Assembly: GCA_020697715.1 (NCBI GenBank)
Contig: JAEHCO010000001.1
Coordinates: 416,001-480,000 of the forward strand
Source of the DNA: Methanobacteriota archaeon
GTDB lineage: Archaea > Thermoplasmatota > Thermoplasmata > SG8-5 > JAGLSY01
Length of the DNA: 64,000 bases
Direction of reading: 5' to 3'
Both the position numbers and the translations under genes were made by a program. The notes below the pieces were generated by a model, which did no database searches, was not told the origin of the DNA, and was given only the letters and a program-made list of their open reading frames with translations. Positions 1 to 64,000 of this stretch are shown here, piece by piece (within the stretch, counting starts at the first letter, position 1; each line of letters starts with the position of its first letter).

Positions 1-311
1 TTGGTATGAACTTCCACCGCCCTGCCAATGATCACCCTATCTTGCAAGCCGCCTAATTTCTTGAACCTGAGAGTGCCATTATCAAGTATGTTCGAAACAA
101 TGAATCCACACTCATCCATATGAGCCATGAGACCTAGTTTGGGTTTCTTCAGATTTGGCTTGCCCAGCCTGACAATGAGATTGCCAATTGTGTCCTCTTC
201 CACATGCCCTTTACTACCAATGGAATCTTTGATATAATCTCTAACCGCCCCTTCATACCCAGGTACGCCTGGGATCATAATCAATTCCTTTAACTGCTCT
301 GATAATTTCAT
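1..311 (-). CDS. M42 family aminopeptidase/endoglucanase (FrvX-like), N-terminal part; runs off window start
   Basis: Manual translation from ATG at 311: MKLSEQLKELIMIPGVPGYEGAVRDYIK...DTIGNLIV...GLMAHMDECGFIVSNILDNGTLRFKKLGGL. PGxE and AHMDE-G motifs are typical of M42. GAGGT lies upstream. Confidence 0.85.
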   Translation of the reverse strand, partial: MKLSEQLKELIMIPGVPGYEGAVRDYIKDSIGSKGHVEEDTIGNLIVRLGKPNLKKPKLGLMAHMDECGFIVSNILDNGTLRFKKLGGLQDRVIIGRAVEVHT

Positions 312-324
312 GAATCATACCTCT

Positions 325-1551
325 TCATTTTTTGATGAAGGGTAATCTCATTACTATCCCATTAAACTTCCTTTTACCTTGTTGTAAGATGAGTTCAGTT
401 CCTGATTTGGTATATTTTCTATCGATCCTGGCCAGAGCGATGGCTTTTTCCAATGTGGGAGAGAAATTACCACTGGTGACCGTGCCTATGACCTCGAGGG
501 AGGGACTATCGAACTGAGGGGGAGACCCCTCCGTTTCCTGTGGAAGCCGATTATCAGTCTGTGAGGGGGCTGTGATACCTATCGGAGCAAGAATTTTGGC
601 ACCAGGACGGGCTACGGCTTTACCTTCTAACATGATGCCGACAAGTCTTTGGTGAAGTTTTTCCTCTTTTTGTTTGATCAAAACATCCTTTCCTATGAAA
701 TCATGATCCCATTTGACCACCCAGGAACAATTAGATTCCAAAGAGCTATGAGATCCTGTGAAATCAGTACCTGATAGAAGATAACCCATTTCCAATCTCA
801 ATGTATCACGAGCGCCAAGACCAATAGGAATAAGACCATCTTCTGTTCCGATTTTAAACAATAAATTCCAGAGTGGAACAGCATATTCATTTTTTATTAT
901 CAGTTCCATACCTTCTTCTCCAGTATATCCAGTACCAGATACTGTTATGATATCATCAGTTTTAAAATCAATATCATTGGATGGGGTGATAATATCAGTA
1001 TTAATATCGATATTATTGGAAGTAACTGACATTATTTTATAATAAGCGAAATTGAATCTTCCAATATCTTTGATACTTTCTCCAAAAATCTTGGAAAGGA
1101 TGTCAATACTCTTTGGACCCTGTATTGCTAAACAGGAATAATCATTTGATAGATCTTCAATGCCAATATCTATATTTTTATTTAGCCAGGAGTGCATCTT
1201 ATCTATTGAAGCAGCGTTTGGGACCATCAAATATTGATCGTCTCTCGTTCTGAAAATTATCGTATCATCGATTATCGCTCCTTTCTCATCCAAAATATGG
1301 GTGTAAACAGATTTTCCTATTATTATTGTGGAAATATCATTCGTGCATAGTTTCTGTAATGATATTGATGGTCCTTCACCACTTATCAAAATCTCCCCCA
1401 TATGAGAAACATCAAAAATACCAGCATTTGATCTGACCGCATGATGTTCTTTTAAAATACCTGTAGGATACTGGATCGGCATCATCCATCCATGGAAATC
1501 TACCAGTTTGGCATCCAATTTCTCATGCTCATCATACAGTGGGGTCTTCAT
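325..1551 (-). CDS. gcvT: Glycine cleavage system aminomethyltransferase T
   Basis: KTPLYDEH, FHGWMMPIQY, GIFDVSHMG, TGYTGEEG and GLGARDTLRLEMG motifs. Start taken at MKTPL (1551). Confidence 0.93.
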   Translation of the reverse strand: MKTPLYDEHEKLDAKLVDFHGWMMPIQYPTGILKEHHAVRSNAGIFDVSHMGEILISGEGPSISLQKLCTNDISTIIIGKSVYTHILDEKGAIIDDTIIFRTRDDQYLMVPNAASIDKMHSWLNKNIDIGIEDLSNDYSCLAIQGPKSIDILSKIFGESIKDIGRFNFAYYKIMSVTSNNIDINTDIITPSNDIDFKTDDIITVSGTGYTGEEGMELIIKNEYAVPLWNLLFKIGTEDGLIPIGLGARDTLRLEMGYLLSGTDFTGSHSSLESNCSWVVKWDHDFIGKDVLIKQKEEKLHQRLVGIMLEGKAVARPGAKILAPIGITAPSQTDNRLPQETEGSPPQFDSPSLEVIGTVTSGNFSPTLEKAIALARIDRKYTKSGTELILQQGKRKFNGIVMRLPFIKK

Positions 1552-1687
1552 GAGCTTGGACAATCCAATTATGGATATATAATTTTTCAATAGATGATAG
1601 TGAAAATCAGAATTATCATCACTTTGAAAATGATCAAATTGTCTTTATGAAAGAATCCACTTGATTATTCATAGATCAAATACCCCC

Positions 1688-2068
1688 TCATTTGATCTTC
1701 CATTTGTTCTTTCTTTCTATCACCATCATCTCGAATTTAGGATGGAGTCTCCAAGCTAATTCTTCTATTCTATCCATATTTTTAATGAATTTGGATTTAC
1801 TTTCTTCATTGAATAGTTTATAGAATTGCCTTCTTTTTGATACAAAATCGAATAAATAGAACACTCCAAGTAATAATACGACAGTACCTGTGATAATGAG
1901 CCAGTATATCCACCCACCAAGAGATTCTTTGATCGTGGAAAAGATGGATCCAGATCCTTCTTCCGCCAATATTCCCAATCCGGTGAACAAGACAAGTATT
2001 GCTCCAAAAATAGTTAGGAATATACTCAACTCGATCTTATATTGATGGAAGAATTTATTTATTTTCAT
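1688..2068 (-). CDS. Two-TM membrane protein, DUF3198-like
   Basis: Two hydrophobic helices followed by SKSKFIKNMDRIEELAWRLHPKF, which resembles the Thermoplasmata DUF3198 C-terminus (from memory). Confidence 0.6.
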   Translation of the reverse strand: MKINKFFHQYKIELSIFLTIFGAILVLFTGLGILAEEGSGSIFSTIKESLGGWIYWLIITGTVVLLLGVFYLFDFVSKRRQFYKLFNEESKSKFIKNMDRIEELAWRLHPKFEMMVIERKNKWKIK

Positions 2069-2120
2069 ATATGACCTAAATTTCGATTTGTGATTTATAA
2101 TTTTCGTTAATGTTGTTCGA

Positions 2121-2450
2121 TCCCTTAATTTTCAAACCTTTATTTCATATGTAAGGAAAACGACGTATTTTATCTACAGTTATATTTTCAATAATTGGGA
2201 ATGACAATCAAACATCATAATTTTTTTATTTTTAAAACACACACAATTATTGACCTAGCCAGTTGTCAATAATATATAAATCGATATAAGTGCTCCAAGC
2301 TAAGAAAACTATTAGTAGGATTTGCTTTCTTACCATCCTGCTCATTTGTATAATGCGGCCTTCCAATGGAAATATAGGGGTCCCCCCCACCATTTAGATC
2401 TTGGTGATAGGGATAAATAACCCCCCCATCTGGAACTGCAAATTAGGGGG
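2121..2450. other. Putative replication origin (oriC): ORB/mini-ORB motifs flanking an AT-rich tract
   Basis: TTCCAATGGAAATATAGGGGT at 2361-2381 matches the archaeal ORB consensus. A similar GAACTGCAAATTAGGGGG lies at 2433-2450, and an inverted mini-ORB TTACATATGAAATAAAGG on the - strand at 2137-2154. The spacer is AT-rich and the region is directly upstream of cdc6. Confidence 0.75.
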
Positions 2451-2458
2451 AGCACACC

Positions 2459-3706
2459 GTGACAGCCACGATCTTCGATAAACACCTTAAAAAGCCCTCG
2501 ATATTCAAGAGGGACAGGGATATCATGAGCTCATCATATATCCCGGAGAAGCTATTGCACAGGGATGACCAGATCAACCAGATAGCCAGCATCCTCGTTC
2601 CTGCTTTGAGAGGTGAAAGACCATCCAATATACTGATATTTGGAAAGACTGGAACAGGGAAAACAGCCACTGCCAAATACATGAGCAAAGAAATAACCAA
2701 AGCAGCTCAATCCACTCTTACCAAATTCAATGATGTTGTTTATATTTACATAAATTGCGAGATAGTGGACACCCAATATGGTGTTCTACAGAATATCGGT
2801 AATAGGTTCATAAAGGATTTTGATGAGCGAATCCCTCCAACTGGCTGGGCCACTGAAAGAGTGTATTATAAATTGAAAGAAGAGATGGATTCCAAACCCA
2901 GGGTGTGCATCGTCGTTCTGGATGAGATCGATAGGTTCGTGCACAAGACCGGGGATGATGCTCTTTATCGCCTTACAAAGATCAATGACGAGTTTGAAAA
3001 TGCGAAGATGTGCCTGATCGGCATATCCAATAATATGAAATTCACAGAACTTCTTGACCCAAGGATCAGAAGTAGATTGGGTGATGAGAAAATGGTATTC
3101 CCGCCATATGACGCGGATCAATTACGGGATATTCTCGCACAAAGGTCGGAACTAGCCTTCGCTGAGAATGTGGTAGATCCAAATGTTCTATCACTTTGTG
3201 CCGCTGTTGAAGCCAATGAACAGGGGGATGCTCGAAGTGCCCTGGACCTTCTCAGGGTGTCAGCGGAACTGGCAGAAAGGAACCGTGATGAGAAGGTCAC
3301 GGAGCAGCATGTTTACAAGGCCAAGAACAAAATAGAATTGGATTGCGTCATAGAGGCCGTTAGAACCCTCCCTCTTCAATCCAAAGTCATACTCTTGGGC
3401 ATACTCATGAATGAGGAGATAGGTCAGTTAAAACTCACTACAGGCGATGTATACGCCACCTACAAGGAGCTTTGTAGAAAGATCGGTCTGGCGATGGTCA
3501 CACAACGCCGCGTCACAGATCTGATATCCGAATTGGACATGATGGGTATCATAAGCGCGAGGGTGAAATCCTTCGGCAGGGGTGGCAGGACCAAGGAAAT
3601 TGTTTCCAGTGTTCCTTTACTGGAAACCAAATCCGCACTTTTGAGAGACCCGATGATCGAAACACTGGGTGATTATAAATTAAAACATCAGATGACATTG
3701 ATGTGA
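2459..3706 (+). CDS. cdc6: Orc1/Cdc6 replication initiator
   Basis: YIPEKLLHRD, Walker A GKTGTGKT, Walker B VVLDEID, FPPYDA, GDARSALDLLR and a C-terminal wHTH ending GRGGRTK. Confidence 0.97.
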   Translation: MTATIFDKHLKKPSIFKRDRDIMSSSYIPEKLLHRDDQINQIASILVPALRGERPSNILIFGKTGTGKTATAKYMSKEITKAAQSTLTKFNDVVYIYINCEIVDTQYGVLQNIGNRFIKDFDERIPPTGWATERVYYKLKEEMDSKPRVCIVVLDEIDRFVHKTGDDALYRLTKINDEFENAKMCLIGISNNMKFTELLDPRIRSRLGDEKMVFPPYDADQLRDILAQRSELAFAENVVDPNVLSLCAAVEANEQGDARSALDLLRVSAELAERNRDEKVTEQHVYKAKNKIELDCVIEAVRTLPLQSKVILLGILMNEEIGQLKLTTGDVYATYKELCRKIGLAMVTQRRVTDLISELDMMGIISARVKSFGRGGRTKEIVSSVPLLETKSALLRDPMIETLGDYKLKHQMTLM

Positions 3707-3746
3707 AATAAACTAAAAAAATCAAATGATATTGATATCACGATCA

Positions 3747-4808
3747 TTATTTCGAAGAGATATCTTCATCTGGTGAAGAAGTGCTATCAACCTCTTCGCC
3801 GATATCTTCCTCGATATCTGAAAGAATATCCTTTTTCTCTTCATCTGGGACAGGATCACCAATGTTCACATCCGTCTCTTCCATTCCCGGATCACTGGTA
3901 GGTTCTATTTCCTCTCTATTATCAAGATCCCCAATATCTTCTTGGACATGGTTTCCATCTTCATCCTCGTCATCTTCCTTTTTCATGGCCTTTTTGACCA
4001 ATGGCAAACCAAAATCAAGGAACAGTGGGATACCGATCAGGATTGCAATGGACACAAATAGATTGGGCCAGCTATTTGGCGGGGTATCTCCCCTTATCCC
4101 GCCTGTGAAGGAGAGTTTTATGAGACCGAACCATGGTATTTCCCCAATGGCTTTTCCAACCACCCACTCTTCTTTAACAAGCATGTAGCCTCCGGATCTT
4201 TGGTCGTGAGCGGGAACATTATTATCCCCCATAGTTACAAATCCACTATGCGGCTCCGCGTCCGCATGTCGGAAATTGAATATAATTCCCTCGATCCCGA
4301 TTAATACGCTATTTTCCTTGTAACCATATGCATTTATGACGATGTCATTGCTAATGGCATAAAGTCCAAGTTCTGGAGCATCGAAGCTTAGATTGTAATA
4401 ATCATACCTTCCAGAAGGTTGTTCACTCACCATCGATTCATTGATCTCTAACCATAGTACAGCTCGATGGATGATGGGTGTTGCCAGGGAATTACCATTT
4501 GGTTTGTATATGATCACATTTCCGAATTCTCCATATGATCTTTGATTGGTCCCCTCCCCTCCAACATAGGTCACGATATCATCTTTGGTAGGTGAATCCT
4601 TAACAAGTACCATATCGCCAGTATCGATCACGCCTATTTGGCTATCAATACTGTGGCTCATGCTGCCGGATTCCACAACAACCACTGGCGGCCACACCTG
4701 GCAATAGGCCATGAGAGCGCCCATTATTATCGCAACTACAATGATAGCCGCGATGACATCTTTGGCCACTCCAATTATCGTTTTCTTCGCAATCTCTTTG
4801 TCCATCAT
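3747..4808 (-). CDS. S26 family signal peptidase I (archaeal type) with acidic C-terminal tail
   Basis: N-terminal TM, VVESGSM (catalytic Ser), IIHRA (His), TMGDNN, IPWFG, C-terminal TM and a D/E-rich tail. Confidence 0.88.
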   Translation of the reverse strand: MMDKEIAKKTIIGVAKDVIAAIIVVAIIMGALMAYCQVWPPVVVVESGSMSHSIDSQIGVIDTGDMVLVKDSPTKDDIVTYVGGEGTNQRSYGEFGNVIIYKPNGNSLATPIIHRAVLWLEINESMVSEQPSGRYDYYNLSFDAPELGLYAISNDIVINAYGYKENSVLIGIEGIIFNFRHADAEPHSGFVTMGDNNVPAHDQRSGGYMLVKEEWVVGKAIGEIPWFGLIKLSFTGGIRGDTPPNSWPNLFVSIAILIGIPLFLDFGLPLVKKAMKKEDDEDEDGNHVQEDIGDLDNREEIEPTSDPGMEETDVNIGDPVPDEEKKDILSDIEEDIGEEVDSTSSPDEDISSK

Positions 4809-4897
4809 AAACCCTGTGGGCATCGCAATTTATTGTTCATATATAAAATAAGCCCAAAGAATCATAAACACCTTTCACTTCCACTCTCTGATAAGTT

Positions 4898-5371
4898 ATG
4901 AAAGAACCTACAGAGAAGGAATCCAATCCGGGCACAAGGCCTTCAAAGGACGAATATTTCATGGCCATGGCCCTTCTGGCCTCCAAGAGATCCACATGCC
5001 TCAGGCGAGCGGTGGGAGCAGTTCTTGTGAAGGATGGCCATGTGCTTTCGACCGGATACAATGGCGCACCTAAGGGACTGGATCATTGTGCGATAACTGG
5101 TTGTATAAGGGATCAGATGAATGTTCCCAGTGGAGAAAGACATGAGCTTTGCCGAGGTGTGCATGCGGAACAGAATGCCATTATCCAGGCAGCGTATTTC
5201 GGCGTCAGTGTGAATGGCGCGAAGATATACATCACGAATCACCCGTGCAGTGTGTGTGCGAAGATGTTGCTGAATGCGGGCATCGTGGAAGTGATCTACA
5301 AAGGTGATTACCATGATGAATTGGCTGTTGAGATGCTGGAAGAGGGCGATATCAAGATCTGGCGTTTGTGA
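4898..5371 (+). CDS. dCMP deaminase (ComEB-like)
   Basis: RSTCLRRAVGA, TGYNG, HAEQNA and PCSVC zinc-binding motifs. Confidence 0.92.
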   Translation: MKEPTEKESNPGTRPSKDEYFMAMALLASKRSTCLRRAVGAVLVKDGHVLSTGYNGAPKGLDHCAITGCIRDQMNVPSGERHELCRGVHAEQNAIIQAAYFGVSVNGAKIYITNHPCSVCAKMLLNAGIVEVIYKGDYHDELAVEMLEEGDIKIWRL

Positions 5372-5465
5372 ATTCGCAGCTCTTTAATTTGTGCATCATC
5401 GAGATCTCATTATCATTTAACAATACAAAATCGGTAAAGGTTTTATATCAATTATAGGCTATTAC

Positions 5466-8426
5466 ATGTTCATGGCTGACAGCAATGGGGGATACAATAA
5501 TGATCTGAGACCTGTTATTCACAGATCTTTCGATCTAATGAAATTCCAGATAAGCCGCATACTGCTGGTATCCAGTCTTTACGATGCTTTCACATTGGAA
5601 GAAGAGGGTTTATTATCCGAACAGATATCTGGAAAATATGAGGACATGGCTCTCTCGTCTCCCCCGCGGATCAGCCGGGTGTCCACTGGTGAAGAAGCAT
5701 TGGCCGAGCTCATGGAAAGGAATTATGATCTGATAATCACCATGCCAAGGCTGATAGATACGGATCCATTTGAATTTGGAAAGAAAGCGAAGGAACTTCA
5801 GCCAGGAGTTCCTGTGGTACTTCTTGTCATGGATAGATCGGATCTACCAACATTTTACAGGCCTGGTCGTCATGATAATATTGACAAGATATTCTATTGG
5901 AATGGAGACTCCGCGCTTTTCATGGCCATCACCAAATATGTTGAAGATCTGATGAATGTGGAAAGGGATACTGAATTGGGACTTGTCCGTGTCATACTGG
6001 TCGTTGAGGATTCCCCACGATATTATTCCATATTCCTACCATCCATCTATACCGAAATAGTGCATCAGACCCAGTCCTTGATAGCAGAGGGTCTGAATGA
6101 TCATGAAAAGGTATTCAGAAAGCGTAGCAGACCCAAGATACTTCTTGCTGAGAACTATGAAGAAGCAATAGACATATACACGAAATACAAGCAGCATATT
6201 CTTGGAGTCATAACTGATGTATCTTATCGAAAGGATGGGAAGAGAGAGCATGAGGCTGGCTTTCTACTCCTTGATGAATTGGACAAGGACACACCAGTTC
6301 TCATACAGTCATCCCATGTCGAGTGTGGTGTGAGAGCCAGAGAACTGGGTAAAGTGTTCTTGGACAAGAATTCTGAAACACTTCTTCAGGATCTGAGAGA
6401 CTTCTTCAAGAGCCATCTTGGATTTGGTGATTTCATTTTCCAGATGCCGACTGGCGAGCATATCGTGCACGCCTCGGACATCAATGAGTTCATCGAGGCT
6501 TTGGCCGACGTCCCGCCCGAGTCAGTGATGTTTCATGCAAAAGCCAATCAATTTTCTAATTGGCTCATGGCCCGGGGTGAGGTGGATCTTGCCCGGAAAC
6601 TGAGGCCGAAGAAAGTATCTGATTTCAAGAATGAGGAGGAAATGAGACATTATTTGATATCTTCTATTTTGGAGTCCAGCCAGGCCAAGCGCCGTGGCAT
6701 AATCACTGATTTTGATCAACAGAATTTCGGATACCAAGAGACCTTCACAAGGTTGGGTGGAGGATCCCTTGGTGGTAAAGGAAGGGGACTGGCCTTCCTG
6801 TCATCCCTGCTGAAGCAGAGTGATGTTCGAAAGAAGATCAAAGGATGTACTGTGAAAGTGCCAGACACCATGGTAATTGGAACAGATATCTTTGATGAAT
6901 TCATGGAATCCAATAACATGCACGAGTACATCAATAATGAACTTACGGATTCCGAGATCGCTGATCTTTTCATAAATGCCAGAGTATCACCTGAAATAAA
7001 AAAAGACTTGAAAAAATATCTATCTTTGGTGAGACAACCACTTGCAGTCCGGTCCTCCAGTTTGCTGGAAGACTCCCAGAACCAGCCATTTGCTGGCATA
7101 TATTCAACTTTCATGCTTCCGAATAATTGTATCGATGAGGATACCAGGCTGGAGCAATTGTGCCAGGCCATAAAATTAGTCTATGCTTCAGCTTTTTACA
7201 GATCGGCCAAGGCCTATATCCAATCAACAGTCCACATCACGGAGGAAGAAAAAATGGCCATCGTCCTGCAAAAGTTGATAGGCAAGCCATATGATGACAA
7301 GTTCTATCCCATATTCTCCGGTGTGGCGCAATCGACAAACTATTATCCAGTAGCCCCGCTCAAGCGGGATGATGGCATCACCAGCGTTGCCCTTGGCCTG
7401 GGTCGTATAGTTGTCGAAGGCGAGAAAGTTCTTAATTTCTCTCCAGAATACCCCAAGATCATACAGGGATTCTCCACGCCAGAGGAGATATTGAAGAATT
7501 CGCAAAATCATTTCTATGTTTTGAACATCGATTCATCAGGTTCATGCTATGATTTCAGAATGGGCGAGGATGTGTCCTTGCTTCAATTCCCAATATCGGA
7601 AGCAGAGAAGGATGGTTCATTGGTATATCTGGCCAGTACCTACGATGCCAATGACAATCGCATCAGGGATGGCGTAGGATATGCAGGTCCGAAGCTGATA
7701 ACATTCGCCGGGATCCTGAATTACAATATGATACCATTGGTCAAAATAGTTAAGGAAATACTTAAGGTCGGAGCCACAGGTATGGGCAGTCCAGTGGAGA
7801 TCGAGTTCGCGGCCACGACCAATGATGAGGGGAAGCCCGAATTCTACGTTCTACAGATACGCCCCCTTGTTGGCCTGAAGGAAAAGAAAGAGGTGAAGAT
7901 CAAGCAGAAGGATATTGACGATTCTTTCATTCACACCCACAAGGCTCTTGGCAATGGAATACTGGAAGGGGTTCGTGATATTCTTTTCATACCTCCTGAA
8001 AAATTCGACAATACAAGGACCATGGAGATCGCTCAGGAAATAGGCCAGATGAATAAGGAATTGGAAGGAAGGCCATATTTATTGATCGGGCCAGGGCGCT
8101 GGGGCACGAGAGATCGCTCACTTGGAATTCCAGTGGAATGGGATCAGATATCCAATGCCAGGGCGATCGTTGAAGCATCTCTAGAGGATTTCAGGATAGA
8201 CCCATCTCATGGCACTCATTTCTTCCATAATATAACATCACTGGGTATCATGTATTTCTCTATTCCTTATGGCACCCCGAAAGCCAATATGAAATGGGAA
8301 TGGCTTGCTTCTCAGAAACCAGAAAAGCAAATGAATTTCGTCACTCATATCGGGCTGGAAAAGGAATTGAATATCAGGGTGGATGGAAGAAGTGGGCAGG
8401 GCACCATATCTGGATCTGTAGAATGA
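5466..8426 (+). CDS. Receiver-domain-fused PEP/pyruvate-binding (PPDK_N ATP-grasp) protein
   Basis: N-terminal REC-like segments (RILLVSS...YDLIIT; ILVVEDS; GVITDV). Then GGKGRGL, AVRSSSLLED, FAGIYST, SVALGLG, EIEFA and LQIRP of the PEP synthase/PPDK nucleotide-binding domain. C-terminal SHGTHFFHN. Confidence 0.85.
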   Translation: MFMADSNGGYNNDLRPVIHRSFDLMKFQISRILLVSSLYDAFTLEEEGLLSEQISGKYEDMALSSPPRISRVSTGEEALAELMERNYDLIITMPRLIDTDPFEFGKKAKELQPGVPVVLLVMDRSDLPTFYRPGRHDNIDKIFYWNGDSALFMAITKYVEDLMNVERDTELGLVRVILVVEDSPRYYSIFLPSIYTEIVHQTQSLIAEGLNDHEKVFRKRSRPKILLAENYEEAIDIYTKYKQHILGVITDVSYRKDGKREHEAGFLLLDELDKDTPVLIQSSHVECGVRARELGKVFLDKNSETLLQDLRDFFKSHLGFGDFIFQMPTGEHIVHASDINEFIEALADVPPESVMFHAKANQFSNWLMARGEVDLARKLRPKKVSDFKNEEEMRHYLISSILESSQAKRRGIITDFDQQNFGYQETFTRLGGGSLGGKGRGLAFLSSLLKQSDVRKKIKGCTVKVPDTMVIGTDIFDEFMESNNMHEYINNELTDSEIADLFINARVSPEIKKDLKKYLSLVRQPLAVRSSSLLEDSQNQPFAGIYSTFMLPNNCIDEDTRLEQLCQAIKLVYASAFYRSAKAYIQSTVHITEEEKMAIVLQKLIGKPYDDKFYPIFSGVAQSTNYYPVAPLKRDDGITSVALGLGRIVVEGEKVLNFSPEYPKIIQGFSTPEEILKNSQNHFYVLNIDSSGSCYDFRMGEDVSLLQFPISEAEKDGSLVYLASTYDANDNRIRDGVGYAGPKLITFAGILNYNMIPLVKIVKEILKVGATGMGSPVEIEFAATTNDEGKPEFYVLQIRPLVGLKEKKEVKIKQKDIDDSFIHTHKALGNGILEGVRDILFIPPEKFDNTRTMEIAQEIGQMNKELEGRPYLLIGPGRWGTRDRSLGIPVEWDQISNARAIVEASLEDFRIDPSHGTHFFHNITSLGIMYFSIPYGTPKANMKWEWLASQKPEKQMNFVTHIGLEKELNIRVDGRSGQGTISGSVE

Positions 8427-8498
8427 TATTTTATTTAACTCAATAAAATCTGTACAATGATTTGTGATACGATATAAGATTAGAAAAATGAAAAGTAG

Positions 8499-8532
8499 GC
8501 CCTGGCCTTTGAAAGCCAGGGCATTTATTTTT
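8499..8532. terminator. Hairpin between convergent genes
   Basis: GCCCTGGC-ctttgaaa-GCCAGGGC (8499-8522), with a T-tract on the right and an A-rich tract on the left. Confidence 0.6.
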
Positions 8533-8571
8533 TAGCTTGCTTAGATCAATACATGACTTAGCTAGACCTGT

Positions 8572-9924
<1,353 letters not shown>

Positions 9925-10099
9925 TTAGTTAGTCCAGTAACCTTCCAGGCTACTGATCTATCTCATATTCCGTAGATTTTCATCTGTTTAACACGGTTAT
10001 TTCGGGAGATAAAATACGCATATATAATGTAATAGGTCAAAGAAAGTGTTATAATTAGCAGAAAAACTATAAATGGATGTAATGCTGTCCATTATTTAC

Positions 10100-11290
10100 A
10101 TGCATCCAATAGAGGATATCAGAGGATCTTCATCTTCCAGGCTTGGTGGAAAGACCATCGTACTTGGAATAACAGGAAGTATCGCGGCAGTTGAGACCAT
10201 CCGGATGGCGAGGGAGCTGGCACGGCATGGTGCGAATGTCATACCGGTCATGTCCGAAGCCGCTACCAAGATAATCCATCCAGATGCAATTCACTTCGCC
10301 ACTGGCCATGATCCAATTATCAAATTGGATGGGGCAGTGAAGCATGTGGAGCTGTGCGGTGAGACCAGTAGCAGGGCGGATCTTCTACTCATAGCACCAG
10401 CGACGGCTAATACAATTTCTAAGATCGCCCATGCGATAGACGACACACCAGTGACCACGATGGCCACATGCGCTATGGGATCGAAGATGCCCATTGTGAT
10501 CGTGCCCGCCATGCATGGATCAATGTACAAGCATGAACTTCTTTTGAATAATATTCAGCTTCTGAAAGACCACGGTGTCATATTTGTCCAACCCAGAGTG
10601 GAAGAGGGCAAGGCGAAGATAGCTTCCAGGGATGACATAGTTCATTCGGCCATGAGGACTCTGGGTGACAATACATTCGCATCAAAGAAGGTTCTGATAA
10701 TAACTGGCCCAACTTCCGAACCAGTGGATGACGTGCGTGTGATGACCAACCGTTCCACCGGATACACAGGGGTGCAATTGGCCCTCGAAGCTTTTTATCG
10801 AGGTGCGGAAGTCGAGGTATGGGCATCCACAGGCGTGGACGTCCCGAATATGCTGGTTGTGAAGAGGTTCGAGACCGTTGGTGATCTGGAGAACCTGGCC
10901 GGCGAGGCGAAAGCAGATATCATTCTTGTCCCAGCTGCCATATCGGACTTCCTTATTGAGAAATATGAAGGGAAGGTAAGTTCCTCCGAGCCCACCACCA
11001 TTGAATTGACCCAGGCTCCCAAGATACTGGGACTTCTGCGAAAGAACACGCAAGCTCTTATAGTGGGCTTCAAAGCAGAGACTGGCATAGGCCTTGAGGA
11101 GCTGGAATCCAGAGCCATAAAGAGGATGAAAGAGCATGGCCTGGGTATGATAATTGCCAATCTGATAGAGGATGTCGGGCCATACGATACGAAGGCCATG
11201 ATCCTCCGCAAGGACGGTAAGAAAGATATCTTCGAGCTAAAGAAATCAGAGTTGGCCACAATTGTTTTCGATATAATAAAGGGTGGCTGA
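10100..11290 (+). CDS. coaBC: Bifunctional phosphopantothenoylcysteine decarboxylase/synthetase
   Basis: GITGSIAA, APATANTISKIA, PAMH, TGPTSEPVDDVR.TNRSTG, AAISDF and VGFKAE. Confidence 0.95.
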   Translation: MHPIEDIRGSSSSRLGGKTIVLGITGSIAAVETIRMARELARHGANVIPVMSEAATKIIHPDAIHFATGHDPIIKLDGAVKHVELCGETSSRADLLLIAPATANTISKIAHAIDDTPVTTMATCAMGSKMPIVIVPAMHGSMYKHELLLNNIQLLKDHGVIFVQPRVEEGKAKIASRDDIVHSAMRTLGDNTFASKKVLIITGPTSEPVDDVRVMTNRSTGYTGVQLALEAFYRGAEVEVWASTGVDVPNMLVVKRFETVGDLENLAGEAKADIILVPAAISDFLIEKYEGKVSSSEPTTIELTQAPKILGLLRKNTQALIVGFKAETGIGLEELESRAIKRMKEHGLGMIIANLIEDVGPYDTKAMILRKDGKKDIFELKKSELATIVFDIIKGG

Positions 11291-11331
11291 ATGCGAGAGC
11301 AAAGCGATCGCATTCTGAACCTCGACATGAA

Positions 11332-12288
11332 ATGGAGAGGTTAGCAATGACGAGTTCAGCCATTGATACGAAGATCACCAAAACGAAGTCTATCGATGCC
11401 AGTAATACAGCGAAAGCATACTGCCCTGGCCACATAACCGGGATATTCACTATCGAGGATCAGGATCCAAATATTTTGAAGAAAGGCTCGAGGGGCCTGG
11501 GCTTCTGTACAGAGCTGGGGGCCATATCCGAGGTAGTATTTCAACCTGGAAATGGAGCACTGGACATAATCGTCAATGGCCGAACATCTATTTCTCCAGT
11601 CACAAAAAAAGCTTTGGACCACATGGTCCCAAAGCTCAGCCTGGATCTAGATATCAATATTGAACTTCAAGCTCCTATCGGTCAGGGATTTGGTATGAGT
11701 GCGGCAGGTACGATGGCGACATGCCTGGCTGTTGCCACATATCTTAACCTTCCAGCTCCTGAGATACAAGCTCTGAAGGCCACGCACATGGCCGAGGTCG
11801 AATTGGGGGCGGGCTTGGGGGACGCGATAGCACAGACAACAGGTGGTTTCGTACACCGCCTGGCTCCTGGTATTTCCAGCCTCAATAATGCAATAAGACT
11901 CGATACACCAGATACTGAAGTGATATTCTGTATACTGGGCGGAGAGCTAAGCACCAGGAGTATAATCCAGCATCCGGAAAAAAAGAAAATAATTTCTCAA
12001 GAGGGGGCGAAATACCTGACCGAGTTCGAGAAAAAGTCGAATTTCAATGATTTCCTCACCCTATCTGGCAAATTCTCGAAAAGCACTGGCCTTCTGACCA
12101 ACGAGATGTCAGAAGTTCTATTGAAGGTCAGCAATCTATGTAGGGGGAGCATGGTGATGCTTGGCAATAATGTGTTCTGCGTTCCTGACGATCCTTCCGA
12201 TATTCCCGATCTGGAAGATAGACTGGCAAATTATGGAAATGTTATCAGGACCAAGATCACCAAGGCCAAACCAATTATTTTACCCTGA
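11332..12288 (+). CDS. Pantoate kinase (GHMP kinase family)
   Basis: AYCPGHITGIF, GSRGLG, PIGQGFGMSAAG, HMAEV..G.GLGD and MVMLGN. Lies next to coaBC. Confidence 0.88.
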   Translation: MERLAMTSSAIDTKITKTKSIDASNTAKAYCPGHITGIFTIEDQDPNILKKGSRGLGFCTELGAISEVVFQPGNGALDIIVNGRTSISPVTKKALDHMVPKLSLDLDINIELQAPIGQGFGMSAAGTMATCLAVATYLNLPAPEIQALKATHMAEVELGAGLGDAIAQTTGGFVHRLAPGISSLNNAIRLDTPDTEVIFCILGGELSTRSIIQHPEKKKIISQEGAKYLTEFEKKSNFNDFLTLSGKFSKSTGLLTNEMSEVLLKVSNLCRGSMVMLGNNVFCVPDDPSDIPDLEDRLANYGNVIRTKITKAKPIILP

Positions 12289-12346
12289 ATAGTCAGGGAA
12301 ACGTTTAATACAGCATTCACAATTATGAAAGTGGTGGTGAGAGAAA

Positions 12347-12685
12347 ATGTTAGTAGACATATTTGCGATAATAGCAGGATTAGTATTGTTGACAGGAGTT
12401 CTGGGAGTTATTCCAGCCCTGGGAGAACACTTGGAGAAATTGGCCAAATGGCTGGGATCATTCCAGACCATAATCGGTATCATAGCTCTTTTGCTTGGTA
12501 TATTCAATCTAGGAAGCCTATCTGGCATCATGCTGGTGCTAGCTGGACTTATACTTATGATGGGAATACTTCCAGCAATTCCCGCGCTCGGAGAGCACTT
12601 GGAAAAACTGGCTAAGATACTTGCTGGCGTTCAGGTACCAATTGGTGTCATAACCCTTATAGTCGGTCTCCTTGGACTGTTCTAA
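12347..12685 (+). CDS. Small 4-TM membrane protein made of two internal repeats
   Basis: IPALGEHLEKLAK occurs twice; the rest is hydrophobic. GTGGTGAG lies upstream. Confidence 0.7.
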   Translation: MLVDIFAIIAGLVLLTGVLGVIPALGEHLEKLAKWLGSFQTIIGIIALLLGIFNLGSLSGIMLVLAGLILMMGILPAIPALGEHLEKLAKILAGVQVPIGVITLIVGLLGLF

Positions 12686-12757
12686 ACCAGAACATGAAAT
12701 ATACACGATATTTAAGATAATGAACACTAGATCAAAAGAACTATAGGAGTGGAATAA

Positions 12758-13582
12758 ATGGCAATAGAATTATTTGGATACGGACTGGAGGACGAGATAT
12801 ATGCAGCAATAAGCCTGCTGGATATCATACTGTTCCTCGTTGTTTTGGTGGTCGGGATTATCATCGCGCGTGTGGTAGCTGGCTCCGTAAAGAACAAATT
12901 GAACAAGATGAATGCTGGCGAGATACTCGCTGATTTTGCATCACGAATATTGAGAATAATATTGTATGTTTTCGTTATCGGGATTGCAATCGGTTTCCTT
13001 GGCGTGAATGTCGGAGCCGCTCTGGTCAGTGTATCGGTCGTGCTTGGCTTCGTACTTGGTTTCGCATTGGGCGACACCCTGAGCAACTTCGCCGCTGGAT
13101 TCATGATAGCCATAACCAAACCCTTCAAGAAAGGCGATTATATCGATGTCGCTGGTCAGTCTGGCTCTGTCAAGAGCGTGGGTATAAGCATAACCGAGCT
13201 CAATACACCGGACAACAAACACATCATCATACCCAACAAAGCAGTCTGGGGGGGTGCTATTGTGAACTATTCCAAACACACACTCAGAAGAGTGGATATG
13301 AAAACAGGCGTAGGATATGACGATAACCTGGATCTGGCCCTCAAGACCACGATGGATATAGTGACAGCTCATCCAAAGGTTTTGAAGGATCCCGCACCAC
13401 AGGTGGTAATAGCCGAGATGGCCGATTCTTCGGTCAATATCGTCATCAGGCCATGGTCCAAGAACGCGGACTACTGGGATGTGTTCTTCGACCTCCAGAA
13501 AGCCCTCAAGGAAGGCTATGACAAGGCCGGTCTGAGCATACCATATCCACAGACCGATGTTCATATGATCGAGAAGAATTAG
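12758..13582 (+). CDS. mscS: Small-conductance mechanosensitive channel (MscS family)
   Basis: Three TMs, GFALGDTLSNFAAG, PFKKGDYI, IIPN and IPYPQ. Confidence 0.92.
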   Translation: MAIELFGYGLEDEIYAAISLLDIILFLVVLVVGIIIARVVAGSVKNKLNKMNAGEILADFASRILRIILYVFVIGIAIGFLGVNVGAALVSVSVVLGFVLGFALGDTLSNFAAGFMIAITKPFKKGDYIDVAGQSGSVKSVGISITELNTPDNKHIIIPNKAVWGGAIVNYSKHTLRRVDMKTGVGYDDNLDLALKTTMDIVTAHPKVLKDPAPQVVIAEMADSSVNIVIRPWSKNADYWDVFFDLQKALKEGYDKAGLSIPYPQTDVHMIEKN

Positions 13583-13627
13583 ATCATAATACCAAACACA
13601 ATACAAGTGAACGAGAAGAAAGAGTAA

Positions 13628-13652
13628 TGGCACGGGGTTCAAACCCGTGCCA
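13628..13652. terminator. Hairpin between convergent mscS and bioY
   Basis: TGGCACGGG-gttcaaa-CCCGTGCCA, a perfect 9-bp stem. Confidence 0.55.
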
Positions 13653-13694
13653 CCTTTAACATTTTTGAAATTTTTATTTGTCTATCTAGAGGTT

Positions 13695-14288
13695 TTAAAC
13701 GCTCTGCCTGGTGGTTATCACCCTGCTCACAGAAGCAGCGGCAATTGCCTTGATAGCGTCCCCAATTATGAAAGGAATGACAGCCAGTGTCAATACTTGC
13801 ATGACGCCGTAGCCGGTCATTATGCCGAACCACAGGGCTCCGAGGGCGTAGATGATGCCGACACCGACCATCATCAAGGCCAGCAAGTTGTGGAAGTTCC
13901 TTGTTTTGTAATACTTCTCAACAGCCCAGCCTATTATCGCTGCCGCAATTACAAATCCCACCAGATATCCCAATGTGAACATGCCTGTGACACCAGCCAG
14001 CCATGGGACACCAGCGAGACCAAGGCCAACATACAGGCCTTGGCTCAATGCACCGAACCTGCTGCCGAGAATTACACCTGCTAGAAGGACTGCGAAGACC
14101 TGGCCAGTAAGTGGGATCGGGTTGCCAGGCATGAAGAATTTCACTTGTGCCAGAAGCCCAGTTAAACATGCGAAGCTCAGTGCGAGCATGACCTTGCGTG
14201 CAAAGTCCAGTTCATTCTGCCATTCATAGAACCTGTGTCTCAGGAACCTGTACTTGTTTACGGAAACATTAACATTCACGATATTCAC
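13695..14288 (-). CDS. bioY: Biotin transporter BioY
   Basis: PIPLTGQVFAVLLAG, YVGLGLAGVP, GYLVGF, IIYALG and PFIIGD.IK. Confidence 0.92.
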   Translation of the reverse strand: MNIVNVNVSVNKYRFLRHRFYEWQNELDFARKVMLALSFACLTGLLAQVKFFMPGNPIPLTGQVFAVLLAGVILGSRFGALSQGLYVGLGLAGVPWLAGVTGMFTLGYLVGFVIAAAIIGWAVEKYYKTRNFHNLLALMMVGVGIIYALGALWFGIMTGYGVMQVLTLAVIPFIIGDAIKAIAAASVSRVITTRQSV

Positions 14289-14397
14289 CCCAGGGGTTGT
14301 GACCGTGCATGGCGATTCAATATTTAATTTTACTTACACTGAATAATTAAATGTTATGATATTGGAACTGGATATATTACTAGAAACCGTCAATACT

Positions 14398-14694
14398 CTA
14401 TTCAAAAAGCGTGAATAGCTGATCATCCTCTCCAACATCAAATAACCCAAGTCTGGCTCCCGCATCCAGCCAGCCATGCGCGTAGTTCACACAAGCAAAG
14501 GCATTGATGTGATCTCCTGTTTCGAAAAAATGCTCCGCATCTTCAAAATAAGCCTTTGCCATTTTGAGATAATCATCCGCCGCCGTCCTCATGAAGGACC
14601 GTTCTGGGGCGATTATCTTCAATTTCCCCAATGCCTTTCTGGTCTTTTCCAGATATTGTGCCAAATGCTCTTCTGAGACTGTATCTCTTTCCAT
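14398..14694 (-). CDS. DUF357 family protein
   Basis: MAKAYFEDAEHF...AFACVNYAHGWLDAGARLGLF. Confidence 0.85.
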   Translation of the reverse strand: MERDTVSEEHLAQYLEKTRKALGKLKIIAPERSFMRTAADDYLKMAKAYFEDAEHFFETGDHINAFACVNYAHGWLDAGARLGLFDVGEDDQLFTLFE

Positions 14695-15286
14695 CGGACA
14701 CAGATATGCGTTTATCATTAAATACATATGCGCCCAGATGCGTGCTCATGTACGCGATGAAACAATTGATCTCGTCTATCATGTCCATCTCCCATTCGTC
14801 CCCTAATTTCTGCTTCATATTCTCTTTGTGGATCACGTAGGCATAGACACAGACTATTGCCAAATAATTCAGGGCCAGTATGAGGATATTATTCCACGTG
14901 ATCCCCTGAAAATAAACATCGGATGACAATGGGAAAATAAATCTGGTCGCGAACGTACTGGTCTCATGGAAGGGAATATCCAGAAGTATGTGGATGACCC
15001 AGCCAGAGAGGGCGGGAAGAAGTCTGGGTTTTAGTTTCCAGAGTATGATGCCGACAATGAAAACCGTGATAAAACTATGTAGCATGAAATAAATATCGAG
15101 GAATATCTGTGGAATTGTCCTCATCGCGTCACTATAGGTGATCTGGCCTGGCGACCAGAACATGGAATAGAACATTATGAGCAAAAATCCCACGTCTGGA
15201 AGCATGGCGAAAAACAATGCCTCGCTATGCCAGATCTTGTTCCGTGTGGGGATGTGCACCCATAGAATATGAGAGAAGAAATCCAT
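14573..15286 (-). CDS. Membrane-bound metal-dependent hydrolase (YdjM-like); 3' end uncertain
   Basis: MDFFSH, AMLPD, LHS and HILLD motifs with several TMs. The ORF tail overlaps the DUF357 gene. Confidence 0.7.
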   Translation of the reverse strand: MDFFSHILWVHIPTRNKIWHSEALFFAMLPDVGFLLIMFYSMFWSPGQITYSDAMRTIPQIFLDIYFMLHSFITVFIVGIILWKLKPRLLPALSGWVIHILLDIPFHETSTFATRFIFPLSSDVYFQGITWNNILILALNYLAIVCVYAYVIHKENMKQKLGDEWEMDMIDEINCFIAYMSTHLGAYVFNDKRISVSDGKRYSLRRAFGTISGKDQKGIGEIEDNRPRTVLHEDGGG

Positions 15287-15468
15287 TAATAAGAAATTGT
15301 TAGCCGACATATATAAATTAATTGGTACAGGTCTTTGTATAAACAAGTCATTTTCAGATAAAACATGGTCTTTTTATGGATTTTTCCAACCTCGATCAAA
15401 CAAACCAGTGTGAAGTATATGGAATATGAACCTAAATATTAAATATATCAATTATCAATCTACTGGCC

Positions 15469-16002
15469 ATGACAGAAGAGAAGGCTAGGCAGACCCGTGG
15501 AGGCGTGGTAAAAGGTTATGCCAAGTACATCAAGAAGAAATGGGGAACCGATGGTGTTTTGGCATGCCAGAGAGATATTGGAGAGCTGGGATTCGAGGTC
15601 AAAGAGGATGCCTGGTACCCTGAAGAAGTCAATGTCAAGATACTCCAATGGATCGCTGACAATTATGGATTAGAGTATGTGGAGAAGGCCGCGGCCTCCA
15701 CCATATCCGAGAGAGGTGTCGTAGCCTATGCGGCCAAGCTGGCGGGCATCAAGAAGGTTTTGGAGCGAGGGGTCGAGGACTATTACCGCAATTTCAATTA
15801 TGGGAAGATCGACATCGATATCAGTGACAATCAAGCCATGGTCACCTTGACAGATTCAACATCCAATGAGGTGGATTGTGTTTCCTGGAAAGGAGCTCTG
15901 AAAGGAGTGTACAAGCTCGTCAATAAGACTGGGGACGTGCAGGAGATAGAGTGTTGCCATAAAGGTAAGGGTGCGTGCAAGTTTCTTATGACGTGGGAAT
16001 AA
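15469..16002 (+). CDS. H-NOX/V4R-like hypothetical protein
   Basis: KGYAKYIKKKWG...WYPEE at the N-terminus and a C-terminal V4R-like EIECCHKGKGACKFLMTW. Confidence 0.6.
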   Translation: MTEEKARQTRGGVVKGYAKYIKKKWGTDGVLACQRDIGELGFEVKEDAWYPEEVNVKILQWIADNYGLEYVEKAAASTISERGVVAYAAKLAGIKKVLERGVEDYYRNFNYGKIDIDISDNQAMVTLTDSTSNEVDCVSWKGALKGVYKLVNKTGDVQEIECCHKGKGACKFLMTWE

Positions 16003-16061
16003 TGGCACGCTCTGCTATGTTTTTTAAATATTCAGCAATAGCCAGATAAATAAAGGATTAC

Positions 16062-16086
16062 CTGGCCTGCGTTTTTGGCAGGCCAG
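16062..16086. terminator. Hairpin between convergent genes
   Basis: CTGGCCTGC-gtttttg-GCAGGCCAG. Confidence 0.55.
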
Positions 16087-16094
16087 TATCAGCG

Positions 16095-17681
16095 TCACTC
16101 AATAATCTTCACAGATTCGCCACCATGCCTCGTCTCTCTTGGTCTGATCTGGACAAATAGAGGATTGGACACTCCACCACCACTGACGATCGCTATGCCA
16201 ATGGGTATGCGTTGTATCTCATCCGCCATTCCGGCTGATAAGCCTTCTACTGACGAGACAATGGCCTTGATATCATTTGGATTCGTAACCTTGAGAATGA
16301 CCTGGGTATTACACTGGCTCAGCACATTCTTATCCACTTTGGCCGCCCTCTGTGTGATGATCACCATGCCGAGTCCGAACTTCCTGCCTTCTGAAGCAAT
16401 GGTACGCATGATCTTGGACGAGTCCATCACTCCTTGCTGGGGGCAGTAATTATGCGCCTCTTCCACCACCATCAACATTGGTGGTATGGAATTGACCTTC
16501 CTCAGTTCGAAAAGCGCCGTGGCTATTCTGGCAACGATCAATGCCTGAATATCTGGAGGTGTCCCTCTCAGGTTCAGAATAGTGGTCATGCCTTTGACAA
16601 TGAGCTCGTTCATCTTGGTCCCGCGCTCGGCGAAGATGTCTATTGAATTGAGATATTCCAGTTCCTGTATGAGGGTTCCAACTCCCCCATCTTCCTCGGC
16701 TTCCAGAACTGTCATCAGCTCCCGCAGGCTGAAGGAGGCCTTGGTGGCCTTCAGAGCCTCGATCGCTTTCTTGAGCGCGGTCAGCTCCTTTCTTCCATTC
16801 TTGATATTGGTAAGATCCATCAGATCCTTCGGTTCCATATTGGACAATGTGAATTTCAGTGGTTTGGCATTGGGATTTATTTTCGTATCTGGTGAGAATT
16901 CCATGATCTTGTCCCTGTATGACCTTGGGCTGATGCCGAATTTCTCCGCACCATCGACCACCACGCCGGAATCCACCATGGAATTGTATTCCCCATGTGG
17001 ATCCACGATGAGCACGGTGACATCGTGTTTCATTAGCTCTTCAAGGATGACACCAGTCATGTAACTCTTACCACCACCAGTCTTGGCCAGAACAGACACG
17101 TGCTTCTGGACCATGGAATTGATATCCAATTCAATTCGAATATCATGGCCATTGAGCATTCCGATGAATGCCCCGGTCTTTGCATCTTCCTTTATGCCGA
17201 TCACATCACGTATCAGCTCATCATCAGCTGTTAGAACTGGCGAGCCAGCTTTAAATGGCGTACCCGGTACTTGAAGCAGGCCGCGGTCATCACGATATCC
17301 CAACATCGTGATCATCGCACTGACCCTTTCCTCAATGCTGACATGCTGACCTTCGGACATCAATTTCGCCTTGTCCAGTGAAAGGTTGGTCTTCCTCTCT
17401 ATGGAATCCACCTGGCCCAGAACCATACCACAGGCCTCGTGGGGCACCATGATGTACTCGGCTTTTTCCAAATGGCCTGTCACACTGCATTTGAAGGTCG
17501 TTGTCCCGACATCGCCGTAGATGATCCCGACAACGTTGGAGCCTGGTGCATGACCATCATGATTCGCCTCATTGAGATTATCATGGGTGTGATCATCCGT
17601 ATGATCTTCAAACGTATCTACATCGTTCTGGCCTTCGCTAACTGTGTCCGTATTCTCTTCATAATCTGAATTATCTTGCAT
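16095..17681 (-). CDS. HerA-like ATPase (HAS-barrel + DUF87 P-loop)
   Basis: N-terminal HAS-barrel-like region, KHVSVLAKTGGGKS, IVDPHGEY, VVEEAHNYCP, EGRKFG, ITQR and SQCNTQ. Acidic N-terminal extension. Confidence 0.88.
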   Translation of the reverse strand: MQDNSDYEENTDTVSEGQNDVDTFEDHTDDHTHDNLNEANHDGHAPGSNVVGIIYGDVGTTTFKCSVTGHLEKAEYIMVPHEACGMVLGQVDSIERKTNLSLDKAKLMSEGQHVSIEERVSAMITMLGYRDDRGLLQVPGTPFKAGSPVLTADDELIRDVIGIKEDAKTGAFIGMLNGHDIRIELDINSMVQKHVSVLAKTGGGKSYMTGVILEELMKHDVTVLIVDPHGEYNSMVDSGVVVDGAEKFGISPRSYRDKIMEFSPDTKINPNAKPLKFTLSNMEPKDLMDLTNIKNGRKELTALKKAIEALKATKASFSLRELMTVLEAEEDGGVGTLIQELEYLNSIDIFAERGTKMNELIVKGMTTILNLRGTPPDIQALIVARIATALFELRKVNSIPPMLMVVEEAHNYCPQQGVMDSSKIMRTIASEGRKFGLGMVIITQRAAKVDKNVLSQCNTQVILKVTNPNDIKAIVSSVEGLSAGMADEIQRIPIGIAIVSGGGVSNPLFVQIRPRETRHGGESVKIIE

Positions 17682-17880
17682 CCCATCCAAGATGAATCTC
17701 TCCATTCTATTTCGAAATTTCCGGAAACAATCACTTACGTTCTCGCTTCCATTCGCTTCCAATATGTCAAACAGTATATAATTAGGTGAATATAAATATA
17801 TGGGATAATCTGGTTATATAATATTTTGTTTATCAGGTCACAAATGAATGATCACTCGATATATTAACAATTGTTAGGTT

Positions 17881-17932
17881 AAACCATTATATATGGGTTT
17901 TCGGCTATACTAAATATATTCGGTATGCCGAA
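17881..17932 (+). promoter_or_regulatory. TATA box plus tandem DtxR/MntR-like palindromes upstream of the iron permease
   Basis: TTATATA inside AAACCATTATATATGGGTTT, then TTCGGCTATACTAAA (17900-17914) and TTCGGTATGCCGAA (17919-17932) just before GGAGG. Confidence 0.5.
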
Positions 17933-17946
17933 AAGGAGGCTAAATA

Positions 17947-18834
17947 ATGATAGGTCAATATTTGATAACATTCAGGGAAGTATTGGAAGCAGCATTGATA
18001 ACCAGTATAATTGCGGCATATTTTCTGAGAACCAATAGATATCATCTGATGAGGCATGTTTGGCTGGGCATTGGAATAGCGGTTTTGACAAGTATCTCGA
18101 TCGCAGTGATAGTTTCGATCTTTTATGGGGGTCTGTCCGAGGCTGGAGCCAAGTTATTCGAAGGGGTCGCCGCCCTGATAGCTGTGGCAGTTTTGACCAC
18201 TATGATAATTTGGATGGCCATCAAGGGCAAGAATATTAGGGAAGACATTGATGAGGATCTAAGCCAGACAGTTAAAAAAGGCACGGCTCTAGGTTTGGTT
18301 GGTTTTTCTTTCATCGTGGTCTTCAGGGAGGCATTTGAAACAGTATTGTTTTTGATACCCTTCGGAGCTTCAGACCCTGCTGGTACTATTGCAGGCGCGG
18401 TCCTGGGCTTGATATCCGCCCTAATCATATCATTGCTCATATTCAGAGTGGGGGTCAAGATCGATCTGGGAAAGTTCTTCTTCTTCACAAGCATATTGCT
18501 AATATTACTGGCTGCCGGGCTCTTCGGATACGGTGTTCATGAGATCATCTCATATCAAAAAGCTACAGGAACCGAGATAGGGTGGCTGGGTCAGTATGCA
18601 TATGAATTGGACATTTCCAAGGACAGCATATGGTACCACAAAGGCGCATTGGGCTCTATTTTTGCAGTTATGTTTGGCTATAGTGTGAAGATGGAATGGG
18701 CCAGGATAATTGTCCACATAGCTTATCTACTGATCTTCCTCCCTCTAACAATTGTCGCATATACCAAACCCCATTATCTTGACAGGGCTGTAGATTTTAT
18801 AATGCGGGTCAAAAACATTTCCAATGGTTCCTGA
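17947..18834 (+). CDS. FTR1 family high-affinity iron permease
   Basis: Two RExxE motifs (FREVLE, FREAFE) and multiple TMs. Confidence 0.92.
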   Translation: MIGQYLITFREVLEAALITSIIAAYFLRTNRYHLMRHVWLGIGIAVLTSISIAVIVSIFYGGLSEAGAKLFEGVAALIAVAVLTTMIIWMAIKGKNIREDIDEDLSQTVKKGTALGLVGFSFIVVFREAFETVLFLIPFGASDPAGTIAGAVLGLISALIISLLIFRVGVKIDLGKFFFFTSILLILLAAGLFGYGVHEIISYQKATGTEIGWLGQYAYELDISKDSIWYHKGALGSIFAVMFGYSVKMEWARIIVHIAYLLIFLPLTIVAYTKPHYLDRAVDFIMRVKNISNGS

Positions 18835-19888
18835 GATGAGTCTTTAGATCGGCCAGCATCTTCTCGGTAATTCTATCCAGCTTGTCCGCGGTATATCCAC
18901 CAGGGCGCTTGTATTCAGCTGGAGCCAATGCTCGATAGTCCACATCCAAGCCCTGTATACCGGCGAACATCGCCAGCCAGCCATAGGTTACGAAATCACC
19001 ATATCCACTGACCATCATGTCTATGAGCTTACCACATGCCCCATCTCCCTCGAACACGGCTTTTCTCACCTTGCTAGCCATCATGTTCAGACCATCATAA
19101 TCAAGGCCCAATAATGTCAGTTCATCCCCATGATAAGGATCTGAGCCTCCATTTCTTATTATGACGTCTGGCTTGAACTCATTCACCAGTGGTTGGAATA
19201 TATCGTCGATGGCCCATTCGTATTGAAAATATGACGAGTATGGCGGCATGGGGATATTCACGGTATAACCCTCCCCAGCTCCCACTCCGATCTCATTGAC
19301 AAACCCCCTGCCAGGATAAAGGGTCCTTGGATCCTGGTGTATGGAGATGAAAAGTACGCGTGGGTCATCATAGAATATGTCCATCGTGCCATTGCCTTGA
19401 TGAGCATCTGTATCGAAGATCAATACCCTCTTCTGGCCGTGTCTTTCCAGAAGAGCTTTTGCAGTTATGGCCACATCATTGTAGAGACAAAAACCCTCTC
19501 CATAATCCTTGCCCGCATGATGCAATCCTCCGAATGTGTGGACTATCCCGCCTTTCTCAAGCACTAGTTCAGCCGCTTGCAGACCAGACCCAACGATCAA
19601 TGATTGCACCCCGGTGACATCTGAATTCACCGGAGTGTCCATGGTGATCCGGCCATTGATCTTTTCCAGGTATTTGATATGTGCCAGATAATTATCATCA
19701 TGCACCATCCTAAGGTCTTCATCGGTGGCGGATATCAGGCCCATCTTGTGAATATCATCTATCAATTCGGCTTTTTTTAGAAGTCGAATAAAACTGGCAA
19801 ACCTCTCCGGGTGGAAGGGATGACCCTGCCCGAAGTTGAACTTCGCCAATTGCTCGCTGAAAAATATAGGGATATTATTATCACCCAT
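18809..19888 (-). CDS. Histone deacetylase / AcuC family protein
   Basis: HPFHPER, GGLHHA, GFCLYND, DTDAHQGNGT, SIHQ, YPG, NIPMP and GSD. Start taken at MGDNN. Confidence 0.9.
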   Translation of the reverse strand: MGDNNIPIFFSEQLAKFNFGQGHPFHPERFASFIRLLKKAELIDDIHKMGLISATDEDLRMVHDDNYLAHIKYLEKINGRITMDTPVNSDVTGVQSLIVGSGLQAAELVLEKGGIVHTFGGLHHAGKDYGEGFCLYNDVAITAKALLERHGQKRVLIFDTDAHQGNGTMDIFYDDPRVLFISIHQDPRTLYPGRGFVNEIGVGAGEGYTVNIPMPPYSSYFQYEWAIDDIFQPLVNEFKPDVIIRNGGSDPYHGDELTLLGLDYDGLNMMASKVRKAVFEGDGACGKLIDMMVSGYGDFVTYGWLAMFAGIQGLDVDYRALAPAEYKRPGGYTADKLDRITEKMLADLKTHLRNHWKCF

Positions 19889-19952
19889 GCTCGAGCCAGT
19901 GCTATCTTGTGGCAAATTCTCCAGTCCTTTGTAAATATTACTTATCGATTTA

Positions 19953-20216
19953 CTAGTTCTGGCGGCCGTCGTATCGTGATGCTTTCTCACGGTATTGACG
20001 GATCTGGGCTCTCACCTTGTTCATCTTGATTTCCATCTTCTGAGCCTTTGCCTCGAGCTTCGCTGCCTTCGCCCTGTATTTAGCAGCTTTAGCCTGGTTC
20101 TTCGCATCCTTCTGCATCTGTTTGGCTTCTCTGGTCATCTGCTTGGCATCTTTCTTCATCGCCTTCGCATCGCCAGCCATCGCCCTGGAGTCATCATAGC
20201 TACTCATAATTATCAA
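19953..20216 (-). CDS. Small basic coiled-coil protein
   Basis: Heptad repeats DAKAMKK/DAKQMTR/EAKQMQK/DAKNQAK; K/A/Q-rich. Confidence 0.55.
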   Translation of the reverse strand: MIIMSSYDDSRAMAGDAKAMKKDAKQMTREAKQMQKDAKNQAKAAKYRAKAAKLEAKAQKMEIKMNKVRAQIRQYREKASRYDGRQN

Positions 20217-20309
20217 CCATTAATAGTCCTGGGATGATATAAGGTTTTACATTTGGAGCAGGAAGGGCCGGGGATAATAAATTTATAGCTAATCAGGATA
20301 AGAGTATCA

Positions 20310-21590
20310 ATGAGGGCGAATCTCGAATCTTATGGCTGCACCCTGAACAAGGGAGAGGCTGAGGAACTGGCCGCCATGCTTGATAAAGGCGGCCATGAGG
20401 TCATACAACTTACTGATGCCTTACCATCGGGGATCGTGGACATCTCCATTATTTTCACCTGCGGCGTCATCAACACCACAGAATTACGGATGTTGAGAAG
20501 GATAGGCCAGTTGAAAGACATCTCAAAAAGCATAATGATCTGCGGATGCCTCGGAGCCATATGCGAGAGTGAGATTCTGAAGATAGCCCCGGATGCCATG
20601 ATATTTCCACCAGCCTCGAATAATGACATCCTCAGGGCGATCAATGGCAATGGCAATGCGAATATGGTCGATGATGCAAATTATATCGCCCTCGAGCCCC
20701 GAGATAATAAGATCGGCATCCTGCCCATATCCACTGGCTGCCTGGGTGATTGCACTTATTGCATCACTAGATCCGCCAGAGGCCAGCTGAAGAGCCGTGG
20801 TCTGGAAGAATTGAAGACCAGGGCATTGGACCTTATTTCCACAGATATTCGTGAGCTCCAGATCACTTCCCAAGATACGGCAGTTTATGGCATGGATATG
20901 GGACCGGAAGGCCCACGCCTACCCGATGTCATGAACATGGTATCATCGATAGATGGTGATTTCATGGCCAGGGTGGGCATGATGAACCCCAGTGCGGTCA
21001 TTGAAATTCTTCAGCCCCTCGTGAAAGCCTATGCTGAAGATAAGATATTCAAATTCATCCATCTACCTCTGCAATCAGGTAATGATGAGGTACTGGAACA
21101 CATGAACCGTCATTATTCCATATCTGATTATGTAGAAATTATCCATGCCTTGAGAGCCGCGCATTCAGATATATTCATCTCCACAGATATCATCACTGGA
21201 TTCCCTGGTGAGAAGGAGGATCAATTCCAGGACAGTATGGATCTCATATCCGCCCTGTCACCCGATATAGTGAATGTCACCCGTTTTTCCGCACGTTCGG
21301 GAACCAAGGCGGCCGTGATGCCAGATCAGGTTCCTGGTTGGATATCCAAGGAGCGCTCACGTATTATGATGGAACAGAGGTTCAGTATATCGAAGGCCAA
21401 AATGGCATCCCGTATAGGGGAAAAGATCGATGTCCTGGCCACGGAATATAAAAAGCCAGGCACCACCTTTCTAAGGTCTAGGAATTATAGGCCAGTGATC
21501 GTGGAGAAACATCTACCACTTGGCGCATGGTATGAGGTGGAGATCGTGGATAATACTGATATTCACATGATCGGCGAGCTAACCGTGTGA
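20310..21590 (+). CDS. tRNA methylthiotransferase, MiaB/MtaB-like (UPF0004 + radical SAM + TRAM)
   Basis: YGCTLN, FTC, GCL, CLGDCTYC, RVGMMNP, HLPLQSG and DIITGFPGE. Confidence 0.92.
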   Translation: MRANLESYGCTLNKGEAEELAAMLDKGGHEVIQLTDALPSGIVDISIIFTCGVINTTELRMLRRIGQLKDISKSIMICGCLGAICESEILKIAPDAMIFPPASNNDILRAINGNGNANMVDDANYIALEPRDNKIGILPISTGCLGDCTYCITRSARGQLKSRGLEELKTRALDLISTDIRELQITSQDTAVYGMDMGPEGPRLPDVMNMVSSIDGDFMARVGMMNPSAVIEILQPLVKAYAEDKIFKFIHLPLQSGNDEVLEHMNRHYSISDYVEIIHALRAAHSDIFISTDIITGFPGEKEDQFQDSMDLISALSPDIVNVTRFSARSGTKAAVMPDQVPGWISKERSRIMMEQRFSISKAKMASRIGEKIDVLATEYKKPGTTFLRSRNYRPVIVEKHLPLGAWYEVEIVDNTDIHMIGELTV

Positions 21591-21655
21591 ATCCCATAAT
21601 AATCAATATTCTGCCATTCTAAATATTTAAATAAAATCCATCCATTACGCGTCGT

Positions 21656-21985
21656 GTGAACGAGACAAAATCCTTTTTAATGACAGAGATCGAGCTTCTC
21701 CTATCTGAAAAACAAACATCTCTAGCCACACTGCGAACTGGCATCGCGGTCTTCACCCTTCCTTTCTCTGTTCTGACCATCCTCATAGCCACATCCAGTT
21801 ATTACGATGTAACCTCTGGAAAAGTGATATGGATGTTCATCGCCCTAATTGGCCTATGTGCTTGCCTGAGCTTATTTGGCGGATATCTGGTATTCCATGG
21901 ATTGTCCATGTTAAGAGCCTGCGATCAAAAGATAAGTGCGATAAAGAAACAAAGCAAGTTCATCAATAATCTGATGGTTGAGTGA
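21656..21985 (+). CDS. Two-TM membrane protein, DUF202-like
   Basis: LLSEKQTSLATLRTG resembles the LAnERTxLAwxRT motif; two TMs follow. Confidence 0.55.
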   Translation: MNETKSFLMTEIELLLSEKQTSLATLRTGIAVFTLPFSVLTILIATSSYYDVTSGKVIWMFIALIGLCACLSLFGGYLVFHGLSMLRACDQKISAIKKQSKFINNLMVE

Positions 21986-22018
21986 ACTATAGGATCGATA
22001 ATAGCCACATGGCGAACC

Positions 22019-22327
22019 TCAATGAAGTGGCCTTCGACATTTTGAGCAGATGATCTTACTTTCTTTTTTACATTTGGTACATCGACCAGCCATGAATTTC
22101 TCTTCTACCGGGGCGAAGCAACAATCTGACACAGTGTCCACGATATGCCCACAGTATTTACAAGGATGTTGTTTTGGCTTTTTCGGTGTAAGGACCTTGG
22201 TGAAAAGATAATAGCCAATATACAGTCCGATTATTACCAGACCTAGAAGTACAAGATAGGTGAAAAGGAACCCGCCTCCGTCATCTTCCCCCGGAGTGGT
22301 CTGCAGATAATACAGCAGATTGTACAC
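22019..22327 (-). CDS. Membrane-anchored zinc-ribbon protein
   Basis: One TM followed by CKYC, CC, CTKC and CSKC. Confidence 0.6.
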   Translation of the reverse strand: MYNLLYYLQTTPGEDDGGGFLFTYLVLLGLVIIGLYIGYYLFTKVLTPKKPKQHPCKYCGHIVDTVSDCCFAPVEEKFMAGRCTKCKKESKIICSKCRRPLH

Positions 22328-22477
22328 GAAATAGGGTAATCGTAATTCTCATAAAAGACTTTGGTTGGGTATAATATGAATTAACAGGGTTCGAAATCAT
22401 CATATGTATATATTTGACCAATTCAATAAGAAAACTTTAAGATGGAAAACATATTTCCACGGCACACGAGACAATAT

Positions 22478-22553
22478 ACGGGTGTGGTGTAGCCTGGTAT
22501 CACTTTAGCTTGCCAAGCTAAGAACTCGGGTTCAAATCCCGGCACCCGTACCA
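22478..22553 (+). tRNA. tRNA-Gly(GCC), CCA encoded
   Basis: ACGGGTG/CACCCGT acceptor stem, TTAGC-TTGCCAA-GCTAA anticodon arm, TCGGG-TTCAAAT-CCCGG T-arm, ACCA end. Confidence 0.95.
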
Positions 22554-22646
22554 TTCTATTCTCGTCATATTTTCATCGTACTCATAGAACGGCACTGATC
22601 TTTGTTGAGATATGCTCAATTCTTTTATTGTGATTTTAATTAATTC

Positions 22647-22718
22647 AGAATTGGGCTGGCGCGAAAAATGAGAATGAACGTCGATAAGTGCTCATTTTTC
22701 CCATCCCGGCACCCGTAC
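22647..22718 (+). repeat. Degenerate copy of the tRNA-Gly 3' half with a hairpin in place of the T-loop
   Basis: ATCCCGGCACCCGTAC (22703-22718) is identical to 22536-22551. AGAATTGGG resembles AGAACTCGGG. A GAAAAATGAG/CTCATTTTTC stem lies between them. Confidence 0.75.
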
Positions 22719-22719
22719 T

Positions 22720-23184
22720 TCATTTTTTATTTGATTCAGAATGTATCATTCCAGCATGTTCCTTCAGGATGCATCTGTCCATGATGACGATCATCCCAGC
22801 TTCTCTGGCCTTATCCGCAGCTCGATTATTGACTATACCTTCCTGCATCCAGATGACCTTGGCCCCTTTTTTTATTGCCTGATCCACTATATCTGGCACA
22901 GCGGCAGGCTTTCTGAATATGTCCACAATCTCGATATCATCCGGAATATCGAGCAAGGCGGGATAGGATGTCTCTCCAAGTATATTTTCATGCATTGGAT
23001 TGACTGGGTATATCTTGAAATCATGATCCTGCATGTACTTCGCCACTCTGTTGCTGGCTCTATCTTCCTTTGGAGATAGACCAATGACCGCGATCTTGGT
23101 GTAATTCTTCAAAACATGTAATATCTCTTCATCCGAAGGCGGTGTCAATGATATCTCGCATGCCATCTCATCTTCATGTGTCAT
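22720..23184 (-). CDS. CoA-binding protein (YccU-like)
   Basis: IAVIGLSPKEDRAS, YPVNP, IVDIFRK, WMQEGI and MDRC. Confidence 0.9.
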   Translation of the reverse strand: MTHEDEMACEISLTPPSDEEILHVLKNYTKIAVIGLSPKEDRASNRVAKYMQDHDFKIYPVNPMHENILGETSYPALLDIPDDIEIVDIFRKPAAVPDIVDQAIKKGAKVIWMQEGIVNNRAADKAREAGMIVIMDRCILKEHAGMIHSESNKK

Positions 23185-23213
23185 ATTATCAGCTCAATGA
23201 ATACCAGTGAACA

Positions 23214-23939
23214 TTAATAGATATTTCCTCTCATTATGACATTGTCCACATAAGGACTGGCCTCCAAGACCATTTCATTGAAGGCTGGTCGTTCATAAGG
23301 CTCTATGGCCGCGATATCCTCCATATATGATCCAGGCCCGACAAATTGCTGGAGAACGTATTTTCTGGCTCCCTCGATGAACTTCGCGATCTTCACCACG
23401 TCATCCACCTCCACCAGTGTTGGGACCACGGTAGTTCTGAACTCGTAATCAATACCAGACCCCATGAGTATGGATATGCTTTTTTTGATCTTGTCAATAT
23501 CGATCTCCACGCCTGAAACAGCATCATATTTACCATTCAGCTGGGTTTTGATGTCCATTGCGACATAATCTACAAGTCCCTCGTCAATAAGGATTTGTAA
23601 TAGATCTGGATCCGATCCATTTGTATCCAGTTTGATCAGGAATCCCATATCTTTGATACTGCGGAGATATTTTGGAAGTTCGGGATACAATGAAGGCTCA
23701 CCCCCAGTCATGCAAATACCGTCTATGAAATCCTTATGCGCTTCCAGGTATTTCATTACGTCCTCATGTTTCACATCTTCAAAATCATCCGGTTTCTCGA
23801 AAAGAGGCCAGTTATGGCAGTAGGGGCATCTGAAATTACAATTGGGGACGTACAGGGTTGTGACTATCTTACCATCCCAGTCCAAGAAGGATGTCTCGAT
23901 CATTTTCTTTATTGTCACTGACATATCTAATTTCTCCAT
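23214..23939 (-). CDS. nrdG: Anaerobic ribonucleotide reductase activating radical SAM protein
   Basis: SFLDWDG, CNFRCPYCHN, TGGEP, KLDTNG, AMDIK, EFRTTVVP and LQQF. Confidence 0.85.
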   Translation of the reverse strand: MEKLDMSVTIKKMIETSFLDWDGKIVTTLYVPNCNFRCPYCHNWPLFEKPDDFEDVKHEDVMKYLEAHKDFIDGICMTGGEPSLYPELPKYLRSIKDMGFLIKLDTNGSDPDLLQILIDEGLVDYVAMDIKTQLNGKYDAVSGVEIDIDKIKKSISILMGSGIDYEFRTTVVPTLVEVDDVVKIAKFIEGARKYVLQQFVGPGSYMEDIAAIEPYERPAFNEMVLEASPYVDNVIMRGNIY

Positions 23940-24284
23940 TTTGAATCTCTTGTTTCGCTCATTCAATTTCGAAATTTTGGTTATGCGAATCAAATCAACA
24001 TAACCAATCTATCTACGATCAGATATCTCGATCCCACCTATCGAATAATATATCAACTTTCCATTTGATAAGTATCTTTCGCCAAAATATACGTATCTGG
24101 ACACATAATTATTGTTAATTAATACATTCCGGCTCTGATGTTCATGGAGCATTTACTGAATTGTTAAATAAAATCATGAAATAATAGAAAATATTATAAA
24201 CACCACGGCAAAAGGTTTTTATACCCCCCCAATCTATTTACATCATCTACGTGGGCTACGTACAATATAACGGAGCGAAATAAA

Positions 24285-24719
24285 ATGGCAGTAATGACCA
24301 AGACAAAAGAGAGCGAGTTCGTCACGCTCACGGTGGATGACCTCACAAGCGCTATCAGGAACAGTATCGACAGAAGAGGCATGCCTAATGAAGAAGCACG
24401 CCACATGGCTCAGCATGTCATGAACTTCTTCGGTTACAGCGAGAGGATCATCGATAATATTTTAGAGCCAGAGGATAGAGATGCTTTCTACATGCTTGAG
24501 GATTCTGGGCTTTTGACAACAGAAAGAGAAGAGACCACTCTGTACGATGGAAGAGAGTGGCGTATTCATTACTGGCTGTTCAGGAAGGATAAAATCCTGG
24601 GTCTTGTCAAGAATGCGGAAGAAAAAACTCGTGTGGTCGAGGAAGATCTTTCTTCTGTCTATGATGATGTCCCGGATAATATTTGGGAACTCACAGAAGA
24701 GAGTGAAGAAGAAGAGTGA
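24285..24719 (+). CDS. Conserved Thermoplasmata protein, DUF6015-like
   Basis: FFGYSERIIDNILEPEDRDAFYMLEDSGLL.TEREETTLYDGREWRIHYW (family name from memory). Confidence 0.65.
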   Translation: MAVMTKTKESEFVTLTVDDLTSAIRNSIDRRGMPNEEARHMAQHVMNFFGYSERIIDNILEPEDRDAFYMLEDSGLLTTEREETTLYDGREWRIHYWLFRKDKILGLVKNAEEKTRVVEEDLSSVYDDVPDNIWELTEESEEEE

Positions 24720-25056
24720 TCTATTAATTCATGGATCATGGCTTGTGAAAATATGATAATACAGCCAAAGCTCTATCGAATATCTCTGTATTCATCATAA
24801 TATATCACATTTTCATTCCATAATATGAATTACCAGGCCAAAGGCCTGAAAGATCCAACTAATACTTTCACCCACCCTGAACTTTCACTTATATATCACA
24901 ACATCATGATGGTGATTGTCGCTGGAATTCCGTTGCCGGTGATAGAACAAACAAACGGAGGTTGAAAGAAGAGTTTCTTGATCCAGCAATGCCAGATCAA
25001 GATAATTTTGCATCAGCCCTCCCCCAAAACGGCGAACACAAAGGAGGTGAAAATAA

Positions 25057-25269
25057 ATGGCCGAATCAAAACTGATCGGATATGTTCGGAAGAGCAAAGG
25101 CGGCTGTGCTTTAAAATTAAGCATAGATGCCAAGGCGTTCTCCGAGGCTGAGCGATTCTCTACCAAAGACGGTAGGGAATATGTCCAGCTCATATCCAAT
25201 ATACCGAAGATCGAAGAGATAATATCGGGTGATCGTGAGGTCACCAGCATCTGCCAACTTGTAGAGTAG
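25057..25269 (+). CDS. Small conserved hypothetical protein (70 aa)
   Basis: Strong GGAGGTGA SD; GYVRKSKGG.ALKLSI pattern; long leader and a downstream hairpin. Confidence 0.75.
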   Translation: MAESKLIGYVRKSKGGCALKLSIDAKAFSEAERFSTKDGREYVQLISNIPKIEEIISGDREVTSICQLVE

Positions 25270-25349
25270 TTGGCCGATATCAAAAAAAGATATCGTAATC
25301 AGATGTCAATGAACATGATCATTTTGATATAATCATTTCATTTTTTACC

Positions 25350-25408
25350 GATCGGAGGACAATTAAGCCTTTTATATTTCGGGTTAAGCCTCCTCCGATC
25401 CATTTTTT
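25350..25408 (+). terminator. Hairpin with T-tract after the 70-aa ORF
   Basis: GATCGGAGGA...TCCTCCGATC followed by CATTTTTT. Confidence 0.5.
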
Positions 25409-25472
25409 ACTTGTAATATTACATCAAATCATTCCAATATTATTTTATTGGAATTCCCTATTACATTCCATT

Positions 25473-26198
25473 ATGAAGATCATTCCGGCAGTAACTATAT
25501 TGGAAGGAAAATTGGTCGAGGTCAGAGATGGCTCATATCACGCACTCAGAGGTAAAAATAATGAGATCATCGAGTTGCAGGACCTGATACTGGATCTGAA
25601 AAAGGAATATGAGGCTGTTTATATCATGGATATAGATGGCATGGAGAAGAACGAACCCAATCTGAAGGTGATACAGAACAATTCTCCATTAGCGCCCATG
25701 TGGGTGGATGCTGGCCCAGGAGACGGAATGGTAATAATGGACATCATGGTGGCAGGCGTCAGTAAGACGATAATAGGAACGAGGAACATGCAGGATCTGG
25801 ATCTGATCAAAGAGGCTCTGGACATGTCCGATAATGTCGTCCTTTCAATTGATTATGATGAAAAATTACTGTCACCAAGTCAGGACATCTCCGATATGGG
25901 CATGGAACATCTCTGTCAGAAAACAACAGAAATGGGTATAAAACAGAGCATATTCTTTGATTTTGGAAGATTGAATTCTCTTTCATCTCTCGCTCTGGAC
26001 AAGATAAAGTCAATGATATTGAAATTCGACGAGGTCTATGTCGCGGGGATCGTCTCCCCTTCGGATATAGAGAGCCTTGAAGATCTGGGTGTTTCTGGAA
26101 TAATCGCGGATCATAAATATCTCAAAGAATGGGGAATAGTGGGAGAGCCCGCTGAAGACCCAGAAGATCTGGATGATGATGAAGAATGGGATGACTGA
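25473..26198 (+). CDS. HisA/HisF-related TIM-barrel protein
   Basis: MKIIPAVTILEGKLV, YIMDIDG, WVDAG, IIGT, VLSID and VYVAG. Confidence 0.8.
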   Translation: MKIIPAVTILEGKLVEVRDGSYHALRGKNNEIIELQDLILDLKKEYEAVYIMDIDGMEKNEPNLKVIQNNSPLAPMWVDAGPGDGMVIMDIMVAGVSKTIIGTRNMQDLDLIKEALDMSDNVVLSIDYDEKLLSPSQDISDMGMEHLCQKTTEMGIKQSIFFDFGRLNSLSSLALDKIKSMILKFDEVYVAGIVSPSDIESLEDLGVSGIIADHKYLKEWGIVGEPAEDPEDLDDDEEWDD

Positions 26199-26199
26199 A

Positions 26200-26673
26200 A
26201 TGAATGATATCGAGCTTTCCATCGCTCTTCTTTACAAGAAAAAGGGCACATCGTCATTGAGTGAGAAGGACTTCGTGTTTGCGGCATCCATAGACTATCG
26301 CTGGCTCACTCCAAAAGGCGCCCAAAAACTTTTGGATGTCGGTCTGGAATCCAATCTCCTGAAGTCTGATGATGGAATGATATCACCCACCTTCGATTAT
26401 AAATCCTCGGACATACCAGCAGAATTCAAACCCACTTTGGACATGATCAGGGCCAAAGCCATACCAAAGGGAATTCTTTTCCAGATAGCGGACAAGATAT
26501 CAAAGGGAAGTGATAGGTCCACGCAGGATGTTATCGCGATCATCAACAAAAAACAAGAGGCTCTGGACATCGATATAGAGGTCGCGGCCCTTATTGTGGC
26601 AAATAGCATGAACATTGACATATCGGATATTTTGCCCGATGTGGACAAGGAGATCAAAGCCAGATACTCATGA
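26200..26673 (+). CDS. DUF2240 family protein
   Basis: LSEKDFVFAASIDYRWLTP..A..L, PTFD...IP.EFKP and EVAALIVA. Confidence 0.8.
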   Translation: MNDIELSIALLYKKKGTSSLSEKDFVFAASIDYRWLTPKGAQKLLDVGLESNLLKSDDGMISPTFDYKSSDIPAEFKPTLDMIRAKAIPKGILFQIADKISKGSDRSTQDVIAIINKKQEALDIDIEVAALIVANSMNIDISDILPDVDKEIKARYS

Positions 26674-26714
26674 AGCTCATATTTATTTGATCATATGAGT
26701 GAGAATATCAGCAT

Positions 26715-27476
26715 TTATCCAATGTATCTGAGATCTTCTTTATTTGGCTCCGGCATCTCATCCATCTCTTTCAATTTGGCTGTTACCGCGTCCATCTCTT
26801 CGGATTTTTTAGCAAGTCCATCCACATTGATATCGCGACCCAGTATCTTGGCCAGTATCTTGACTATGAACATCGCGCTGTTTGGATCAATAAAGAATCC
26901 CGATGTCTCTCCCATCAGGCAGACACCTTCCATTCCTTTCAATTCTCCCAGCCCGAGTAAGAGTCCAGAGGCTCCGACGATACCATTTCCCGGCTCGTCC
27001 TTTGAGAATATGACACCATGCCCCTTCATTTCCTCCACCATTTTGGCATTGGTGGCAGCTCCGAGTATTCTGGGCTCCTTGACAACATTGCCAATACCCC
27101 ATCCACCCAGTGTGATCACCCTCTTACCACCAAATTCTTCAAGCATGTCCAGTATGACACTGGATAATTCATACTGCCCCTCTGGTGTGAGGCCTTGATA
27201 ATCCCCAACAAGGAATATCATATCATTTTTCTCATTCTCTTTAGCTATTGAATAATAAAGCTTATTAGATACCAATCTTGCAACGCCCTCGTCATCGATG
27301 AGGACCTGTGGTGGGAAAAATTTGGAATAAATTGAGGCAAACTCAACTGCCTCAAGGGTTTCGATGATATGCTCGGCTGCTAATTTACCAACATTACCAA
27401 CGCCTGGCAACCCTTCTATCAATATTGGATCTTTTAGATCTGGCTTTTCCTTATAATCTATTATTATATTTTCCAT
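26715..27476 (-). CDS. PAC2 family proteasome assembly chaperone
   Basis: LIEGLPGVGNVGKLA, FPPQV, ITLGG, GIVGASGLLLG and CLMGET, in the conserved position after nop10. Confidence 0.92.
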   Translation of the reverse strand: MENIIIDYKEKPDLKDPILIEGLPGVGNVGKLAAEHIIETLEAVEFASIYSKFFPPQVLIDDEGVARLVSNKLYYSIAKENEKNDMIFLVGDYQGLTPEGQYELSSVILDMLEEFGGKRVITLGGWGIGNVVKEPRILGAATNAKMVEEMKGHGVIFSKDEPGNGIVGASGLLLGLGELKGMEGVCLMGETSGFFIDPNSAMFIVKILAKILGRDINVDGLAKKSEEMDAVTAKLKEMDEMPEPNKEDLRYIG

Positions 27477-27510
27477 GCTCTTCTCCTCCTGGTCTTAAGT
27501 GTATGTGATA

Positions 27511-27696
27511 TCAAGATTTCTTTTCACCAGCAGCTGCCTGGTCCATGGCCTTCAACTGTCTTCGGTATTTTCCATACCTGTCCTCTGGTGAGAACCTTGG
27601 TGGGTGTGGTGTGGATGTTTTCTCATTGCATTTCCCACAAACATCCTTAAGGGAATATTCAAGGCACGTATTACATAAAAGGATATTGGCCTTCAT
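27511..27696 (-). CDS. nop10: H/ACA RNP protein Nop10
   Basis: CxxC...CxxC and [17 protein letters not shown]. Confidence 0.95.
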
Positions 27697-28472
27697 TATT
27701 TTTCCCTTCTATTGAATTTAGCAGTGCCGCCATTTTTTTCTATAGACTCGGAAGCCCTGTCAACAGCCAGCTTCATCTCGTCCTCTGCTGTTTTATAATC
27801 AATTCCCTTCACAACGATCCTGTATTTTGGAGCTCCAACGTACTGAACCTCTATCTTGACATCTTCCGAATCCTCTGCTTTGATCAATGCGGTTCTTATA
27901 TGTTCGATACCATCTGGAGCATTTGATGTCAATTCCAGAAATCCATCTATGGATATTGTCGCAGGAGTGACATTGTCTATGGCGATCTCTATGAAAGCAT
28001 CCACCCATTTTCCCTTGAACAATTTCTTGTCCAGCTTATCATTTGAGGCCGCTTCTTCAAAAGCAGTATACAAGGTTCCATAATATTCAATGAGGTCATT
28101 GGCAAATGTTTCGTGGCACCATTCCACATTCTCTCCCAGCTTTTCGCCCAGGATCTCAAGGAGCTTTTCCGCCCTTTGTTCATTCTTCCAATCCTGAATG
28201 GTCTCTCTTTTCTGGTGCTCGTTAACCTTCTTCAGTGAGATATCGATGTGACCCTTGGAGGGGTTCACCTCAAGAACTCGGCACACGACCCTCTGTCCTT
28301 CTCGGACAAAGTCGCTCATCCTTTTCACCCAGCCAGTTGCAATTTCCGTGATGTGTATGAATCCCTCTTTCTGATCATACTCTTCAAGACTGACGAATGC
28401 ACCAAAATTACGTACACTCTTGACTGTGCAAACTACTAGATCACCAGGTTCTGGATACTCACGGTTAGCCAT
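27696..28472 (-). CDS. eif2a: Translation initiation factor 2 alpha subunit
   Basis: S1 domain ([36 protein letters not shown]) and GAPKYRI. Start at MANRE. Confidence 0.96.
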
Positions 28473-28663
28473 TATTCTACAACTCCGACAACTTCCCCTT
28501 TGATATCTGCTTTTCCACCAGTGGGGGTTGCTAGGGTTGAGCCACATGCCAAACAATTGACCTTTGTGGCTGGTTTAAGAAAAATAATTTGCTTATTGCT
28601 GCAGTCTTTGCATTCTACTTCTATGAACCGCGCATCTTCTGGAATTTTTTCAGACAAGATCAT
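28472..28663 (-). CDS. rps27e: 30S ribosomal protein S27e
   Basis: FIEVECKDCSNKQIIF...CLACG.TLATPTGGKA. Confidence 0.95.
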   Translation of the reverse strand: MILSEKIPEDARFIEVECKDCSNKQIIFLKPATKVNCLACGSTLATPTGGKADIKGEVVGVVE

Positions 28664-28950
28664 TCCTCCACGAACTCGAATTTCTTCGCCCTGATGGATG
28701 GTGGTTGCACATATTTCTTGCAGTCAACACACTTGTATCTGAGCCACACCCTTCTTGTTGGTTTCTCTCTACCATCTGGCTTAGGTCTTGGGAAACCACC
28801 GTAACCTGCAGTAACGCGTCTGAACTGTCTCTGACCGCGCTTCAGCTCTCCCGGTGGTCGCTTCTTCACTTTTTCCACATCGTGGACAGTGTGTTTCTTG
28901 CACTTGGGGCAATATGTGTTAATCTTTCTTGGTCTTTTCATAGCCATCAA
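28660..28950 (-). CDS. rpl44e: 50S ribosomal protein L44e
   Basis: TYCPKCKKHT, GQRQFRR, GYGG, KPTRR and C..C. Confidence 0.96.
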   Translation of the reverse strand: MMAMKRPRKINTYCPKCKKHTVHDVEKVKKRPPGELKRGQRQFRRVTAGYGGFPRPKPDGREKPTRRVWLRYKCVDCKKYVQPPSIRAKKFEFVEE

Positions 28951-29127
28951 CTTGCTCTATATTTAAACAGGTGTTTATACAGGGTTGGAAGGGGGACTAA
29001 ATATGAACCTATATAATAGTGTTTCCTACAAATATGGTATAATAGGTGTATTAAAAAGGGTTTTATACAATATCATAATACCATAGGCTACTCGACCAGG
29101 CTTGCCTGGGTGAGATATCACATGCGC

Positions 29128-29225
29128 AATCTGGACTTAGCTTAGACTGGCTGAATGATTTTCCCCTTGCGGGGTAACTCATTCTCGCACAATTCCTGTG
29201 GGATCATGCGAGGAGCGGCTGACCG
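29128..29225 (+). repeat. Degenerate copy of the tRNA-Tyr 5' half, interrupted in the D-loop by two hairpins
   Basis: CTGGACTTAGCTTAGACTGGCT (29131-29152) matches tRNA 29252-29273 with one mismatch. After a 59-nt insert, GAGCGGCTGAC (29213-29223) resumes the tRNA sequence. Confidence 0.8.
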
Positions 29226-29251
29226 AATAAAGGATTGCTCATTCGCCAAAT

Positions 29252-29371
29252 CCGGACTTAGCTTAGACTGGCTAGAGCGGCTGACTGTAGTTAAGTACCC
29301 CGGAAATGCTAAGCGCATTTCCGGTATCAGCCGATATCAGCAGATCCCCGGTTCAAATCCGGGAGTCCGGA
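29252..29371 (+). tRNA. tRNA-Tyr(GTA) with a 45-nt intron at canonical position 37/38 (29291-29335)
   Basis: CCGGACT/AGTCCGG acceptor stem (C1-G72), GCTGA-CTGTAG|A-TCAGC anticodon arm, CCCGG-TTCAAAT-CCGGG T-arm. The intron folds as CCGGAAATGC/GCATTTCCGG. Confidence 0.93.
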
Positions 29372-29393
29372 CTCTCTTTATTTTCTTATTATA

Positions 29394-29452
29394 CGGCCTC
29401 CCGGTGAGCAAGTCATCACGTCAGTGTTGACTTGGCTCCGGAGCCCGGACTC
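29394..29452 (+). repeat. Degenerate copy of the tRNA-Tyr 3' half with a hairpin in the T-loop
   Basis: CCCGGT-[GAGCAAGTCATCACGTCAGTGTTGACTTGGC]-TCCGGAGCCCGGACTC versus tRNA CCCGGT-TCAAA-TCCGGGAGTCCGGACTC. Confidence 0.7.
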
Positions 29453-29549
29453 CATTAATTACAGTAATGTATCATCTGCTCATTCTTCGCTCCCGCCTTC
29501 CAGCCCCCCGCCCCCAATTATTTTATCCCGCCCTCTCATTCCACTTCCA

Positions 29550-30395
29550 ATGGCAGAATACCCCATACTTGACAATCACATGCATCTCCAGCAGGATGGA
29601 CTTTGTGAAAAGGCCGCTATGGATTTTGAAAATACTGGAGGAACTCACATCATACTTTCCCACATGCCTTATCACACGATCAATATTACCAAAGGCGATG
29701 ATTTCCAGAAGGAATATGACATCACCCTGAATACTGCCAACAGGGTGAGGGAGACGACCAATGTGAAGGTATTCACCACACTTGGCCCCTATCCCGTGCG
29801 ACTTATAAGATTGGAGGAAAAGCATGGTCTTGAAGCCGCGGTGGACATCATGAAGAAAGGTATGGAACTGGCTGCCAAGGCAGTTGAAGAAAAGCAAGCT
29901 GTCGCTATCGGGGAGGTCGGGCGTCCACATTTTCCAGTCTCTTCTGAAATATGGGAAGCGTCGAATGAGATAATGCTATATGGGATGGAACTGGCCAAGG
30001 ATGTCGATTGCCCCATCGTGCTGCATACGGAAAGTGCGGGTCCCGAGGTCTGGGAGGAGCTGGCCCTGATGGCGGATGAAGCAGGCCTTCGTCGTGAGAT
30101 GGTGATCAAACACTACTCACCACCCATTGTCAAGGAGGAGGAGAACCATGGCCTATTCCCGTCAGTACTGGCAAGTCGCAAATCTATCAAGGAAGCACTG
30201 TCACACAATACCAGGTTCATGATGGAGACCGATTATATCGATGATCTTCGAAGACCGGGAGCTGTGATGGCTCCCACGACAGTGCCAAAGAGAACGAAGG
30301 CGCTGATTTTGAATGGAGACATGGGTGTAGAAGCGGCCATCGCCATTCACCAATACTGGCCAGAGAAATTGTACGGTATTGAAATCGAATTTTAA
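29550..30395 (+). CDS. TatD-family amidohydrolase (archaeal type)
   Basis: DNHMH, IGEVGRPH, LHTE, KHY, METDYIDD.RRPGAV and WPEKLYG. Start at MAEYP. Confidence 0.9.
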   Translation: MAEYPILDNHMHLQQDGLCEKAAMDFENTGGTHIILSHMPYHTINITKGDDFQKEYDITLNTANRVRETTNVKVFTTLGPYPVRLIRLEEKHGLEAAVDIMKKGMELAAKAVEEKQAVAIGEVGRPHFPVSSEIWEASNEIMLYGMELAKDVDCPIVLHTESAGPEVWEELALMADEAGLRREMVIKHYSPPIVKEEENHGLFPSVLASRKSIKEALSHNTRFMMETDYIDDLRRPGAVMAPTTVPKRTKALILNGDMGVEAAIAIHQYWPEKLYGIEIEF

Positions 30396-30428
30396 TAATA
30401 ATAATAATTTTCAAAAGCTTCGCCATCT

Positions 30429-30775
30429 CCCTCTTGAATAAGGGGTATCTGGACGGCGGCAAAACCGTCCAGATTGAGGAGAGGAGTAAATCCTTAATGA
30501 ACTCTCCAAAACAAAGGGTTTGGGGGCGGTTTGAAACCACCCCCAAGGTTGAGGAGAGGGCTGATAGTGATCCCCTTTGGGCAAAGGGGGTCTGGGCGGG
30601 GTCAAAGCCGCCCATATTGAGGAGAGGAGGTAATCCTTAATGAACTCTCCAAACAAAGGGGTCTGGACGGCGTTTAAACCGTCCAGATTTTGAGGAGAGG
30701 GCTGATATTTAACCCCTGGAAAGGGGTATGGGATGGTTTGAAACCGCCCCGATATGAGGAGAGGAGTAATCCTGA
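30429..30775. repeat. Tandem array of five ~64-75-nt double-hairpin units, each ending in TGAGGAGAGG
   Basis: TGAGGAGAGG at 30475, 30550, 30618, 30691 and 30755. Each copy is preceded by AAGGG(G)T and a GC-rich stem whose sequence varies while pairing is kept. Confidence 0.9.
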
Positions 30776-30844
30776 TCTTTGTGATTTGAATAGTAAGGTC
30801 AAATGTGGGTGACCAGGCATCCCGGCCAGCCACCCACAATTGGA

Positions 30845-30877
30845 CCAAAGTTTGACATACTGGATATCAAACTTTGG
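30845..30877 (-). terminator. Inverted repeat downstream of the orphan ORF
   Basis: CCAAAGTTTGACAT-actgg-ATATCAAACTTTGG (one mismatch). Confidence 0.5.
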
Positions 30878-30889
30878 CTCGAAATAGAT

Positions 30890-31171
30890 CTAAGCGTATG
30901 AGTGCTCGACCTCTTCGACATACGTCAGTATGTCATATTCAGCAGTGAGGAAATTGTCCTCAACGCCCATGTGATTGCCAATCATGACATCATCGAAATA
31001 ATGGATCAAACCTACCATTTCAGATATGTTCTCACCGCGATTGTAGAACTCGAATACAATGTCTCTCATGTCCTGGACATTGTGTGTCCTTAACCAGTTC
31101 TCTGTTCCTTCGTCTATGTTCCTTAAGGCGCGTGCCTTGCCTTTTGTTGCGTTTTGTGTATTCATATGCAT
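30890..31171 (-). CDS. Orphan hypothetical protein (~92 aa)
   Basis: ORF with a - strand TATA box (TTTATATA, ~31238-31245), GAAGGG upstream of the ATG and a downstream inverted repeat. No family recognised. Confidence 0.55.
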   Translation of the reverse strand: MHMNTQNATKGKARALRNIDEGTENWLRTHNVQDMRDIVFEFYNRGENISEMVGLIHYFDDVMIGNHMGVEDNFLTAEYDILTYVEEVEHSYA

Positions 31172-31190
31172 CCCTTCTGACGTTTTCCGT

Positions 31191-31355
31191 CTTATTGTCT
31201 GACATTTGTCAGATCCATACCTTAATTGACACAGGGGTATATAAACCTTTTCATTCAGCAATATTTTGATAGCCAGTATCTTATTTCTGCCTATTTTTCA
31301 AGTGTTATTATGATGAAAAGTACTGTCTGACAAGAGCGCGACTTATTGTCTGACA
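31191..31355. promoter_or_regulatory. Three TGTCTGACA palindromes (putative operator) in a divergent promoter region
   Basis: TGTCTGACA at 31196, 31324 and 31347. CTTATTGTCTGACA occurs twice, plus a half-site TGTCAGA at 31207. Confidence 0.6.
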
Positions 31356-31574
31356 CTATGCACAATACGTAGCACCGAAGGATATAAATTCAATTTTCTA
31401 TTACCTAATTGTATAGGGATGCACTTGTGCGATCTCTATTGAAATTTGAATGCGAGAATGAAATGATTGCATTCAGAACTTCAAAAGATTTGAAGCAAAA
31501 TAATGTGCAAAGCAAGTCCACACATTAAAAAAAATCTCGAACAAAGTGAGAGATTCAGAATAGGAGGTTCCCAT

Positions 31575-34500
31575 ATGGGCATCCTGGATTCGATGAATAA
31601 GGAGAAGAGGATATATCGCAAGGCAGCCAAGCTTCTGGAACAGGGGAAAGGGTTTGACAAACAGCATCAGTCAGCCAAAGCACTGGAGCATTACCAGAAG
31701 GCGAAACAATTACTTGATGAGAACAAGGAAGCAATATCAGAATTGAGGAGAGAATACTCCAGCCTCTATGATAATATTGGATTCGCATTGGTAGAGAGCA
31801 ATAGGGTGGAGGACGGTATAAGGTGCATCGAACGCTCTCTGAAGCTCAATCCAGGAAATCTAAAAGCGATCGGGCACAAAGGTATAATATTGTTCCGAAA
31901 GGAGAGCTATGCCAAGGCTCTGGAGCAGTTCGACACGGTCCTGAACATGGACAAGGACAATAAGGCCATATGGAGTCATAGAGGCAATACCCTTGTCAAA
32001 TTGGGAAGGGAACAAGATGCCATCGAGGCTTACAATAAGGTATTGGAATTAGATCCAAATGACCTCACTCATTATGATAAATTATTGGGCATCATGCCGC
32101 GGGATCTGGACCTGATGAGCAGGAAGGGCATAGCCCTCAATGATCTAAGAAGGTTCGATGAAGCTATCGGCGTATTTGACCAAGCCCTTGAGATCGATCC
32201 TAAGCAAGGACTGATTTGGGTGAATCGTGGACTGGCGATGTCCAGTATGGAGAAACACGAAGAGGCTATAAGCTCGTATCAGAGAGCATTGGACATCAAT
32301 GGTGGAGATGGTTTTGCCTGGGAGCAGAAGGGTCATTCTCTCTACAGACTGGAGCAGTTCAAAGAAGCAACAGATTCTTATTCTCAGGCTTTAAAGATAT
32401 TTCCAGACAATGTCAAGGTATGGATATGGAAAGGTATGGCCCTACACAAGAACGATGAGGAAGATGCCGCGGCCGATGCCTATGACATGGCTCTGACACT
32501 GGAGCCAGAGAACCTGGTCGCGCTCATCAATAAGAAACAGGCTCTGAAGGCCAAAGACAGACACGAGGATATCATAGAGACCGCTAATAGGATACTAGCC
32601 CTGAGCCCCAAGGATCTGGACACGATCAAGGACAAGGCCAAGTCACAATTCTCTCTTGGTCATCATGATAAAGCTCTTATGTCTCTGGACCTGGCTCTTG
32701 ACATAAGTCCAAAAGAGATCGGACTCCTTGAAGATAAGAAAGATATTCTAAAACATCTTGAAAAGCATGACATGGTCGTAACCACATGCGACCAGATATT
32801 ACATTTGGATCACCGCAACACGGAGGCGATGTTCGACAAATCTTCAGCCTTGTACGCATTGGAGAACTATGAACTGGCACTAAGACCCATAAATTCATTA
32901 TTGAGCAAGGTGCCAGATCATTTACCTGGATTGAAAAGAAAAAGGGAGATATTATCAAAGTTGTACAAACATAAAGATATCATAAAGGTCAGTGATGATA
33001 TATTGAAACTCGATCCTGATGAAGGGCCAACTTTGATGGCCAAGGCAATCGCTTTCTACAACCTGGAGAATTACGAGGATTCTATCAAGGCATTTGATGA
33101 ATATATCCAAAGGGATGATACAAGTGCAGATGCCTGGCTCTTGAAGGGCCGGTCTTATGCCTTCATCCACGATCACGCAAAGGCCGTCGAGTCTTTTGAC
33201 AAGGCATTGGAGATCACCGGCGGCCAAAAGAACATCCACGAAGCAAAAGGCCGTTCTTTGATACGATTGAAAAGAACGGAAGATGCTATTTCCGAATTCG
33301 ACAAAGGCCTGGCTCTCGATCCCGAAGATGCGGATCTATGGTACAGCAAAGGCCTGGCTCTCGAATCAAAGGAAGCTTATGAAGAGGCGGTCGGATGCTA
33401 TGACAAGGCCATCAGATCACGTCCCACGGATAAGAATATCTGGTACAGCAAAGGCCTGGCTCTCATGTGGCTTGGCCATTACCAGGATGCCATAGGCTCA
33501 TTGGACAAGGCCATTGAGATAAATCCTGTTGAAAGATTTCCATATATCAAGAAGGCCGAGGCCTTACTCAAATTGGACAATGTGGACGAAGCCATCAGAT
33601 CCCTTGACAAGGTGCTGGAAATGAACCACATGGATCTGGATACCCACATAAGGAAGAAAGAGGCCTTGAAGATACTGGGCGATGATGAGAACATTATCGA
33701 TTCATGTAGCAGGATAATCAAATTAGATTCCAAAAACATACTGGCAATGCTGGATAAAGCCCTTGCCGAGTACAGGTTGGGTAAATATGAGCAATCTCTG
33801 AGAAGTTTGGATCGGGCACAAGGCCTGGAACCAGATAATATTGAAATTCTCATAGCGAGAAAGGACACCCTTCTGAAAATGGAGGACTTTGCCACAGTTG
33901 TTTCAGTATCTGAGCATATATTGCAATTAGACCCAACATTGAATGAGATATGGCACGAACTGGGCAATTCCCTCCTCAAAATGGGTCGAGCGATAGACGC
34001 TCTGGAAAAATATGACAGGGCGATAAAGATCGATCCCAATATACCGGATATATGGTCCAGTAAAGGCGATGTGCTATACCATTTGAAGAAATTCCGAGAA
34101 TCATTGGAGGCCTATGACAAGGCATTGGAGATACAACCCTCCAATGGGTCCTTGCTTAATAAGAAAGGCAAAACACTTCTGAAAATGGAGAGATTTGATG
34201 ATTCCATAAGGGCCTTTGATGATGCTCTGATGGCTCAGCCAGGCAGTATCGAGTTCCTGAATAACAGGGCGAAGTCCCTGATCAAGGTGGAAAGGTTTGA
34301 CGAGGCATTGGAATCCCTAACCCATGCTCTTAACTCCGATCCTTCCAGTCAATTGACATTGAGAACAAGAGGCCTCACATATCTTGAAATGAAAAGATAT
34401 GACGATGCCCTTCGTGACATAAACAAGGCCATGGAGATCGGTGGAGAGGATATGCGCACGATAGCGGCGAAGGCCAGCATATACGAGATCATGGAGCAAT

Positions 34501-35882
34501 TGGAAGATGCCAAGTACTGGTATGAGAAGGCTTTGTCCATGGGGGATGATAAGAATGTACTTATCGATCTTGGCCAGTTGCTTACCAAAATGGGCGACCA
34601 TGAAAATGCTGCTCAACTTCTCGATCGAGCTACCAATATGGACCCTGAGGACAAAGAGGCGTGGAACAGTAGGGCATTGGCCTTCGAGAAACTGAAGAAA
34701 TATGATGAGGCTTTGAAATCATATGATAGGGCGATCGGCCTGGATGCGGATGACAAATTCTCATGGAACAGCAAAGGTCTTGTTCTTCTTGAAATGGCTC
34801 GCTTTCCAGAGGCTGTCAGATGCTTCCAGAGAGCGATAGAGATAGACAGGGAATTCGCACCCGCGCTGGATGGCCTGAGAATATCCGAAGAAAAGGCAGC
34901 GTCAATGGAAGTGGAAGGGCATGCGAGATCAGTTCTCAAACTGGAATATGATAGGAACAAAGCGGTATCCAGAGAGGATGCTTTCAAGGATGCCAATATC
35001 CCATACAATTTCATCGACGATGTATTCAAATTCCTATCAGATAGGGATGATATTCCATTATCCTCAATGTCTGAGAACGATAAGGAAGATATGGAAAGAT
35101 CTTCCTTCGACGTCCTAACAATGTGTCTTGGGGGCGATGCCTTCAATCTCAAGTCCAAACTGAGACTATGCGATATCTCGGTCAAGTTCCCACAATGGCC
35201 TCTTTGGAAAGCGAAGAAAGTGCTTTCCTACATAGACGCGGTCGATAGATTGACCTTCAGCCCCAAGACCACGGACCCGGAGATGGACAATCTGATGAGA
35301 CGGGCACTGGATCTTCCCGCAGAGCGACGCACGATCTTGGGTCTTGTCGAATCCCTTAGGATCGGAGTACACAAGGCCAAGGAGCTTCAAGCGGTTCTGG
35401 CCACCCTAAGAAGAGAAGGGTACACGGCGCCGACCATCGAGGTCGGTTCCCTTGTAAGCGACGATCACTTTGGAGGTGGAAAGCCAAAGACCGAGGTAAG
35501 GGAACCAAAATTACCTGTCCCCGCGCCAATATCACAACTCCAGGAAGCACCCGTGAATGTGGCGGATCAACCTACGCCACATGCGACTCCCGCCCAGCCA
35601 GCACAAGCACAGCAACCTGGCCAGGTGGTAAGTGGCATGGGTGGAAAGTTCTGCCAAACACATGGACATATGGCTGTCATGAAGCACGATTGCGGCGCTT
35701 ATCTTTGCCATAATTGTGTTAGTGGTGGATCAAAATGCCCGATATGTCATAGGCCACTTTACGGATCCAAGGAAGAGCCCCAGCAGGAAGCTCCCGCTCC
35801 AGCACCCGCACCTCTGCCAGAACCAACTCTCGAGCCTACGAGGACGGACGACGATGTGGCCAGGGATTTCGGACAGCTGTGA
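31575..35882 (+). CDS. Large TPR-repeat protein with a C-terminal B-box/RING-like zinc finger
   Basis: Many 34-aa W..KG..L..L..Y.EA...YD.AL.I.P repeats over ~1100 aa, a Pro/Gln linker, then CQTH...HDC...CHNC...CPIC. GGAGG precedes MGILD. Confidence 0.9.
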   Translation: MGILDSMNKEKRIYRKAAKLLEQGKGFDKQHQSAKALEHYQKAKQLLDENKEAISELRREYSSLYDNIGFALVESNRVEDGIRCIERSLKLNPGNLKAIGHKGIILFRKESYAKALEQFDTVLNMDKDNKAIWSHRGNTLVKLGREQDAIEAYNKVLELDPNDLTHYDKLLGIMPRDLDLMSRKGIALNDLRRFDEAIGVFDQALEIDPKQGLIWVNRGLAMSSMEKHEEAISSYQRALDINGGDGFAWEQKGHSLYRLEQFKEATDSYSQALKIFPDNVKVWIWKGMALHKNDEEDAAADAYDMALTLEPENLVALINKKQALKAKDRHEDIIETANRILALSPKDLDTIKDKAKSQFSLGHHDKALMSLDLALDISPKEIGLLEDKKDILKHLEKHDMVVTTCDQILHLDHRNTEAMFDKSSALYALENYELALRPINSLLSKVPDHLPGLKRKREILSKLYKHKDIIKVSDDILKLDPDEGPTLMAKAIAFYNLENYEDSIKAFDEYIQRDDTSADAWLLKGRSYAFIHDHAKAVESFDKALEITGGQKNIHEAKGRSLIRLKRTEDAISEFDKGLALDPEDADLWYSKGLALESKEAYEEAVGCYDKAIRSRPTDKNIWYSKGLALMWLGHYQDAIGSLDKAIEINPVERFPYIKKAEALLKLDNVDEAIRSLDKVLEMNHMDLDTHIRKKEALKILGDDENIIDSCSRIIKLDSKNILAMLDKALAEYRLGKYEQSLRSLDRAQGLEPDNIEILIARKDTLLKMEDFATVVSVSEHILQLDPTLNEIWHELGNSLLKMGRAIDALEKYDRAIKIDPNIPDIWSSKGDVLYHLKKFRESLEAYDKALEIQPSNGSLLNKKGKTLLKMERFDDSIRAFDDALMAQPGSIEFLNNRAKSLIKVERFDEALESLTHALNSDPSSQLTLRTRGLTYLEMKRYDDALRDINKAMEIGGEDMRTIAAKASIYEIMEQLEDAKYWYEKALSMGDDKNVLIDLGQLLTKMGDHENAAQLLDRATNMDPEDKEAWNSRALAFEKLKKYDEALKSYDRAIGLDADDKFSWNSKGLVLLEMARFPEAVRCFQRAIEIDREFAPALDGLRISEEKAASMEVEGHARSVLKLEYDRNKAVSREDAFKDANIPYNFIDDVFKFLSDRDDIPLSSMSENDKEDMERSSFDVLTMCLGGDAFNLKSKLRLCDISVKFPQWPLWKAKKVLSYIDAVDRLTFSPKTTDPEMDNLMRRALDLPAERRTILGLVESLRIGVHKAKELQAVLATLRREGYTAPTIEVGSLVSDDHFGGGKPKTEVREPKLPVPAPISQLQEAPVNVADQPTPHATPAQPAQAQQPGQVVSGMGGKFCQTHGHMAVMKHDCGAYLCHNCVSGGSKCPICHRPLYGSKEEPQQEAPAPAPAPLPEPTLEPTRTDDDVARDFGQL

Positions 35883-35952
35883 TACGAGCATATGCGACAT
35901 GATGATCAAATCAGTAGAAACTTATTAAAACAAAAGACCTTATCAATGTCTG

Positions 35953-36867
35953 ATGACAGATCTAGCCAGTCATGTGCGTGAGCTGGTCGCGGAGAAGAAC
36001 GCGATCGTACTTGTCCATAACTACCAGTTACCGGAGGTTCAGGACATAGCTGATTATGTTGGTGATTCCTTCGGTCTGGCTGTTCAAGCCGCGAAGACAG
36101 ACGCGGACGCGATAATTTTTTGCGGTGTGAACTTCATGGCAGAGAGTGCTTTGATACTGAGCCCGGATAAGCTCGTCATTCACCCGGAGCCAGAGTCAAG
36201 ATGCCCGATGGCCGCGATGGCGACTGCCGAATCTCTGCAGTTGATGAAAGCCAAGCATCCCGACGCGGCTGTTGTTTCCTATGTGAACACCACCGCGGAA
36301 GTAAAAGCCGAATCCGACATCTGCTGCACATCTTCGAACGCGGCCAAGGTCGTCCGTTCCCTACCCAATGAGAAGATCATCTTCACCCCGGACATCAACC
36401 TGGGCAGTTATGTCGCCAAACTTGTCCCGGAGAAGGAGATAATTCTATGGCCAGGCTATTGCGACACCCACCAGAATAGGATAAGGGTCGAAGATCTCCA
36501 GGCATTGAAAGAACTGTACCCCGCTTCCGAGATCGTGGTACATCCAGAATGCACACCGGAAGTCATTGACTTCGCAGACCATGCCTTCTCAACATCCGGA
36601 ATGTTGAACTATGCCAGAGATTCAGACACCCAGGAGTTCATCATCGGTACAGAAAGAGAGATGGTGTACCGCCTCAGAAAGGATGTTCCAGATAAGATAT
36701 TCCATGCGATCGATAAAGCAGTCTGCCCCAATATGAAGAAGATCACACTTAAAAAAGTGGCAGCTAGCCTGGAGAATATGGGTCCGAGTGTGCATCTGTC
36801 TGATGAGATGATCCAGAAGGCCCGGATACCACTGGAGAAGATGGTGGCTGTTGGTAGAGGCGAGTGA
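35953..36867 (+). CDS. nadA: Quinolinate synthase
   Basis: HNYQ, FCGVNFMAE, CPMA, YVNT, CCTSSNA, HPEC and CPNMK. Confidence 0.96.
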   Translation: MTDLASHVRELVAEKNAIVLVHNYQLPEVQDIADYVGDSFGLAVQAAKTDADAIIFCGVNFMAESALILSPDKLVIHPEPESRCPMAAMATAESLQLMKAKHPDAAVVSYVNTTAEVKAESDICCTSSNAAKVVRSLPNEKIIFTPDINLGSYVAKLVPEKEIILWPGYCDTHQNRIRVEDLQALKELYPASEIVVHPECTPEVIDFADHAFSTSGMLNYARDSDTQEFIIGTEREMVYRLRKDVPDKIFHAIDKAVCPNMKKITLKKVAASLENMGPSVHLSDEMIQKARIPLEKMVAVGRGE

Positions 36868-36950
36868 TCATCTTAATGGGCTCTCCCAGGGCTGTCCCTG
36901 AAATTCTTTAAATATGTAATACAACATATTGATATATTGAGGAGATCGGA

Positions 36951-37313
36951 GTGGAAGAGATCAAGAAAGCAACTTGGATAGAGAGAGCGAAAGAGACGTG
37001 GCGTGCGACCTGGCCAGTGCAAATTTCCAGCATCATCATCATGATCGTGGCCATAGTGAACTTAGGTATCATGATCTCCAAAGGGAGGGGGTCGGATGAC
37101 GCCATGATCAATGGCCAGATAAACGGGCTCCTTGTCTCTTCAATTTTGATACTCAGTGGATTCAATTATCTCTATTACAAGGACCATTATATGAACATGG
37201 CAAAGAAGCACAAGATACCAGGGTATGAAAAGCCAATAAAATATGCCAAATGGCAGATGGCTGGCGGCACGATATTGTTTATATTATGGATCATCCTATT
37301 TGTGAGTATGTAG
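36951..37313 (+). CDS. Hypothetical 3-TM membrane protein
   Basis: Three hydrophobic segments; GAGGAG upstream of the GTG start. Confidence 0.6.
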   Translation: MEEIKKATWIERAKETWRATWPVQISSIIIMIVAIVNLGIMISKGRGSDDAMINGQINGLLVSSILILSGFNYLYYKDHYMNMAKKHKIPGYEKPIKYAKWQMAGGTILFILWIILFVSM

Positions 37314-38376
37314 AAATCTTTTCCATGATCTCCACTATCTTCTCGCTCGCGTGCCCATCACCATAACTACTTCCTCTATCACCACTTGGCTCGAAGTTGA
37401 TCATCGCGTCCTTTATTTTGACAGGATCAGCCGCGACCAGGATGTTCCAACCATCCTGGACCGTCTCCACCCATTCCGTCCTTTCACGCAGGGTGATGCA
37501 CGGTGTTCCCATGAAATACGCCTCTTTCTGCATGCCGCCCGAGTCGGTCAAAACCTTCCTCGCATTCTTTATCAAGCACAGTGACTCGATATAATTCACA
37601 GGCTTTATCAATTTAACATTGGATGGCATTTCGATGCCGTATTGCTCGATGAAGGCAACTGTTCTGGGATGTGCGGGGAATATTATTTTCATATCTGGGT
37701 CGATGGAATTCACGCTTTCAGAGACCGAATTGAGAATATTCCTTAAATTATTCTCATTGTCTGTATTGGATGGTCTATGCACGGTCATGAAGTAGTAGTT
37801 CTTGGAACCAACACCCACGCGCTCCAGAATATCAGTGGGTAGGTCTCCGAACATCTTGGCCGAGTCCAACATCACGTCGCCCACAAGATGAACTCCTTCT
37901 GTTATTCCCTCTTTTTCAAGATTATCTATCGATGTCTGGGTGGGGCAAAATAGAAGTTTAGAAACATGATCCGTCATCCGGCGGTTCACTTCCTCCGGCA
38001 TTTTCATATCATAGGATCGTAGGCCCGCTTCCACATGCGCAATTGGTAAATGGATTTTGGCAGCTGCCAGTGCTCCGGCGACCGTGGAATTAGTGTCGCC
38101 GTAAACCAGCAACCAATCCGGCCTTTCCTGGATTATAAGATCTTCAATTCTCTCCAACATCTGGGCAGTTTGCCAGCCATGACTTCCAGATCCCACGCCC
38201 AGATTGTAATCCGCTTCCGGGATGCCCATTGTTCTGAAGAACACATCGGACATCTCATCATCATAATGCTGGCCTGTGTGGATGAGGATCTCCTCATGCT
38301 TCTGGCGAATGGCTTTAGATACGGGCGCGGCCTTGACGAATTGAGGTCTAGCTCCGACTATCGTCATTATTTTCAT
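37291..38376 (-). CDS. wecB: UDP-N-acetylglucosamine 2-epimerase (non-hydrolysing)
   Basis: IVGARPQFVK, HTGQHYD, VYGDTNS, HVEAGLRS, PEEVNR and TDSGGMQKEAY. Start at MKIMT. Confidence 0.95.
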   Translation of the reverse strand: MKIMTIVGARPQFVKAAPVSKAIRQKHEEILIHTGQHYDDEMSDVFFRTMGIPEADYNLGVGSGSHGWQTAQMLERIEDLIIQERPDWLLVYGDTNSTVAGALAAAKIHLPIAHVEAGLRSYDMKMPEEVNRRMTDHVSKLLFCPTQTSIDNLEKEGITEGVHLVGDVMLDSAKMFGDLPTDILERVGVGSKNYYFMTVHRPSNTDNENNLRNILNSVSESVNSIDPDMKIIFPAHPRTVAFIEQYGIEMPSNVKLIKPVNYIESLCLIKNARKVLTDSGGMQKEAYFMGTPCITLRERTEWVETVQDGWNILVAADPVKIKDAMINFEPSGDRGSSYGDGHASEKIVEIMEKISTYSQIG

Positions 38377-38378
38377 TC

Positions 38379-39500
38379 TCAGTCCCTCAGCATGTACTCT
38401 TCGACCAGTTCCTTGGCCTTCTCTCTTTTTTCCTGATGGTCCACGATGAAATCCGTGACCTTCTGGGTGAGGTATTGCTTGCAATGACCGCATAGCAATT
38501 CTCCTGATCGGCACTTGGCCTTTCGATCATTCAATGACCCATCATCCCAGTCGAAGAAATAATAAAGATATTGATACACGGCGCAGACATCGGGATCCCC
38601 GCCCTTCTCCCTCTGCTCCTCCACGCTGACACAACCACCAGTGAAGGCACTGCCGATCTTCTTCTTGATCTGCTTCGGAGTGTCTGTGGTGTAGATCGCG
38701 CTGGAAGACACGGAGGCGGACATTTTATCAGAGCCTGCAAGGCTGGGCAGCATCTTACAGTGAATGAGCGCGGGCTTGAAGTACCCGATCTTGTCCGCGA
38801 TATCCCTGGTCACCCGGAAATGCGGGTCCTGGTCTATGGCGCATGGGATCAGACATGGAATGTTCTTCCCCTTCAATTCCGATGGTAGAAAAGCTGTAGC
38901 GGCCTGCATGCTGGTGAACCAGATACTTCCGATATTCGTGCTGTTCTCGAATCCAAAAACTGCTTTCGTGGTGCTGAAATTAACTCGCTTGGCGACCTTG
39001 ATCGCGATATTGTACATGGTCTTCGCATATTCCGTATCCAGGAATATGTGAGTTTTATCCTTGTCAAAACCAAGAGCGATTATGTCCAGTATGTTCTCGT
39101 ATGCGAATCTCTTTGTATCTTCAAGCTCCAGATCCTGGCCGAACATGTATTTCTCATCGTCCGTGAGCTGGAAATACAACTCCACTCCGAATTTATCCTG
39201 AAGCCATTTGGTGAAGACCCAGGGCATCAGATGTCCAAGGTGCGTGTGTCCGGATGGTCCGCGCCCGGTGTACAGCACGAATCCGGGCCCTTTTTCATGT
39301 GCATCCAGTATCCATTTCATGTCCCTGTGGGAATAGAATATCCCTCTTTTCAGCATTGGGTGAAGCTCACCAGTATGTTGAACCATTCGCTCGATAAGCT
39401 CCGCATCTATCTTGCTTGTTCCGAAACGTTCGGTGAGCTTGTCATAGTCAACATCTCCCTTCACTTCCCAGGGGGTTACGATGAATTTATCTTCAGCCAT
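38379..39500 (-). CDS. trpS: Tryptophanyl-tRNA synthetase (archaeal/eukaryotic type)
   Basis: VTPWEV, YTGRGPS..HLGH, TDDEK, IDQDPHFR and KMSAS. Confidence 0.96.
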   Translation of the reverse strand: MAEDKFIVTPWEVKGDVDYDKLTERFGTSKIDAELIERMVQHTGELHPMLKRGIFYSHRDMKWILDAHEKGPGFVLYTGRGPSGHTHLGHLMPWVFTKWLQDKFGVELYFQLTDDEKYMFGQDLELEDTKRFAYENILDIIALGFDKDKTHIFLDTEYAKTMYNIAIKVAKRVNFSTTKAVFGFENSTNIGSIWFTSMQAATAFLPSELKGKNIPCLIPCAIDQDPHFRVTRDIADKIGYFKPALIHCKMLPSLAGSDKMSASVSSSAIYTTDTPKQIKKKIGSAFTGGCVSVEEQREKGGDPDVCAVYQYLYYFFDWDDGSLNDRKAKCRSGELLCGHCKQYLTQKVTDFIVDHQEKREKAKELVEEYMLRD

Positions 39501-39634
39501 ATTATCACCAATTGATATTTGCCTAATAAAGGTAATCTAATTAAAGTTTATTCCAATCGCCTACTTTCTAATCGCCTATTTTCTATATATTACTAGCGAT
39601 TAGAAAAACTAATACGATTCCCATTATTTTATCT

Positions 39635-40120
39635 TCAGAGTATTTGTTTCGATCTTTTCCTGACACTTCTCAATTCAGACCCACATATTGGACAATCGGG
39701 CATCTCCTCATCATAGAACTTGCCACAGCCACGGCAACGCCATCGCCATGTGAAGACCTCTTTGATGCCCTTCTCCACGCCGGCATTGAATTTTATGCCC
39801 AATGCCGTCGCGACATTCTGTACAGAATAATCATCGCTCAGAACTGTACCATCCATCTCAAGGGCCAGTGCCAGGATATCGATATCTGTTTTGGATAATC
39901 TTCCAATGTCTCCAGTCTCTCTGGCCTTCGCCTCGATCTGCTCCACATTTCCGGGTGCGGGATCCATGACCTTGATAGAAATATCCACTAAAAGGTCGAG
40001 ATCCTTGGCCTGTTTCCCCCTGGATATTTCATCCTTCACCGATGAGGTCATGTACCATTCATATTCCCCAGATAATGTCATTCCACTTCTGATGGCCGTC
40101 GCGTCAAGTATGTATCTCAC
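39635..40120 (-). CDS. nob1: Nob1 PIN-domain rRNA endonuclease
   Basis: ILDATA, LSKTDIDILALA, SDDYSVQNVA and CRGC...CPICG. Confidence 0.92.
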   Translation of the reverse strand: MRYILDATAIRSGMTLSGEYEWYMTSSVKDEISRGKQAKDLDLLVDISIKVMDPAPGNVEQIEAKARETGDIGRLSKTDIDILALALEMDGTVLSDDYSVQNVATALGIKFNAGVEKGIKEVFTWRWRCRGCGKFYDEEMPDCPICGSELRSVRKRSKQIL

Positions 40121-40176
40121 GCTTCAACATGGTGATTCAGGCCTTAAGATTTTTCCACGGAAGAAATGAGCGATGA

Positions 40177-40767
40177 TCAAGGTAGAAGTTTATCAATTTC
40201 TTCCATCAGTACGGTGTCCTGTGTCACTCCAACATTCCTGTATGTTATGTGCCCGGTCTGATCGACGATCACGATAGTCGGAATGGTCTTCGCATTATAA
40301 ACTGGCAGGGAGCCGACACTTCCGCCATCTCTGAGAACGTCCCAGGTGATATCCTTCTGAATTTTATAGTTGGAGATCAAGCTTTCGCTTTCTCTATCAT
40401 CCACATCGATAGACAAGATGACCACTTGGGATGGAGAATACGCATCCTGGACATTCTCCAATTCTATCATCTGGGTCGCACAAGGCGCACACCAAGTTGC
40501 CATGAAGTCCAGAACCACCACTCTTCCTCTGAGGCTGGATAATTGTAATATTCCTCCATCATCCACCACGGGCAGGCTGAAATCCGGAGCCAGGGTCATG
40601 TCCGTTCCACCATCGACAGGGACTTGGTAATCATTCCCATCATAGGGCTGTTGCTCATCCGAATCCAAATATACGAAGGTCGCCATCAAAACGAGGGCGG
40701 CCACAGCAACTGCCATAAACATCAATTCCGTCTGTTTCATTTTATCATATGATAATAATTCGCTCAT
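40177..40767 (-). CDS. Membrane-anchored TlpA/ResA-like redoxin
   Basis: TM anchor, APDFSL, LDFMATWCAPC and IPT. Confidence 0.88.
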   Translation of the reverse strand: MSELLSYDKMKQTELMFMAVAVAALVLMATFVYLDSDEQQPYDGNDYQVPVDGGTDMTLAPDFSLPVVDDGGILQLSSLRGRVVVLDFMATWCAPCATQMIELENVQDAYSPSQVVILSIDVDDRESESLISNYKIQKDITWDVLRDGGSVGSLPVYNAKTIPTIVIVDQTGHITYRNVGVTQDTVLMEEIDKLLP

Positions 40768-40888
40768 TGATATAATGCTTATCCCTTCTTAATGAAGATA
40801 AAATGGGGCCAGACCTTGATGCCTCTACCTCTTTTGATATGAAAAATGAATAGAAACATTCATTACTGCCGGTAACCATCCAGTGCCA

Positions 40889-41500
40889 ATGAAGAACCTC
40901 GACGAGATAGCCGAGAAAATAGAAGCCGATATGGATGAGAAGGACGAGGTAAGAGAAGTAGCTCTTAAATCATCCAGAAGTGTTATCAGATTATGTAGTT
41001 CCGCTATAAGGATGATCCATAAAGATGCGGATAAGGCAACGGAATACATCGATGAGGCCAAGGAAGAGCTTCACAGATTGAGAGGGATAACCAATGATTT
41101 TCCAGCTCTTTTCCACTCTGGCTTTGTCGAGACCGCGATGCAGGAATTCGTCGAGGCCAAGGTCCTAAACGCCATAATCCATAATGAAGACATCCCGGAT
41201 CCAGATAGTCTGGGAGTGACCAGTGAAGGATATCTTCTTGGTATGGGGGATGTCATCGGAGAGCTAAGGCGCAGAGCTGTGGATAATTTACGACATGGCA
41301 ATATGGAAATATCCTCCGATTGCCTGGATATGATGGAAGAGCTATACGAGTTCTTGATGAGATTCCATTATCCTAGTAGCATGGTGGCCATAAAAAGGAA
41401 ACAGGATATAGCCCGTGGTGTGATCGAAAAGACCCGCGGGGAAGTGGCTGTTTCCATGAGAGCTCATTCACTGGAGAGGAAGATATCGGAATCCAAATAG
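40889..41500 (+). CDS. Translin/TRAX family protein
   Basis: RE.ALKSSR, QEFVEA, YLLGMGDVIGELRR and KRKQDIAR. Confidence 0.88.
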   Translation: MKNLDEIAEKIEADMDEKDEVREVALKSSRSVIRLCSSAIRMIHKDADKATEYIDEAKEELHRLRGITNDFPALFHSGFVETAMQEFVEAKVLNAIIHNEDIPDPDSLGVTSEGYLLGMGDVIGELRRRAVDNLRHGNMEISSDCLDMMEELYEFLMRFHYPSSMVAIKRKQDIARGVIEKTRGEVAVSMRAHSLERKISESK

Positions 41501-41507
41501 GTGTAGC

Positions 41508-42584
41508 ATGGTAGAACAAAAATGCATGATAGTTCATAATCAGAATCACATAGTGCATAGATCGGAGACAACAAGTCCCGAGAACCCGGCCAGAGTATTG
41601 AGGATATTGAGCTTCCTCGATGGTAGATTGAAACTCTTCAAGTCCGGTGAGTTTCAATTGCGAACTGATTTTCCAGATGCGACGGATGAGCAGATACTCA
41701 GGGTCCATGATGAAGAATATTTCAATTTCATAAAGAGATATTGCGAGAATGGAGGGGGCTTTCTCGGAGATAGCACATATTTCGCTCCGTATAGTTTCAA
41801 AGCCGCTAAGAGCGCGGCAGGCGGGGCTATCAAAGCTTCCGATGTCGTGATAGACGGCGAAGTGGATACATCCTTGGCCTTGATCCGGCCACCTGGCCAT
41901 CATGCAAGCAGTGATAAATTCGGTGGCTACTGCATATTCAACAATGCGGCTATCGCAGTACGGAATCTACAGAGTGCGGGCAAGGCGAAGAAGATAATGA
42001 TCCTGGATTTCGACGCCCATGCCGGTAATGGCACAATGCGAGTGTTCTATGACGACCCCAATGTGCTGACCCTTTCCGTACACAGGGATCCTCAGGATTT
42101 CTATCCTCATGATGGCTTCCTTCATCAGATAGGCCGTGGGGATGGTAGAGGATACAATGTGAACATGGAGATGCCTGAAGGAAGTGGCGATGATGATTAT
42201 CTTATGGTTTTCAATCAAATAATCAAACCCATTCACGACTCCTTCTCACCCGATTTCCTGATAACGTCAGTTGGCTTTGACGCCCATTACAGTGATCTAC
42301 AATCCAATATGCAACTCACATCTCATGGCTATTTCGATCTGATAAGAATGACCAAAAAATTACGAAAGGGAAAGCTCCCAGTCATTTTAGAGGGTGGCTA
42401 TACCTCGGAGAATGCTTCTCTCGCGCATACCATTCTTTGCGCTCTTTCAGATAAAACTCCACCTTATGAGGATGATGTCGACAGTCTTAGCAGCTCTATC
42501 ACCAGGACGAGAAAGTCCAGAAGCATACTGGAAGATAATATAAAAGAGCTCAAGATCCTTTTACATGATTATCACACCATCTGA
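41508..42584 (+). CDS. Histone deacetylase family protein (second paralogue)
   Basis: PENPAR, RPPGHHA, GYCIFNN, DFDAHAGNGT, GFDAH and LEGGY. Confidence 0.92.
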   Translation: MVEQKCMIVHNQNHIVHRSETTSPENPARVLRILSFLDGRLKLFKSGEFQLRTDFPDATDEQILRVHDEEYFNFIKRYCENGGGFLGDSTYFAPYSFKAAKSAAGGAIKASDVVIDGEVDTSLALIRPPGHHASSDKFGGYCIFNNAAIAVRNLQSAGKAKKIMILDFDAHAGNGTMRVFYDDPNVLTLSVHRDPQDFYPHDGFLHQIGRGDGRGYNVNMEMPEGSGDDDYLMVFNQIIKPIHDSFSPDFLITSVGFDAHYSDLQSNMQLTSHGYFDLIRMTKKLRKGKLPVILEGGYTSENASLAHTILCALSDKTPPYEDDVDSLSSSITRTRKSRSILEDNIKELKILLHDYHTI

Positions 42585-42786
42585 TGTGACAGTTGTATAT
42601 ACAGGCGTATTTACATATATACATATTTTAATAAATTATATTACAATAAGATAGATAATAGATATCATATATTATGTATAATCATATAATTGTATAATTT
42701 TGTATATCTTGATCTTCTTGATCTAAAAATGCAAATTCGACAAAACATAGTAAGGCATATTAATATTCACTTGCATATCCCAAAAG

Positions 42787-43089
42787 ATGCGGGTGATGAA
42801 GAAGAAGATTTGGATCCATAAGAACGAGGTGATAGAGAGCCTCGTCATAGCGGAAGGCTCCAAGATCAAATTTTATTCACACACTTACCTTGTGAGAGAG
42901 CGCTCTCGAGGATGGAGGCCCTATGTGAAGTGGGATAATTGGGAGGGGCAACCACATGTGGATAAATTCGATGCGAATGAAACCCTGATCGAACAAAAGC
43001 CTTGCAATGAGAAAGGCCTGGAAGAGGTGATCAAGCTTGTCAAGATCTTCAGAAGGAACTTGATAACCATGGACCTTTCCCAGCTATAG
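42787..43089 (+). CDS. Putative toxin-like protein (DUF6516/TumE-like)
   Basis: YVKWDNWEGQPHVDKF resembles the RYDN.H..PH motif. Lies directly upstream of an HTH gene. Confidence 0.5.
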   Translation: MRVMKKKIWIHKNEVIESLVIAEGSKIKFYSHTYLVRERSRGWRPYVKWDNWEGQPHVDKFDANETLIEQKPCNEKGLEEVIKLVKIFRRNLITMDLSQL

Positions 43090-43104
43090 TGAAGGAATCA
43101 TCAT

Positions 43105-43536
43105 ATGTACGTGAACATCAAGAAGATCAAGGATCCCGAAATAGTGATCGAGGAATTCCAGGATCAGTATGGTACGATAAACTCCCTATCTCAAAGGGTG
43201 TCGATATCCAAATGCACCACGAAGAACGAGATGGAAGACCTGATGGTGTGGAAGTACCTCAAATCAGGGGCTGTGTTCGAGGAAGAGATCGTCCTTCACA
43301 ATTCCGATATATTCGACGTCCTCACCCCGAAAAGGATGGAATTGGTGGATTATTTGACAAAGAACAAGGCGTCCTCTATACGGAAACTCTCTGAAGCCGT
43401 GCATCGTAATTACAAGAACACTTACGATGATCTCCTCGCCCTTGAGAAGATGGGCCTTGTGGAATTCAAACGCTCGGGGAAGAGCAGGATCCCGATATCT
43501 TTCGTCATCCGTGTGGAGACTGTTTTCGAACATTGA
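43105..43536 (+). CDS. HVO_A0114/COG4190-like wHTH regulator (putative antitoxin)
   Basis: VLTPKRMELV..L, SIRKLSEAVHRNYKNTYDDL..LE..GLVEF and G.SRIP. Confidence 0.75.
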   Translation: MYVNIKKIKDPEIVIEEFQDQYGTINSLSQRVSISKCTTKNEMEDLMVWKYLKSGAVFEEEIVLHNSDIFDVLTPKRMELVDYLTKNKASSIRKLSEAVHRNYKNTYDDLLALEKMGLVEFKRSGKSRIPISFVIRVETVFEH

Positions 43537-43754
43537 TGTTACATCGATGTTAGATATGTTCATTTCATTTACTTCTTATACCATAATACACTAATTATTT
43601 ATACTGGCTAAGCTCATTCACTTCTCACACCATAATAAATTCCATACGAAATATATATATGGGGGAATATCATTAACTATAATATCGAACCAATGGATAA
43701 ATCGCACTTAGTTTGACTAAAAAAGAGATATAAAATTACCAAGAGGATGAAAGA

Positions 43755-44276
43755 ATGAAGGCACAGAAATACGAAGACGTGGAATTCATCATTGATCAAA
43801 AAACAGATAATTTCAAAGCAAACCTTATCTGGAAAAAGGGAGGTCTCTACCTCTCTCTCTCGGGTTTGTTCTTGACCGATGGAACCACGTGGTACGAATT
43901 GCCAGTCAAGGATCTTGATAATATTTCCATCATAAGGGAAGAACCTCTGAAGTTGAAATTCAAAATCCCATCTTTCGATGTCACCATCTCGGGCGATCAC
44001 GCTGAGAGACTTCTCGCTCTGAGGCATTTCCTTCTGCCTTACATATCTGGCAGAATTCATGGTAGTGAGATGAAAGCCCTTCTGAAACTATGGGCCATCG
44101 GAGTGCGTGAACCCACCATTCTTAAGAAATTACTTGGTGTTGATGAAGAAAAGGTATTGGAACTTATAGCAAAAGCAAGGAAAGACAATATACTACATCA
44201 GAACGGTGATATTGGACCCAATGGGAACAATATGCTTACGGATGATGAAAGGGAGTTTCTAGGCCTGGAGGACTGA
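43755..44276 (+). CDS. Hypothetical protein, PH-like beta domain plus HTH-like C-terminus
   Basis: GLYLSLSGLFL...YELPVKDL..I pattern followed by a helical LLGVDEEKV segment. First gene of the operon. Confidence 0.6.
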   Translation: MKAQKYEDVEFIIDQKTDNFKANLIWKKGGLYLSLSGLFLTDGTTWYELPVKDLDNISIIREEPLKLKFKIPSFDVTISGDHAERLLALRHFLLPYISGRIHGSEMKALLKLWAIGVREPTILKKLLGVDEEKVLELIAKARKDNILHQNGDIGPNGNNMLTDDEREFLGLED

Positions 44277-44277
44277 A

Positions 44278-45165
44278 ATGGAAGATGCTAATGATTTCGG
44301 GAGCTTCGCCGAGGCTATCAACACATTGGGAACCCTGAATAAATTGGAATCCGCCATAACGAGCGCTATCAACTCATCCAAAGTTCCTCCAAAGGAGATC
44401 AGGAAATTTATGAAATGCTCTTCCGTGGAAGAGGCCAGCAACACACCTTTATTCCAGTTCATGGAGATACTCTTCAAAAAAATAGGATTGGGAACCCTCA
44501 AACTTTCCCAGAATGATATTTTCAATTACGTGTTCACAGTACCGGATTCCACAGTAAGTCGCCTTTACTCGAATGTGAAGAATAAGAAGGTGTGTTACAC
44601 CCTGTCTGAAGCTCTTCAACAATTCTTTGAAAAGGATCTCGGGATCCCTGGTAATGTTGAGGAGATAAAATGCGTCAATCATGGTAGCGATGTCTGTGAA
44701 TTCTCGGTCACCATGCAGCCATTGGCGGTCTACCATCACGTGCTCGACACTGATGATCGGGACATAATAGGACATCTGATCGAGTCCCAGAACACTCGAT
44801 CTCTTGCAGACGATATAGGTCTGCATGAGGAAGAACTGAAGTTCAGGATAGAATCATTGAGAAGGTATCACATATTGAATGATGAGAACGAAGTGACCGA
44901 GATAGGCGAGACCTATTTCAAATACGGCAGAAAATCCACAGACATTGAAGAGGACTTCCCGCCGCCATGGAAAGATATGGCGGAGATAAGCATGGCCATA
45001 TCCGCATCCACATCTTTCGCCGAGGCTTTCCTGGAGACGAACAGGAAAGAGCCAGTGGTGGAAGATGTGAAGGATGATGCCATAGTGAACCTCACCGAGG
45101 AGGCTGAAAAGAGTACCAGCTTTGCAGAATTACTATCAAAATCAATCAAGAAAGAGGAAAACTAG
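44278..45165 (+). CDS. V4R-domain + wHTH protein
   Basis: GLG, KVC, EEIKCVNHGSDVCEF (V4R) and DRDIIGHL...LADDIGL...LRRYHIL....VTEIGE (wHTH). Confidence 0.75.
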   Translation: MEDANDFGSFAEAINTLGTLNKLESAITSAINSSKVPPKEIRKFMKCSSVEEASNTPLFQFMEILFKKIGLGTLKLSQNDIFNYVFTVPDSTVSRLYSNVKNKKVCYTLSEALQQFFEKDLGIPGNVEEIKCVNHGSDVCEFSVTMQPLAVYHHVLDTDDRDIIGHLIESQNTRSLADDIGLHEEELKFRIESLRRYHILNDENEVTEIGETYFKYGRKSTDIEEDFPPPWKDMAEISMAISASTSFAEAFLETNRKEPVVEDVKDDAIVNLTEEAEKSTSFAELLSKSIKKEEN

Positions 45166-45176
45166 GAGGGTTGAGA

Positions 45177-46055
45177 ATGAGCGAAAGAATAAAGACAGGA
45201 ATATTTGGGCTTGACCAGCTGATGGAGGGCGGTATGAGAGACAATACCGCTGTCGTCATAGTCGGTTCAAGCGGTACTGGAAAAACGACTTTTGCTATCC
45301 AGTTCTTGATGCACGGCATTGAGAATGGGGAGCAGGGTCTTTATGTGACGATGGAGGAATCTCCAGAGCAGATAATGAAGGAAGCTGAAATGATGGGTTG
45401 GAACATGAAAGAGCACTATGAAAAGTCTCTTTTCTTCATCCATCTGAAAGGTCAGAACTTCAAGAAGATGATAGAGGAAAAATTACCTCAGCTGGTCAAG
45501 GCCAGAAGTGATTATGACATCAGAACAAGAGTTGTCATAGATCCAATGACCCCGGTTATCTGGGCGACAGAGGATAAGCTTCTGCAAAGGGAATTGATAG
45601 GTAAACTCTTCTACACCTTGAAAGAGCTTGGTGTGGTCATGGCCACGGTGGAGGAGCATTCCAGCCCCGGAGAGATGATCGGCGAGGATGTTCTACTGCC
45701 AGTATATCTTTCCGATGGTGCGATCAATCTGGAATATTATCCTATCGGTGGAGCTTTCAACAGGACCTTGAAGATAGTTAAAATGAGAGGAACCCACCAT
45801 GGGGAAGGTGTATATCCATACATTTTCGCCAGGGGCGCGGGTGCTATTGTCAGATCATCTCCGACCGAAAGCACAAGGGCTGACGACGGTATGAGCTATG
45901 ACGAGGTATTCGACGAGGCTATAAAAACAGCCGAATTCATAAAAGCTCCAGCATATGTGATGGAGAAATTGAAGACGATGAAAGCCAACTGGACATATGA
46001 CTACTCTCCTGAAGAGATATTGCAGGTGGTATTCGACTCATATGACCTGAAATAG
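45177..46055 (+). CDS. Single-domain KaiC/RAD55-like ATPase
   Basis: RIKTGIFGLD, GSSGTGKT, YVTMEES, RVVID, SDG.I.L and KMRG, plus a ~65-aa C-terminal extension. Confidence 0.93.
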   Translation: MSERIKTGIFGLDQLMEGGMRDNTAVVIVGSSGTGKTTFAIQFLMHGIENGEQGLYVTMEESPEQIMKEAEMMGWNMKEHYEKSLFFIHLKGQNFKKMIEEKLPQLVKARSDYDIRTRVVIDPMTPVIWATEDKLLQRELIGKLFYTLKELGVVMATVEEHSSPGEMIGEDVLLPVYLSDGAINLEYYPIGGAFNRTLKIVKMRGTHHGEGVYPYIFARGAGAIVRSSPTESTRADDGMSYDEVFDEAIKTAEFIKAPAYVMEKLKTMKANWTYDYSPEEILQVVFDSYDLK

Positions 46056-46079
46056 ATCCAATAAAATCAAGGTGATCAT

Positions 46080-46871
46080 ATGGTTGACCAAAAGAATATC
46101 GATAAGAGGATGGAAGCCAAGAACGTGGTACAGCTGAAGCACATGCTGGTCATGGAGCTTAACCAGGTCAAGGAAGAGAACAATATCGATATAGTCATGT
46201 TCATGGGAGTTGATGGAAGAGTATTCTCATCCATAATCCCACCGATCTTGGATGCACCTCAATTCAAGCTTCTCAACCTTGTAAAATCAAATATGGTTCA
46301 TATATGCCGTCAATTAGATGCGGAGAATATGAAATCCAGTATTCAGGAATACAGCTTTGGAACAGTCATAATAACAGGTGTGGGAGATAATGCATTTCTG
46401 GCATCTTTATTCGTGAACCCGCCAGCCAGTGATGAATTGGGCAAGGTCACGAGCAATCTCGTCAGAGGTAGCAGGGTGATGAACCATCTCTTCCAGTTAA
46501 AACCAATCTCGGATGAATATATGGAAGGCTATGACCAAGATGTGATGGACGAGCTCACAGGCCTTACGAGACGTCTGTTCGTGGAGAAATTTGATGAGAC
46601 CAGGGGATACAAGCGAAATATGGAGATCCTCGAATATCTCAAAAAGAAGATCGGAAGTGTGGTGGGTATAGGTGCCGTTGATGAAGTAATAACCCTGACA
46701 ATGAATGAACTTGGTGCCAGAGCGGCTTATATGAAAAATCAGCAATGGGTGACCTTTACCGAGATGGCTATAAACAACCACATTCGAAAATCTGCAGGAG
46801 ATATCGTGGCAGATGAATGCTTGAAAACCTGGATAGAGGAAGTTGAAAGAAAATTGAAGTCCTTCGTTTGA
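46080..46871 (+). CDS. Roadblock/LC7-like domain protein with a helical C-terminal domain
   Basis: IDIVMFMGVDGRVFSS...SIQEYSFGTVIITGVGDNAFLASL matches the roadblock/MglB beta pattern. Confidence 0.7.
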   Translation: MVDQKNIDKRMEAKNVVQLKHMLVMELNQVKEENNIDIVMFMGVDGRVFSSIIPPILDAPQFKLLNLVKSNMVHICRQLDAENMKSSIQEYSFGTVIITGVGDNAFLASLFVNPPASDELGKVTSNLVRGSRVMNHLFQLKPISDEYMEGYDQDVMDELTGLTRRLFVEKFDETRGYKRNMEILEYLKKKIGSVVGIGAVDEVITLTMNELGARAAYMKNQQWVTFTEMAINNHIRKSAGDIVADECLKTWIEEVERKLKSFV

Positions 46872-46883
46872 TAAGGTGTAGGG

Positions 46884-49643
46884 ATGGCCGAAAAAACCAA
46901 AGGAAAGGGAAAGAAGAAGTCAAAGGGTCCAAAGGAACAACCCTCCGAGACCAAGACATCGACCCAGTCCTCGACTAAGAAATCTAAACCTGCCAAGAAG
47001 ACAGCCAAATACGAATGTGGTTTTTGCGGTAAACTTGTCAACAATGCTCATAATCTAAAGGTACATGAACATCATTGTAAATCAAAAATAGAAGAGCGGG
47101 AAAAGAAAGACAATAACAGGGAGATCGAATCCGCGGTAAGAAAGTTAAAGGATGAATTCGAGGATCAAAGGGATCTATTTCAGAAAGAGGCCACGGATAG
47201 AGAGGACCAGCTTAGGCAGGAACTGGAAGAATTAAAGGATATTTTAAGACTGGAGATCAGACGCACACACCATGATAGTCCTCAAGGCCACAAGGCGACA
47301 TCACCAGAACTTCAGGATGAAGAGATCCCTGATGTCACTGCCCCTGTCGCTCCTGATAATATTATTCCAGAAAAGCCTGAATCAATAAGTGAGATAGTGG
47401 AATCCAGTGCTGAAGAGAAGGTTATCGAACCGGCTCCCATAGTTCAGGTAGTAACACCTCCTATGGCGCAAGCAGAGGCTCCCCCTCCTCAACCCCAACC
47501 CATGCCTGAAGAACCTATTGTGCCAGTGCAGGAGCTTGCAAAAACCACTCCCCTACCAGAAACCGTCCCCCCGTCCCCCCAAATTCCTTCTGAAAATGTA
47601 GCTCCGATGGACCCCGATAAAGAAGATATGGGAGTATCCAGACAAATGGTATTGGATCTGATAAAGGAGGAGATCGGAACTATGAGTTCGACATCTACTT
47701 CAGCAACCCCAATATCGGATAATTTAGATGATAGGCTGGGGGACATGGAGAATAAGATACGATCACTATCTTCGAGCGTTGATCAGATGGCGCGTGATAT
47801 AAAAACAGCAGATAGTAATACATCCATGGCTCTAGATGATAAACTATCCGAACTCGATCCAAAAAGATTTGATAGGGAGATAGAAAAAATATCCGACAGG
47901 GTCTTCGATATAATGGACGAGATCGGATATGGTGAGAGTTTGAATGTCGCCAAGATCCCACCGAACATACTGGAGATCGTCTACATGGCGACACTGGCAG
48001 ATATTGTGAAAGAGATGAACAAAGCTCTTGGAGATCAGGAAGCGGAGAACAAGATCAATAAGGCTTTGGAAGATGTCAGGCTCAGGACCAGTGGTAGCGA
48101 GCTCTTCAGGTTCGATGGAAGAAGAGTGGTGACCGAGAACCTTGCCAGATCAATAGAGACCAATATGATATCGGCCAAGCAGATCCAGACCACTTACACG
48201 GAGCTTCTGAAGAAACTTCTGGAGACAATTCCAGGATACAAAGCAAAGAATTTCCAAGCGATGATCAAGATAAAAAGTCAGGAATATGCTGTGGACAAGG
48301 CCACTGTTCTGAGTGAAAGTGTATCCAAGCTTGAAAGCAATATGAACAATATGGGTCAGATGATAGCAGCCTTTTCTTCCCAGCTAAGTGCGAGGGCACT
48401 TCAATTGGAAGGAGATATCAAGCAAAATAAGGAAGATATAGATGGTAAAAGCGATAAGACTGACATCGAAAATCTCCTGTCCAATATGATGGAGCGGGCT
48501 GAAGCAGATAGGTCCATGAGATCAAATCTAGAAGCATTGAAGGAAGAGCTCGATGCTATCAAGGAACTATCTAGGGATCTATCACAAAAACTTGAAGATT
48601 ATATTAGCTCCGGCTCAAAAAAGCCGGTCAAAAAACCTAAGGGTGAAAAAGCTCAAGATGAGGCAATAAAAGAACCCGAGATCGAAGAGAAGACCTCGGA
48701 AGAACGAACTCCTGAATCTGAAGCCCCAGAGCTTGAAAAGCCAGCTCCTGAAAAAGAGGCCAAGATGGACAAGAAGAAGACAACCAGGGATGAAATTATT
48801 GAAGCCGTGTCCGAGGGTTCTACCAGTAAAACAGCAATAAAGAAAAAATTGAAAATAACTGACAGTATTTTGAATAAAGAATTGGCGGCTCTTGTCAAGG
48901 AAAAGAAGATCCTGAAGAAAGGAACGAAGAACAGGCCTTCCTATGCCATGCCAGAGCTATCTGAGGATGTCAAGAAAGCTCCAAAAGAAATAACAAAGGA
49001 TAAATCTGAAAAACCCGCATCAAAGAAGAAAGTGGCGGGTGCTAAAGAAGAGCCAAGCAAGAAAGATGAAGAAAAACCAGCGGATAAAAAGAAATCATCT
49101 GCCAAGAAAAAAGAGAAGCTGGAGCAGAAGGAAGAAAGATCTCCAGTAAGATCAAATGATGGAGCAAGTGATAAATCGAAAAAGAAGGAAGAAGCTGGAT
49201 CCAAGGCTGTGGCAAAGAAGAAGGATAAAGAAAAGCCAGTGGACGATGCAGAGATCGACGCAACTCCTACCAAACCAGCTGAGAAACCTAAAGCCAAAGC
49301 CAAAGCCGCTGTGGAAACAACAGAGGCTACGGAGGAGAAAGATACCCCATCACCCGAAAAAGTGGAGGAGGATCTCCCCCCATCCAAGACCCTGGAGGAC
49401 CTGGATGACGCGGAGAAGAAGGTCCTTAGTGCGATCTCCAGCTCCGGGATCACATTGCCCAATCTTAAAAAAGCTGTTGCCAAGGATGTGAAATACACGG
49501 TCGTTCTGAGAGCTTTACGTGTATTATTGGATTCTGAATTCGTGGAAGCCGTTACCCAAGGTCGGCATACCGTATATCAAAAGATCAATGTCAAAAAAAT
49601 GGATAAAACTGGAAAGAAGAAAGATAAACAGGAGGTGAAGTAA
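46884..49643 (+). CDS. 919-aa multidomain protein: C2H2 Zn finger, coiled coils, Pro-rich and Lys/Glu-rich linkers, two wHTH-like domains
   Basis: YECGFCGK.....HNLKVHEHHC; heptad regions; IIEAVSEG...LNKELAALVKEKKI.KKG....SY; EKKVLSAI...LRALRVLLDSEFVE....GRHTVY. Confidence 0.8.
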   Translation: MAEKTKGKGKKKSKGPKEQPSETKTSTQSSTKKSKPAKKTAKYECGFCGKLVNNAHNLKVHEHHCKSKIEEREKKDNNREIESAVRKLKDEFEDQRDLFQKEATDREDQLRQELEELKDILRLEIRRTHHDSPQGHKATSPELQDEEIPDVTAPVAPDNIIPEKPESISEIVESSAEEKVIEPAPIVQVVTPPMAQAEAPPPQPQPMPEEPIVPVQELAKTTPLPETVPPSPQIPSENVAPMDPDKEDMGVSRQMVLDLIKEEIGTMSSTSTSATPISDNLDDRLGDMENKIRSLSSSVDQMARDIKTADSNTSMALDDKLSELDPKRFDREIEKISDRVFDIMDEIGYGESLNVAKIPPNILEIVYMATLADIVKEMNKALGDQEAENKINKALEDVRLRTSGSELFRFDGRRVVTENLARSIETNMISAKQIQTTYTELLKKLLETIPGYKAKNFQAMIKIKSQEYAVDKATVLSESVSKLESNMNNMGQMIAAFSSQLSARALQLEGDIKQNKEDIDGKSDKTDIENLLSNMMERAEADRSMRSNLEALKEELDAIKELSRDLSQKLEDYISSGSKKPVKKPKGEKAQDEAIKEPEIEEKTSEERTPESEAPELEKPAPEKEAKMDKKKTTRDEIIEAVSEGSTSKTAIKKKLKITDSILNKELAALVKEKKILKKGTKNRPSYAMPELSEDVKKAPKEITKDKSEKPASKKKVAGAKEEPSKKDEEKPADKKKSSAKKKEKLEQKEERSPVRSNDGASDKSKKKEEAGSKAVAKKKDKEKPVDDAEIDATPTKPAEKPKAKAKAAVETTEATEEKDTPSPEKVEEDLPPSKTLEDLDDAEKKVLSAISSSGITLPNLKKAVAKDVKYTVVLRALRVLLDSEFVEAVTQGRHTVYQKINVKKMDKTGKKKDKQEVK

Positions 49644-49644
49644 T

Positions 49645-50271
49645 TTGTTAGATGTAGCTCTCGTATCTTTAATTCAAGATATGAGCGAAAAAGCTGGTGT
49701 CGAAGGCACCATACAATATTGGGCTAGAGTAGGTGAAAGCTTGGCCAAAAGAATGGGCAAGGAAGCGTACATGGGATGGCCGTCCTTTAATGTGGCTTTG
49801 AGAGAAGGAAGAACAGCATTCTCCATTGAAGGATCTGTCACAGCATTGACCGATCTCGCCATCACGGATGTAGATGGTGATGTCGTTGGATACATATATG
49901 CTCTTGAGACATGTGTTTTCAACCCCACTACCGTGCGTATAAGGTACAGCGTGGGAGAACTGCCAAGGGCGGACAGAGCTGTTGCTGATGAATATAACAA
50001 TAGTGTGAGGGATACAGCAGTCTGTAATTTCTGTGTGATCCATCAGAGGTTCAGGGAAGAGGTTTCCAAGAACATCGCTATTGCGGATCAGCAATTGGAC
50101 TGTATCCAGCTGGCGGCAAGAGGTTTCACAGGAGAGACCAAGATCGCGGATGACTCCATGAAGAAGATTGGCATCAATCCAGAATACGTTCGCAGTCTTT
50201 TGAGGAACTATGCTTGCGTGTATGCCATAATGATGAAAGGCGCTCGTCTGAAAGGCGAGGAGGAAGATTAG
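49645..50271 (+). CDS. Cys/His-containing V4R/MetOD1-like hypothetical protein (paralogue A)
   Basis: GGAGGTGA SD before a TTG start; CVF and CNFCVIHQRFR; aligns by eye with the next ORF. Confidence 0.7.
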   Translation: MLDVALVSLIQDMSEKAGVEGTIQYWARVGESLAKRMGKEAYMGWPSFNVALREGRTAFSIEGSVTALTDLAITDVDGDVVGYIYALETCVFNPTTVRIRYSVGELPRADRAVADEYNNSVRDTAVCNFCVIHQRFREEVSKNIAIADQQLDCIQLAARGFTGETKIADDSMKKIGINPEYVRSLLRNYACVYAIMMKGARLKGEEED

Positions 50272-50284
50272 GAGGTGTTCGAAG

Positions 50285-50917
50285 ATGTCAAAACTAAAAA
50301 ATGATACTCGAGAGAGAAGAGCATTGATAGATGACAATCCACTGGTCGATGTAGCTGCCTGCCTGTTCCTGGAGGACATAGCGGATAAGCAGGGTGCTAG
50401 CGGTATGAACAATTACCTTGTCAGTCTCGCGACATCATTGGCAAAAAGTATGCCAGTGGAAGAGTACGATACCTGGGATGATTTCCTCGAGGCTTTGGTA
50501 AGTGGTGAATCCATCATATCTGCCTTTGAGGAAGTTGAGACCATCACCCCTAATTGCGCGGTAACCAAGATGTGTCCCTTCACACGAGGATGGCAGGAAT
50601 ACACCAAAAGGATCGGCGAGTTCTCCAAGATACACACGGATGTTGCCGAGTACTATAATTCCGTATACAAACCATGTGTCATCAATTCGATGTGTATCAT
50701 ACACCAGACATTCCGAAATGCAGCTGCAGAAAGGATATTCATTAAAGGCAATCCACTGCGATGCGCCAATATCGCGGCTGTATGGGAAGATGGAACGAGG
50801 AAGATCGCTCCTGATGAATGGTTACCCATACTCCTTGAAAAGGCACAGATAACCAGTACGGATCTCACGATGATACTGCGAAACAATGCAGATGTTTGGG
50901 TGATCTACACAGATTGA
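50285..50917 (+). CDS. Cys/His-containing V4R/MetOD1-like hypothetical protein (paralogue B)
   Basis: GGAGGTG SD; CPF and MCIIHQTFR; shares DVA, SLAK.M..E.Y..W..F..AL..G and LRN with paralogue A. Confidence 0.7.
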   Translation: MSKLKNDTRERRALIDDNPLVDVAACLFLEDIADKQGASGMNNYLVSLATSLAKSMPVEEYDTWDDFLEALVSGESIISAFEEVETITPNCAVTKMCPFTRGWQEYTKRIGEFSKIHTDVAEYYNSVYKPCVINSMCIIHQTFRNAAAERIFIKGNPLRCANIAAVWEDGTRKIAPDEWLPILLEKAQITSTDLTMILRNNADVWVIYTD

Positions 50918-50976
50918 GATAGATCGACCTGTGAAGTCTATCAATTCACACCTGCAATCCAAGTTTGACATTATGT

Positions 50977-51606
50977 ATGTCAAACTTGGCCATATTTAAT
51001 GGAAGTGAGAGCCTGCAATTACTCGGAAGAAGCGCAGATATAGAATACTTGAAAATAGAGGATGCTTCAGAGATAGATAGGTTTCACATTGTGGGTGTGG
51101 AGGAAGGAGACCTTGCAGGAGGAGGCTTTGAATTCTTCCGGGGTCTGGGGATCATCGGTTACAGAAATACTTTCAAGATGTGGCTGAGGAAGTTTCCTAG
51201 GCCGATATTCATCGCGGCAGTTAAAAATAGAAATATAGTGTCCTGGGTCTTCATTGAGGAATGGGATGACACTGCCAGGGATGGATCATCAGTATGGGTT
51301 CTCAGGGCTATCGAGACCATCGTCCCACTAAGAAAGAATAAAGTGGGCCACAGGATGTTGATGCTGGGTGCCAAACACAGCGTGGGATATCTTATCACGA
51401 AGCCTCTCACACCCGAAGCTTCGAGATTTTTCAATAGAGCGGGATTCATGGGAGTTACGGAATTTAGAAAGGTTCCCATAGATCTTTCTCGCAATCCTGG
51501 TTATGTCATCCTGCCACCTTTCCAGAAGAACAAATTGATAGATGGCATTGAGAGATATTTCTCACCTCATAAGATGGGTGAGGATGAGGTAAAAGATATT
51601 TTGTAA
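50977..51606 (+). CDS. GNAT-like acetyltransferase
   Basis: LRAIET...LRKNKVGHRML (motif A-like) and PEASRFF.RAGF (motif B). Confidence 0.7.
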   Translation: MSNLAIFNGSESLQLLGRSADIEYLKIEDASEIDRFHIVGVEEGDLAGGGFEFFRGLGIIGYRNTFKMWLRKFPRPIFIAAVKNRNIVSWVFIEEWDDTARDGSSVWVLRAIETIVPLRKNKVGHRMLMLGAKHSVGYLITKPLTPEASRFFNRAGFMGVTEFRKVPIDLSRNPGYVILPPFQKNKLIDGIERYFSPHKMGEDEVKDIL

Positions 51607-51658
51607 ATATATACCACAAATACTAAAACGATGATAAATAAATTGATAATTACTTGAT

Positions 51659-52591
51659 TCATTTTTTCAGCCAATATGGACTGGCCAGGTCTTCATGGGC
51701 ACTATTGGCGGCTATAGCTCCTTCCGAGCAGGCTGTTATGATCTGTCTGAAGCCACCACTGACATCGCCAGCTGCATAGAACAATGGTAAATTCGTTCTC
51801 TGTTCTTTATCTGTGATGATATACCCCTCATCATCTAATTCGATCCCCAGAACTTTTATAAGATCTGTCTGAGGGATATCGCCGATCGAAATGAATGCTC
51901 CATTGAAATCCACATCCGACATTTCCGAGGTCTTCACATTTTTAATTCTCAATCCTTCCAGCATATTCTCGCCAAGGAACTCTTCGACCACGGAATCATA
52001 CATCACGTGTATGCCCATCTCCGCTATGGTCTCTTTATGTCTATCCTCGGCTCTGAGCTCATCCCTTCTGTGGATGATGGTGACATCTATGCCCAATTTC
52101 TTGAGGAATATGGCCTCGGTGGCCGCATTATTGCCTCCACCCACTATGGCCACTTTCTTGCCCTTAAAGAAGAAACCATCGCAGGTGGCGCAATATGAAA
52201 CACCTTTGCCCGTCAATCGTCCTTCGCCAGGCGCCCCAAGTCTTCTGTGCACGGAGCCAGTTACATAGATCACTGATCTAAATTGATATTCATCCTTGGA
52301 TGTCTTGACAATGAAATGATCATCTTTTTTGGAAATAGCTTCCACTTTTTCACTATCCTTGATCTCCACGTATTTCTTGGCCTGGGCACGCATCTTGTCC
52401 ATAAGATCCATGCCGGAGATCTCTTCAAAGCCAGGATAGTTCTCTATCCACGGGGCTTGGTTTGCCTGGCCGCCGTATATTCCCTTGTCAAATACAACTG
52501 CCTTCAATCCACTGCGGATGGCGTAAATGCCGGCGGTGAGACCACCTGGTCCACCTCCGATTATAGCTATGTCCTGCATGCTCATGTTCAT
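51659..52591 (-). CDS. trxB: Thioredoxin reductase
   Basis: IIGGGPGG, IENYPG, SYCATCDG, VGGGN, HRRD and AAGD. Confidence 0.95.
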   Translation of the reverse strand: MNMSMQDIAIIGGGPGGLTAGIYAIRSGLKAVVFDKGIYGGQANQAPWIENYPGFEEISGMDLMDKMRAQAKKYVEIKDSEKVEAISKKDDHFIVKTSKDEYQFRSVIYVTGSVHRRLGAPGEGRLTGKGVSYCATCDGFFFKGKKVAIVGGGNNAATEAIFLKKLGIDVTIIHRRDELRAEDRHKETIAEMGIHVMYDSVVEEFLGENMLEGLRIKNVKTSEMSDVDFNGAFISIGDIPQTDLIKVLGIELDDEGYIITDKEQRTNLPLFYAAGDVSGGFRQIITACSEGAIAANSAHEDLASPYWLKK

Positions 52592-52604
52592 TTCTTCCTT
52601 TTAT

Positions 52605-52994
52605 CTATTGGAGCAATGAGTTGAGCTTCTGGACTATACTGTCCTTTGGAAGAGCTCCAACGGCTGTGTCGGCCAACTCGCCATTGACAAAGAAAAGCAT
52701 AGTGGGTATGCTCATTATGCTGTGCCTCATTGGAATGTCCCTGTTCTCATCTGTATTGAGCTTTCCAAATGCCACTTTACCCTTGTATTCTCCTGCCAGT
52801 TCATCAATGGTAGGCCCGAGCATTCTGCAAGGTCCGCACCATGGCGCCCAGCAATCTATTAGCACCACATTGTACTTCTTAACAAATTCATCGAAATTCT
52901 GATCTGTAACCGGTTCTGGTTTATCTGGCCAATCTGCTGTCATCATTAATTCCTCCAATTTTTTCTTTCTTATCATTTCCAATTCTTCGTCCAT
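52605..52994 (-). CDS. trxA: Thioredoxin
   Basis: WAPWCGPC and SIPT. Confidence 0.95.
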   Translation of the reverse strand: MDEELEMIRKKKLEELMMTADWPDKPEPVTDQNFDEFVKKYNVVLIDCWAPWCGPCRMLGPTIDELAGEYKGKVAFGKLNTDENRDIPMRHSIMSIPTMLFFVNGELADTAVGALPKDSIVQKLNSLLQ

Positions 52995-53204
52995 CTATAT
53001 CATTCCCTTCCTTAACCTTTTTGGACAGGTTGGATATACATGCCCAATTTCTTATAGACTAAATATATTTTCCCTCCTTTTTAATCGCTGTTAATATTTG
53101 GTCAATAACTCCAAAAATATCAATCCAGGTCTTCCACCATGCTCTCTTAGGTCCAAATCTGGCCTATATTCAATCTTTAATAGAATAAAGTCAATACCTG
53201 CTCG

Positions 53205-53990
53205 ATGAAAGGCATCATCTGTATATCGGGAATGGACCCGTCCGGTGGGTCCGGCATTGCGGCGGATATCAGGGCCAGTTCTTACATCGGCGTCCCATGC
53301 TTTCCAGTCATATCCAGCATCGCTTCCCAGACAAATGATGATGTTCTTGACATTCAACCTGCTCCATCTCTATCTCGGCAACTGAGAGCGGCCCTGGCCT
53401 CGGATCCTGCAGCCATCAAGATAGGACTTCTGCATGCTCCAGATACCATAAGGATCGTGGCCCATGAACTAAAAAAGATGAAAGGCAAGCCGATTGTTCT
53501 GGACACCGTCTTCGCATCATCCAGTGGACACTCACTGGTCACTGAAGACCTCATATCCACCTTTATTGACACAATGATACCCCTTGCCACTATCCTCACA
53601 CCCAATATTCCAGAGGCCGAAGCTCTCACAGGCCTGGATATCCACACCCAGGATGATGTGGAAGAGGCATGCCGTCAATTACACACCATGGGGGCCAGTA
53701 ATATCATCATGAAGGGCGGCCATCTTGAAGGAGCGGAGGCCTTGGACACCCTCTTTGATGGCACATTATTCTACACATTCTCGGGGAAAAGGATCTCAGG
53801 CAAATTCAGAGGTACTGGCTGCTCATATTCCACGCTCATCACGTCTCTGATGGGCCAGGGTACGAATGTCAAGGAAGCGGTTGCAGGGGCCAAGGAACGC
53901 CTGCAAGCTGCTATCGAACGAGCCGCAGGCTCCGGCCAGTCTGCTCATCATATGCTTTTCCTGGGCGGAGTTAAGGGAGGGTCACAATGA
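53205..53990 (+). CDS. thiD: Hydroxymethylpyrimidine/phosphomethylpyrimidine kinase
   Basis: GMDPSGGSGIAAD, IKIGLL, TPNIPEA, KGGH and RGTGC. Confidence 0.92.
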   Translation: MKGIICISGMDPSGGSGIAADIRASSYIGVPCFPVISSIASQTNDDVLDIQPAPSLSRQLRAALASDPAAIKIGLLHAPDTIRIVAHELKKMKGKPIVLDTVFASSSGHSLVTEDLISTFIDTMIPLATILTPNIPEAEALTGLDIHTQDDVEEACRQLHTMGASNIIMKGGHLEGAEALDTLFDGTLFYTFSGKRISGKFRGTGCSYSTLITSLMGQGTNVKEAVAGAKERLQAAIERAAGSGQSAHHMLFLGGVKGGSQ

Positions 53991-55150
53991 GGATCGGAAT
54001 GTTCACAGATGCCTGGCTACCCACTCACGATGGGACCGTGACGTCCATCATCAAGTTCAGGGAAAGCCTGGAGAAACTGGGACACAAGGTTTTCATATTC
54101 GCTCCAGGAGACACCACGGGGCCATCGGATCATGATGACAATGTATTCCTGTTCAAGGCCAAGACCTTCAAGCAATATCCGGAATACAAGCTCGCTATAG
54201 CTCCTTCCAAATGGAAGACTGACATGATCCTGGAGAATGATATCGAGATACTGCACAATCACGGCATCGCCTTCATGGCGCTCAAGGCGATGATAGGCTC
54301 CAATCTGACCAATATTCCATGTCTTCTGAACTTTCACACATGGGTGACCGAGGTTCAGGAGTATTATCCAGTTAATCTGAATGAGGATCTGATGGTATAT
54401 CTTTCATGGATATACCTCCGGGTGCTGATCGAGAGAAGTGATGGTGTGGTGACACCCAGCGAATCCGCCATGAGGGAATTGAAGGAAAAATGTCCCAATA
54501 TGCGATATACCAATGTCGTCGCTCCAGGCATTGATTTCAATAATTTCAACCAAAATATAGATGGTTCGGGCATCAGGAAGGATCTTGGATTGGAGGATTC
54601 CGAGGTTTTGGTACACGTGGGACGCGTATCTGGTGAAAAGAACCTGGAATTGATATTCAAGGCATTACCCATCATAAAGAAAGAGAAGCCGAATGTGAAG
54701 CTTCTCGTTGTGGGAAAGGGGCCAGCCAAATCTCATTATGAGAAAATGGCTCATCAGATGGGATTACAGGACACGATCAAGTTCACTGGATTTGTAGCAG
54801 ATGAGGTCCTGCCACAATATTACGCTGCCGGAGATGCATTTGTATTGGCATCTCCTTTCGAAACTTTGGGAATAGTGATGATCGAAGCTTTGGCAATGGG
54901 ACTTCCTGTCGCGGGTTTGAACTATCGAGTTGTTCCTGATATTATCAAGGATGGCCATAATGGTCATTTGTTCAATAATGATCCAATGGACTGCGCGCGC
55001 CAGATATTGAACACTCTGAACAATAGTGATGATCTAATACCAAATACCACACCCACGGCCAAGAAATTCGATAATATGGAGAGCGGTAAGAAACTTGCCC
55101 AAGTATACAAGGAAGTTATAGACAAGTACCAGAAAGAGCGTGCTAGATAA
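53987..55150 (+). CDS. Glycosyltransferase family 4
   Basis: MRIGMFTD, GRVSGEKN and S.FETLGIVMIEALAMGLPV. Confidence 0.92.
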   Translation: MRIGMFTDAWLPTHDGTVTSIIKFRESLEKLGHKVFIFAPGDTTGPSDHDDNVFLFKAKTFKQYPEYKLAIAPSKWKTDMILENDIEILHNHGIAFMALKAMIGSNLTNIPCLLNFHTWVTEVQEYYPVNLNEDLMVYLSWIYLRVLIERSDGVVTPSESAMRELKEKCPNMRYTNVVAPGIDFNNFNQNIDGSGIRKDLGLEDSEVLVHVGRVSGEKNLELIFKALPIIKKEKPNVKLLVVGKGPAKSHYEKMAHQMGLQDTIKFTGFVADEVLPQYYAAGDAFVLASPFETLGIVMIEALAMGLPVAGLNYRVVPDIIKDGHNGHLFNNDPMDCARQILNTLNNSDDLIPNTTPTAKKFDNMESGKKLAQVYKEVIDKYQKERAR

Positions 55151-55199
55151 TTCTATAGATCATGATTTTACTAATCGCCCAGACCAGTTCGATCTACAA

Positions 55200-56081
55200 C
55201 TAATTCTCAATGACCTCTTCCACAGTTATCTCGAATATCAATGTCTTGCCAACAACCTCTGAATTGTAATCGAGGGTGTATGTTCCAGCAACGGTATCAA
55301 CGCCACTTAACATGAAGGGTGCGACATTGTTATTGGAATAGATATTGTTCGCGTCAGCTTCTGTCACGAGGTGTTTGATAGTGATCTCTCCGCCATTGGT
55401 CGCACTGTCTATTCCAGTGACCTCGTAATCCCAGGCTTCAACGTATTCAAATATCTGTCCAACCGATGGCTCGTATTTCAATATGACCTCATCAGCATTT
55501 TCATCCACAAAGTACACGCTGGTATCCCAACCCCATACAGCGTCAGTAACAGTCATACCAACTACTGGCTCTATGGAATAGGTGTTCACAAAGCTGGATG
55601 TATTGAATTCCGTCGTATACATCGGGATCGTGTCAATTATGTCAAAGGTCCTCATGAGTTCAGGATCTGAATCTCCATAGGCCTTGTCGGATGGAATGGT
55701 CACTTTCTTGGTCTGGCCTACAGCCATACCGATGACTCCTTTCTCGAATCCCTCAACGACCTCATGCTCTCCCACTGTGAAGGAAAGGGTTGTGTAAGTG
55801 GTTCTTGGGGTGAAAGAGAAAGATTTTGGATACAAAGCGTCATTTTCAGCAACTTCTACATGGGATGTGTCAAAGACAGTACCATCCTCGAACATTCCAG
55901 TATAATTCACCAATACTTTGTCCCCTAACTCGACATATACATAGGATCCTTCAAAAGCATCCTGGGAATCATTCATATTATTATAGCTAACAACACCCAC
56001 AATGGATAGAACGATCACCACTATGATGGTCACGATAATCTTCATGTCAAAGAATCCTTCAGAGTCATTACTTTTAGCCAT
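55200..56081 (-). CDS. Membrane-anchored FKBP-type peptidyl-prolyl isomerase
   Basis: N-terminal TM; GDKVLVNYTG...GTVFDTS, GFEKGVIGM, AYG and DYN...GKTLIFEI, with a long insert. Confidence 0.88.
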   Translation of the reverse strand: MAKSNDSEGFFDMKIIVTIIVVIVLSIVGVVSYNNMNDSQDAFEGSYVYVELGDKVLVNYTGMFEDGTVFDTSHVEVAENDALYPKSFSFTPRTTYTTLSFTVGEHEVVEGFEKGVIGMAVGQTKKVTIPSDKAYGDSDPELMRTFDIIDTIPMYTTEFNTSSFVNTYSIEPVVGMTVTDAVWGWDTSVYFVDENADEVILKYEPSVGQIFEYVEAWDYEVTGIDSATNGGEITIKHLVTEADANNIYSNNNVAPFMLSGVDTVAGTYTLDYNSEVVGKTLIFEITVEEVIEN

Positions 56082-56113
56082 AATATCCCTTCTTCAAATT
56101 GAATAAAAAAATA

Positions 56114-56136
56114 AATTGGAGGCATTGCCTCCAATT
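56114..56136 (-). terminator. Hairpin with - strand U-tract
   Basis: AATTGGAGGCA-T-TGCCTCCAATT preceded by AATAAAAAAATA. Confidence 0.6.
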
Positions 56137-56396
56137 CACATATTTTTTATTTTGTCAGCTACGAAAGATCTAATCTCTTCGTCATCTGGGATGGTGAGTG
56201 ATTTCTTGAATCTCTCGCTTCCATCTGGGAGATAGTATCCCCTGGAGACTGAAATAAACTCATTCTCCCCATCATCTGTCTTCGCCCTCTTCCTTGCGAT
56301 CTCAAGGAAATTGTTCCTTCCGAAGTTCACTTTCTCGCTGGCTACTGTTTCAAATTCTACTCTTGATCTTGGTTCATATTCGTCCATTTCAATCAA
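56136..56396 (-). CDS. Small conserved protein, possibly PC4/PUR-like nucleic-acid binding
   Basis: FLEIARKR...FISVSRGY...G..RFKKSLTIP beta pattern followed by a short helix. Confidence 0.6.
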   Translation of the reverse strand: MIEMDEYEPRSRVEFETVASEKVNFGRNNFLEIARKRAKTDDGENEFISVSRGYYLPDGSERFKKSLTIPDDEEIRSFVADKIKNM

Positions 56397-56666
56397 TCCT
56401 TTTTGTGGTTTATCTTTAGGAATTTTATATAACTACTCCCCAAAGTAAAGCCCCTCAATTACTTATATATTATAAAGGTTTGTATAATTATACATATTAA
56501 TATTGTATCTACTAACATATAGATTGTTATATGTATATATGGGCTGATAAGATCGATGCCAGTAACAGAATCGAATCAAACACTTTACTGTTGACATGTT
56601 TTGGGTCGTGTTAGATCTTCTAAATGCGTGGGATAAATTTGTAAAGTCGCATTTAGAAAAAAAACA

Positions 56667-56739
56667 TGCGGTAGGCCGGACTCGAACCAGCGACTTCAAG
56701 ATCTTCAGTCTTGCACTCTCCCAACTGAGTTACTACCGC
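56667..56739 (-). tRNA. tRNA-Phe(GAA)
   Basis: GCGGTAG/CTACCGC acceptor stem, CAAGA-CTGAAGA-TCTTG anticodon arm, GCTGG-TTCGAGT-CCGGC T-arm. Confidence 0.95.
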
Positions 56740-56921
56740 TTTTTGCTGATAGGGTCGAACATCATTCGCACGATGCCGTCCTCATATCACACCAGGGCAA
56801 TCAGTGAAGCCCTACATTAACTTTACTGAATAATCACCAAGCTTGAATAGCTCATCACCTAAGCTTTATCAGAAGGCATTCAACAAAAACACTTTTAATA
56901 TCGCGTCCATTACGCTCTGTT

Positions 56922-57632
56922 ATGCAGGAAGCACCTGAGGTATCTGTCGTCATACCCACGATGAACGAGGAAGAATCCATTGGTGAGGTAATGGACGCTG
57001 TCAACCAAGCCCTTGAAGGTATGGCATTCGAGGTAATGATAGTGGATACCAATTCCAAGGACCGGACAAGAGAGATAGCCGTATCCAAGGGAGCCAGAGT
57101 GATCGACGAGCCCAGGCGGGGCTATGGCCGGGCTTATAAATCAGGATTCAAGCAGGCCAAAGGCATTTTCATAGCCACACTGGATGCGGATTGTACGTAT
57201 CCAGCAGGTGATATTCCCAAATTCATCAGCATACTCAAGGAACAGAACCTTGACTTCATATCCGGTGATAGATTGACCAACCTGAATAAGGAAGCCATGA
57301 ATGCCAAGCACCGACTGGGAAATAAGCTATTGAACATAGGGGCGCGAGTGTGCTTCAGCTTCAGGACCGCGGACTCACAGACTGGTATGTGGGTGTTCAG
57401 AAGAGAGATATTATCCAAGCTCAATATGACAAGTGATCAGATGGCCTTTTCAGAGGAGATCAAGGTGGAGGCGAATGAGAAGGTCAGATATCTGGAAGTT
57501 CCGATCGTATACAGTCCGCGTAAAGGCGAGGTCAAACTGAATACCTGGAAGGATGGATTCAATAATCTCATGTTCTTCCCCAGTAAGAGATGGGGAAAGG
57601 TCAGCAAGCTCAAGGGTGAGAAGCTGGCTTGA
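56922..57632 (+). CDS. Glycosyltransferase family 2 (Dol-P glycosyltransferase-like)
   Basis: SVVIPTMNEE, SKDRT, GYGRA, LDADCTY, DSQTG and Y.PR.GE.KL. Confidence 0.9.
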   Translation: MQEAPEVSVVIPTMNEEESIGEVMDAVNQALEGMAFEVMIVDTNSKDRTREIAVSKGARVIDEPRRGYGRAYKSGFKQAKGIFIATLDADCTYPAGDIPKFISILKEQNLDFISGDRLTNLNKEAMNAKHRLGNKLLNIGARVCFSFRTADSQTGMWVFRREILSKLNMTSDQMAFSEEIKVEANEKVRYLEVPIVYSPRKGEVKLNTWKDGFNNLMFFPSKRWGKVSKLKGEKLA

Positions 57633-57653
57633 TCATAATTTTCATTTAATAGA

Positions 57654-58442
57654 TCAGGCGAGCCAGAAAGTGAATGGAATAAGCACTGCCAACAATCCAA
57701 ATAGTATGCAGAACTTTGAGAAATCCACTCGTTTAGCGACTGCCATCAATAGATCCATTGTGAAGAAGCCGAATATGAAGGCAAAGAACCCTGCCACCAA
57801 ATATGGTGTGATACCGACGGATGCCAAGTCCCCGAATACGATGAAATACAATGCTGCGAAAATAGATACTGGCACAGATAGAAGGAAAGAGAATTTCATG
57901 CTGGCTACTTTATCATAATCTCTCATTAACAAGGTTGCCACGGTCATTCCCGATCTGCTGATCCCTGGCAAAACAGAAAGACCTTGAGCGACTCCCAATA
58001 CGATATAATCCTTGTAATTTGCCTTTGAGAGTTTCTTAGGCTTGATCTTATATTCCGCCCTTATTATGAATCCAGTGAGTATGAGTGCCATTCCGATGAA
58101 GACGGTGATAGTGTCTCCAGTCCATAGATTGCTCTCAAAGGTCTCTTCAAGAAGAAGAAGTAATGGGAGAGCGGAGATTATCGAGATGAGTGTGACCGCC
58201 CAGTAGAATAGAGGGATCTTTCCAGAGGTGGGATCCACCATTTGTAATAGGTCCCTGGGATATTTCATGACCACGGAAAAAGCCGTACCGAGATGAATAG
58301 CCAGTCCAAGAGATATGGCCAATCTAGGATCCAGACCAAAGCCATTTATCAGTATTATCGACGATTGCCCCGAGCTGGAGATGGGGAGCCATTCAGTCAC
58401 TCCCTGCATTATTCCAAGTACTATCGCGGTCCACCAATCCAT
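57654..58442 (-). CDS. uppP: Undecaprenyl-diphosphate phosphatase (BacA family)
   Basis: QGVTEWLPISSSG, HLGT, PGISRSG.T and FSFLLS.P. Confidence 0.9.
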   Translation of the reverse strand: MDWWTAIVLGIMQGVTEWLPISSSGQSSIILINGFGLDPRLAISLGLAIHLGTAFSVVMKYPRDLLQMVDPTSGKIPLFYWAVTLISIISALPLLLLLEETFESNLWTGDTITVFIGMALILTGFIIRAEYKIKPKKLSKANYKDYIVLGVAQGLSVLPGISRSGMTVATLLMRDYDKVASMKFSFLLSVPVSIFAALYFIVFGDLASVGITPYLVAGFFAFIFGFFTMDLLMAVAKRVDFSKFCILFGLLAVLIPFTFWLA

Positions 58443-58510
58443 GTTTTGGATATTGTATTAATGGATATAATATTAATTGATGTGCTGAGGTCGATTATGG
58501 GTTCAATAGT

Positions 58511-58759
58511 AATTACTGCGTGCTCTTCGTAATATTAACTCCTTCAACAACGACATGTGGTGTTTTCACTAGCAATCCAACTTTTCCCACCCCACTTTTT
58601 TCTTTAACCTCGCTGTGCTGGCCGGGCTCCAAAGAAAAAAGACGGACAAATAAAGAAACTCGCCCGTCTCTGCTCGCTCGGAATTACTGCGTGCTCTTCG
58701 TAATATTAACTCCTTCAACAACGACATGTGGCGTCTTCACCAGTAACCCAACTTCCCAC
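58511..58759 (-). repeat. Direct duplication of the last ~78 nt of pmbA, separated by a 91-nt palindromic insert
   Basis: 58511-58560 is identical to 58682-58731. The next ~30 nt differ by 5 substitutions and a 2-nt indel. The insert contains CTTTTTTCTTT...AAAGAAAAAAG and AGACGG/CCGTCT stems. Confidence 0.92.
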
Positions 58760-60006
58760 CAACGTATCTGCTCCGGGTCATTCCCAATATGTTTAATTCG
58801 ATTCAACATATCGGGCATATTCTCCGATATCCGAATGTCCTTGACCGCGCCAGTGATCTTCCCATCCTTGATCTCGAAGACCGCGTCCCTGGGGATGGTG
58901 GAGAAATCCCCAGTTTGATAATTCTGGAATCTCGTGTACCACAAGTTCGTGATGTATAGACCATCTTTGATATCCGCTATCATATCATCTTTAGACATGC
59001 TTCCGGGCGTGATAGCGCAGTTCCACGCTCTCGGGAATACCAAACCCGCATTCCCGGTAGATACGGCGTCATTTAGCTTCGCCGTGCTTGTATTGTGCAG
59101 ATAGGTCTTCAATACCCCATTCTCGATTATCACATTCTTCTGGGTCGGTACCCCTTCACCATCGAAAGGAGGGGATACGACCATCTTCGGATCCGTGCCA
59201 TCATCTATCATTGTGAGGAATTCCGGCCCCACTTTCTCACCGATCTTATCCTTGAAGAAGGACATTCCCGCATCCACGCTTCCAGCAGAAGCCGAGCCTG
59301 CAGCTCTTTCCAGGAAATTTGCAAAGGCCAGTGGGGTGAAGAGAACGTCCACCTTCCCTGTTTTTCCCAGGGAAGGGTTCAATGCTTCCTTCGCCATCAT
59401 GCCAGCTTCCATGCCAATTCTTATGGGATCAAGTTCATCCATATTGCTGACTGATTGTACCATGTGCCCGCTGGCTTCCTTGGACGCGAATGCTCTGAGA
59501 GATATGTCCATGTCGGATCCCGTTTGGCTGCCGATAACATCGCCACTGGTGGCCAGATGCACGGTCCCGCTGGATGAATACAAAACTCCGGCGACCCTAT
59601 TGGCCCCATTCCTCATGGCCGAGTCAATGGCCTGGCCAGTAAGTTCAACAAGCTCCCCCTCCAGATCGGAGATCCTCTTATCATGACCCTCATTTCTATA
59701 ATTGAAGGGGCCATCCGCGATCCCCTGGTAATTCTCGCTCTCTGCCATCATCTTGATGAATGCCAGCATATCGTTAATTGTCTTGTCCAGTGTGTGGAGG
59801 TCATTCACACTGGTGTACATGATCTTCCTGTCTTTGGCCAGGAAGATGTCCACCCCGGTGGATTCCCAGGTCTTGGTTATGGCAACCTCGCTATTGGTGA
59901 ACTTCACTTGTTTTCGCTCACCTTCATGAGCTGAACACACAATGTCATCCGCTCCCTTCTTCCTCGCCTGGTCCACCACGTATCCGGGTATATCTGAAAT
60001 ATCCAT
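58684..60006 (-). CDS. pmbA: TldE/PmbA family protein
   Basis: PFDGEGVP, IENGVLKTYLH, STGNA and GDFS, with no HExxH motif. Follows tldD. Confidence 0.9.
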   Translation of the reverse strand: MDISDIPGYVVDQARKKGADDIVCSAHEGERKQVKFTNSEVAITKTWESTGVDIFLAKDRKIMYTSVNDLHTLDKTINDMLAFIKMMAESENYQGIADGPFNYRNEGHDKRISDLEGELVELTGQAIDSAMRNGANRVAGVLYSSSGTVHLATSGDVIGSQTGSDMDISLRAFASKEASGHMVQSVSNMDELDPIRIGMEAGMMAKEALNPSLGKTGKVDVLFTPLAFANFLERAAGSASAGSVDAGMSFFKDKIGEKVGPEFLTMIDDGTDPKMVVSPPFDGEGVPTQKNVIIENGVLKTYLHNTSTAKLNDAVSTGNAGLVFPRAWNCAITPGSMSKDDMIADIKDGLYITNLWYTRFQNYQTGDFSTIPRDAVFEIKDGKITGAVKDIRISENMPDMLNRIKHIGNDPEQIRWWEVGLLVKTPHVVVEGVNITKSTQ

Positions 60007-61422
60007 TTATTCACCCCCCAGCTTGATATTCCTCAGCCTGATATGAGGGCCTCCGGTGAACACAGCAATGCCCTGTCCAGGCTCTCCCTTTCCGCAAGTG
60101 GCGGCAGTGAAACCCACTTCTTTTCCAACAGCATCTATCGCGCTCCAGAAGGCTGGTGTGGTCATTTCCAGAATTGGAGCTTTGACCGGCGCTCCGATCC
60201 TGCCATTCTCGATAAGATAAGCCTCTCTGCCGATGTAACGTTGATTGTAACGCTTGTCATCGATATTCCACTCCATGAAGGAGTTCATCAGAACACCCAG
60301 CTTAACATCCTCCACCAATTCTTCTAAAGAATATTCGCCAGGTTTCACATAGGTATTCGCCATCCTGACTATGGCCTCTCGATCGTAATTCTTGGATCGA
60401 GAAGAACCATTGCTCTCCACTCCCATCCTGGCCGCGCTTTCCCTATTGTGGAGGAAATCGTTTATTTTACCATCTTTGATCAATTCTCTGGGTCTGGCCT
60501 CAATGCCTTCATCATCATATAGATAGAACCCGTAGGAATTCTCCAGTGTGGGATCATCTATCACGGTCGCCACTTCACTCCCTATCTGCTGCCCCATCAT
60601 GTCCTCGGATACGAAGGATTCACCGGCCTGGGCGGCTTCTCTTCCCAGTATTCGATCACCCTCATACGGATGCCCACAGCTTTCATGTGCGGCGATGCCA
60701 GTGACTTCCGGCCCCAGCACCATGTCCACCAATTCCTTCGGAGCCTTGATGCCTTCCTTCATGTTCTTGTGTGTCATCTTGATCTCATTGCCCAGAAAGT
60801 GTGATAACTTATCGATATCCATGAACTCCCAGCCACTTGCCGCTCCCAGTTGAAGCATCGCCTGTGCGGTGCGTCCGTCCTCAAGGATGGTTCCCAGCAT
60901 GAACAGATGTAATCTCGGGATACTGGAGGCTATTTTCGACCCCTCGGAATTGCAGAAATATTTCTCCCTATGTTCGATGCCCAGGCTGAAATAACTACCC
61001 ACGAGATTTTCAGATGGCAGGGCCTTCTCTATTTCAGATAAAGCCCTGAGTACATCCTCTGGACCGATATTCGAAATGTTCTTTTTCTGGAAAACACTGT
61101 AATCCTTGATATTGGCCTTTCCCTCGGCGAACTCCAGTGGATTCTTCATGATCCTGGAAGACGCCCTGGCAGTTCTGACACTCCTCTCACATGCGGCCAG
61201 TACGGAATCCCTGTCCAGTCTATTGGTGGATGCGAAGGCCAATGCCCCATTCACCTTCACCCTGATACCGATGCCCGCATCCCGCTCGAATCCAGAGACC
61301 TCGGGGTTGCCATTTTTCAGGAGAGAATCCTGCCCTGAAACGAATTCCATACGTGCCTCTGCGTATTCCGCACCCAGTTCCCGCGCCTTGCTCACTGCTA
61401 TCTCTGCTAGATCTCTATCCAT
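60007..61422 (-). CDS. tldD: TldD family metalloprotease
   Basis: HESCGHPYEGD, YDDEG, RMANTY and CGKGEPGQ. GGAGG precedes MDRDL. Confidence 0.93.
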   Translation of the reverse strand: MDRDLAEIAVSKARELGAEYAEARMEFVSGQDSLLKNGNPEVSGFERDAGIGIRVKVNGALAFASTNRLDRDSVLAACERSVRTARASSRIMKNPLEFAEGKANIKDYSVFQKKNISNIGPEDVLRALSEIEKALPSENLVGSYFSLGIEHREKYFCNSEGSKIASSIPRLHLFMLGTILEDGRTAQAMLQLGAASGWEFMDIDKLSHFLGNEIKMTHKNMKEGIKAPKELVDMVLGPEVTGIAAHESCGHPYEGDRILGREAAQAGESFVSEDMMGQQIGSEVATVIDDPTLENSYGFYLYDDEGIEARPRELIKDGKINDFLHNRESAARMGVESNGSSRSKNYDREAIVRMANTYVKPGEYSLEELVEDVKLGVLMNSFMEWNIDDKRYNQRYIGREAYLIENGRIGAPVKAPILEMTTPAFWSAIDAVGKEVGFTAATCGKGEPGQGIAVFTGGPHIRLRNIKLGGE

Positions 61423-61478
61423 ATCCGATTCCTCCATTTCATTCCGGAATCTTGAAAGCAATCACTATGATCTCGCTT

Positions 61479-62729
61479 TCAAATTTCCTCCTTATATTCG
61501 TCTGTCAATGTCATCTGCCCATCAAATCTTTTCTTCTTGGCCTTCTTTTCGAGGCCTTTCGCTTGTGAGGGAAGCAGAACTTTCCCATATTCGCCCCCTC
61601 CACCGGGAACGATCACGATCTGCCCGCTCCTGAAAGCGTGGATACCACTGGCCACATCATCCCCCACCAGGCCTCGAATATTCTTAATATCAGCTTCAAG
61701 CAAGACCTGGACCTCGTTTCCAAATTCAGTGATAAGCTTCTCCCACACACCCAGCCCTTTTTTGGAATAGGGCGAGGAGATCCCCATCACTTGGTTAATG
61801 ATCTCACCCAGTGGGACTATATGTACGTACTCTGGACGGTGGTCTGGCCTTTTGACAATACCATCGTCGCTAAGCTCCTTCGCCCTATCACGAACACCCT
61901 TCTTAATGGGAGCCAGACAGGAGCATTTCCACCTCCTGGCCAGCGCCTCTTCCAGGGTGTAATGCTCGAAGCATCTGGGGCAAGCGGTCTCATTGTATTT
62001 CCCTTCTTGGGGTGGTAATCCCACATTACGAACGAAGCGCCTTCCCTTTTCTCGTTTTATGGCCATCATCAGCTCATCGAAAGTGATGTCCTTCGCGCGT
62101 ATGGTGTTGAATTCCCTGGCCAGCCTGATCGCATAGGGCGAATGGGCATCGGAATTCGTGAGGAAAGTGATGTCCTGCAATTCTCGAATGAGGTCTCCAT
62201 AATCGCTGTCCGCGCTTAATCCCAGTTCCAGGAACTTGACATCACCAGCTCTGGAGCCATAACATTCTTTCAGGGAACCATAGTGCGCGTACATCCCGGT
62301 CCATGGAGTGAAGGCGTGGGCGGGTCCGATGAAAGCCTCCACATCCTTCGCTAGCTCGGCCAGTTCCTCACCGTTCATGCTCAGATATGGACGTCCATCC
62401 GCCTCAAGGCTTTTGGAATATTTGCCAACCTCTTCCTTGAAGCCTTCGACCGATGATAATGATGGGAAGAAAAGTAGATGATGCACTCGTTTGGCTGCCT
62501 GAACTTCCGTGCTCAGAATGAATCGAGTACCTTCCATTTCAAAAGTACCTTCATCGATCCTTTCAGCCTCTTTCACCTCTGCCAGCCACTTGGAATGAAG
62601 ACAATCGCCACTGGCAAGGAGATCGATCCCCTTCTTACCAGATTCCTTTGCCAATGTCTTGATCCTCATATTGGAACTGGTGGCTCTTGAATAAAGTCCA
62701 TGGATGTGAAGATCAGCATTGAATTCCAT
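61479..62729 (-). CDS. PHP-domain endonuclease Q-like protein (TIGR00375-type)
   Basis: ADLHIH..YSRATS, VHHL, DGRP, PAHAFTPW, ELGLSAD, NSDAHS, GKY...C..C, KKGV.DR and PGGGGEYG. Confidence 0.9.
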   Translation of the reverse strand: MEFNADLHIHGLYSRATSSNMRIKTLAKESGKKGIDLLASGDCLHSKWLAEVKEAERIDEGTFEMEGTRFILSTEVQAAKRVHHLLFFPSLSSVEGFKEEVGKYSKSLEADGRPYLSMNGEELAELAKDVEAFIGPAHAFTPWTGMYAHYGSLKECYGSRAGDVKFLELGLSADSDYGDLIRELQDITFLTNSDAHSPYAIRLAREFNTIRAKDITFDELMMAIKREKGRRFVRNVGLPPQEGKYNETACPRCFEHYTLEEALARRWKCSCLAPIKKGVRDRAKELSDDGIVKRPDHRPEYVHIVPLGEIINQVMGISSPYSKKGLGVWEKLITEFGNEVQVLLEADIKNIRGLVGDDVASGIHAFRSGQIVIVPGGGGEYGKVLLPSQAKGLEKKAKKKRFDGQMTLTDEYKEEI

Positions 62730-62751
62730 TGGCTCGACAATGACATCTTAT

Positions 62752-64000
62752 CTAAATATCTTTATGGATGTCGCTCAGTATCTGGGAATTCTCCTTCGGC
62801 AATTCTTCGATCCCTTCGATATCCATTTTCTCATCCAAGTGACTGCCTTGTGTGGTGTCTGGTGCTGTATCGGACACAGTATTCGATACAGTTTCTGTTG
62901 GCATGGCAAGTTCTCCTTCATCAATTCCTTCCTGGAACACTTCCATTTCTTCCGTCTCTTCATCACCTTTCTTATTTCTGATAAATACATAGGCGATCAG
63001 CAGGAATCCGATCGCATTGAATATCAATACCGTGTACAAGACTGGCAGTATGAACCAGGGCTCGCTTTCTATCTCGATGCTGACTTTGTTGACAGACTCC
63101 AGAACATCTATAGTGATAGTTTCCGAATACACTCCAAGGTCACATCTCAGTGTGATATTATGTCCATCTGTGTCCCATGGTGATATCAGGGTCAATTCGA
63201 ACCTTCCATCAGCATCCGTCATGGTGTAAGTCAGGGTTTGATTCTCGCGACCTATGACAGACACCTTCACCTGTTTCATCTCCTTGCCAGTATTGGATAG
63301 GACCTGCCCTTCTATCGTGTATCCCATCTCGGAGTTCAGCCCTTCATTTTGATATGAATGGTTCAATAGCGTTCTGTCACTGTCCCAGCAATAAAATTCA
63401 GCAGTGTATTTTCCAGTCTGGGGTGGGATCCAGGAAAGCCAATCCTCATCTTCAGGAACAGTATCGGCGAATGAATGTTGAAACACTCCTTCATCGTCAT
63501 ACACATCAATTCTGTAATTGGAATAATCTCCTCCAAATACCTTGAACTGGATGACGTCGTTCAGATGATCCGCATCCGTATCCACGCTATCTACATCTAT
63601 CATAAGATCGATCTCTTCTCGGCCTTCCAAATTCCATTTCTCACTGGCAATATCAAGAAATTCATCCCATGCCGTATCTTCTGCAATATCCAGTTGTTTA
63701 TAGTCCAACCACGAGCTGGTCTTCGGGAACCAGATGGACATCCCATTCGCATTGTCAGCGGGCTCGTCCTCATCATTCGGCCTTGTCCAGTGCCTTTCAT
63801 ACACAACGGCTCCCTCTATCGCTTGCTTTAATTTTTCACCGCTTTCCTTTATCTGCGATGAAACAGACACATTGCCCATCATCTGGGTAAAGTGCACCAG
63901 ATCGTATTGATTGGCTCCATCATACTCTTCAGTGATGTATCGAGCTGCTGATATCTCTGGATGGAAAAAACCTACACTGGACCCAAGCTCATTGGCATAG
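62752..64000 (-). CDS. Membrane-anchored clostripain (C11)-like peptidase, C-terminal part; runs off window end
   Basis: The frame stays open to the window edge (…ISAARYITEEYDGANQYDLVHF…). ANGMSIWFP and WDEFL resemble the C11 C-terminus, followed by a carboxypeptidase-regulatory-like beta domain, a TM and an acidic tail. Confidence 0.6.
   Translation of the reverse strand, partial: YANELGSSVGFFHPEISAARYITEEYDGANQYDLVHFTQMMGNVSVSSQIKESGEKLKQAIEGAVVYERHWTRPNDEDEPADNANGMSIWFPKTSSWLDYKQLDIAEDTAWDEFLDIASEKWNLEGREEIDLMIDVDSVDTDADHLNDVIQFKVFGGDYSNYRIDVYDDEGVFQHSFADTVPEDEDWLSWIPPQTGKYTAEFYCWDSDRTLLNHSYQNEGLNSEMGYTIEGQVLSNTGKEMKQVKVSVIGRENQTLTYTMTDADGRFELTLISPWDTDGHNITLRCDLGVYSETITIDVLESVNKVSIEIESEPWFILPVLYTVLIFNAIGFLLIAYVFIRNKKGDEETEEMEVFQEGIDEGELAMPTETVSNTVSDTAPDTTQGSHLDEKMDIEGIEELPKENSQILSDIHKDI

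Follow-up and report, generated by a model that had tools for sequence, protein, structure and literature searches.

The locus examined here raises the question of whether the only tRNA-Tyr gene of an uncultured sediment archaeon is nested inside a second, interrupted copy of itself or is flanked by elements of a different nature that carry pieces of the tRNA sequence. In the window, that is, the 64,000-nt stretch of DNA that was analyzed, the intact tRNA-Tyr(GTA) gene occupies positions 29252–29371 on the plus strand (Rfam RF00005, 51.7 bits) and consists of exon 1 (29252–29290), an intron (29291–29335), and exon 2 (29336–29371). With introns allowed, ARAGORN predicts Tyr(gta) with a 45-nt intron, the sole Tyr among the 44 tRNA calls in this 2.1-Mb, 94% complete genome; the default ARAGORN search miscalls the gene as Leu. 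The BHB score of the intron is H 3/4, h 5, h′ 1, according to a custom-made scanner that relies on the BHB geometry described in earlier studies. Both exons show 100% identity to those of the congener G003, and a search of the own genome produced no second copy of the 431-nt Tyr region. The tRNA-Tyr gene is normal, single-copy, and intron-bearing, and its surroundings are two tRNA-linked elements rather than an outer tRNA.

The upstream (5′) element, on the plus strand as are all features described here, includes copies of tRNA positions 1–22 and 24–34, with two hairpins in the position of the D-loop. It opens with a direct repeat (29128–29152) that encompasses AAT and tRNA positions 1–22 (the acceptor 5′ strand, the D-stem 5′ strand, and the D-loop) and is identical to 29249–29273 in 24 of 25 positions, with a single C>T change, which bears out the one-mismatch copy of the first 22 nt reported in the preliminary description; the exact 20-nt match within it has a blastn-short E-value of 1.3e-7 against the flanks. 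The insert that follows (29153–29212, inverted repeats I3 and I8) indeed consists of two hairpins (29153–29184 and 29185–29211), but is 60 nt long and not 59 nt as originally given. Fold significance was assessed as the z-score of the minimum free energy (MFE) against 200 shuffles per element, and for this insert (−24.1 kcal/mol, z −4.18) 0 of the 200 shuffles folded as well. The tRNA sequence then continues up to the anticodon loop, as had been noticed, with GAGCGGCTGAC (29213–29223; the D-stem 3′ strand, position 26, the anticodon-stem 5′ strand, and C32), which matches 29275–29285 in 11 of 11 positions; taken alone, this 11-mer has an E-value of 0.03 (blastn-short). The proximal leader (29224–29251) contains a CGAAT...ATTCG hairpin enclosing CGAATAAAGG, followed by CCAAAT. 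In G005 and G007, two genomes from other families of the same order, similar motifs, CGAATAAAA or GGATAAAATCC, are located 20–35 nt upstream of those tRNAs that have 5′ elements, and CGAATAAAGG might be a second promoter.

Farther upstream, the TATA-like TTTTATA (29061–29067) that had been pointed out before is part of a conserved block (29050–29083), the putative distal promoter; all 34 nt of this block are identical in the congener G002, where it precedes the tRNA by about 45 nt and no outer copy intervenes, and the identity to G003 extends over 42 nt (29050–29091). The CCAGG-CTTG-CCTGG hairpin, also part of the earlier account, is present at 29096–29109 (inverted repeat I18), but its fold is not significant (z −1.49), and it falls within the least conserved stretch of the leader, 29092–29127.

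On the other side, the tRNA is followed by a T-rich spacer, CTCTCTTTATTTTCTTATTATA (29372–29393; 22 of 22 nt identical to G003), likely an oligo-T terminator, and then by the 3′ element, a long hairpin (29394–29453; repeats D2, I13, and I15). The 3′ strand of this hairpin (29437–29453) copies the tRNA from the end of the T-loop to 3 nt beyond the discriminator: TCCGG-AGCCCGGACTC matches TCCGGGAGTCCGGACTC of the tRNA in 16 of 17 positions, with one gap and one T>C change. This is the 3′ half with an expanded T-loop seen in the preliminary description. Within the hairpin, 29394–29401 pairs with 29440–29447, and the inner stem spans 29408–29436; the predicted fold (−27.5 kcal/mol, z −3.36) was not equaled by any of the 200 shuffles. 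A helix resembling the acceptor and T stems, formed by the copy and its upstream complement, appears in MFE folds of linked elements; in a crude ungapped test of complementarity, the closing helix exceeded mismatched controls in 3 of 13 loci, Tyr not among them.

The layout of this region is not a misassembly because it is common to G003, which retains the whole 431 nt at 88% identity in the same arrangement, and to two independent Logan contigs from other DNA runs (X1 record 1, 29126–29338, and X4 record 7, 29127–29274), both of which span the outer copy and the inner tRNA. Among the sequencing runs screened for the stretch itself, the best share was 0.10 of 58 words, none contained the sequence of the assembly, and the two runs listed as RNA scored 0.03–0.05. 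The comparison with a sister genome, one of the checks proposed originally, was calibrated by third codon positions in 42 ORFs, which are identical between the two genomes at a fraction of 0.67. The corresponding identities are 0.96 for the 5′ direct repeat, 0.87 for the two-hairpin insert, 0.97 for 29213–29251, 1.00 for the spacer, and 0.935 for the 3′ element, compared with 0.50 for 29092–29127 and 0.76 for 29456–29552. Conservation of the flanks thus clearly exceeds what neutral sites in the vicinity show, which does not match the unconserved, neutral duplication scar named at the outset as a refuting outcome. Both insert hairpins are kept in G003 through changes at 29163–29174 (C-G to U-A), 29162–29175 (U.U to U-A), and 29194–29202 (U.G to U-A).

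The distribution of the two elements among the relatives is uneven. The 5′ repeat is missing from G001, G002, and G004, and the 3′ element is present in G002 in addition to G003 and the own genome, and is missing from G001 and G004, so that the congener G001 has neither element. In both G001 and G002, the whole Tyr cassette is inverted. The 3′ copy tracks the acceptor sequence of its tRNA, changing from CGGG in G002 to CCGG in the own genome and G003. When the neighboring TatD protein was used as a query against metagenomic contigs, the best match was 61% identical, and tRNA-Tyr was found in 0 of the 80 loci; a set of loci considered for an outgroup comparison contains only 3 intron-less tRNAs, too few for this purpose.

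An outer, second tRNA-Tyr with introns in the D-loop and the T-loop and the real tRNA in its anticodon region, either a decaying relic or a gene that is still spliced, was the first interpretation to be offered for this arrangement. On either side of the intact gene, there are indeed collinear pieces of the tRNA in their proper order, as had been observed; the outer pieces retain the D arm and the T arm and have the inserts precisely in the loops; the outer ends in G003, CCGGACT and AGTCCGG, would pair 7/7; and two-sided elements are found elsewhere, at tRNA-Lys in the same genome and at loci L156 in G005 and L162 in G007. The placement of the inserts resembles that in archaeal tRNAs with non-canonical introns and in split or permuted tRNAs, and this organism does splice a canonical Tyr intron. 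Unlike in such tRNAs, however, the insert borders lack a BHB, and the outer exons make no tRNA. The best BHB at the D-loop insert has H 3/4, an exon–exon helix of 1 bp, and an inner helix of 8 bp, and the custom scanner found none around the inner tRNA or at the borders of the T-loop insert. The outer tRNA sequence breaks off at C32 and starts again at the T stem, with no anticodon loop, anticodon-stem 3′ strand, or variable region, and even when the Rfam threshold is relaxed to E-values up to 10, one tRNA only is detected. The outer acceptor of this genome has 5 Watson–Crick pairs, 1 G-U pair, and 1 A.C mismatch; furthermore, most of the linked elements are one-sided, and in G002 the 3′ part stands alone. 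This reading, including the relic multi-intron paralogue, is already largely refuted, and we consider it extremely improbable.

Examination of the other tRNA genes puts the Tyr locus in a broader context: the Tyr elements belong to a class that is represented at about a third of the tRNA genes in this genome and in other families of the order, and the design in which an intact tRNA is accompanied by outer copies of its own parts recurs. Copies of a tRNA's own 3′ end, defined as exact matches of at least 11 nt to its last 24 nt within 300 nt downstream, were found for 14 of the 44 tRNA calls, compared with 9 of the 1792 mismatched tRNA/flank pairs used as the control; these exact copies are 11–18 nt long. 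Upstream copies of the 5′ end (at least 12 nt) were detected for 3 of the 44 calls and for 3 of the 1792 mismatched pairs. The copies are on the tRNA's own strand, the strand and order of the elements relative to the tRNA are constant across loci, and in 11 of 13 loci the copy is followed by at least four consecutive Ts (at Tyr, by just 2). Elements on both sides occur in this genome at Tyr and Lys. The second linked element in the window is the trailer of tRNA-Gly(GCC) (22554–22718), which ends in an exact 16-nt copy of the Gly 3′ end (22703–22718); in G003, this trailer is only about 40 nt long, with a degenerate copy. In addition, six tRNAs were sampled in each of five other genomes. In G005, 3′ copies accompany 2 of the 6 sampled tRNAs and 5′ copies of 17–21 nt accompany 3 of the 6; in G007, there are 2 of 6 with each kind. 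Several of the 5′ elements in these two genomes have C(UUCG)G loops, and UUCG loops are known to stabilize RNA.

The module shared by the downstream elements was captured in a covariance model, R1, which has 8 sites in the own genome (E up to 1), 6 in G003, and 1 marginal site in each of G001 and G002; every one of these 16 sites follows a tRNA of the same orientation at a distance of 11–120 nt. In the R1 alignment, which was fitted to the model, 91.8% of the cells are paired compared with 76.1% after shuffling, a value reached in 0 of 500 shuffles, and slid controls give 30–50%; 21 of the 31 pairs have changed on both sides, and the inner helix covaries. Elements are found at the same tRNAs in the own genome and in G003. 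The 3′ element of Tyr has no R1 match in the search of the own genome (E up to 1); because of this, the kinship of the Tyr trailer to the shared module is a matter only of its likeness in GAGCAAG plus a hairpin. Apart from the tRNAs, no Rfam matches were obtained over the linked elements.

The view of the flanks as a tRNA-derived non-coding RNA or a leader and trailer, also considered in the preliminary description, fits better with flanks that are conserved above the neutral level. The best explanation, which we favor tentatively and to which we give slightly less than even odds, is that the Tyr flanks are co-transcribed, structured leader and trailer RNAs comparable to the tRNA-linked repeats (TLRs) of E. 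coli. Under this scenario, the elements would be transcribed together with tRNA-Tyr, the leader starting at the conserved distal promoter and the trailer resulting from read-through of the T-rich spacer. The tRNA end-processing enzymes would then release the elements, RNase P cutting at 29251/29252 and RNase Z after 29371, and the released elements would persist as structured RNAs, in which the copy of the tRNA end could provide a tRNA-like helix or end that governs processing or stability; alternatively, this copy could allow the elements to compete with the tRNA's own strands during maturation. Read from the sequence, the outer CTGGACT and the inner AGTCCGG can form 6 Watson–Crick pairs and 1 G-U pair. 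Several observations count against the co-transcription reading: the T-rich spacer should halt much of the transcription before the 3′ element, the T-run after the Tyr 3′ copy is short, R1 does not match the Tyr trailer, the closing helix at Tyr does not exceed the controls in the complementarity test, and the elements are dispensable, given that there are none in G001, that G002 lacks the 5′ element, and that the Gly(GCC) element of G003 is reduced, with a decayed copy.

According to PMC8144298, the TLRs of E. coli carry end repeats of 18–19 bp of the upstream tRNA or rRNA, occur at several loci per genome with one to five units each, in some cases between two terminators, and include three that are processed sRNAs. 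Like the TLRs (including rtT and RrA/RrB/RrF), the archaeal elements are directly downstream and end in a repeat of the tRNA's 3′ end (16/17 at Tyr), occupy about a dozen loci with copies of 12–18 nt, form tandem units at tRNA-Leu, and feature T-runs after both the tRNA and the copy. Unlike the TLRs, they reside in an archaeal host, have no sequence or Rfam relation to rtT and the others, and are multi-hairpin junctions with strong covariation; in addition, there is a mirror-image 5′ class, made of tRNA positions 1–21 and a D-loop insert, and Tyr has both classes. Some similarity can be seen also with partial tRNA-like structures that guide end formation by RNase P and RNase Z, namely the plant mitochondrial t-elements, which are described as tRNA-like processing signals in PMC1920247, and a tRNA-like structure ahead of the 5S rRNA in Haloferax that is cut by tRNase Z, as stated in PMC3296008. 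In contrast to these, each copy in the archaeal class is identical to the end of the neighboring tRNA rather than a generic mimic. In the literature searched by title and the start of the abstract, no archaeal elements of such kind are described.

The main competitor of the co-transcription reading is that the elements are by-products at the DNA level or selfish repeats, generated by tandem duplication and unequal crossing-over at tRNA genes, with hairpin modules spread by recombination and with no RNA role. We regard this as less probable than the leader/trailer explanation, although several features of the class are readily accommodated. The exact repeats often extend into the trailer, up to 29–40 nt at two loci, and tandem arrays exist at tRNA-Leu(CAG), with three copies, and at locus L161 of G005; such run-on repeats and arrays are just as consistent with an origin by recombination alone. 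In G001, the sequence between the two repeats has been lost cleanly, and the trailer matches that of the second copy in G002; in G003, hairpin 3 of the Arg(CCT) element is also part of the Lys element; the Gly(GCC) elements of the own genome and G003 are very different; the Tyr cassette has been inverted; and the genome encodes one Y1 (IS200-type) transposase. This reading is harder to reconcile with the 87–100% identity of the Tyr flanks between the own genome and G003 against 67% at third codon positions, with double changes that preserve hairpin pairing, with the presence of elements at the same tRNAs in both genomes and their uniform strand and order, and with the occurrence of UUCG loops; furthermore, searches of this 94%-complete genome for TnpB, Cas1, and reverse transcriptase were negative, and a single tyrosine recombinase was found. 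Kept hairpins are compatible with this rival, too, since selfish palindromic repeats can also retain them. Under the leader/trailer reading as well, the elements would probably stem from partial tandem duplications spanning the ends of tRNA genes, with the copies staying tRNA-like through recombination or selection.

Repeats that run from the T-loop to the gene end are a known class of integration sites, and the flanks could be scars of integrative elements, that is, attL/attR blocks left by insertions into the 5′ part of the tRNA and into the part from the T-loop to the 3′ end, after nearly all the inserted DNA was lost. This possibility, which we deem quite unlikely, agrees with the partial tRNA copies in direct orientation next to an intact gene, a known mark of integration in archaea, with the extent of the 3′ repeats, from the T-loop to the gene end, and with the tandem units, which could reflect accretion. 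Integrase-made, tRNA-linked inversions in Thermococcales, reported in PMC5495485, also speak for it. However, only 96 nt and 64 nt, with no ORF, separate the repeats at Tyr, and 64–230 nt without cargo do so across loci, compared with the 9–23 kb elements with 44-bp repeats that are the archaeal integration signature in Thermococcaceae, according to PMC9897764. Within this 2.1-Mb genome, roughly a dozen loci are in the same condition, many of them with a common structured module, and the inserts are structured, covarying, and conserved. There is no integrase nearby (the single PF00589 match in the genome is on another contig) and no Cas1, and the 431-nt region has no other genomic copy.

A bolder alternative, unlikely in our estimation and less so than integration scars, is that copies of outer tRNA segments define an undescribed class of structured RNAs in archaea of this Thermoplasmata order that form a nested super-precursor coupled to the cognate tRNA or gating its maturation. 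As part of this reading, and with the same reserve, the segments would be positions 1–21 with the D arm, and the T-loop to the 3′ end, placed beside the cognate tRNA. Where copies exist on both sides (Tyr, Lys, and two loci in other families), the real tRNA can be enclosed by an outer acceptor stem that they form, and the coupling or gating would operate via RNase P and RNase Z handling.

Several more specific candidates were rejected. A C/D-box sRNA on the 3′ element was considered in view of UGAUGA and CUGA on the minus strand, but the spacing is wrong, there are no terminal boxes, and the positions are not kept in G002. A match to Rfam sR33 nearby scores 13.7 bits against a cut-off of 37. 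A guide RNA of a TnpB-like nuclease, in which a scaffold would carry a 3′ guide identical to the tRNA end and TTCGA would precede the target, was dismissed given that the 94%-complete genome has no PF07282 match; likewise, a mini-casposon is at odds with the lack of Cas1 and of terminal inverted repeats bounding the elements, and a retro-element origin with the lack of an RVT_1 match. Finally, an optional intron spliced from the distal to the proximal repeat would have to remove 121 nt, and the BHB-like candidates between the two 5′ copies would remove 120 or 122 nt.

If the elements are products of recombination only, they still lead to erroneous predictions of split, multi-intron, or pseudo-tRNAs and mark tRNA genes as hotspots of small rearrangements, of which the inverted Tyr cassette is an example. 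The element boundaries are located in the D-loop and the T-loop, which together form the tRNA elbow, and this hints at a tie to tRNA structure or to tRNA-fragment biology. To our knowledge, the function of the tRNA-linked repeats of E. coli remains for the most part unexplained, more than four decades on. If the elements described here act as RNA, they would be an archaeal counterpart to these repeats and, in uncultured archaea from sediments, a new class of non-coding RNAs that is coupled to tRNAs and spans the lineage.

The window encompasses three tRNA genes, among them tRNA-Tyr(GTA) on the plus strand (29252-29371; 51.7 bits against Rfam), which consists of exon 1 (29252-29290), an intron (29291-29335) and exon 2 (29336-29371). 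With introns allowed, ARAGORN reports this gene, with its 45-nt intron, as the sole Tyr of the 44 tRNAs that it calls in the genome, which is 94% complete; in the default mode, part of it is miscalled as Leu. The upstream neighbors, on the minus strand, encode the ribosomal proteins L44e and S27e, and aIF2-alpha; a TatD-family gene lies downstream. Within 29276-29333, exon positions 25-31 (CGGCUGA) find a complement in TCAGCCG, from the 3' part of the intron, in competition with the real anticodon stem; a comparison of tRNA-Tyr in 13 relatives shows this pairing to be preserved through changes (e.g., GCGGGUG/CACCCGC in locus L015 and CGGCUGA/UUGGCCG in locus L008). The canonical bulge-helix-bulge (BHB) motif is present in relaxed form, its central helix containing a U33.C mismatch. 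Downstream of TatD, an intergenic array (30428-30781) consists of units of about 65-72 nt with a 31-nt core present four times (61-81% alike), for which an Rfam search produced sub-threshold matches only. Fluoride riboswitch matches scoring 38-47 bits are located about 0.6-1.3 kb from tRNA-Tyr in three genus g5 genomes (L011:936-997, L012:2801-2862, L013:2235-2296).

The flanks of tRNA-Tyr carry partial copies of the gene, as the preliminary description had correctly laid out. Upstream, AAT and tRNA positions 1-22 are copied at 29128-29152 (24 of 25 nt identical to 29249-29273; E = 1.3e-7 for the exact 20-mer), followed by a 60-nt insert of two hairpins (29153-29212; -24.1 kcal/mol, z = -4.18, none of 200 shuffles as good) and by a second piece, GAGCGGCTGAC (29213-29223), that continues the tRNA with 11 matches out of 11. 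Downstream, a T-rich spacer precedes a long hairpin (z = -3.36) whose 3' strand, TCCGG-AGCCCGGACTC, copies TCCGGGAGTCCGGACTC of tRNA-Tyr. Misassembly, a concern raised in the same description, can be rejected, and the layout stands: all 431 nt are present in the congener G003 (88% identity), and the stretch from the outer copy into the inner tRNA is spanned by contigs from two other DNA runs (X1 record 1, 29126-29338; X4 record 7, 29127-29274). The sequence of this assembly itself was found in none of the sequencing runs.

The interpretation originally put foremost, namely, a nested, intron-bearing paralog, fails. A scan for BHB motifs, based on the motif geometry described in the literature, yielded none at the borders of the inserts; the closest candidate scored 3/4 (central helix), 1 bp (exon-exon helix) and 8 bp (inner helix), compared to 3/4, 5 and 1, respectively, for the real tRNA-Tyr intron. 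The one strict BHB motif common to this genome and G003, which would be cut after positions 29145 and 29218, corresponds to the D stem alone, and no tRNA would result. The outer pieces contain neither an anticodon loop nor a variable region, and their anticodon stem is missing its 3' strand; Rfam, at E up to 10, detects a single tRNA and no outer one. Hence, a nested outer tRNA around the real tRNA-Tyr is highly improbable.

To gauge constraint, 40 kb of G003 was aligned to the window and identity was measured per segment. The 5' copy (0.96) and the 3' element (0.935) exceed the third codon positions (0.67; 42 ORFs, some overlapping); the values are 0.87 for the two-hairpin insert, 0.97 for 29213-29251 and 1.00 for the T-rich spacer. 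Intergenic segments range from 0.51 to 0.95. Identity is 0.50 for 29092-29127, 0.745 for the tRNA-Tyr intron and 0.76 for 29456-29552. The substitutions in the hairpins retain or improve pairing: C-G to U-A (29163-29174), U.U to U-A (29162-29175) and U.G to U-A (29194-29202). Together, these observations imply that the flanks are not the unconserved, neutral scar that had been considered as the counter-reading, as far as conservation is concerned.

Within the genus, both flanking elements are present in G003, only the 3' element is found in G002, and neither occurs in G001 or in G004, a member of a different genus of the family. The trailer of G001 matches the one following the second copy in G002, the outcome that a deletion between the two repeats would produce. 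The acceptor pair 3-70 is flipped in the present genome and G003 relative to the other relatives (CCGGACT/AGTCCGG vs CCCGACT/AGTCGGG). The derived bases appear in the 5' copy of G003 and in the 3' copies of both genomes, and the ancestral ones in the 3' copy of G002; in the 5' copy of the window, position 3 likewise carries the derived G, and position 2 a C>T of its own. Thus, the copies follow their tRNA. In each of the genus's four genomes, L44e and TatD flank a cassette of putative promoter, tRNA and trailer (29028-29488, about 250-460 nt; loci L003 and L004). G001 and G002 carry this cassette inverted compared to the present genome, G003 and G004, the latter three sharing its orientation relative to L44e; the inverted form is also found in a contig of run X2.

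The reading of the locus changes in light of a wider pattern among the tRNAs of this genome. When each of the 44 ARAGORN calls, doubtful ones retained, was compared with its own flanks, 14 proved to have a run of 11 nt or more from their final 24 nt repeated exactly on the same strand, no further than 300 nt downstream, against 9 of 1792 mismatched tRNA/flank pairs. Two of these probably have a different explanation: one is Ser(GCT), which adjoins a second tRNA-Ser, and the other a Met call whose 13-mer lies at +32. The Tyr gene is outside this set because its 3' copy is imperfect. At 14 loci picked for inspection because they had a match, the 3' copies span the T-loop (about positions 59-60) to the discriminator or further. 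Copies of the 5' end (12 nt or longer, no further than 300 nt upstream) are present at 3 of the 44 calls (Tyr 20, Asp 13 and Lys 12 nt) compared to 3 of 1792 in the control, and the Tyr locus is unusual in carrying both 5' and 3' halves.

In the window, behind tRNA-Gly(GCC), a 150-nt element (22554-22718) ends with an exact 16-nt copy of the tRNA 3' end (22703-22718); in G003, just about 40 nt are found there, with a decayed copy. In the Lys element of G003, the copy has two mismatches, and the third hairpin resembles that of the Arg(CCT) element of the same genome. Upstream of tRNA-Lys(CTT) (L101, C11:391500-392150), a 49-nt unit comprising leader, promoter-like AAATAAGAAAAC and the first 11-12 nt of the tRNA is repeated, each tRNA piece pairing with the following complement. 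A repeat that is not linked to tRNAs occurs five times (C11:270745, 483331 and 664374; C28:236599; C34:4909) and starts with GG(T/G)CGGGGTACT..ATTCGATGAG.ATTCGAGTGACA, followed by a G+C-rich hairpin.

Several downstream elements share a design. It comprises a T-stem-like helix (P2), in which the beginning of the copy serves as the 3' strand, and three hairpins: the short UCGAAC-GGA-GUUCGA, a variable one bounded by CGAG...CGAG, and a third. These are followed by GAUG and then by the copy. A covariance model, R1, built from five such elements, identified eight sites in this genome and six in G003. G001 and G002 each yielded a single marginal site, and G004 yielded no site; every one of the 16 follows a tRNA on the same strand at a distance of 11-120 nt. 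Among the 15 distinct sequences, 91.8% of the cells are paired vs 76.1% after shuffling, in an alignment fitted to the model, which favors it; 21 of the 31 pairs changed on both sides, none of 500 shuffles was as high, and a slid-partner control gave 30-50%. A motif scan across one genome per GTDB species produced eight stretches, six of them in MAGs titled Thermoplasmata or Methanobacteriota archaeon (five directly behind a tRNA, the sixth at a contig end) and two in GC-rich bacterial ORFs, which we take as chance. R1 does not match the Tyr 3' element, which has in common with the module only GAGCAAG, a hairpin and the copy. No Rfam family covers any of these tRNA-linked elements. Behind tRNA-Leu(CAG) (L104, C22:278650-279500), there are three tandem elements, each closing with the tRNA 3' end, of which units 2 and 3 (about 150-230 nt) represent a second type outside R1.

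Beyond the genus, the best six tRNA loci by score were sampled in each of five genomes. In G005 and G007, from other families of the order, 3' copies of 14-22 nt follow two of six loci each, and 5' copies precede three (17-21 nt) and two (21 nt), respectively; G003 has one such 3' copy and no 5' copies, G004 no 3' copies and a single 5' 11-mer, and G033 no 5' copies and no 3' copies besides an 11-mer between adjoining tRNAs. The 5' elements of G005 and G007 follow the Tyr design (positions 1-21, D-loop insert, 3' strand of the D-stem) and continue with two to three hairpins, several of which have C(UUCG)G loops. The real tRNA then begins 20-35 nt beyond an CGAATAAAA-like motif, whose place in the Tyr leader is taken by CGAATAAAGG.

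On the favored but tentative reading, the elements may be co-transcribed, structured leader and trailer RNAs handled by tRNA end-processing enzymes. Several observations count against function: a T-run separates tRNA-Tyr from its 3' element; the T-run after the Tyr copy is only 2 long, compared to a length of at least 4 for 11 of 13 loci; the acceptor-like outer helix drawn in minimum free energy folds outperforms mismatched controls at just 3 of 13 loci; the elements are dispensable and subject to turnover, as with the reduced Gly(GCC) and altered Lys elements of G003; and the repeats extend into trailers and occur as tandem units. Purely DNA-level recombination products or selfish repeats appear somewhat unlikely. 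Remnants of integrated elements would be a still less probable source. Candidate mobilizing enzymes are scarce, with one tyrosine recombinase and one IS200-type Y1 transposase (the latter on a 26-kb contig), and a genome search for candidates gave no TnpB, Cas1 or reverse transcriptase match. At C1:16300-17150, about 350 nt separate this transposase gene from an odd class-II-like tRNA call (anticodon GAA), just upstream of which there is a partial copy of that tRNA.

In the open-access literature, judged by titles and the beginnings of abstracts, we found no account of such elements in archaea; the nearest known kind is the tRNA-linked repeats of E. coli (PMC8144298). The Tyr locus is one case of tRNA-linked partial-copy elements that are common in this order.

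Follow-up and report, generated by a model that had tools for sequence, protein, structure and literature searches.

Does the run of eight genes at positions 43755 to 51606 of this 64,000-nt stretch of DNA (the window), from an uncultured Thermoplasmatota archaeon, encode an undescribed regulatory system, and where does that system begin and end? An earlier note had read the genes as a self-contained switch around a KaiC-like ATPase, an interpretation that our analysis supports in part.

Gene organization and conservation

41508..42584, + strand: HDAC-family deacetylase, 358 aa (PF00850, 4.4e-86), a frequent accessory neighbour
42787..43089, + strand: up1, 100 aa, TumE/DUF7718-like (homologue profile matches)
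43105..43536, + strand: up2, 143 aa, winged-helix protein of the HVO_A0114 family (PF25212, 2.9e-19)
43537..43754, no strand: spacer before g1, 218 nt, AT-rich
43755..44276, + strand: g1, 173 aa, uncharacterised N-domain and C-terminal winged helix-turn-helix (wHTH; homologue profile matches)
44278..45165, + strand: g2, 295 aa, V4R domain, wHTH and three 'SFAE' motifs (PF02830)
45171..46055, + strand: g3, 294 aa, single-domain KaiC-like ATPase (PF06745, 6.4e-48)
46080..46871, + strand: g4, 263 aa, roadblock/MglB fold (residues ~12-143) and helical C-terminal domain (predicted structure)
46884..49643, + strand: g5, 919 aa, Zn-ribbon-like N-terminus, low-complexity/coiled regions, central domain and C-terminal wHTH
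49645..50271, + strand: g6, 208 aa, Cys/His protein of V4R/Bet3 fold (predicted structure)
50285..50917, + strand: g7, 210 aa, g6 paralogue (29% identity, E 2e-21)
50965..51606, + strand: g8, ~195-213 aa, distant GNAT-like protein (profile matches)

Genes g1 to g8 are co-oriented and tightly packed, as the earlier note had described, with successive intergenic gaps of 1, 5, 24, 12, 1, 13 and 47 nt. Its observation of Shine-Dalgarno motifs upstream of most genes also stands: seven of the eight have GGAGG, AGGTG or GAGGA no more than 25 nt from the start, and g8 has no such motif in that interval. None of the 14 terminator-like matches between positions 42400 and 52000 falls on the + strand, which is weak evidence since the scan was of bacterial type and the host is archaeal. 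The unit is larger than the eight genes flagged, comprising ~11 genes with the HDAC-family gene, up1 and up2; the cluster is thus not self-contained, as two upstream genes and often the deacetylase share its neighbourhood. Judging from its sequence and size, the 218-nt spacer 5' of g1 is likely a putative internal promoter region; the spacer 5' of up1 measures 202 nt.

We compared 100 loci, 20 from relatives and 80 from other GTDB species genomes, and found gene order and strand identical in 20/20 and 80/80, with no case of rearranged g1-g8. This arrangement is far beyond chance and, because synteny is strict across the phylum, the homologues are not scattered. All of g1-g8 is present in 16 of the 20 relatives' loci, and the remaining four end at a contig boundary (one of them, L040, is also without a visible g7); among the 80 other-species loci, g2-g8 is complete in 54 and g1-g8 in 41, the rest being mostly on short contigs. 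Neither L040 nor L059 yielded g7, and three loci (L115, L117 and L121) carry g7 without a following g8. The cluster occupies a single place per genome searched, and the identity of g4 drops with kinship, from 94-78% in the same genus to 64-49% in the same order and 53-42% in the same class, which fits vertical descent.

The upstream genes are less constant companions. Of the 38 loci whose upstream flank reaches 1400 nt or more, 26 have the HDAC-family gene 20-930 nt before up1 (within 255 nt in 25/26) and 12 lack it. In six loci (L112, L113, L118 and L122-L124) it lies immediately 3' of g8; one genome, G185 (L122), has the whole HDAC-up1-up2 trio there rather than 5' of g1, with its internal order kept. 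Syntenic up1 occurs in 14/20 relatives' and 43/80 other-species loci, and up2 in 15/20 and 44/80; the two are inverted in L107-L109 and missing from seven loci having at least 3 kb of upstream flank. The window copy of up1 matches no Pfam or NCBIfam family, and its homologues (n=12) match DUF7718 (9/12, best 6.4e-8) and TumE (PF20126, 6/12, best 1.4e-5).

The ATPase and its candidate regulators

The single-domain KaiC-like ATPase that the earlier note had recognized in g3 is borne out by its Pfam match, and its catalytic motifs are intact, with no variation at Walker A, the E62/E63 pair, D124 or K204-T208. Column identity averages 82%, and a C-terminal extension of ~65 aa is conserved. The protein is closer to the CI (96 bits) than to the CII domain (65 bits) of clock KaiC. 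Alignment to clock KaiC finds the canonical phosphorylation sites missing, and an autokinase, clock-like core is therefore not indicated.

The predicted structure of g4 (pLDDT 83) confirms the proposed roadblock-like fold, with matches to MglB by Foldseek (1j3w, E 4.8e-5) and VIA-align (3t1r, Z 12.6, rmsd 3.2, 120 aligned residues); g4 matches no Pfam family, PF03259 included. The earlier note had remarked on the lack of a small GTPase, which is correct for the operon, and all 100 loci are free of GTPase genes within or beside the cluster. The genome (G000) nonetheless has 10 Ras-family GTPase genes, and only two canonical Robl_LC7 genes, which would allow the roadblock protein to work in trans. 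Elsewhere in this genome, a further roadblock gene and a GvpD-like KaiC-family gene overlap, and a different KaiC gene sits before two Ras-like GTPase genes.

The most conserved gene of the cluster is g6, at 79-99% identity across the class and 70-80% in the phylum sample. Its model (pLDDT 89, pTM 0.86) matches BcsD (VIA-align Z 8.3), the DmpR sensor (6.7), Bet3 (6.5), PoxR (6.1), and the MJ1460 V4R domain and Thor-TRAPPC3 (both 4.9), a moderate match overall (Foldseek E ~1e-3) in a range that common arrangements reach too. Together with the 29% identity of g7, which adjoins g6 in 78/80 other-species loci, this fold upholds the description of the two as paralogous Cys/His V4R-like proteins. 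C90, C130 and H133, numbered as in g6, are common to both; at position 191 the window g7 has Asp and most orthologues have Cys. Only 108 of 1.84 billion representatives belong to the g6/g7-like family, which includes fusions to KaiC (P0197) and to Arf-like GTPase domains (P0208, P0206 and P0219), some in Asgard MAGs, so that the g6/g7 domain is physically linked to NTPases of both kinds.

Winged-helix proteins and the putative acetylation pair

Winged-helix domains occur in at least four cluster proteins (up2, g1, g2 and g5), and their binding to DNA is our inference, because winged helices can mediate protein contacts too. For g2, the assignment as a V4R and wHTH protein proved sound: PF02830 matches 15/15 homologues (best 2e-10; at 26.9 bits the window copy falls short of the cut-off of 31), C106, C132 and C140 of the V4R domain are invariant, and 17/18 homologues repeat the short 'SFAE' motif near residues 9, 246 and 281. 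The helix-turn-helix half of the PH-like plus HTH description of g1 stood, with a wHTH-PRTase_assc match in 13/15 homologues (best 4e-7) and a MarR-type match at residues 102-157 (E 0.08); the PH-like half is tentative, its N-domain giving weak leads to POB3 (E 1.9) and, by language-model likeness, to CheF-arch clusters (score 0.91). The central domain of g5 (~327-510) is kept in 20/20 relatives' loci and has no match in the PDB or the Atlas. Weak wHTH matches in the C-terminal region agree with that part of the zinc-finger, coiled-coil and double-wHTH architecture proposed for g5, and its homologues vary in length (514-958 aa), lysine content (4-18%) and Zn-ribbon pattern (present in 12/20).

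The assignment of g8 as a GNAT finds weak, homologue-level agreement in its sequence. PF00583 matches 11/15 homologues (best 3.1e-6) and not the window copy itself, and GNAT acetyltransferases account for all six PDB profile matches at E<10 (best 0.055), among them a weak match to AcuA. In motif A of g8 a basic residue occupies the place usually taken by the first Gly of GNAT proteins. The start of g8 is uncertain, since alignments with homologues begin only around residue 13-28. AcuA and AcuC carry out reversible protein acetylation, with a GNAT writer and an HDAC-family eraser, and the cluster likewise links GNAT-like and HDAC-family genes, which are adjacent in several genomes. Unlike that pair, g8 is very divergent, the two genes are embedded in a KaiC operon, and neither is universal: g8 was found in 74/80 other-species loci, and since each is missing in some lineages, the acetylation arm is not obligatory.

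Comparison with known systems

Archaeal KaiC-like ATPases have been termed 'signal transduction hubs' (Makarova, Galperin & Koonin 2017, mBio 8:e01959-17, via PMC5847659 and PMC4858521). As the citing papers describe such hubs, the cluster resembles them in encoding a single-domain KaiC-family ATPase with putative sensor and wHTH output partners, and an accessory helical partner in place of KaiB; it departs from them in the phosphosites absent from g3 and probably in its roadblock protein, three V4R/Bet3-fold proteins, long scaffold, GNAT/HDAC genes and TumE-like pair. A literature search, with the main 2017 KaiC survey outside its scope, returned no paper describing this system or this set of partners.

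Roadblock/LC7 proteins regulate small GTPases in the MglA-MglB and Rag-Ragulator systems, and g4 shares the MglB fold and a position beside a P-loop NTPase gene. However, the NTPase here is a RecA-superfamily KaiC rather than a Ras-like GTPase, and g4 has an extra helical domain of ~120 aa. In the TRAPP core, Bet3-family dimers and longin-fold subunits act on Rab, and Asgard archaea have TRAPPC3/V4R proteins (PMC10933270). The adjacent g6/g7 paralogues, their Cys/His site, which resembles the Thor-TRAPPC3 Zn site, and their encoding with a roadblock-fold protein and an NTPase recall TRAPP, as do the fusions to Arf-like GTPases in Asgard MAGs; the cluster differs in its moderate fold similarity (Z 4.9-6.5 to Bet3/TRAPPC3) and GTPase-free operon, and any exchange-factor activity or membrane link would be hypothetical. 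V4R sensor domains are coupled to DNA binding or to an ATPase in MsvR and PoxR/DmpR/MopR. In g2 a V4R domain bearing three conserved Cys is paired with a wHTH and matches the MsvR V4R region at 24.9 bits, far below the MsvR cut-off of 220, and the two domains stand in the opposite order to those of MsvR. DmpR-type activators couple V4R sensing to an oligomeric ATPase, which in them is a fused AAA+ domain; the cluster encodes its KaiC-type ATPase as a protein of its own.

Alternative interpretations

Could the KaiC protein be an accessory, with g4 and the Bet3-fold g6/g7 acting mainly on Ras/Arf-like GTPases encoded elsewhere, as a GAP/GEF-type scaffold like MglB, Ragulator or TRAPP? The surplus of Ras-family over canonical Robl_LC7 genes and the Arf-like fusions are consistent with this, as is the finding that 29/29 g4-bearing relatives have at least two Ras-family matches (E<=1e-20) and 4/12 relatives without a g4 match have none, counts that are not independent because the genomes are kin. 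Yet five genomes (G004, G016, G024, G034 and G038; G004 is 83% and G016 77% complete) carry 5-12 Ras-family genes without a g4 match, and the NTPase always linked to the cluster is KaiC, among its most conserved genes, which makes such a platform rather improbable. We also consider unlikely a structural or chromosome-organizing machine in which the RecA-superfamily ATPase would drive or remodel a scaffold made of g5 and a polymer-forming g6. In its favour, g6 finds its best fold match in BcsD, a builder of octamers and filaments (a BcsH-BcsD filament entry is also listed), g5 combines a Zn-ribbon-like N-terminus with coiled regions and wHTH domains, and g6 identity of 70-99% across the phylum is unusually high for a sensor. 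However, g5 varies widely, the flanks show no link to division, segregation or envelope genes, and the BcsD score is of the same order as those of V4R sensors and Bet3.

Alternatively, two or three neighbouring modules may have stayed together by chance of descent: a toxin-antitoxin-like TumE-like/wHTH pair, a KaiC-roadblock-V4R module (g1-g5) and an acetylation module (g6-g8 with the HDAC-family gene), the last acting on a small molecule or protein as in AcuA/AcuC. The two spacers of over 200 nt, the inversion or absence of up1/up2, the movement of the HDAC-up1-up2 block as a unit and the AcuA matches of g8 point that way, but g5 and g6 are 1 nt apart here, g3-g4-g5 is split from g6-g7 in 0/100 loci, KaiC and a g6/g7-like domain are fused in nature, and the moved trio is still attached to the cluster; separate modules are accordingly distinctly unlikely. 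We judge a role in anti-virus defence, or in another type of mobile conflict, highly improbable: some defence systems use KaiC-like ATPases and up1 resembles the TumE toxins, but PADLOC models give no real match beyond generic HTH or P-loop similarities, the flanks show neither an integrase nor repeats, and the cluster keeps one place per genome with identity that follows kinship.

Proposed function

We give about an even chance to the reading that the cluster encodes an undescribed KaiC-centred regulatory complex with predicted Cys/His sensor subunits and DNA-binding and acetylation outputs. This would be a vertically inherited, co-transcribed unit of ~11 genes whose products assemble around a predicted hexameric ATPase of KaiC CI type. 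Through their Cys/His sites, g2 and a g6/g7 heterodimer, all of V4R fold, may detect a small ligand, a metal or redox state and, with the roadblock adaptor g4, may control either nucleotide turnover or KaiC ring assembly, by analogy with the action of roadblock and Bet3-family proteins on small GTPases. A multimeric partner might dock on g2 through its three conserved 'SFAE' peptides. The state of the complex could then be relayed by the putative DNA-binding proteins up2, g1, g2 and g5, and also by reversible acetylation, with g8 as writer and the HDAC-family deacetylase as eraser.

Gene row and its extent

The cluster is a real, strongly conserved, uncharacterised and KaiC-centred gene row. 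All eight + strand open reading frames that the earlier note had read as a KaiC-roadblock-V4R-GNAT signalling operon are present at exactly the coordinates proposed, although the unit itself is larger: two small upstream genes (up1 and up2) are syntenic with it and a deacetylase gene (HDAC) is linked to it.

Genes of the extended cluster (window coordinates)
41508-42584, HDAC, HDAC-family deacetylase (PF00850, 4.4e-86)
42787-43089, up1, TumE/DUF7718-like
43105-43536, up2, HVO_A0114-family wHTH (PF25212, 2.9e-19)
43755-44276, + strand, g1
44278-45165, + strand, g2, V4R and wHTH
45171-46055, + strand, g3, KaiC-like ATPase
46080-46871, + strand, g4, predicted roadblock fold
46884-49643, + strand, g5
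49645-50271, + strand, g6, paralogue of g7
50285-50917, + strand, g7, paralogue of g6
50965-51606, + strand, g8, putative GNAT, start uncertain

Intergenic gaps from g1 to g8 are 1, 5, 24, 12, 1, 13 and 47 nt in order, and Shine-Dalgarno motifs do precede most genes, with GGAGG/AGGTG/GAGGA-type sequences no more than 25 nt from the start in seven of the eight (g8 has none). None of the 14 terminator-like matches at 42400-52000 lies on the + strand, though this came from a bacterial-type pattern scan and is weak evidence in an archaeal host. Two AT-rich spacers lie ahead of up1 (42585-42786) and g1 (43537-43754). A look-up of public sequencing runs for 42700-51700 listed none, nor any RNA holder.

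The HDAC product aligns to PF00850 with 289.3 bits, residues 24-307 falling on profile positions 2-291 of 298, so that the catalytic domain is covered. Homologues of up1 match DUF7718 (9/12) or TumE (6/12), the window copy matching neither, and its partner HTH gene up2 is adjacent. Of 38 loci whose flank is long enough, 26 have HDAC upstream of up1 at a distance of 20-930 nt, within 255 nt in 25 of those 26. It directly follows g8 in five others (L112, L113, L118, L123 and L124), and in one genome assembled as a single contig (G185) the order is g1 ... g8-HDAC-up1-up2, the HDAC-up1-up2 trio having thus moved as a block while keeping its attachment to the cluster.

The convergent thioredoxin reductase and thioredoxin genes downstream were left out of the unit because their synteny is restricted to the genus (1/20 loci from relatives; 4/80 and 3/80 loci from other species genomes). 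A Translin-family gene (window 40883-41500, 1.9e-9) precedes HDAC and recurs in 5/20 and 7/80 loci. Farther upstream, a 1459-aa open reading frame (window 31503-35882) recurs in 5/20 loci, and a tRNA match at window 29252-29371 is 120 nt long where the model has 71 positions, suggesting an intron-containing tRNA gene.

Conservation and distribution

Gene order across Thermoplasmatota MAGs, the check suggested in the earlier note, proved colinear in all 20 loci from relatives and all 80 from other GTDB species genomes. Matches to g4 occur in 29/41 relatives (16/25 genera), with identity dropping with kinship. Order and strand are kept in the 20 loci around these matches, of which 16 hold all eight genes and four are cut at contig ends; L040 also lacks g7.

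A scan for g6 in one genome per GTDB species gave 91 relatives, from which 80 loci were retained. Across these, g6 is found in 80, g7 in 78, g8 in 74, g5 in 71, g3 and g4 in 67 each, g2 in 57, up2 in 44, up1 and g1 in 43 each, and HDAC in 33. Changes in order are limited to an inversion of up1/up2 (L107-L109) and the shift of the HDAC-up1-up2 block, and g8 is missing after g7 in L115, L117 and L121.

Carriers are labelled as Thermoplasmata or Thermoplasmatota MAGs (SG8-5, DHVE2, Saliniplasma and others). When the phylum was sampled evenly, 13/401 genomes and 10/162 genera had g6, adjoined by g7 every time; none was found in the largest families sampled (0/48, 0/53, 0/36, 0/26 and 0/24). Within family f16, two single-contig genomes of 1.4-1.5 Mb gave no g6 match, while G191 (200 contigs) has g6 and g7, a pattern that suggests loss in small-genome members. 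One contig with g6-g7-g8 at 83% identity (L068, JAIMBL010000099.1) sits in a MAG assigned to a Leptolyngbyaceae cyanobacterium, most probably through misbinning. Every carrier found is a metagenome-assembled genome, so heterologous work will be needed.

The KaiC-family ATPase

The g3 product (294 aa) is the single-domain KaiC-like ATPase expected, matching PF06745 at 6.4e-48 (163.6 bits versus a cut-off of 26.6). Residues G32-T40, E62/E63, D124 and K204-T208 are invariant among 15 orthologous sequences, whose mean column identity is 82%, and the invariant motifs comprise Walker A, the catalytic Glu pair, Walker B and the Arg-finger region. With one domain rather than two in tandem, g3 is not circadian KaiC proper, and its scores against the NCBIfam KaiC equivalogs (134 and 97 bits) fall below the cut-offs of 408 and 546. 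Compared with the halves of clock KaiC, it scores higher against CI (96 bits) than against CII (65 bits). The Ser/Thr pair of CII, which we take to be the KaiC phosphosites, has no Ser/Thr counterpart when aligned to g3, where a hydrophobic residue and a gap stand instead. By its sequence, therefore, g3 has the features of an ATPase more than those of an autokinase of the clock type. Assignment to ArlH/FlaH was rejected (48 bits versus an equivalog cut-off of 215), and the operon is indeed without an archaellum gene, none being found in its flanks either.

Putative sensors and adaptor

The reading of g2 as a V4R and wHTH protein held: PF02830 matches all 15 homologues (best 2e-10) and wHTH 11 of them, the window copy itself scoring 26.9 bits, just below the cut-off of 31. 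Three cysteines (C106, C132 and C140) are invariant. An SFAE peptide recurs in g2 at about residues 9, 246 and 281 in 17/18 orthologues and is absent from every other cluster protein. Elsewhere in the window, a 188-aa frame contains a sub-threshold V4R match (28.1 bits; about 15877-15987, G000:C11:431877-431987).

The proposed roadblock likeness of g4 is borne out by its predicted model (pLDDT 83), in which Foldseek and VIA-align point to a roadblock/MglB fold for residues ~12-143. Foldseek returned 39 matches at E<=0.001, headed by MglB and Asgard roadblocks; VIA-align gave Z scores of 12.6-10.5 over MglB, MglC, Roadblock3 and LAMTOR, the alignment to MglB 3t1r (Z 12.6) covering 120 residues at an rmsd of 3.2. 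The g4 sequence has no PF03259 match at E<=1, and residues 145-263 are helical in the model. Its 196 database relatives are annotated as hypothetical proteins or, by JGI, as Roadblock/LC7/MglB family. One homologue (P0037) carries a precomputed Pfam accession, PF27410.1, from outside the release used, so a Pfam family covering g4 may exist in a newer release.

The products of g6 and g7 are paralogues, as the earlier note had stated (29% identity, E 2e-21), and neither has a match in Pfam or NCBIfam. Both keep C90, C130 and H133 (g6 numbering) almost without variation. Position 191 is occupied by Cys in g6 and in the majority of g7 orthologues, the window g7 having Asp there. For the g6 model (pLDDT 89, pTM 0.86), VIA-align ranked BcsD (Z 8.3), the DmpR sensor (6.7), Bet3 (6.5), PoxR (6.1) and the TRAPP core (5.9) above H-NOX (5.1), the MJ1460 V4R and Thor-TRAPPC3 (both 4.9). 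The best 17 matches belong nearly all to one fold group, yet with Z scores of just 4.2-8.3, and Foldseek points to the same group with E 1.4e-3 at best; the predicted match to the V4R/Bet3 fold group is thus consistent but moderate. An apparent g6-g7 fusion in G110 (a 471-aa open frame) was dismissed as an overlapping open frame in GC-rich DNA.

Putative DNA-binding and acetylation proteins

The C-terminal wHTH of g1 was found in 13/15 orthologues. Signals for a PH-like N-terminal domain were confined to a POB3 match at E 1.9 and a language-model likeness of 0.91 to CheF clusters; CheF-arch had no match at E<=10 in 15 homologues. In g5, a Zn-ribbon-like pattern appears at the N-terminus of 12/20 homologues, the C-terminal region gives weak wHTH signals, and the low-complexity regions vary. 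Its central domain (~327-510) is conserved in 20/20 loci; a PDB profile search returned nothing at E<=10 for this domain, the ESM Atlas gave no usable match, and hhalign against g4 gave a probability of 0.2%. Since the Lys content of g5 homologues ranges from 4 to 18%, the idea of its Lys-rich tails as a conserved acetylation substrate is weakened. No Pfam or NCBIfam family covers the g4 C-terminal domain, the g5 central domain or g6/g7, and none was assigned to the g1 N-terminal domain.

The g8 product appears to be a distant, putative GNAT. All six of its PDB profile matches are GNATs, including AcuA, yet at E 0.055-0.28, and PF00583 matches 11/15 orthologues (best 3.1e-6), the window copy not among them. 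Its motif A reads R-x-x-[KRH]-x-[GA].

Links to GTPases and other KaiC genes

At E<=0.001 the profile of g6/g7 matched just 108 proteins among 1.84 billion representatives, four of the 108 being longer fusions with a g6/g7-like C-terminus. The N-terminal part is a KaiC domain in P0197 (JGI metagenome; 8.3e-40), an Arf-like GTPase in P0208 (1.4e-25), and an Arf-like domain with a degenerate P-loop in P0206 and P0219 (Hodarchaeales and Thorarchaeota MAGs), whose N-terminal profile matched Arf/Arl structures at E 7.7e-7. All four retain the C-[VI]-x-H-Q and C-P-F motifs and have a middle region of about 150 aa between the NTPase and g6/g7-like parts. Aligned to g4 with hhalign, the Asgard fusions gave a probability of 1.3%, and we therefore claim no roadblock domain for them. 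A metagenome scan for relatives of the fusions yielded 154 pattern matches, none confirmed.

No GTPase gene occurs in any of the 100 loci, in agreement with the earlier description of an operon without a small GTPase. The source genome (2.1 Mb) has 10 Ras-family, 2 canonical roadblock, 31 KaiC-domain and 5 DUF835 matches, the Ras-family count reaching 29 among its relatives. At least two Ras-family matches are present in 29/29 relatives with g4 and none in 4/12 relatives without a g4 match, a co-occurrence that is only suggestive because the genomes are related.

Other regions of the source genome also place such genes side by side. On the - strand of locus L126 (884-2780; G000:C28:55383-57279), a canonical Roadblock/LC7 gene of 126 aa (PF03259, 3.3e-10) and the beginning of a gene for a 523-aa GvpD-like KaiC-family ATPase overlap, a second roadblock-KaiC pairing. 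At locus L125 (1262-4932, - strand; G000:C28:7761-11431), genes for a TPR/zinc-ribbon protein, a KaiC-like ATPase of 253 aa and a pair of Ras-family GTPases stand closely packed, as a TPR-KaiC-Ras-Ras operon. Outside the window, at G000:C11:74282-76622, a 327-aa frame with V4R and DUF835 comes directly after a pair of Ras-family GTPase genes.

Interpretation and significance

The cluster belongs with KaiC-hub systems, as a variant; the observation made in the earlier note thus stands, and its interpretation stands in part. Beyond the observed gene set, gene order, ATPase motifs, folds and fusions, we infer a mechanism in which g2 and a g6/g7 dimer would act as Cys/His sensors of metal, redox state or ligand, the sensors together with the roadblock adaptor would gate a KaiC ring, and output would pass through the wHTH proteins and the GNAT/HDAC pair. 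To this reading as a whole we give an even chance.

Other explanations would place the same genes differently. The products could form a structural scaffold, which seems rather unlikely. An origin as separate neighbouring modules is unlikely, and so is a platform for GTPases encoded in trans. A role in defence is very improbable and was rejected, since PADLOC, run on 10 proteins, gave just HTH- or P-loop-level similarities and no real match.

Bet3 and roadblock are the folds that build TRAPP and Ragulator. A more speculative view, to which we assign a rather low probability, is that the cluster is an ATPase-centred counterpart of the small-GTPase regulator platforms of eukaryotes and Asgard archaea. 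A g6/g7 Bet3-fold heterodimer and g4 would then control the KaiC ring through its nucleotide state or its assembly, possibly also acting on the organism's many Ras-like GTPases, and a dedicated acetyl writer/eraser pair would record the state on chromatin or target proteins. If so, the partnership of Bet3 folds with NTPases would predate the Asgard-eukaryote line and extend beyond it. Asgard roadblock and TRAPPC3 proteins are covered in PMC10933270.

A full-text literature search, which took in passages of PMC10933270, PMC5847659, PMC2253512, PMC4858521, PMC4915359 and PMC6393860, found no description of this gene set. Earlier listings of the families may exist in the survey of KaiC-like ATPases published in mBio in 2017 or in supplementary and arCOG tables, which lay beyond this search.

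To our knowledge, no putative signalling proteins have expanded further in archaea than the KaiC-like ATPases, and we know of a partner set or output for almost none of these. This cluster offers a complete and strongly conserved candidate pathway, with sensor folds, an adaptor, an ATPase, DNA-binding proteins and an acetylation pair, that could be reconstituted using purified parts. It also connects KaiC as well as Arf-like GTPases with a Bet3/V4R-like domain, a link that bears on the origin of eukaryote-type NTPase regulators.
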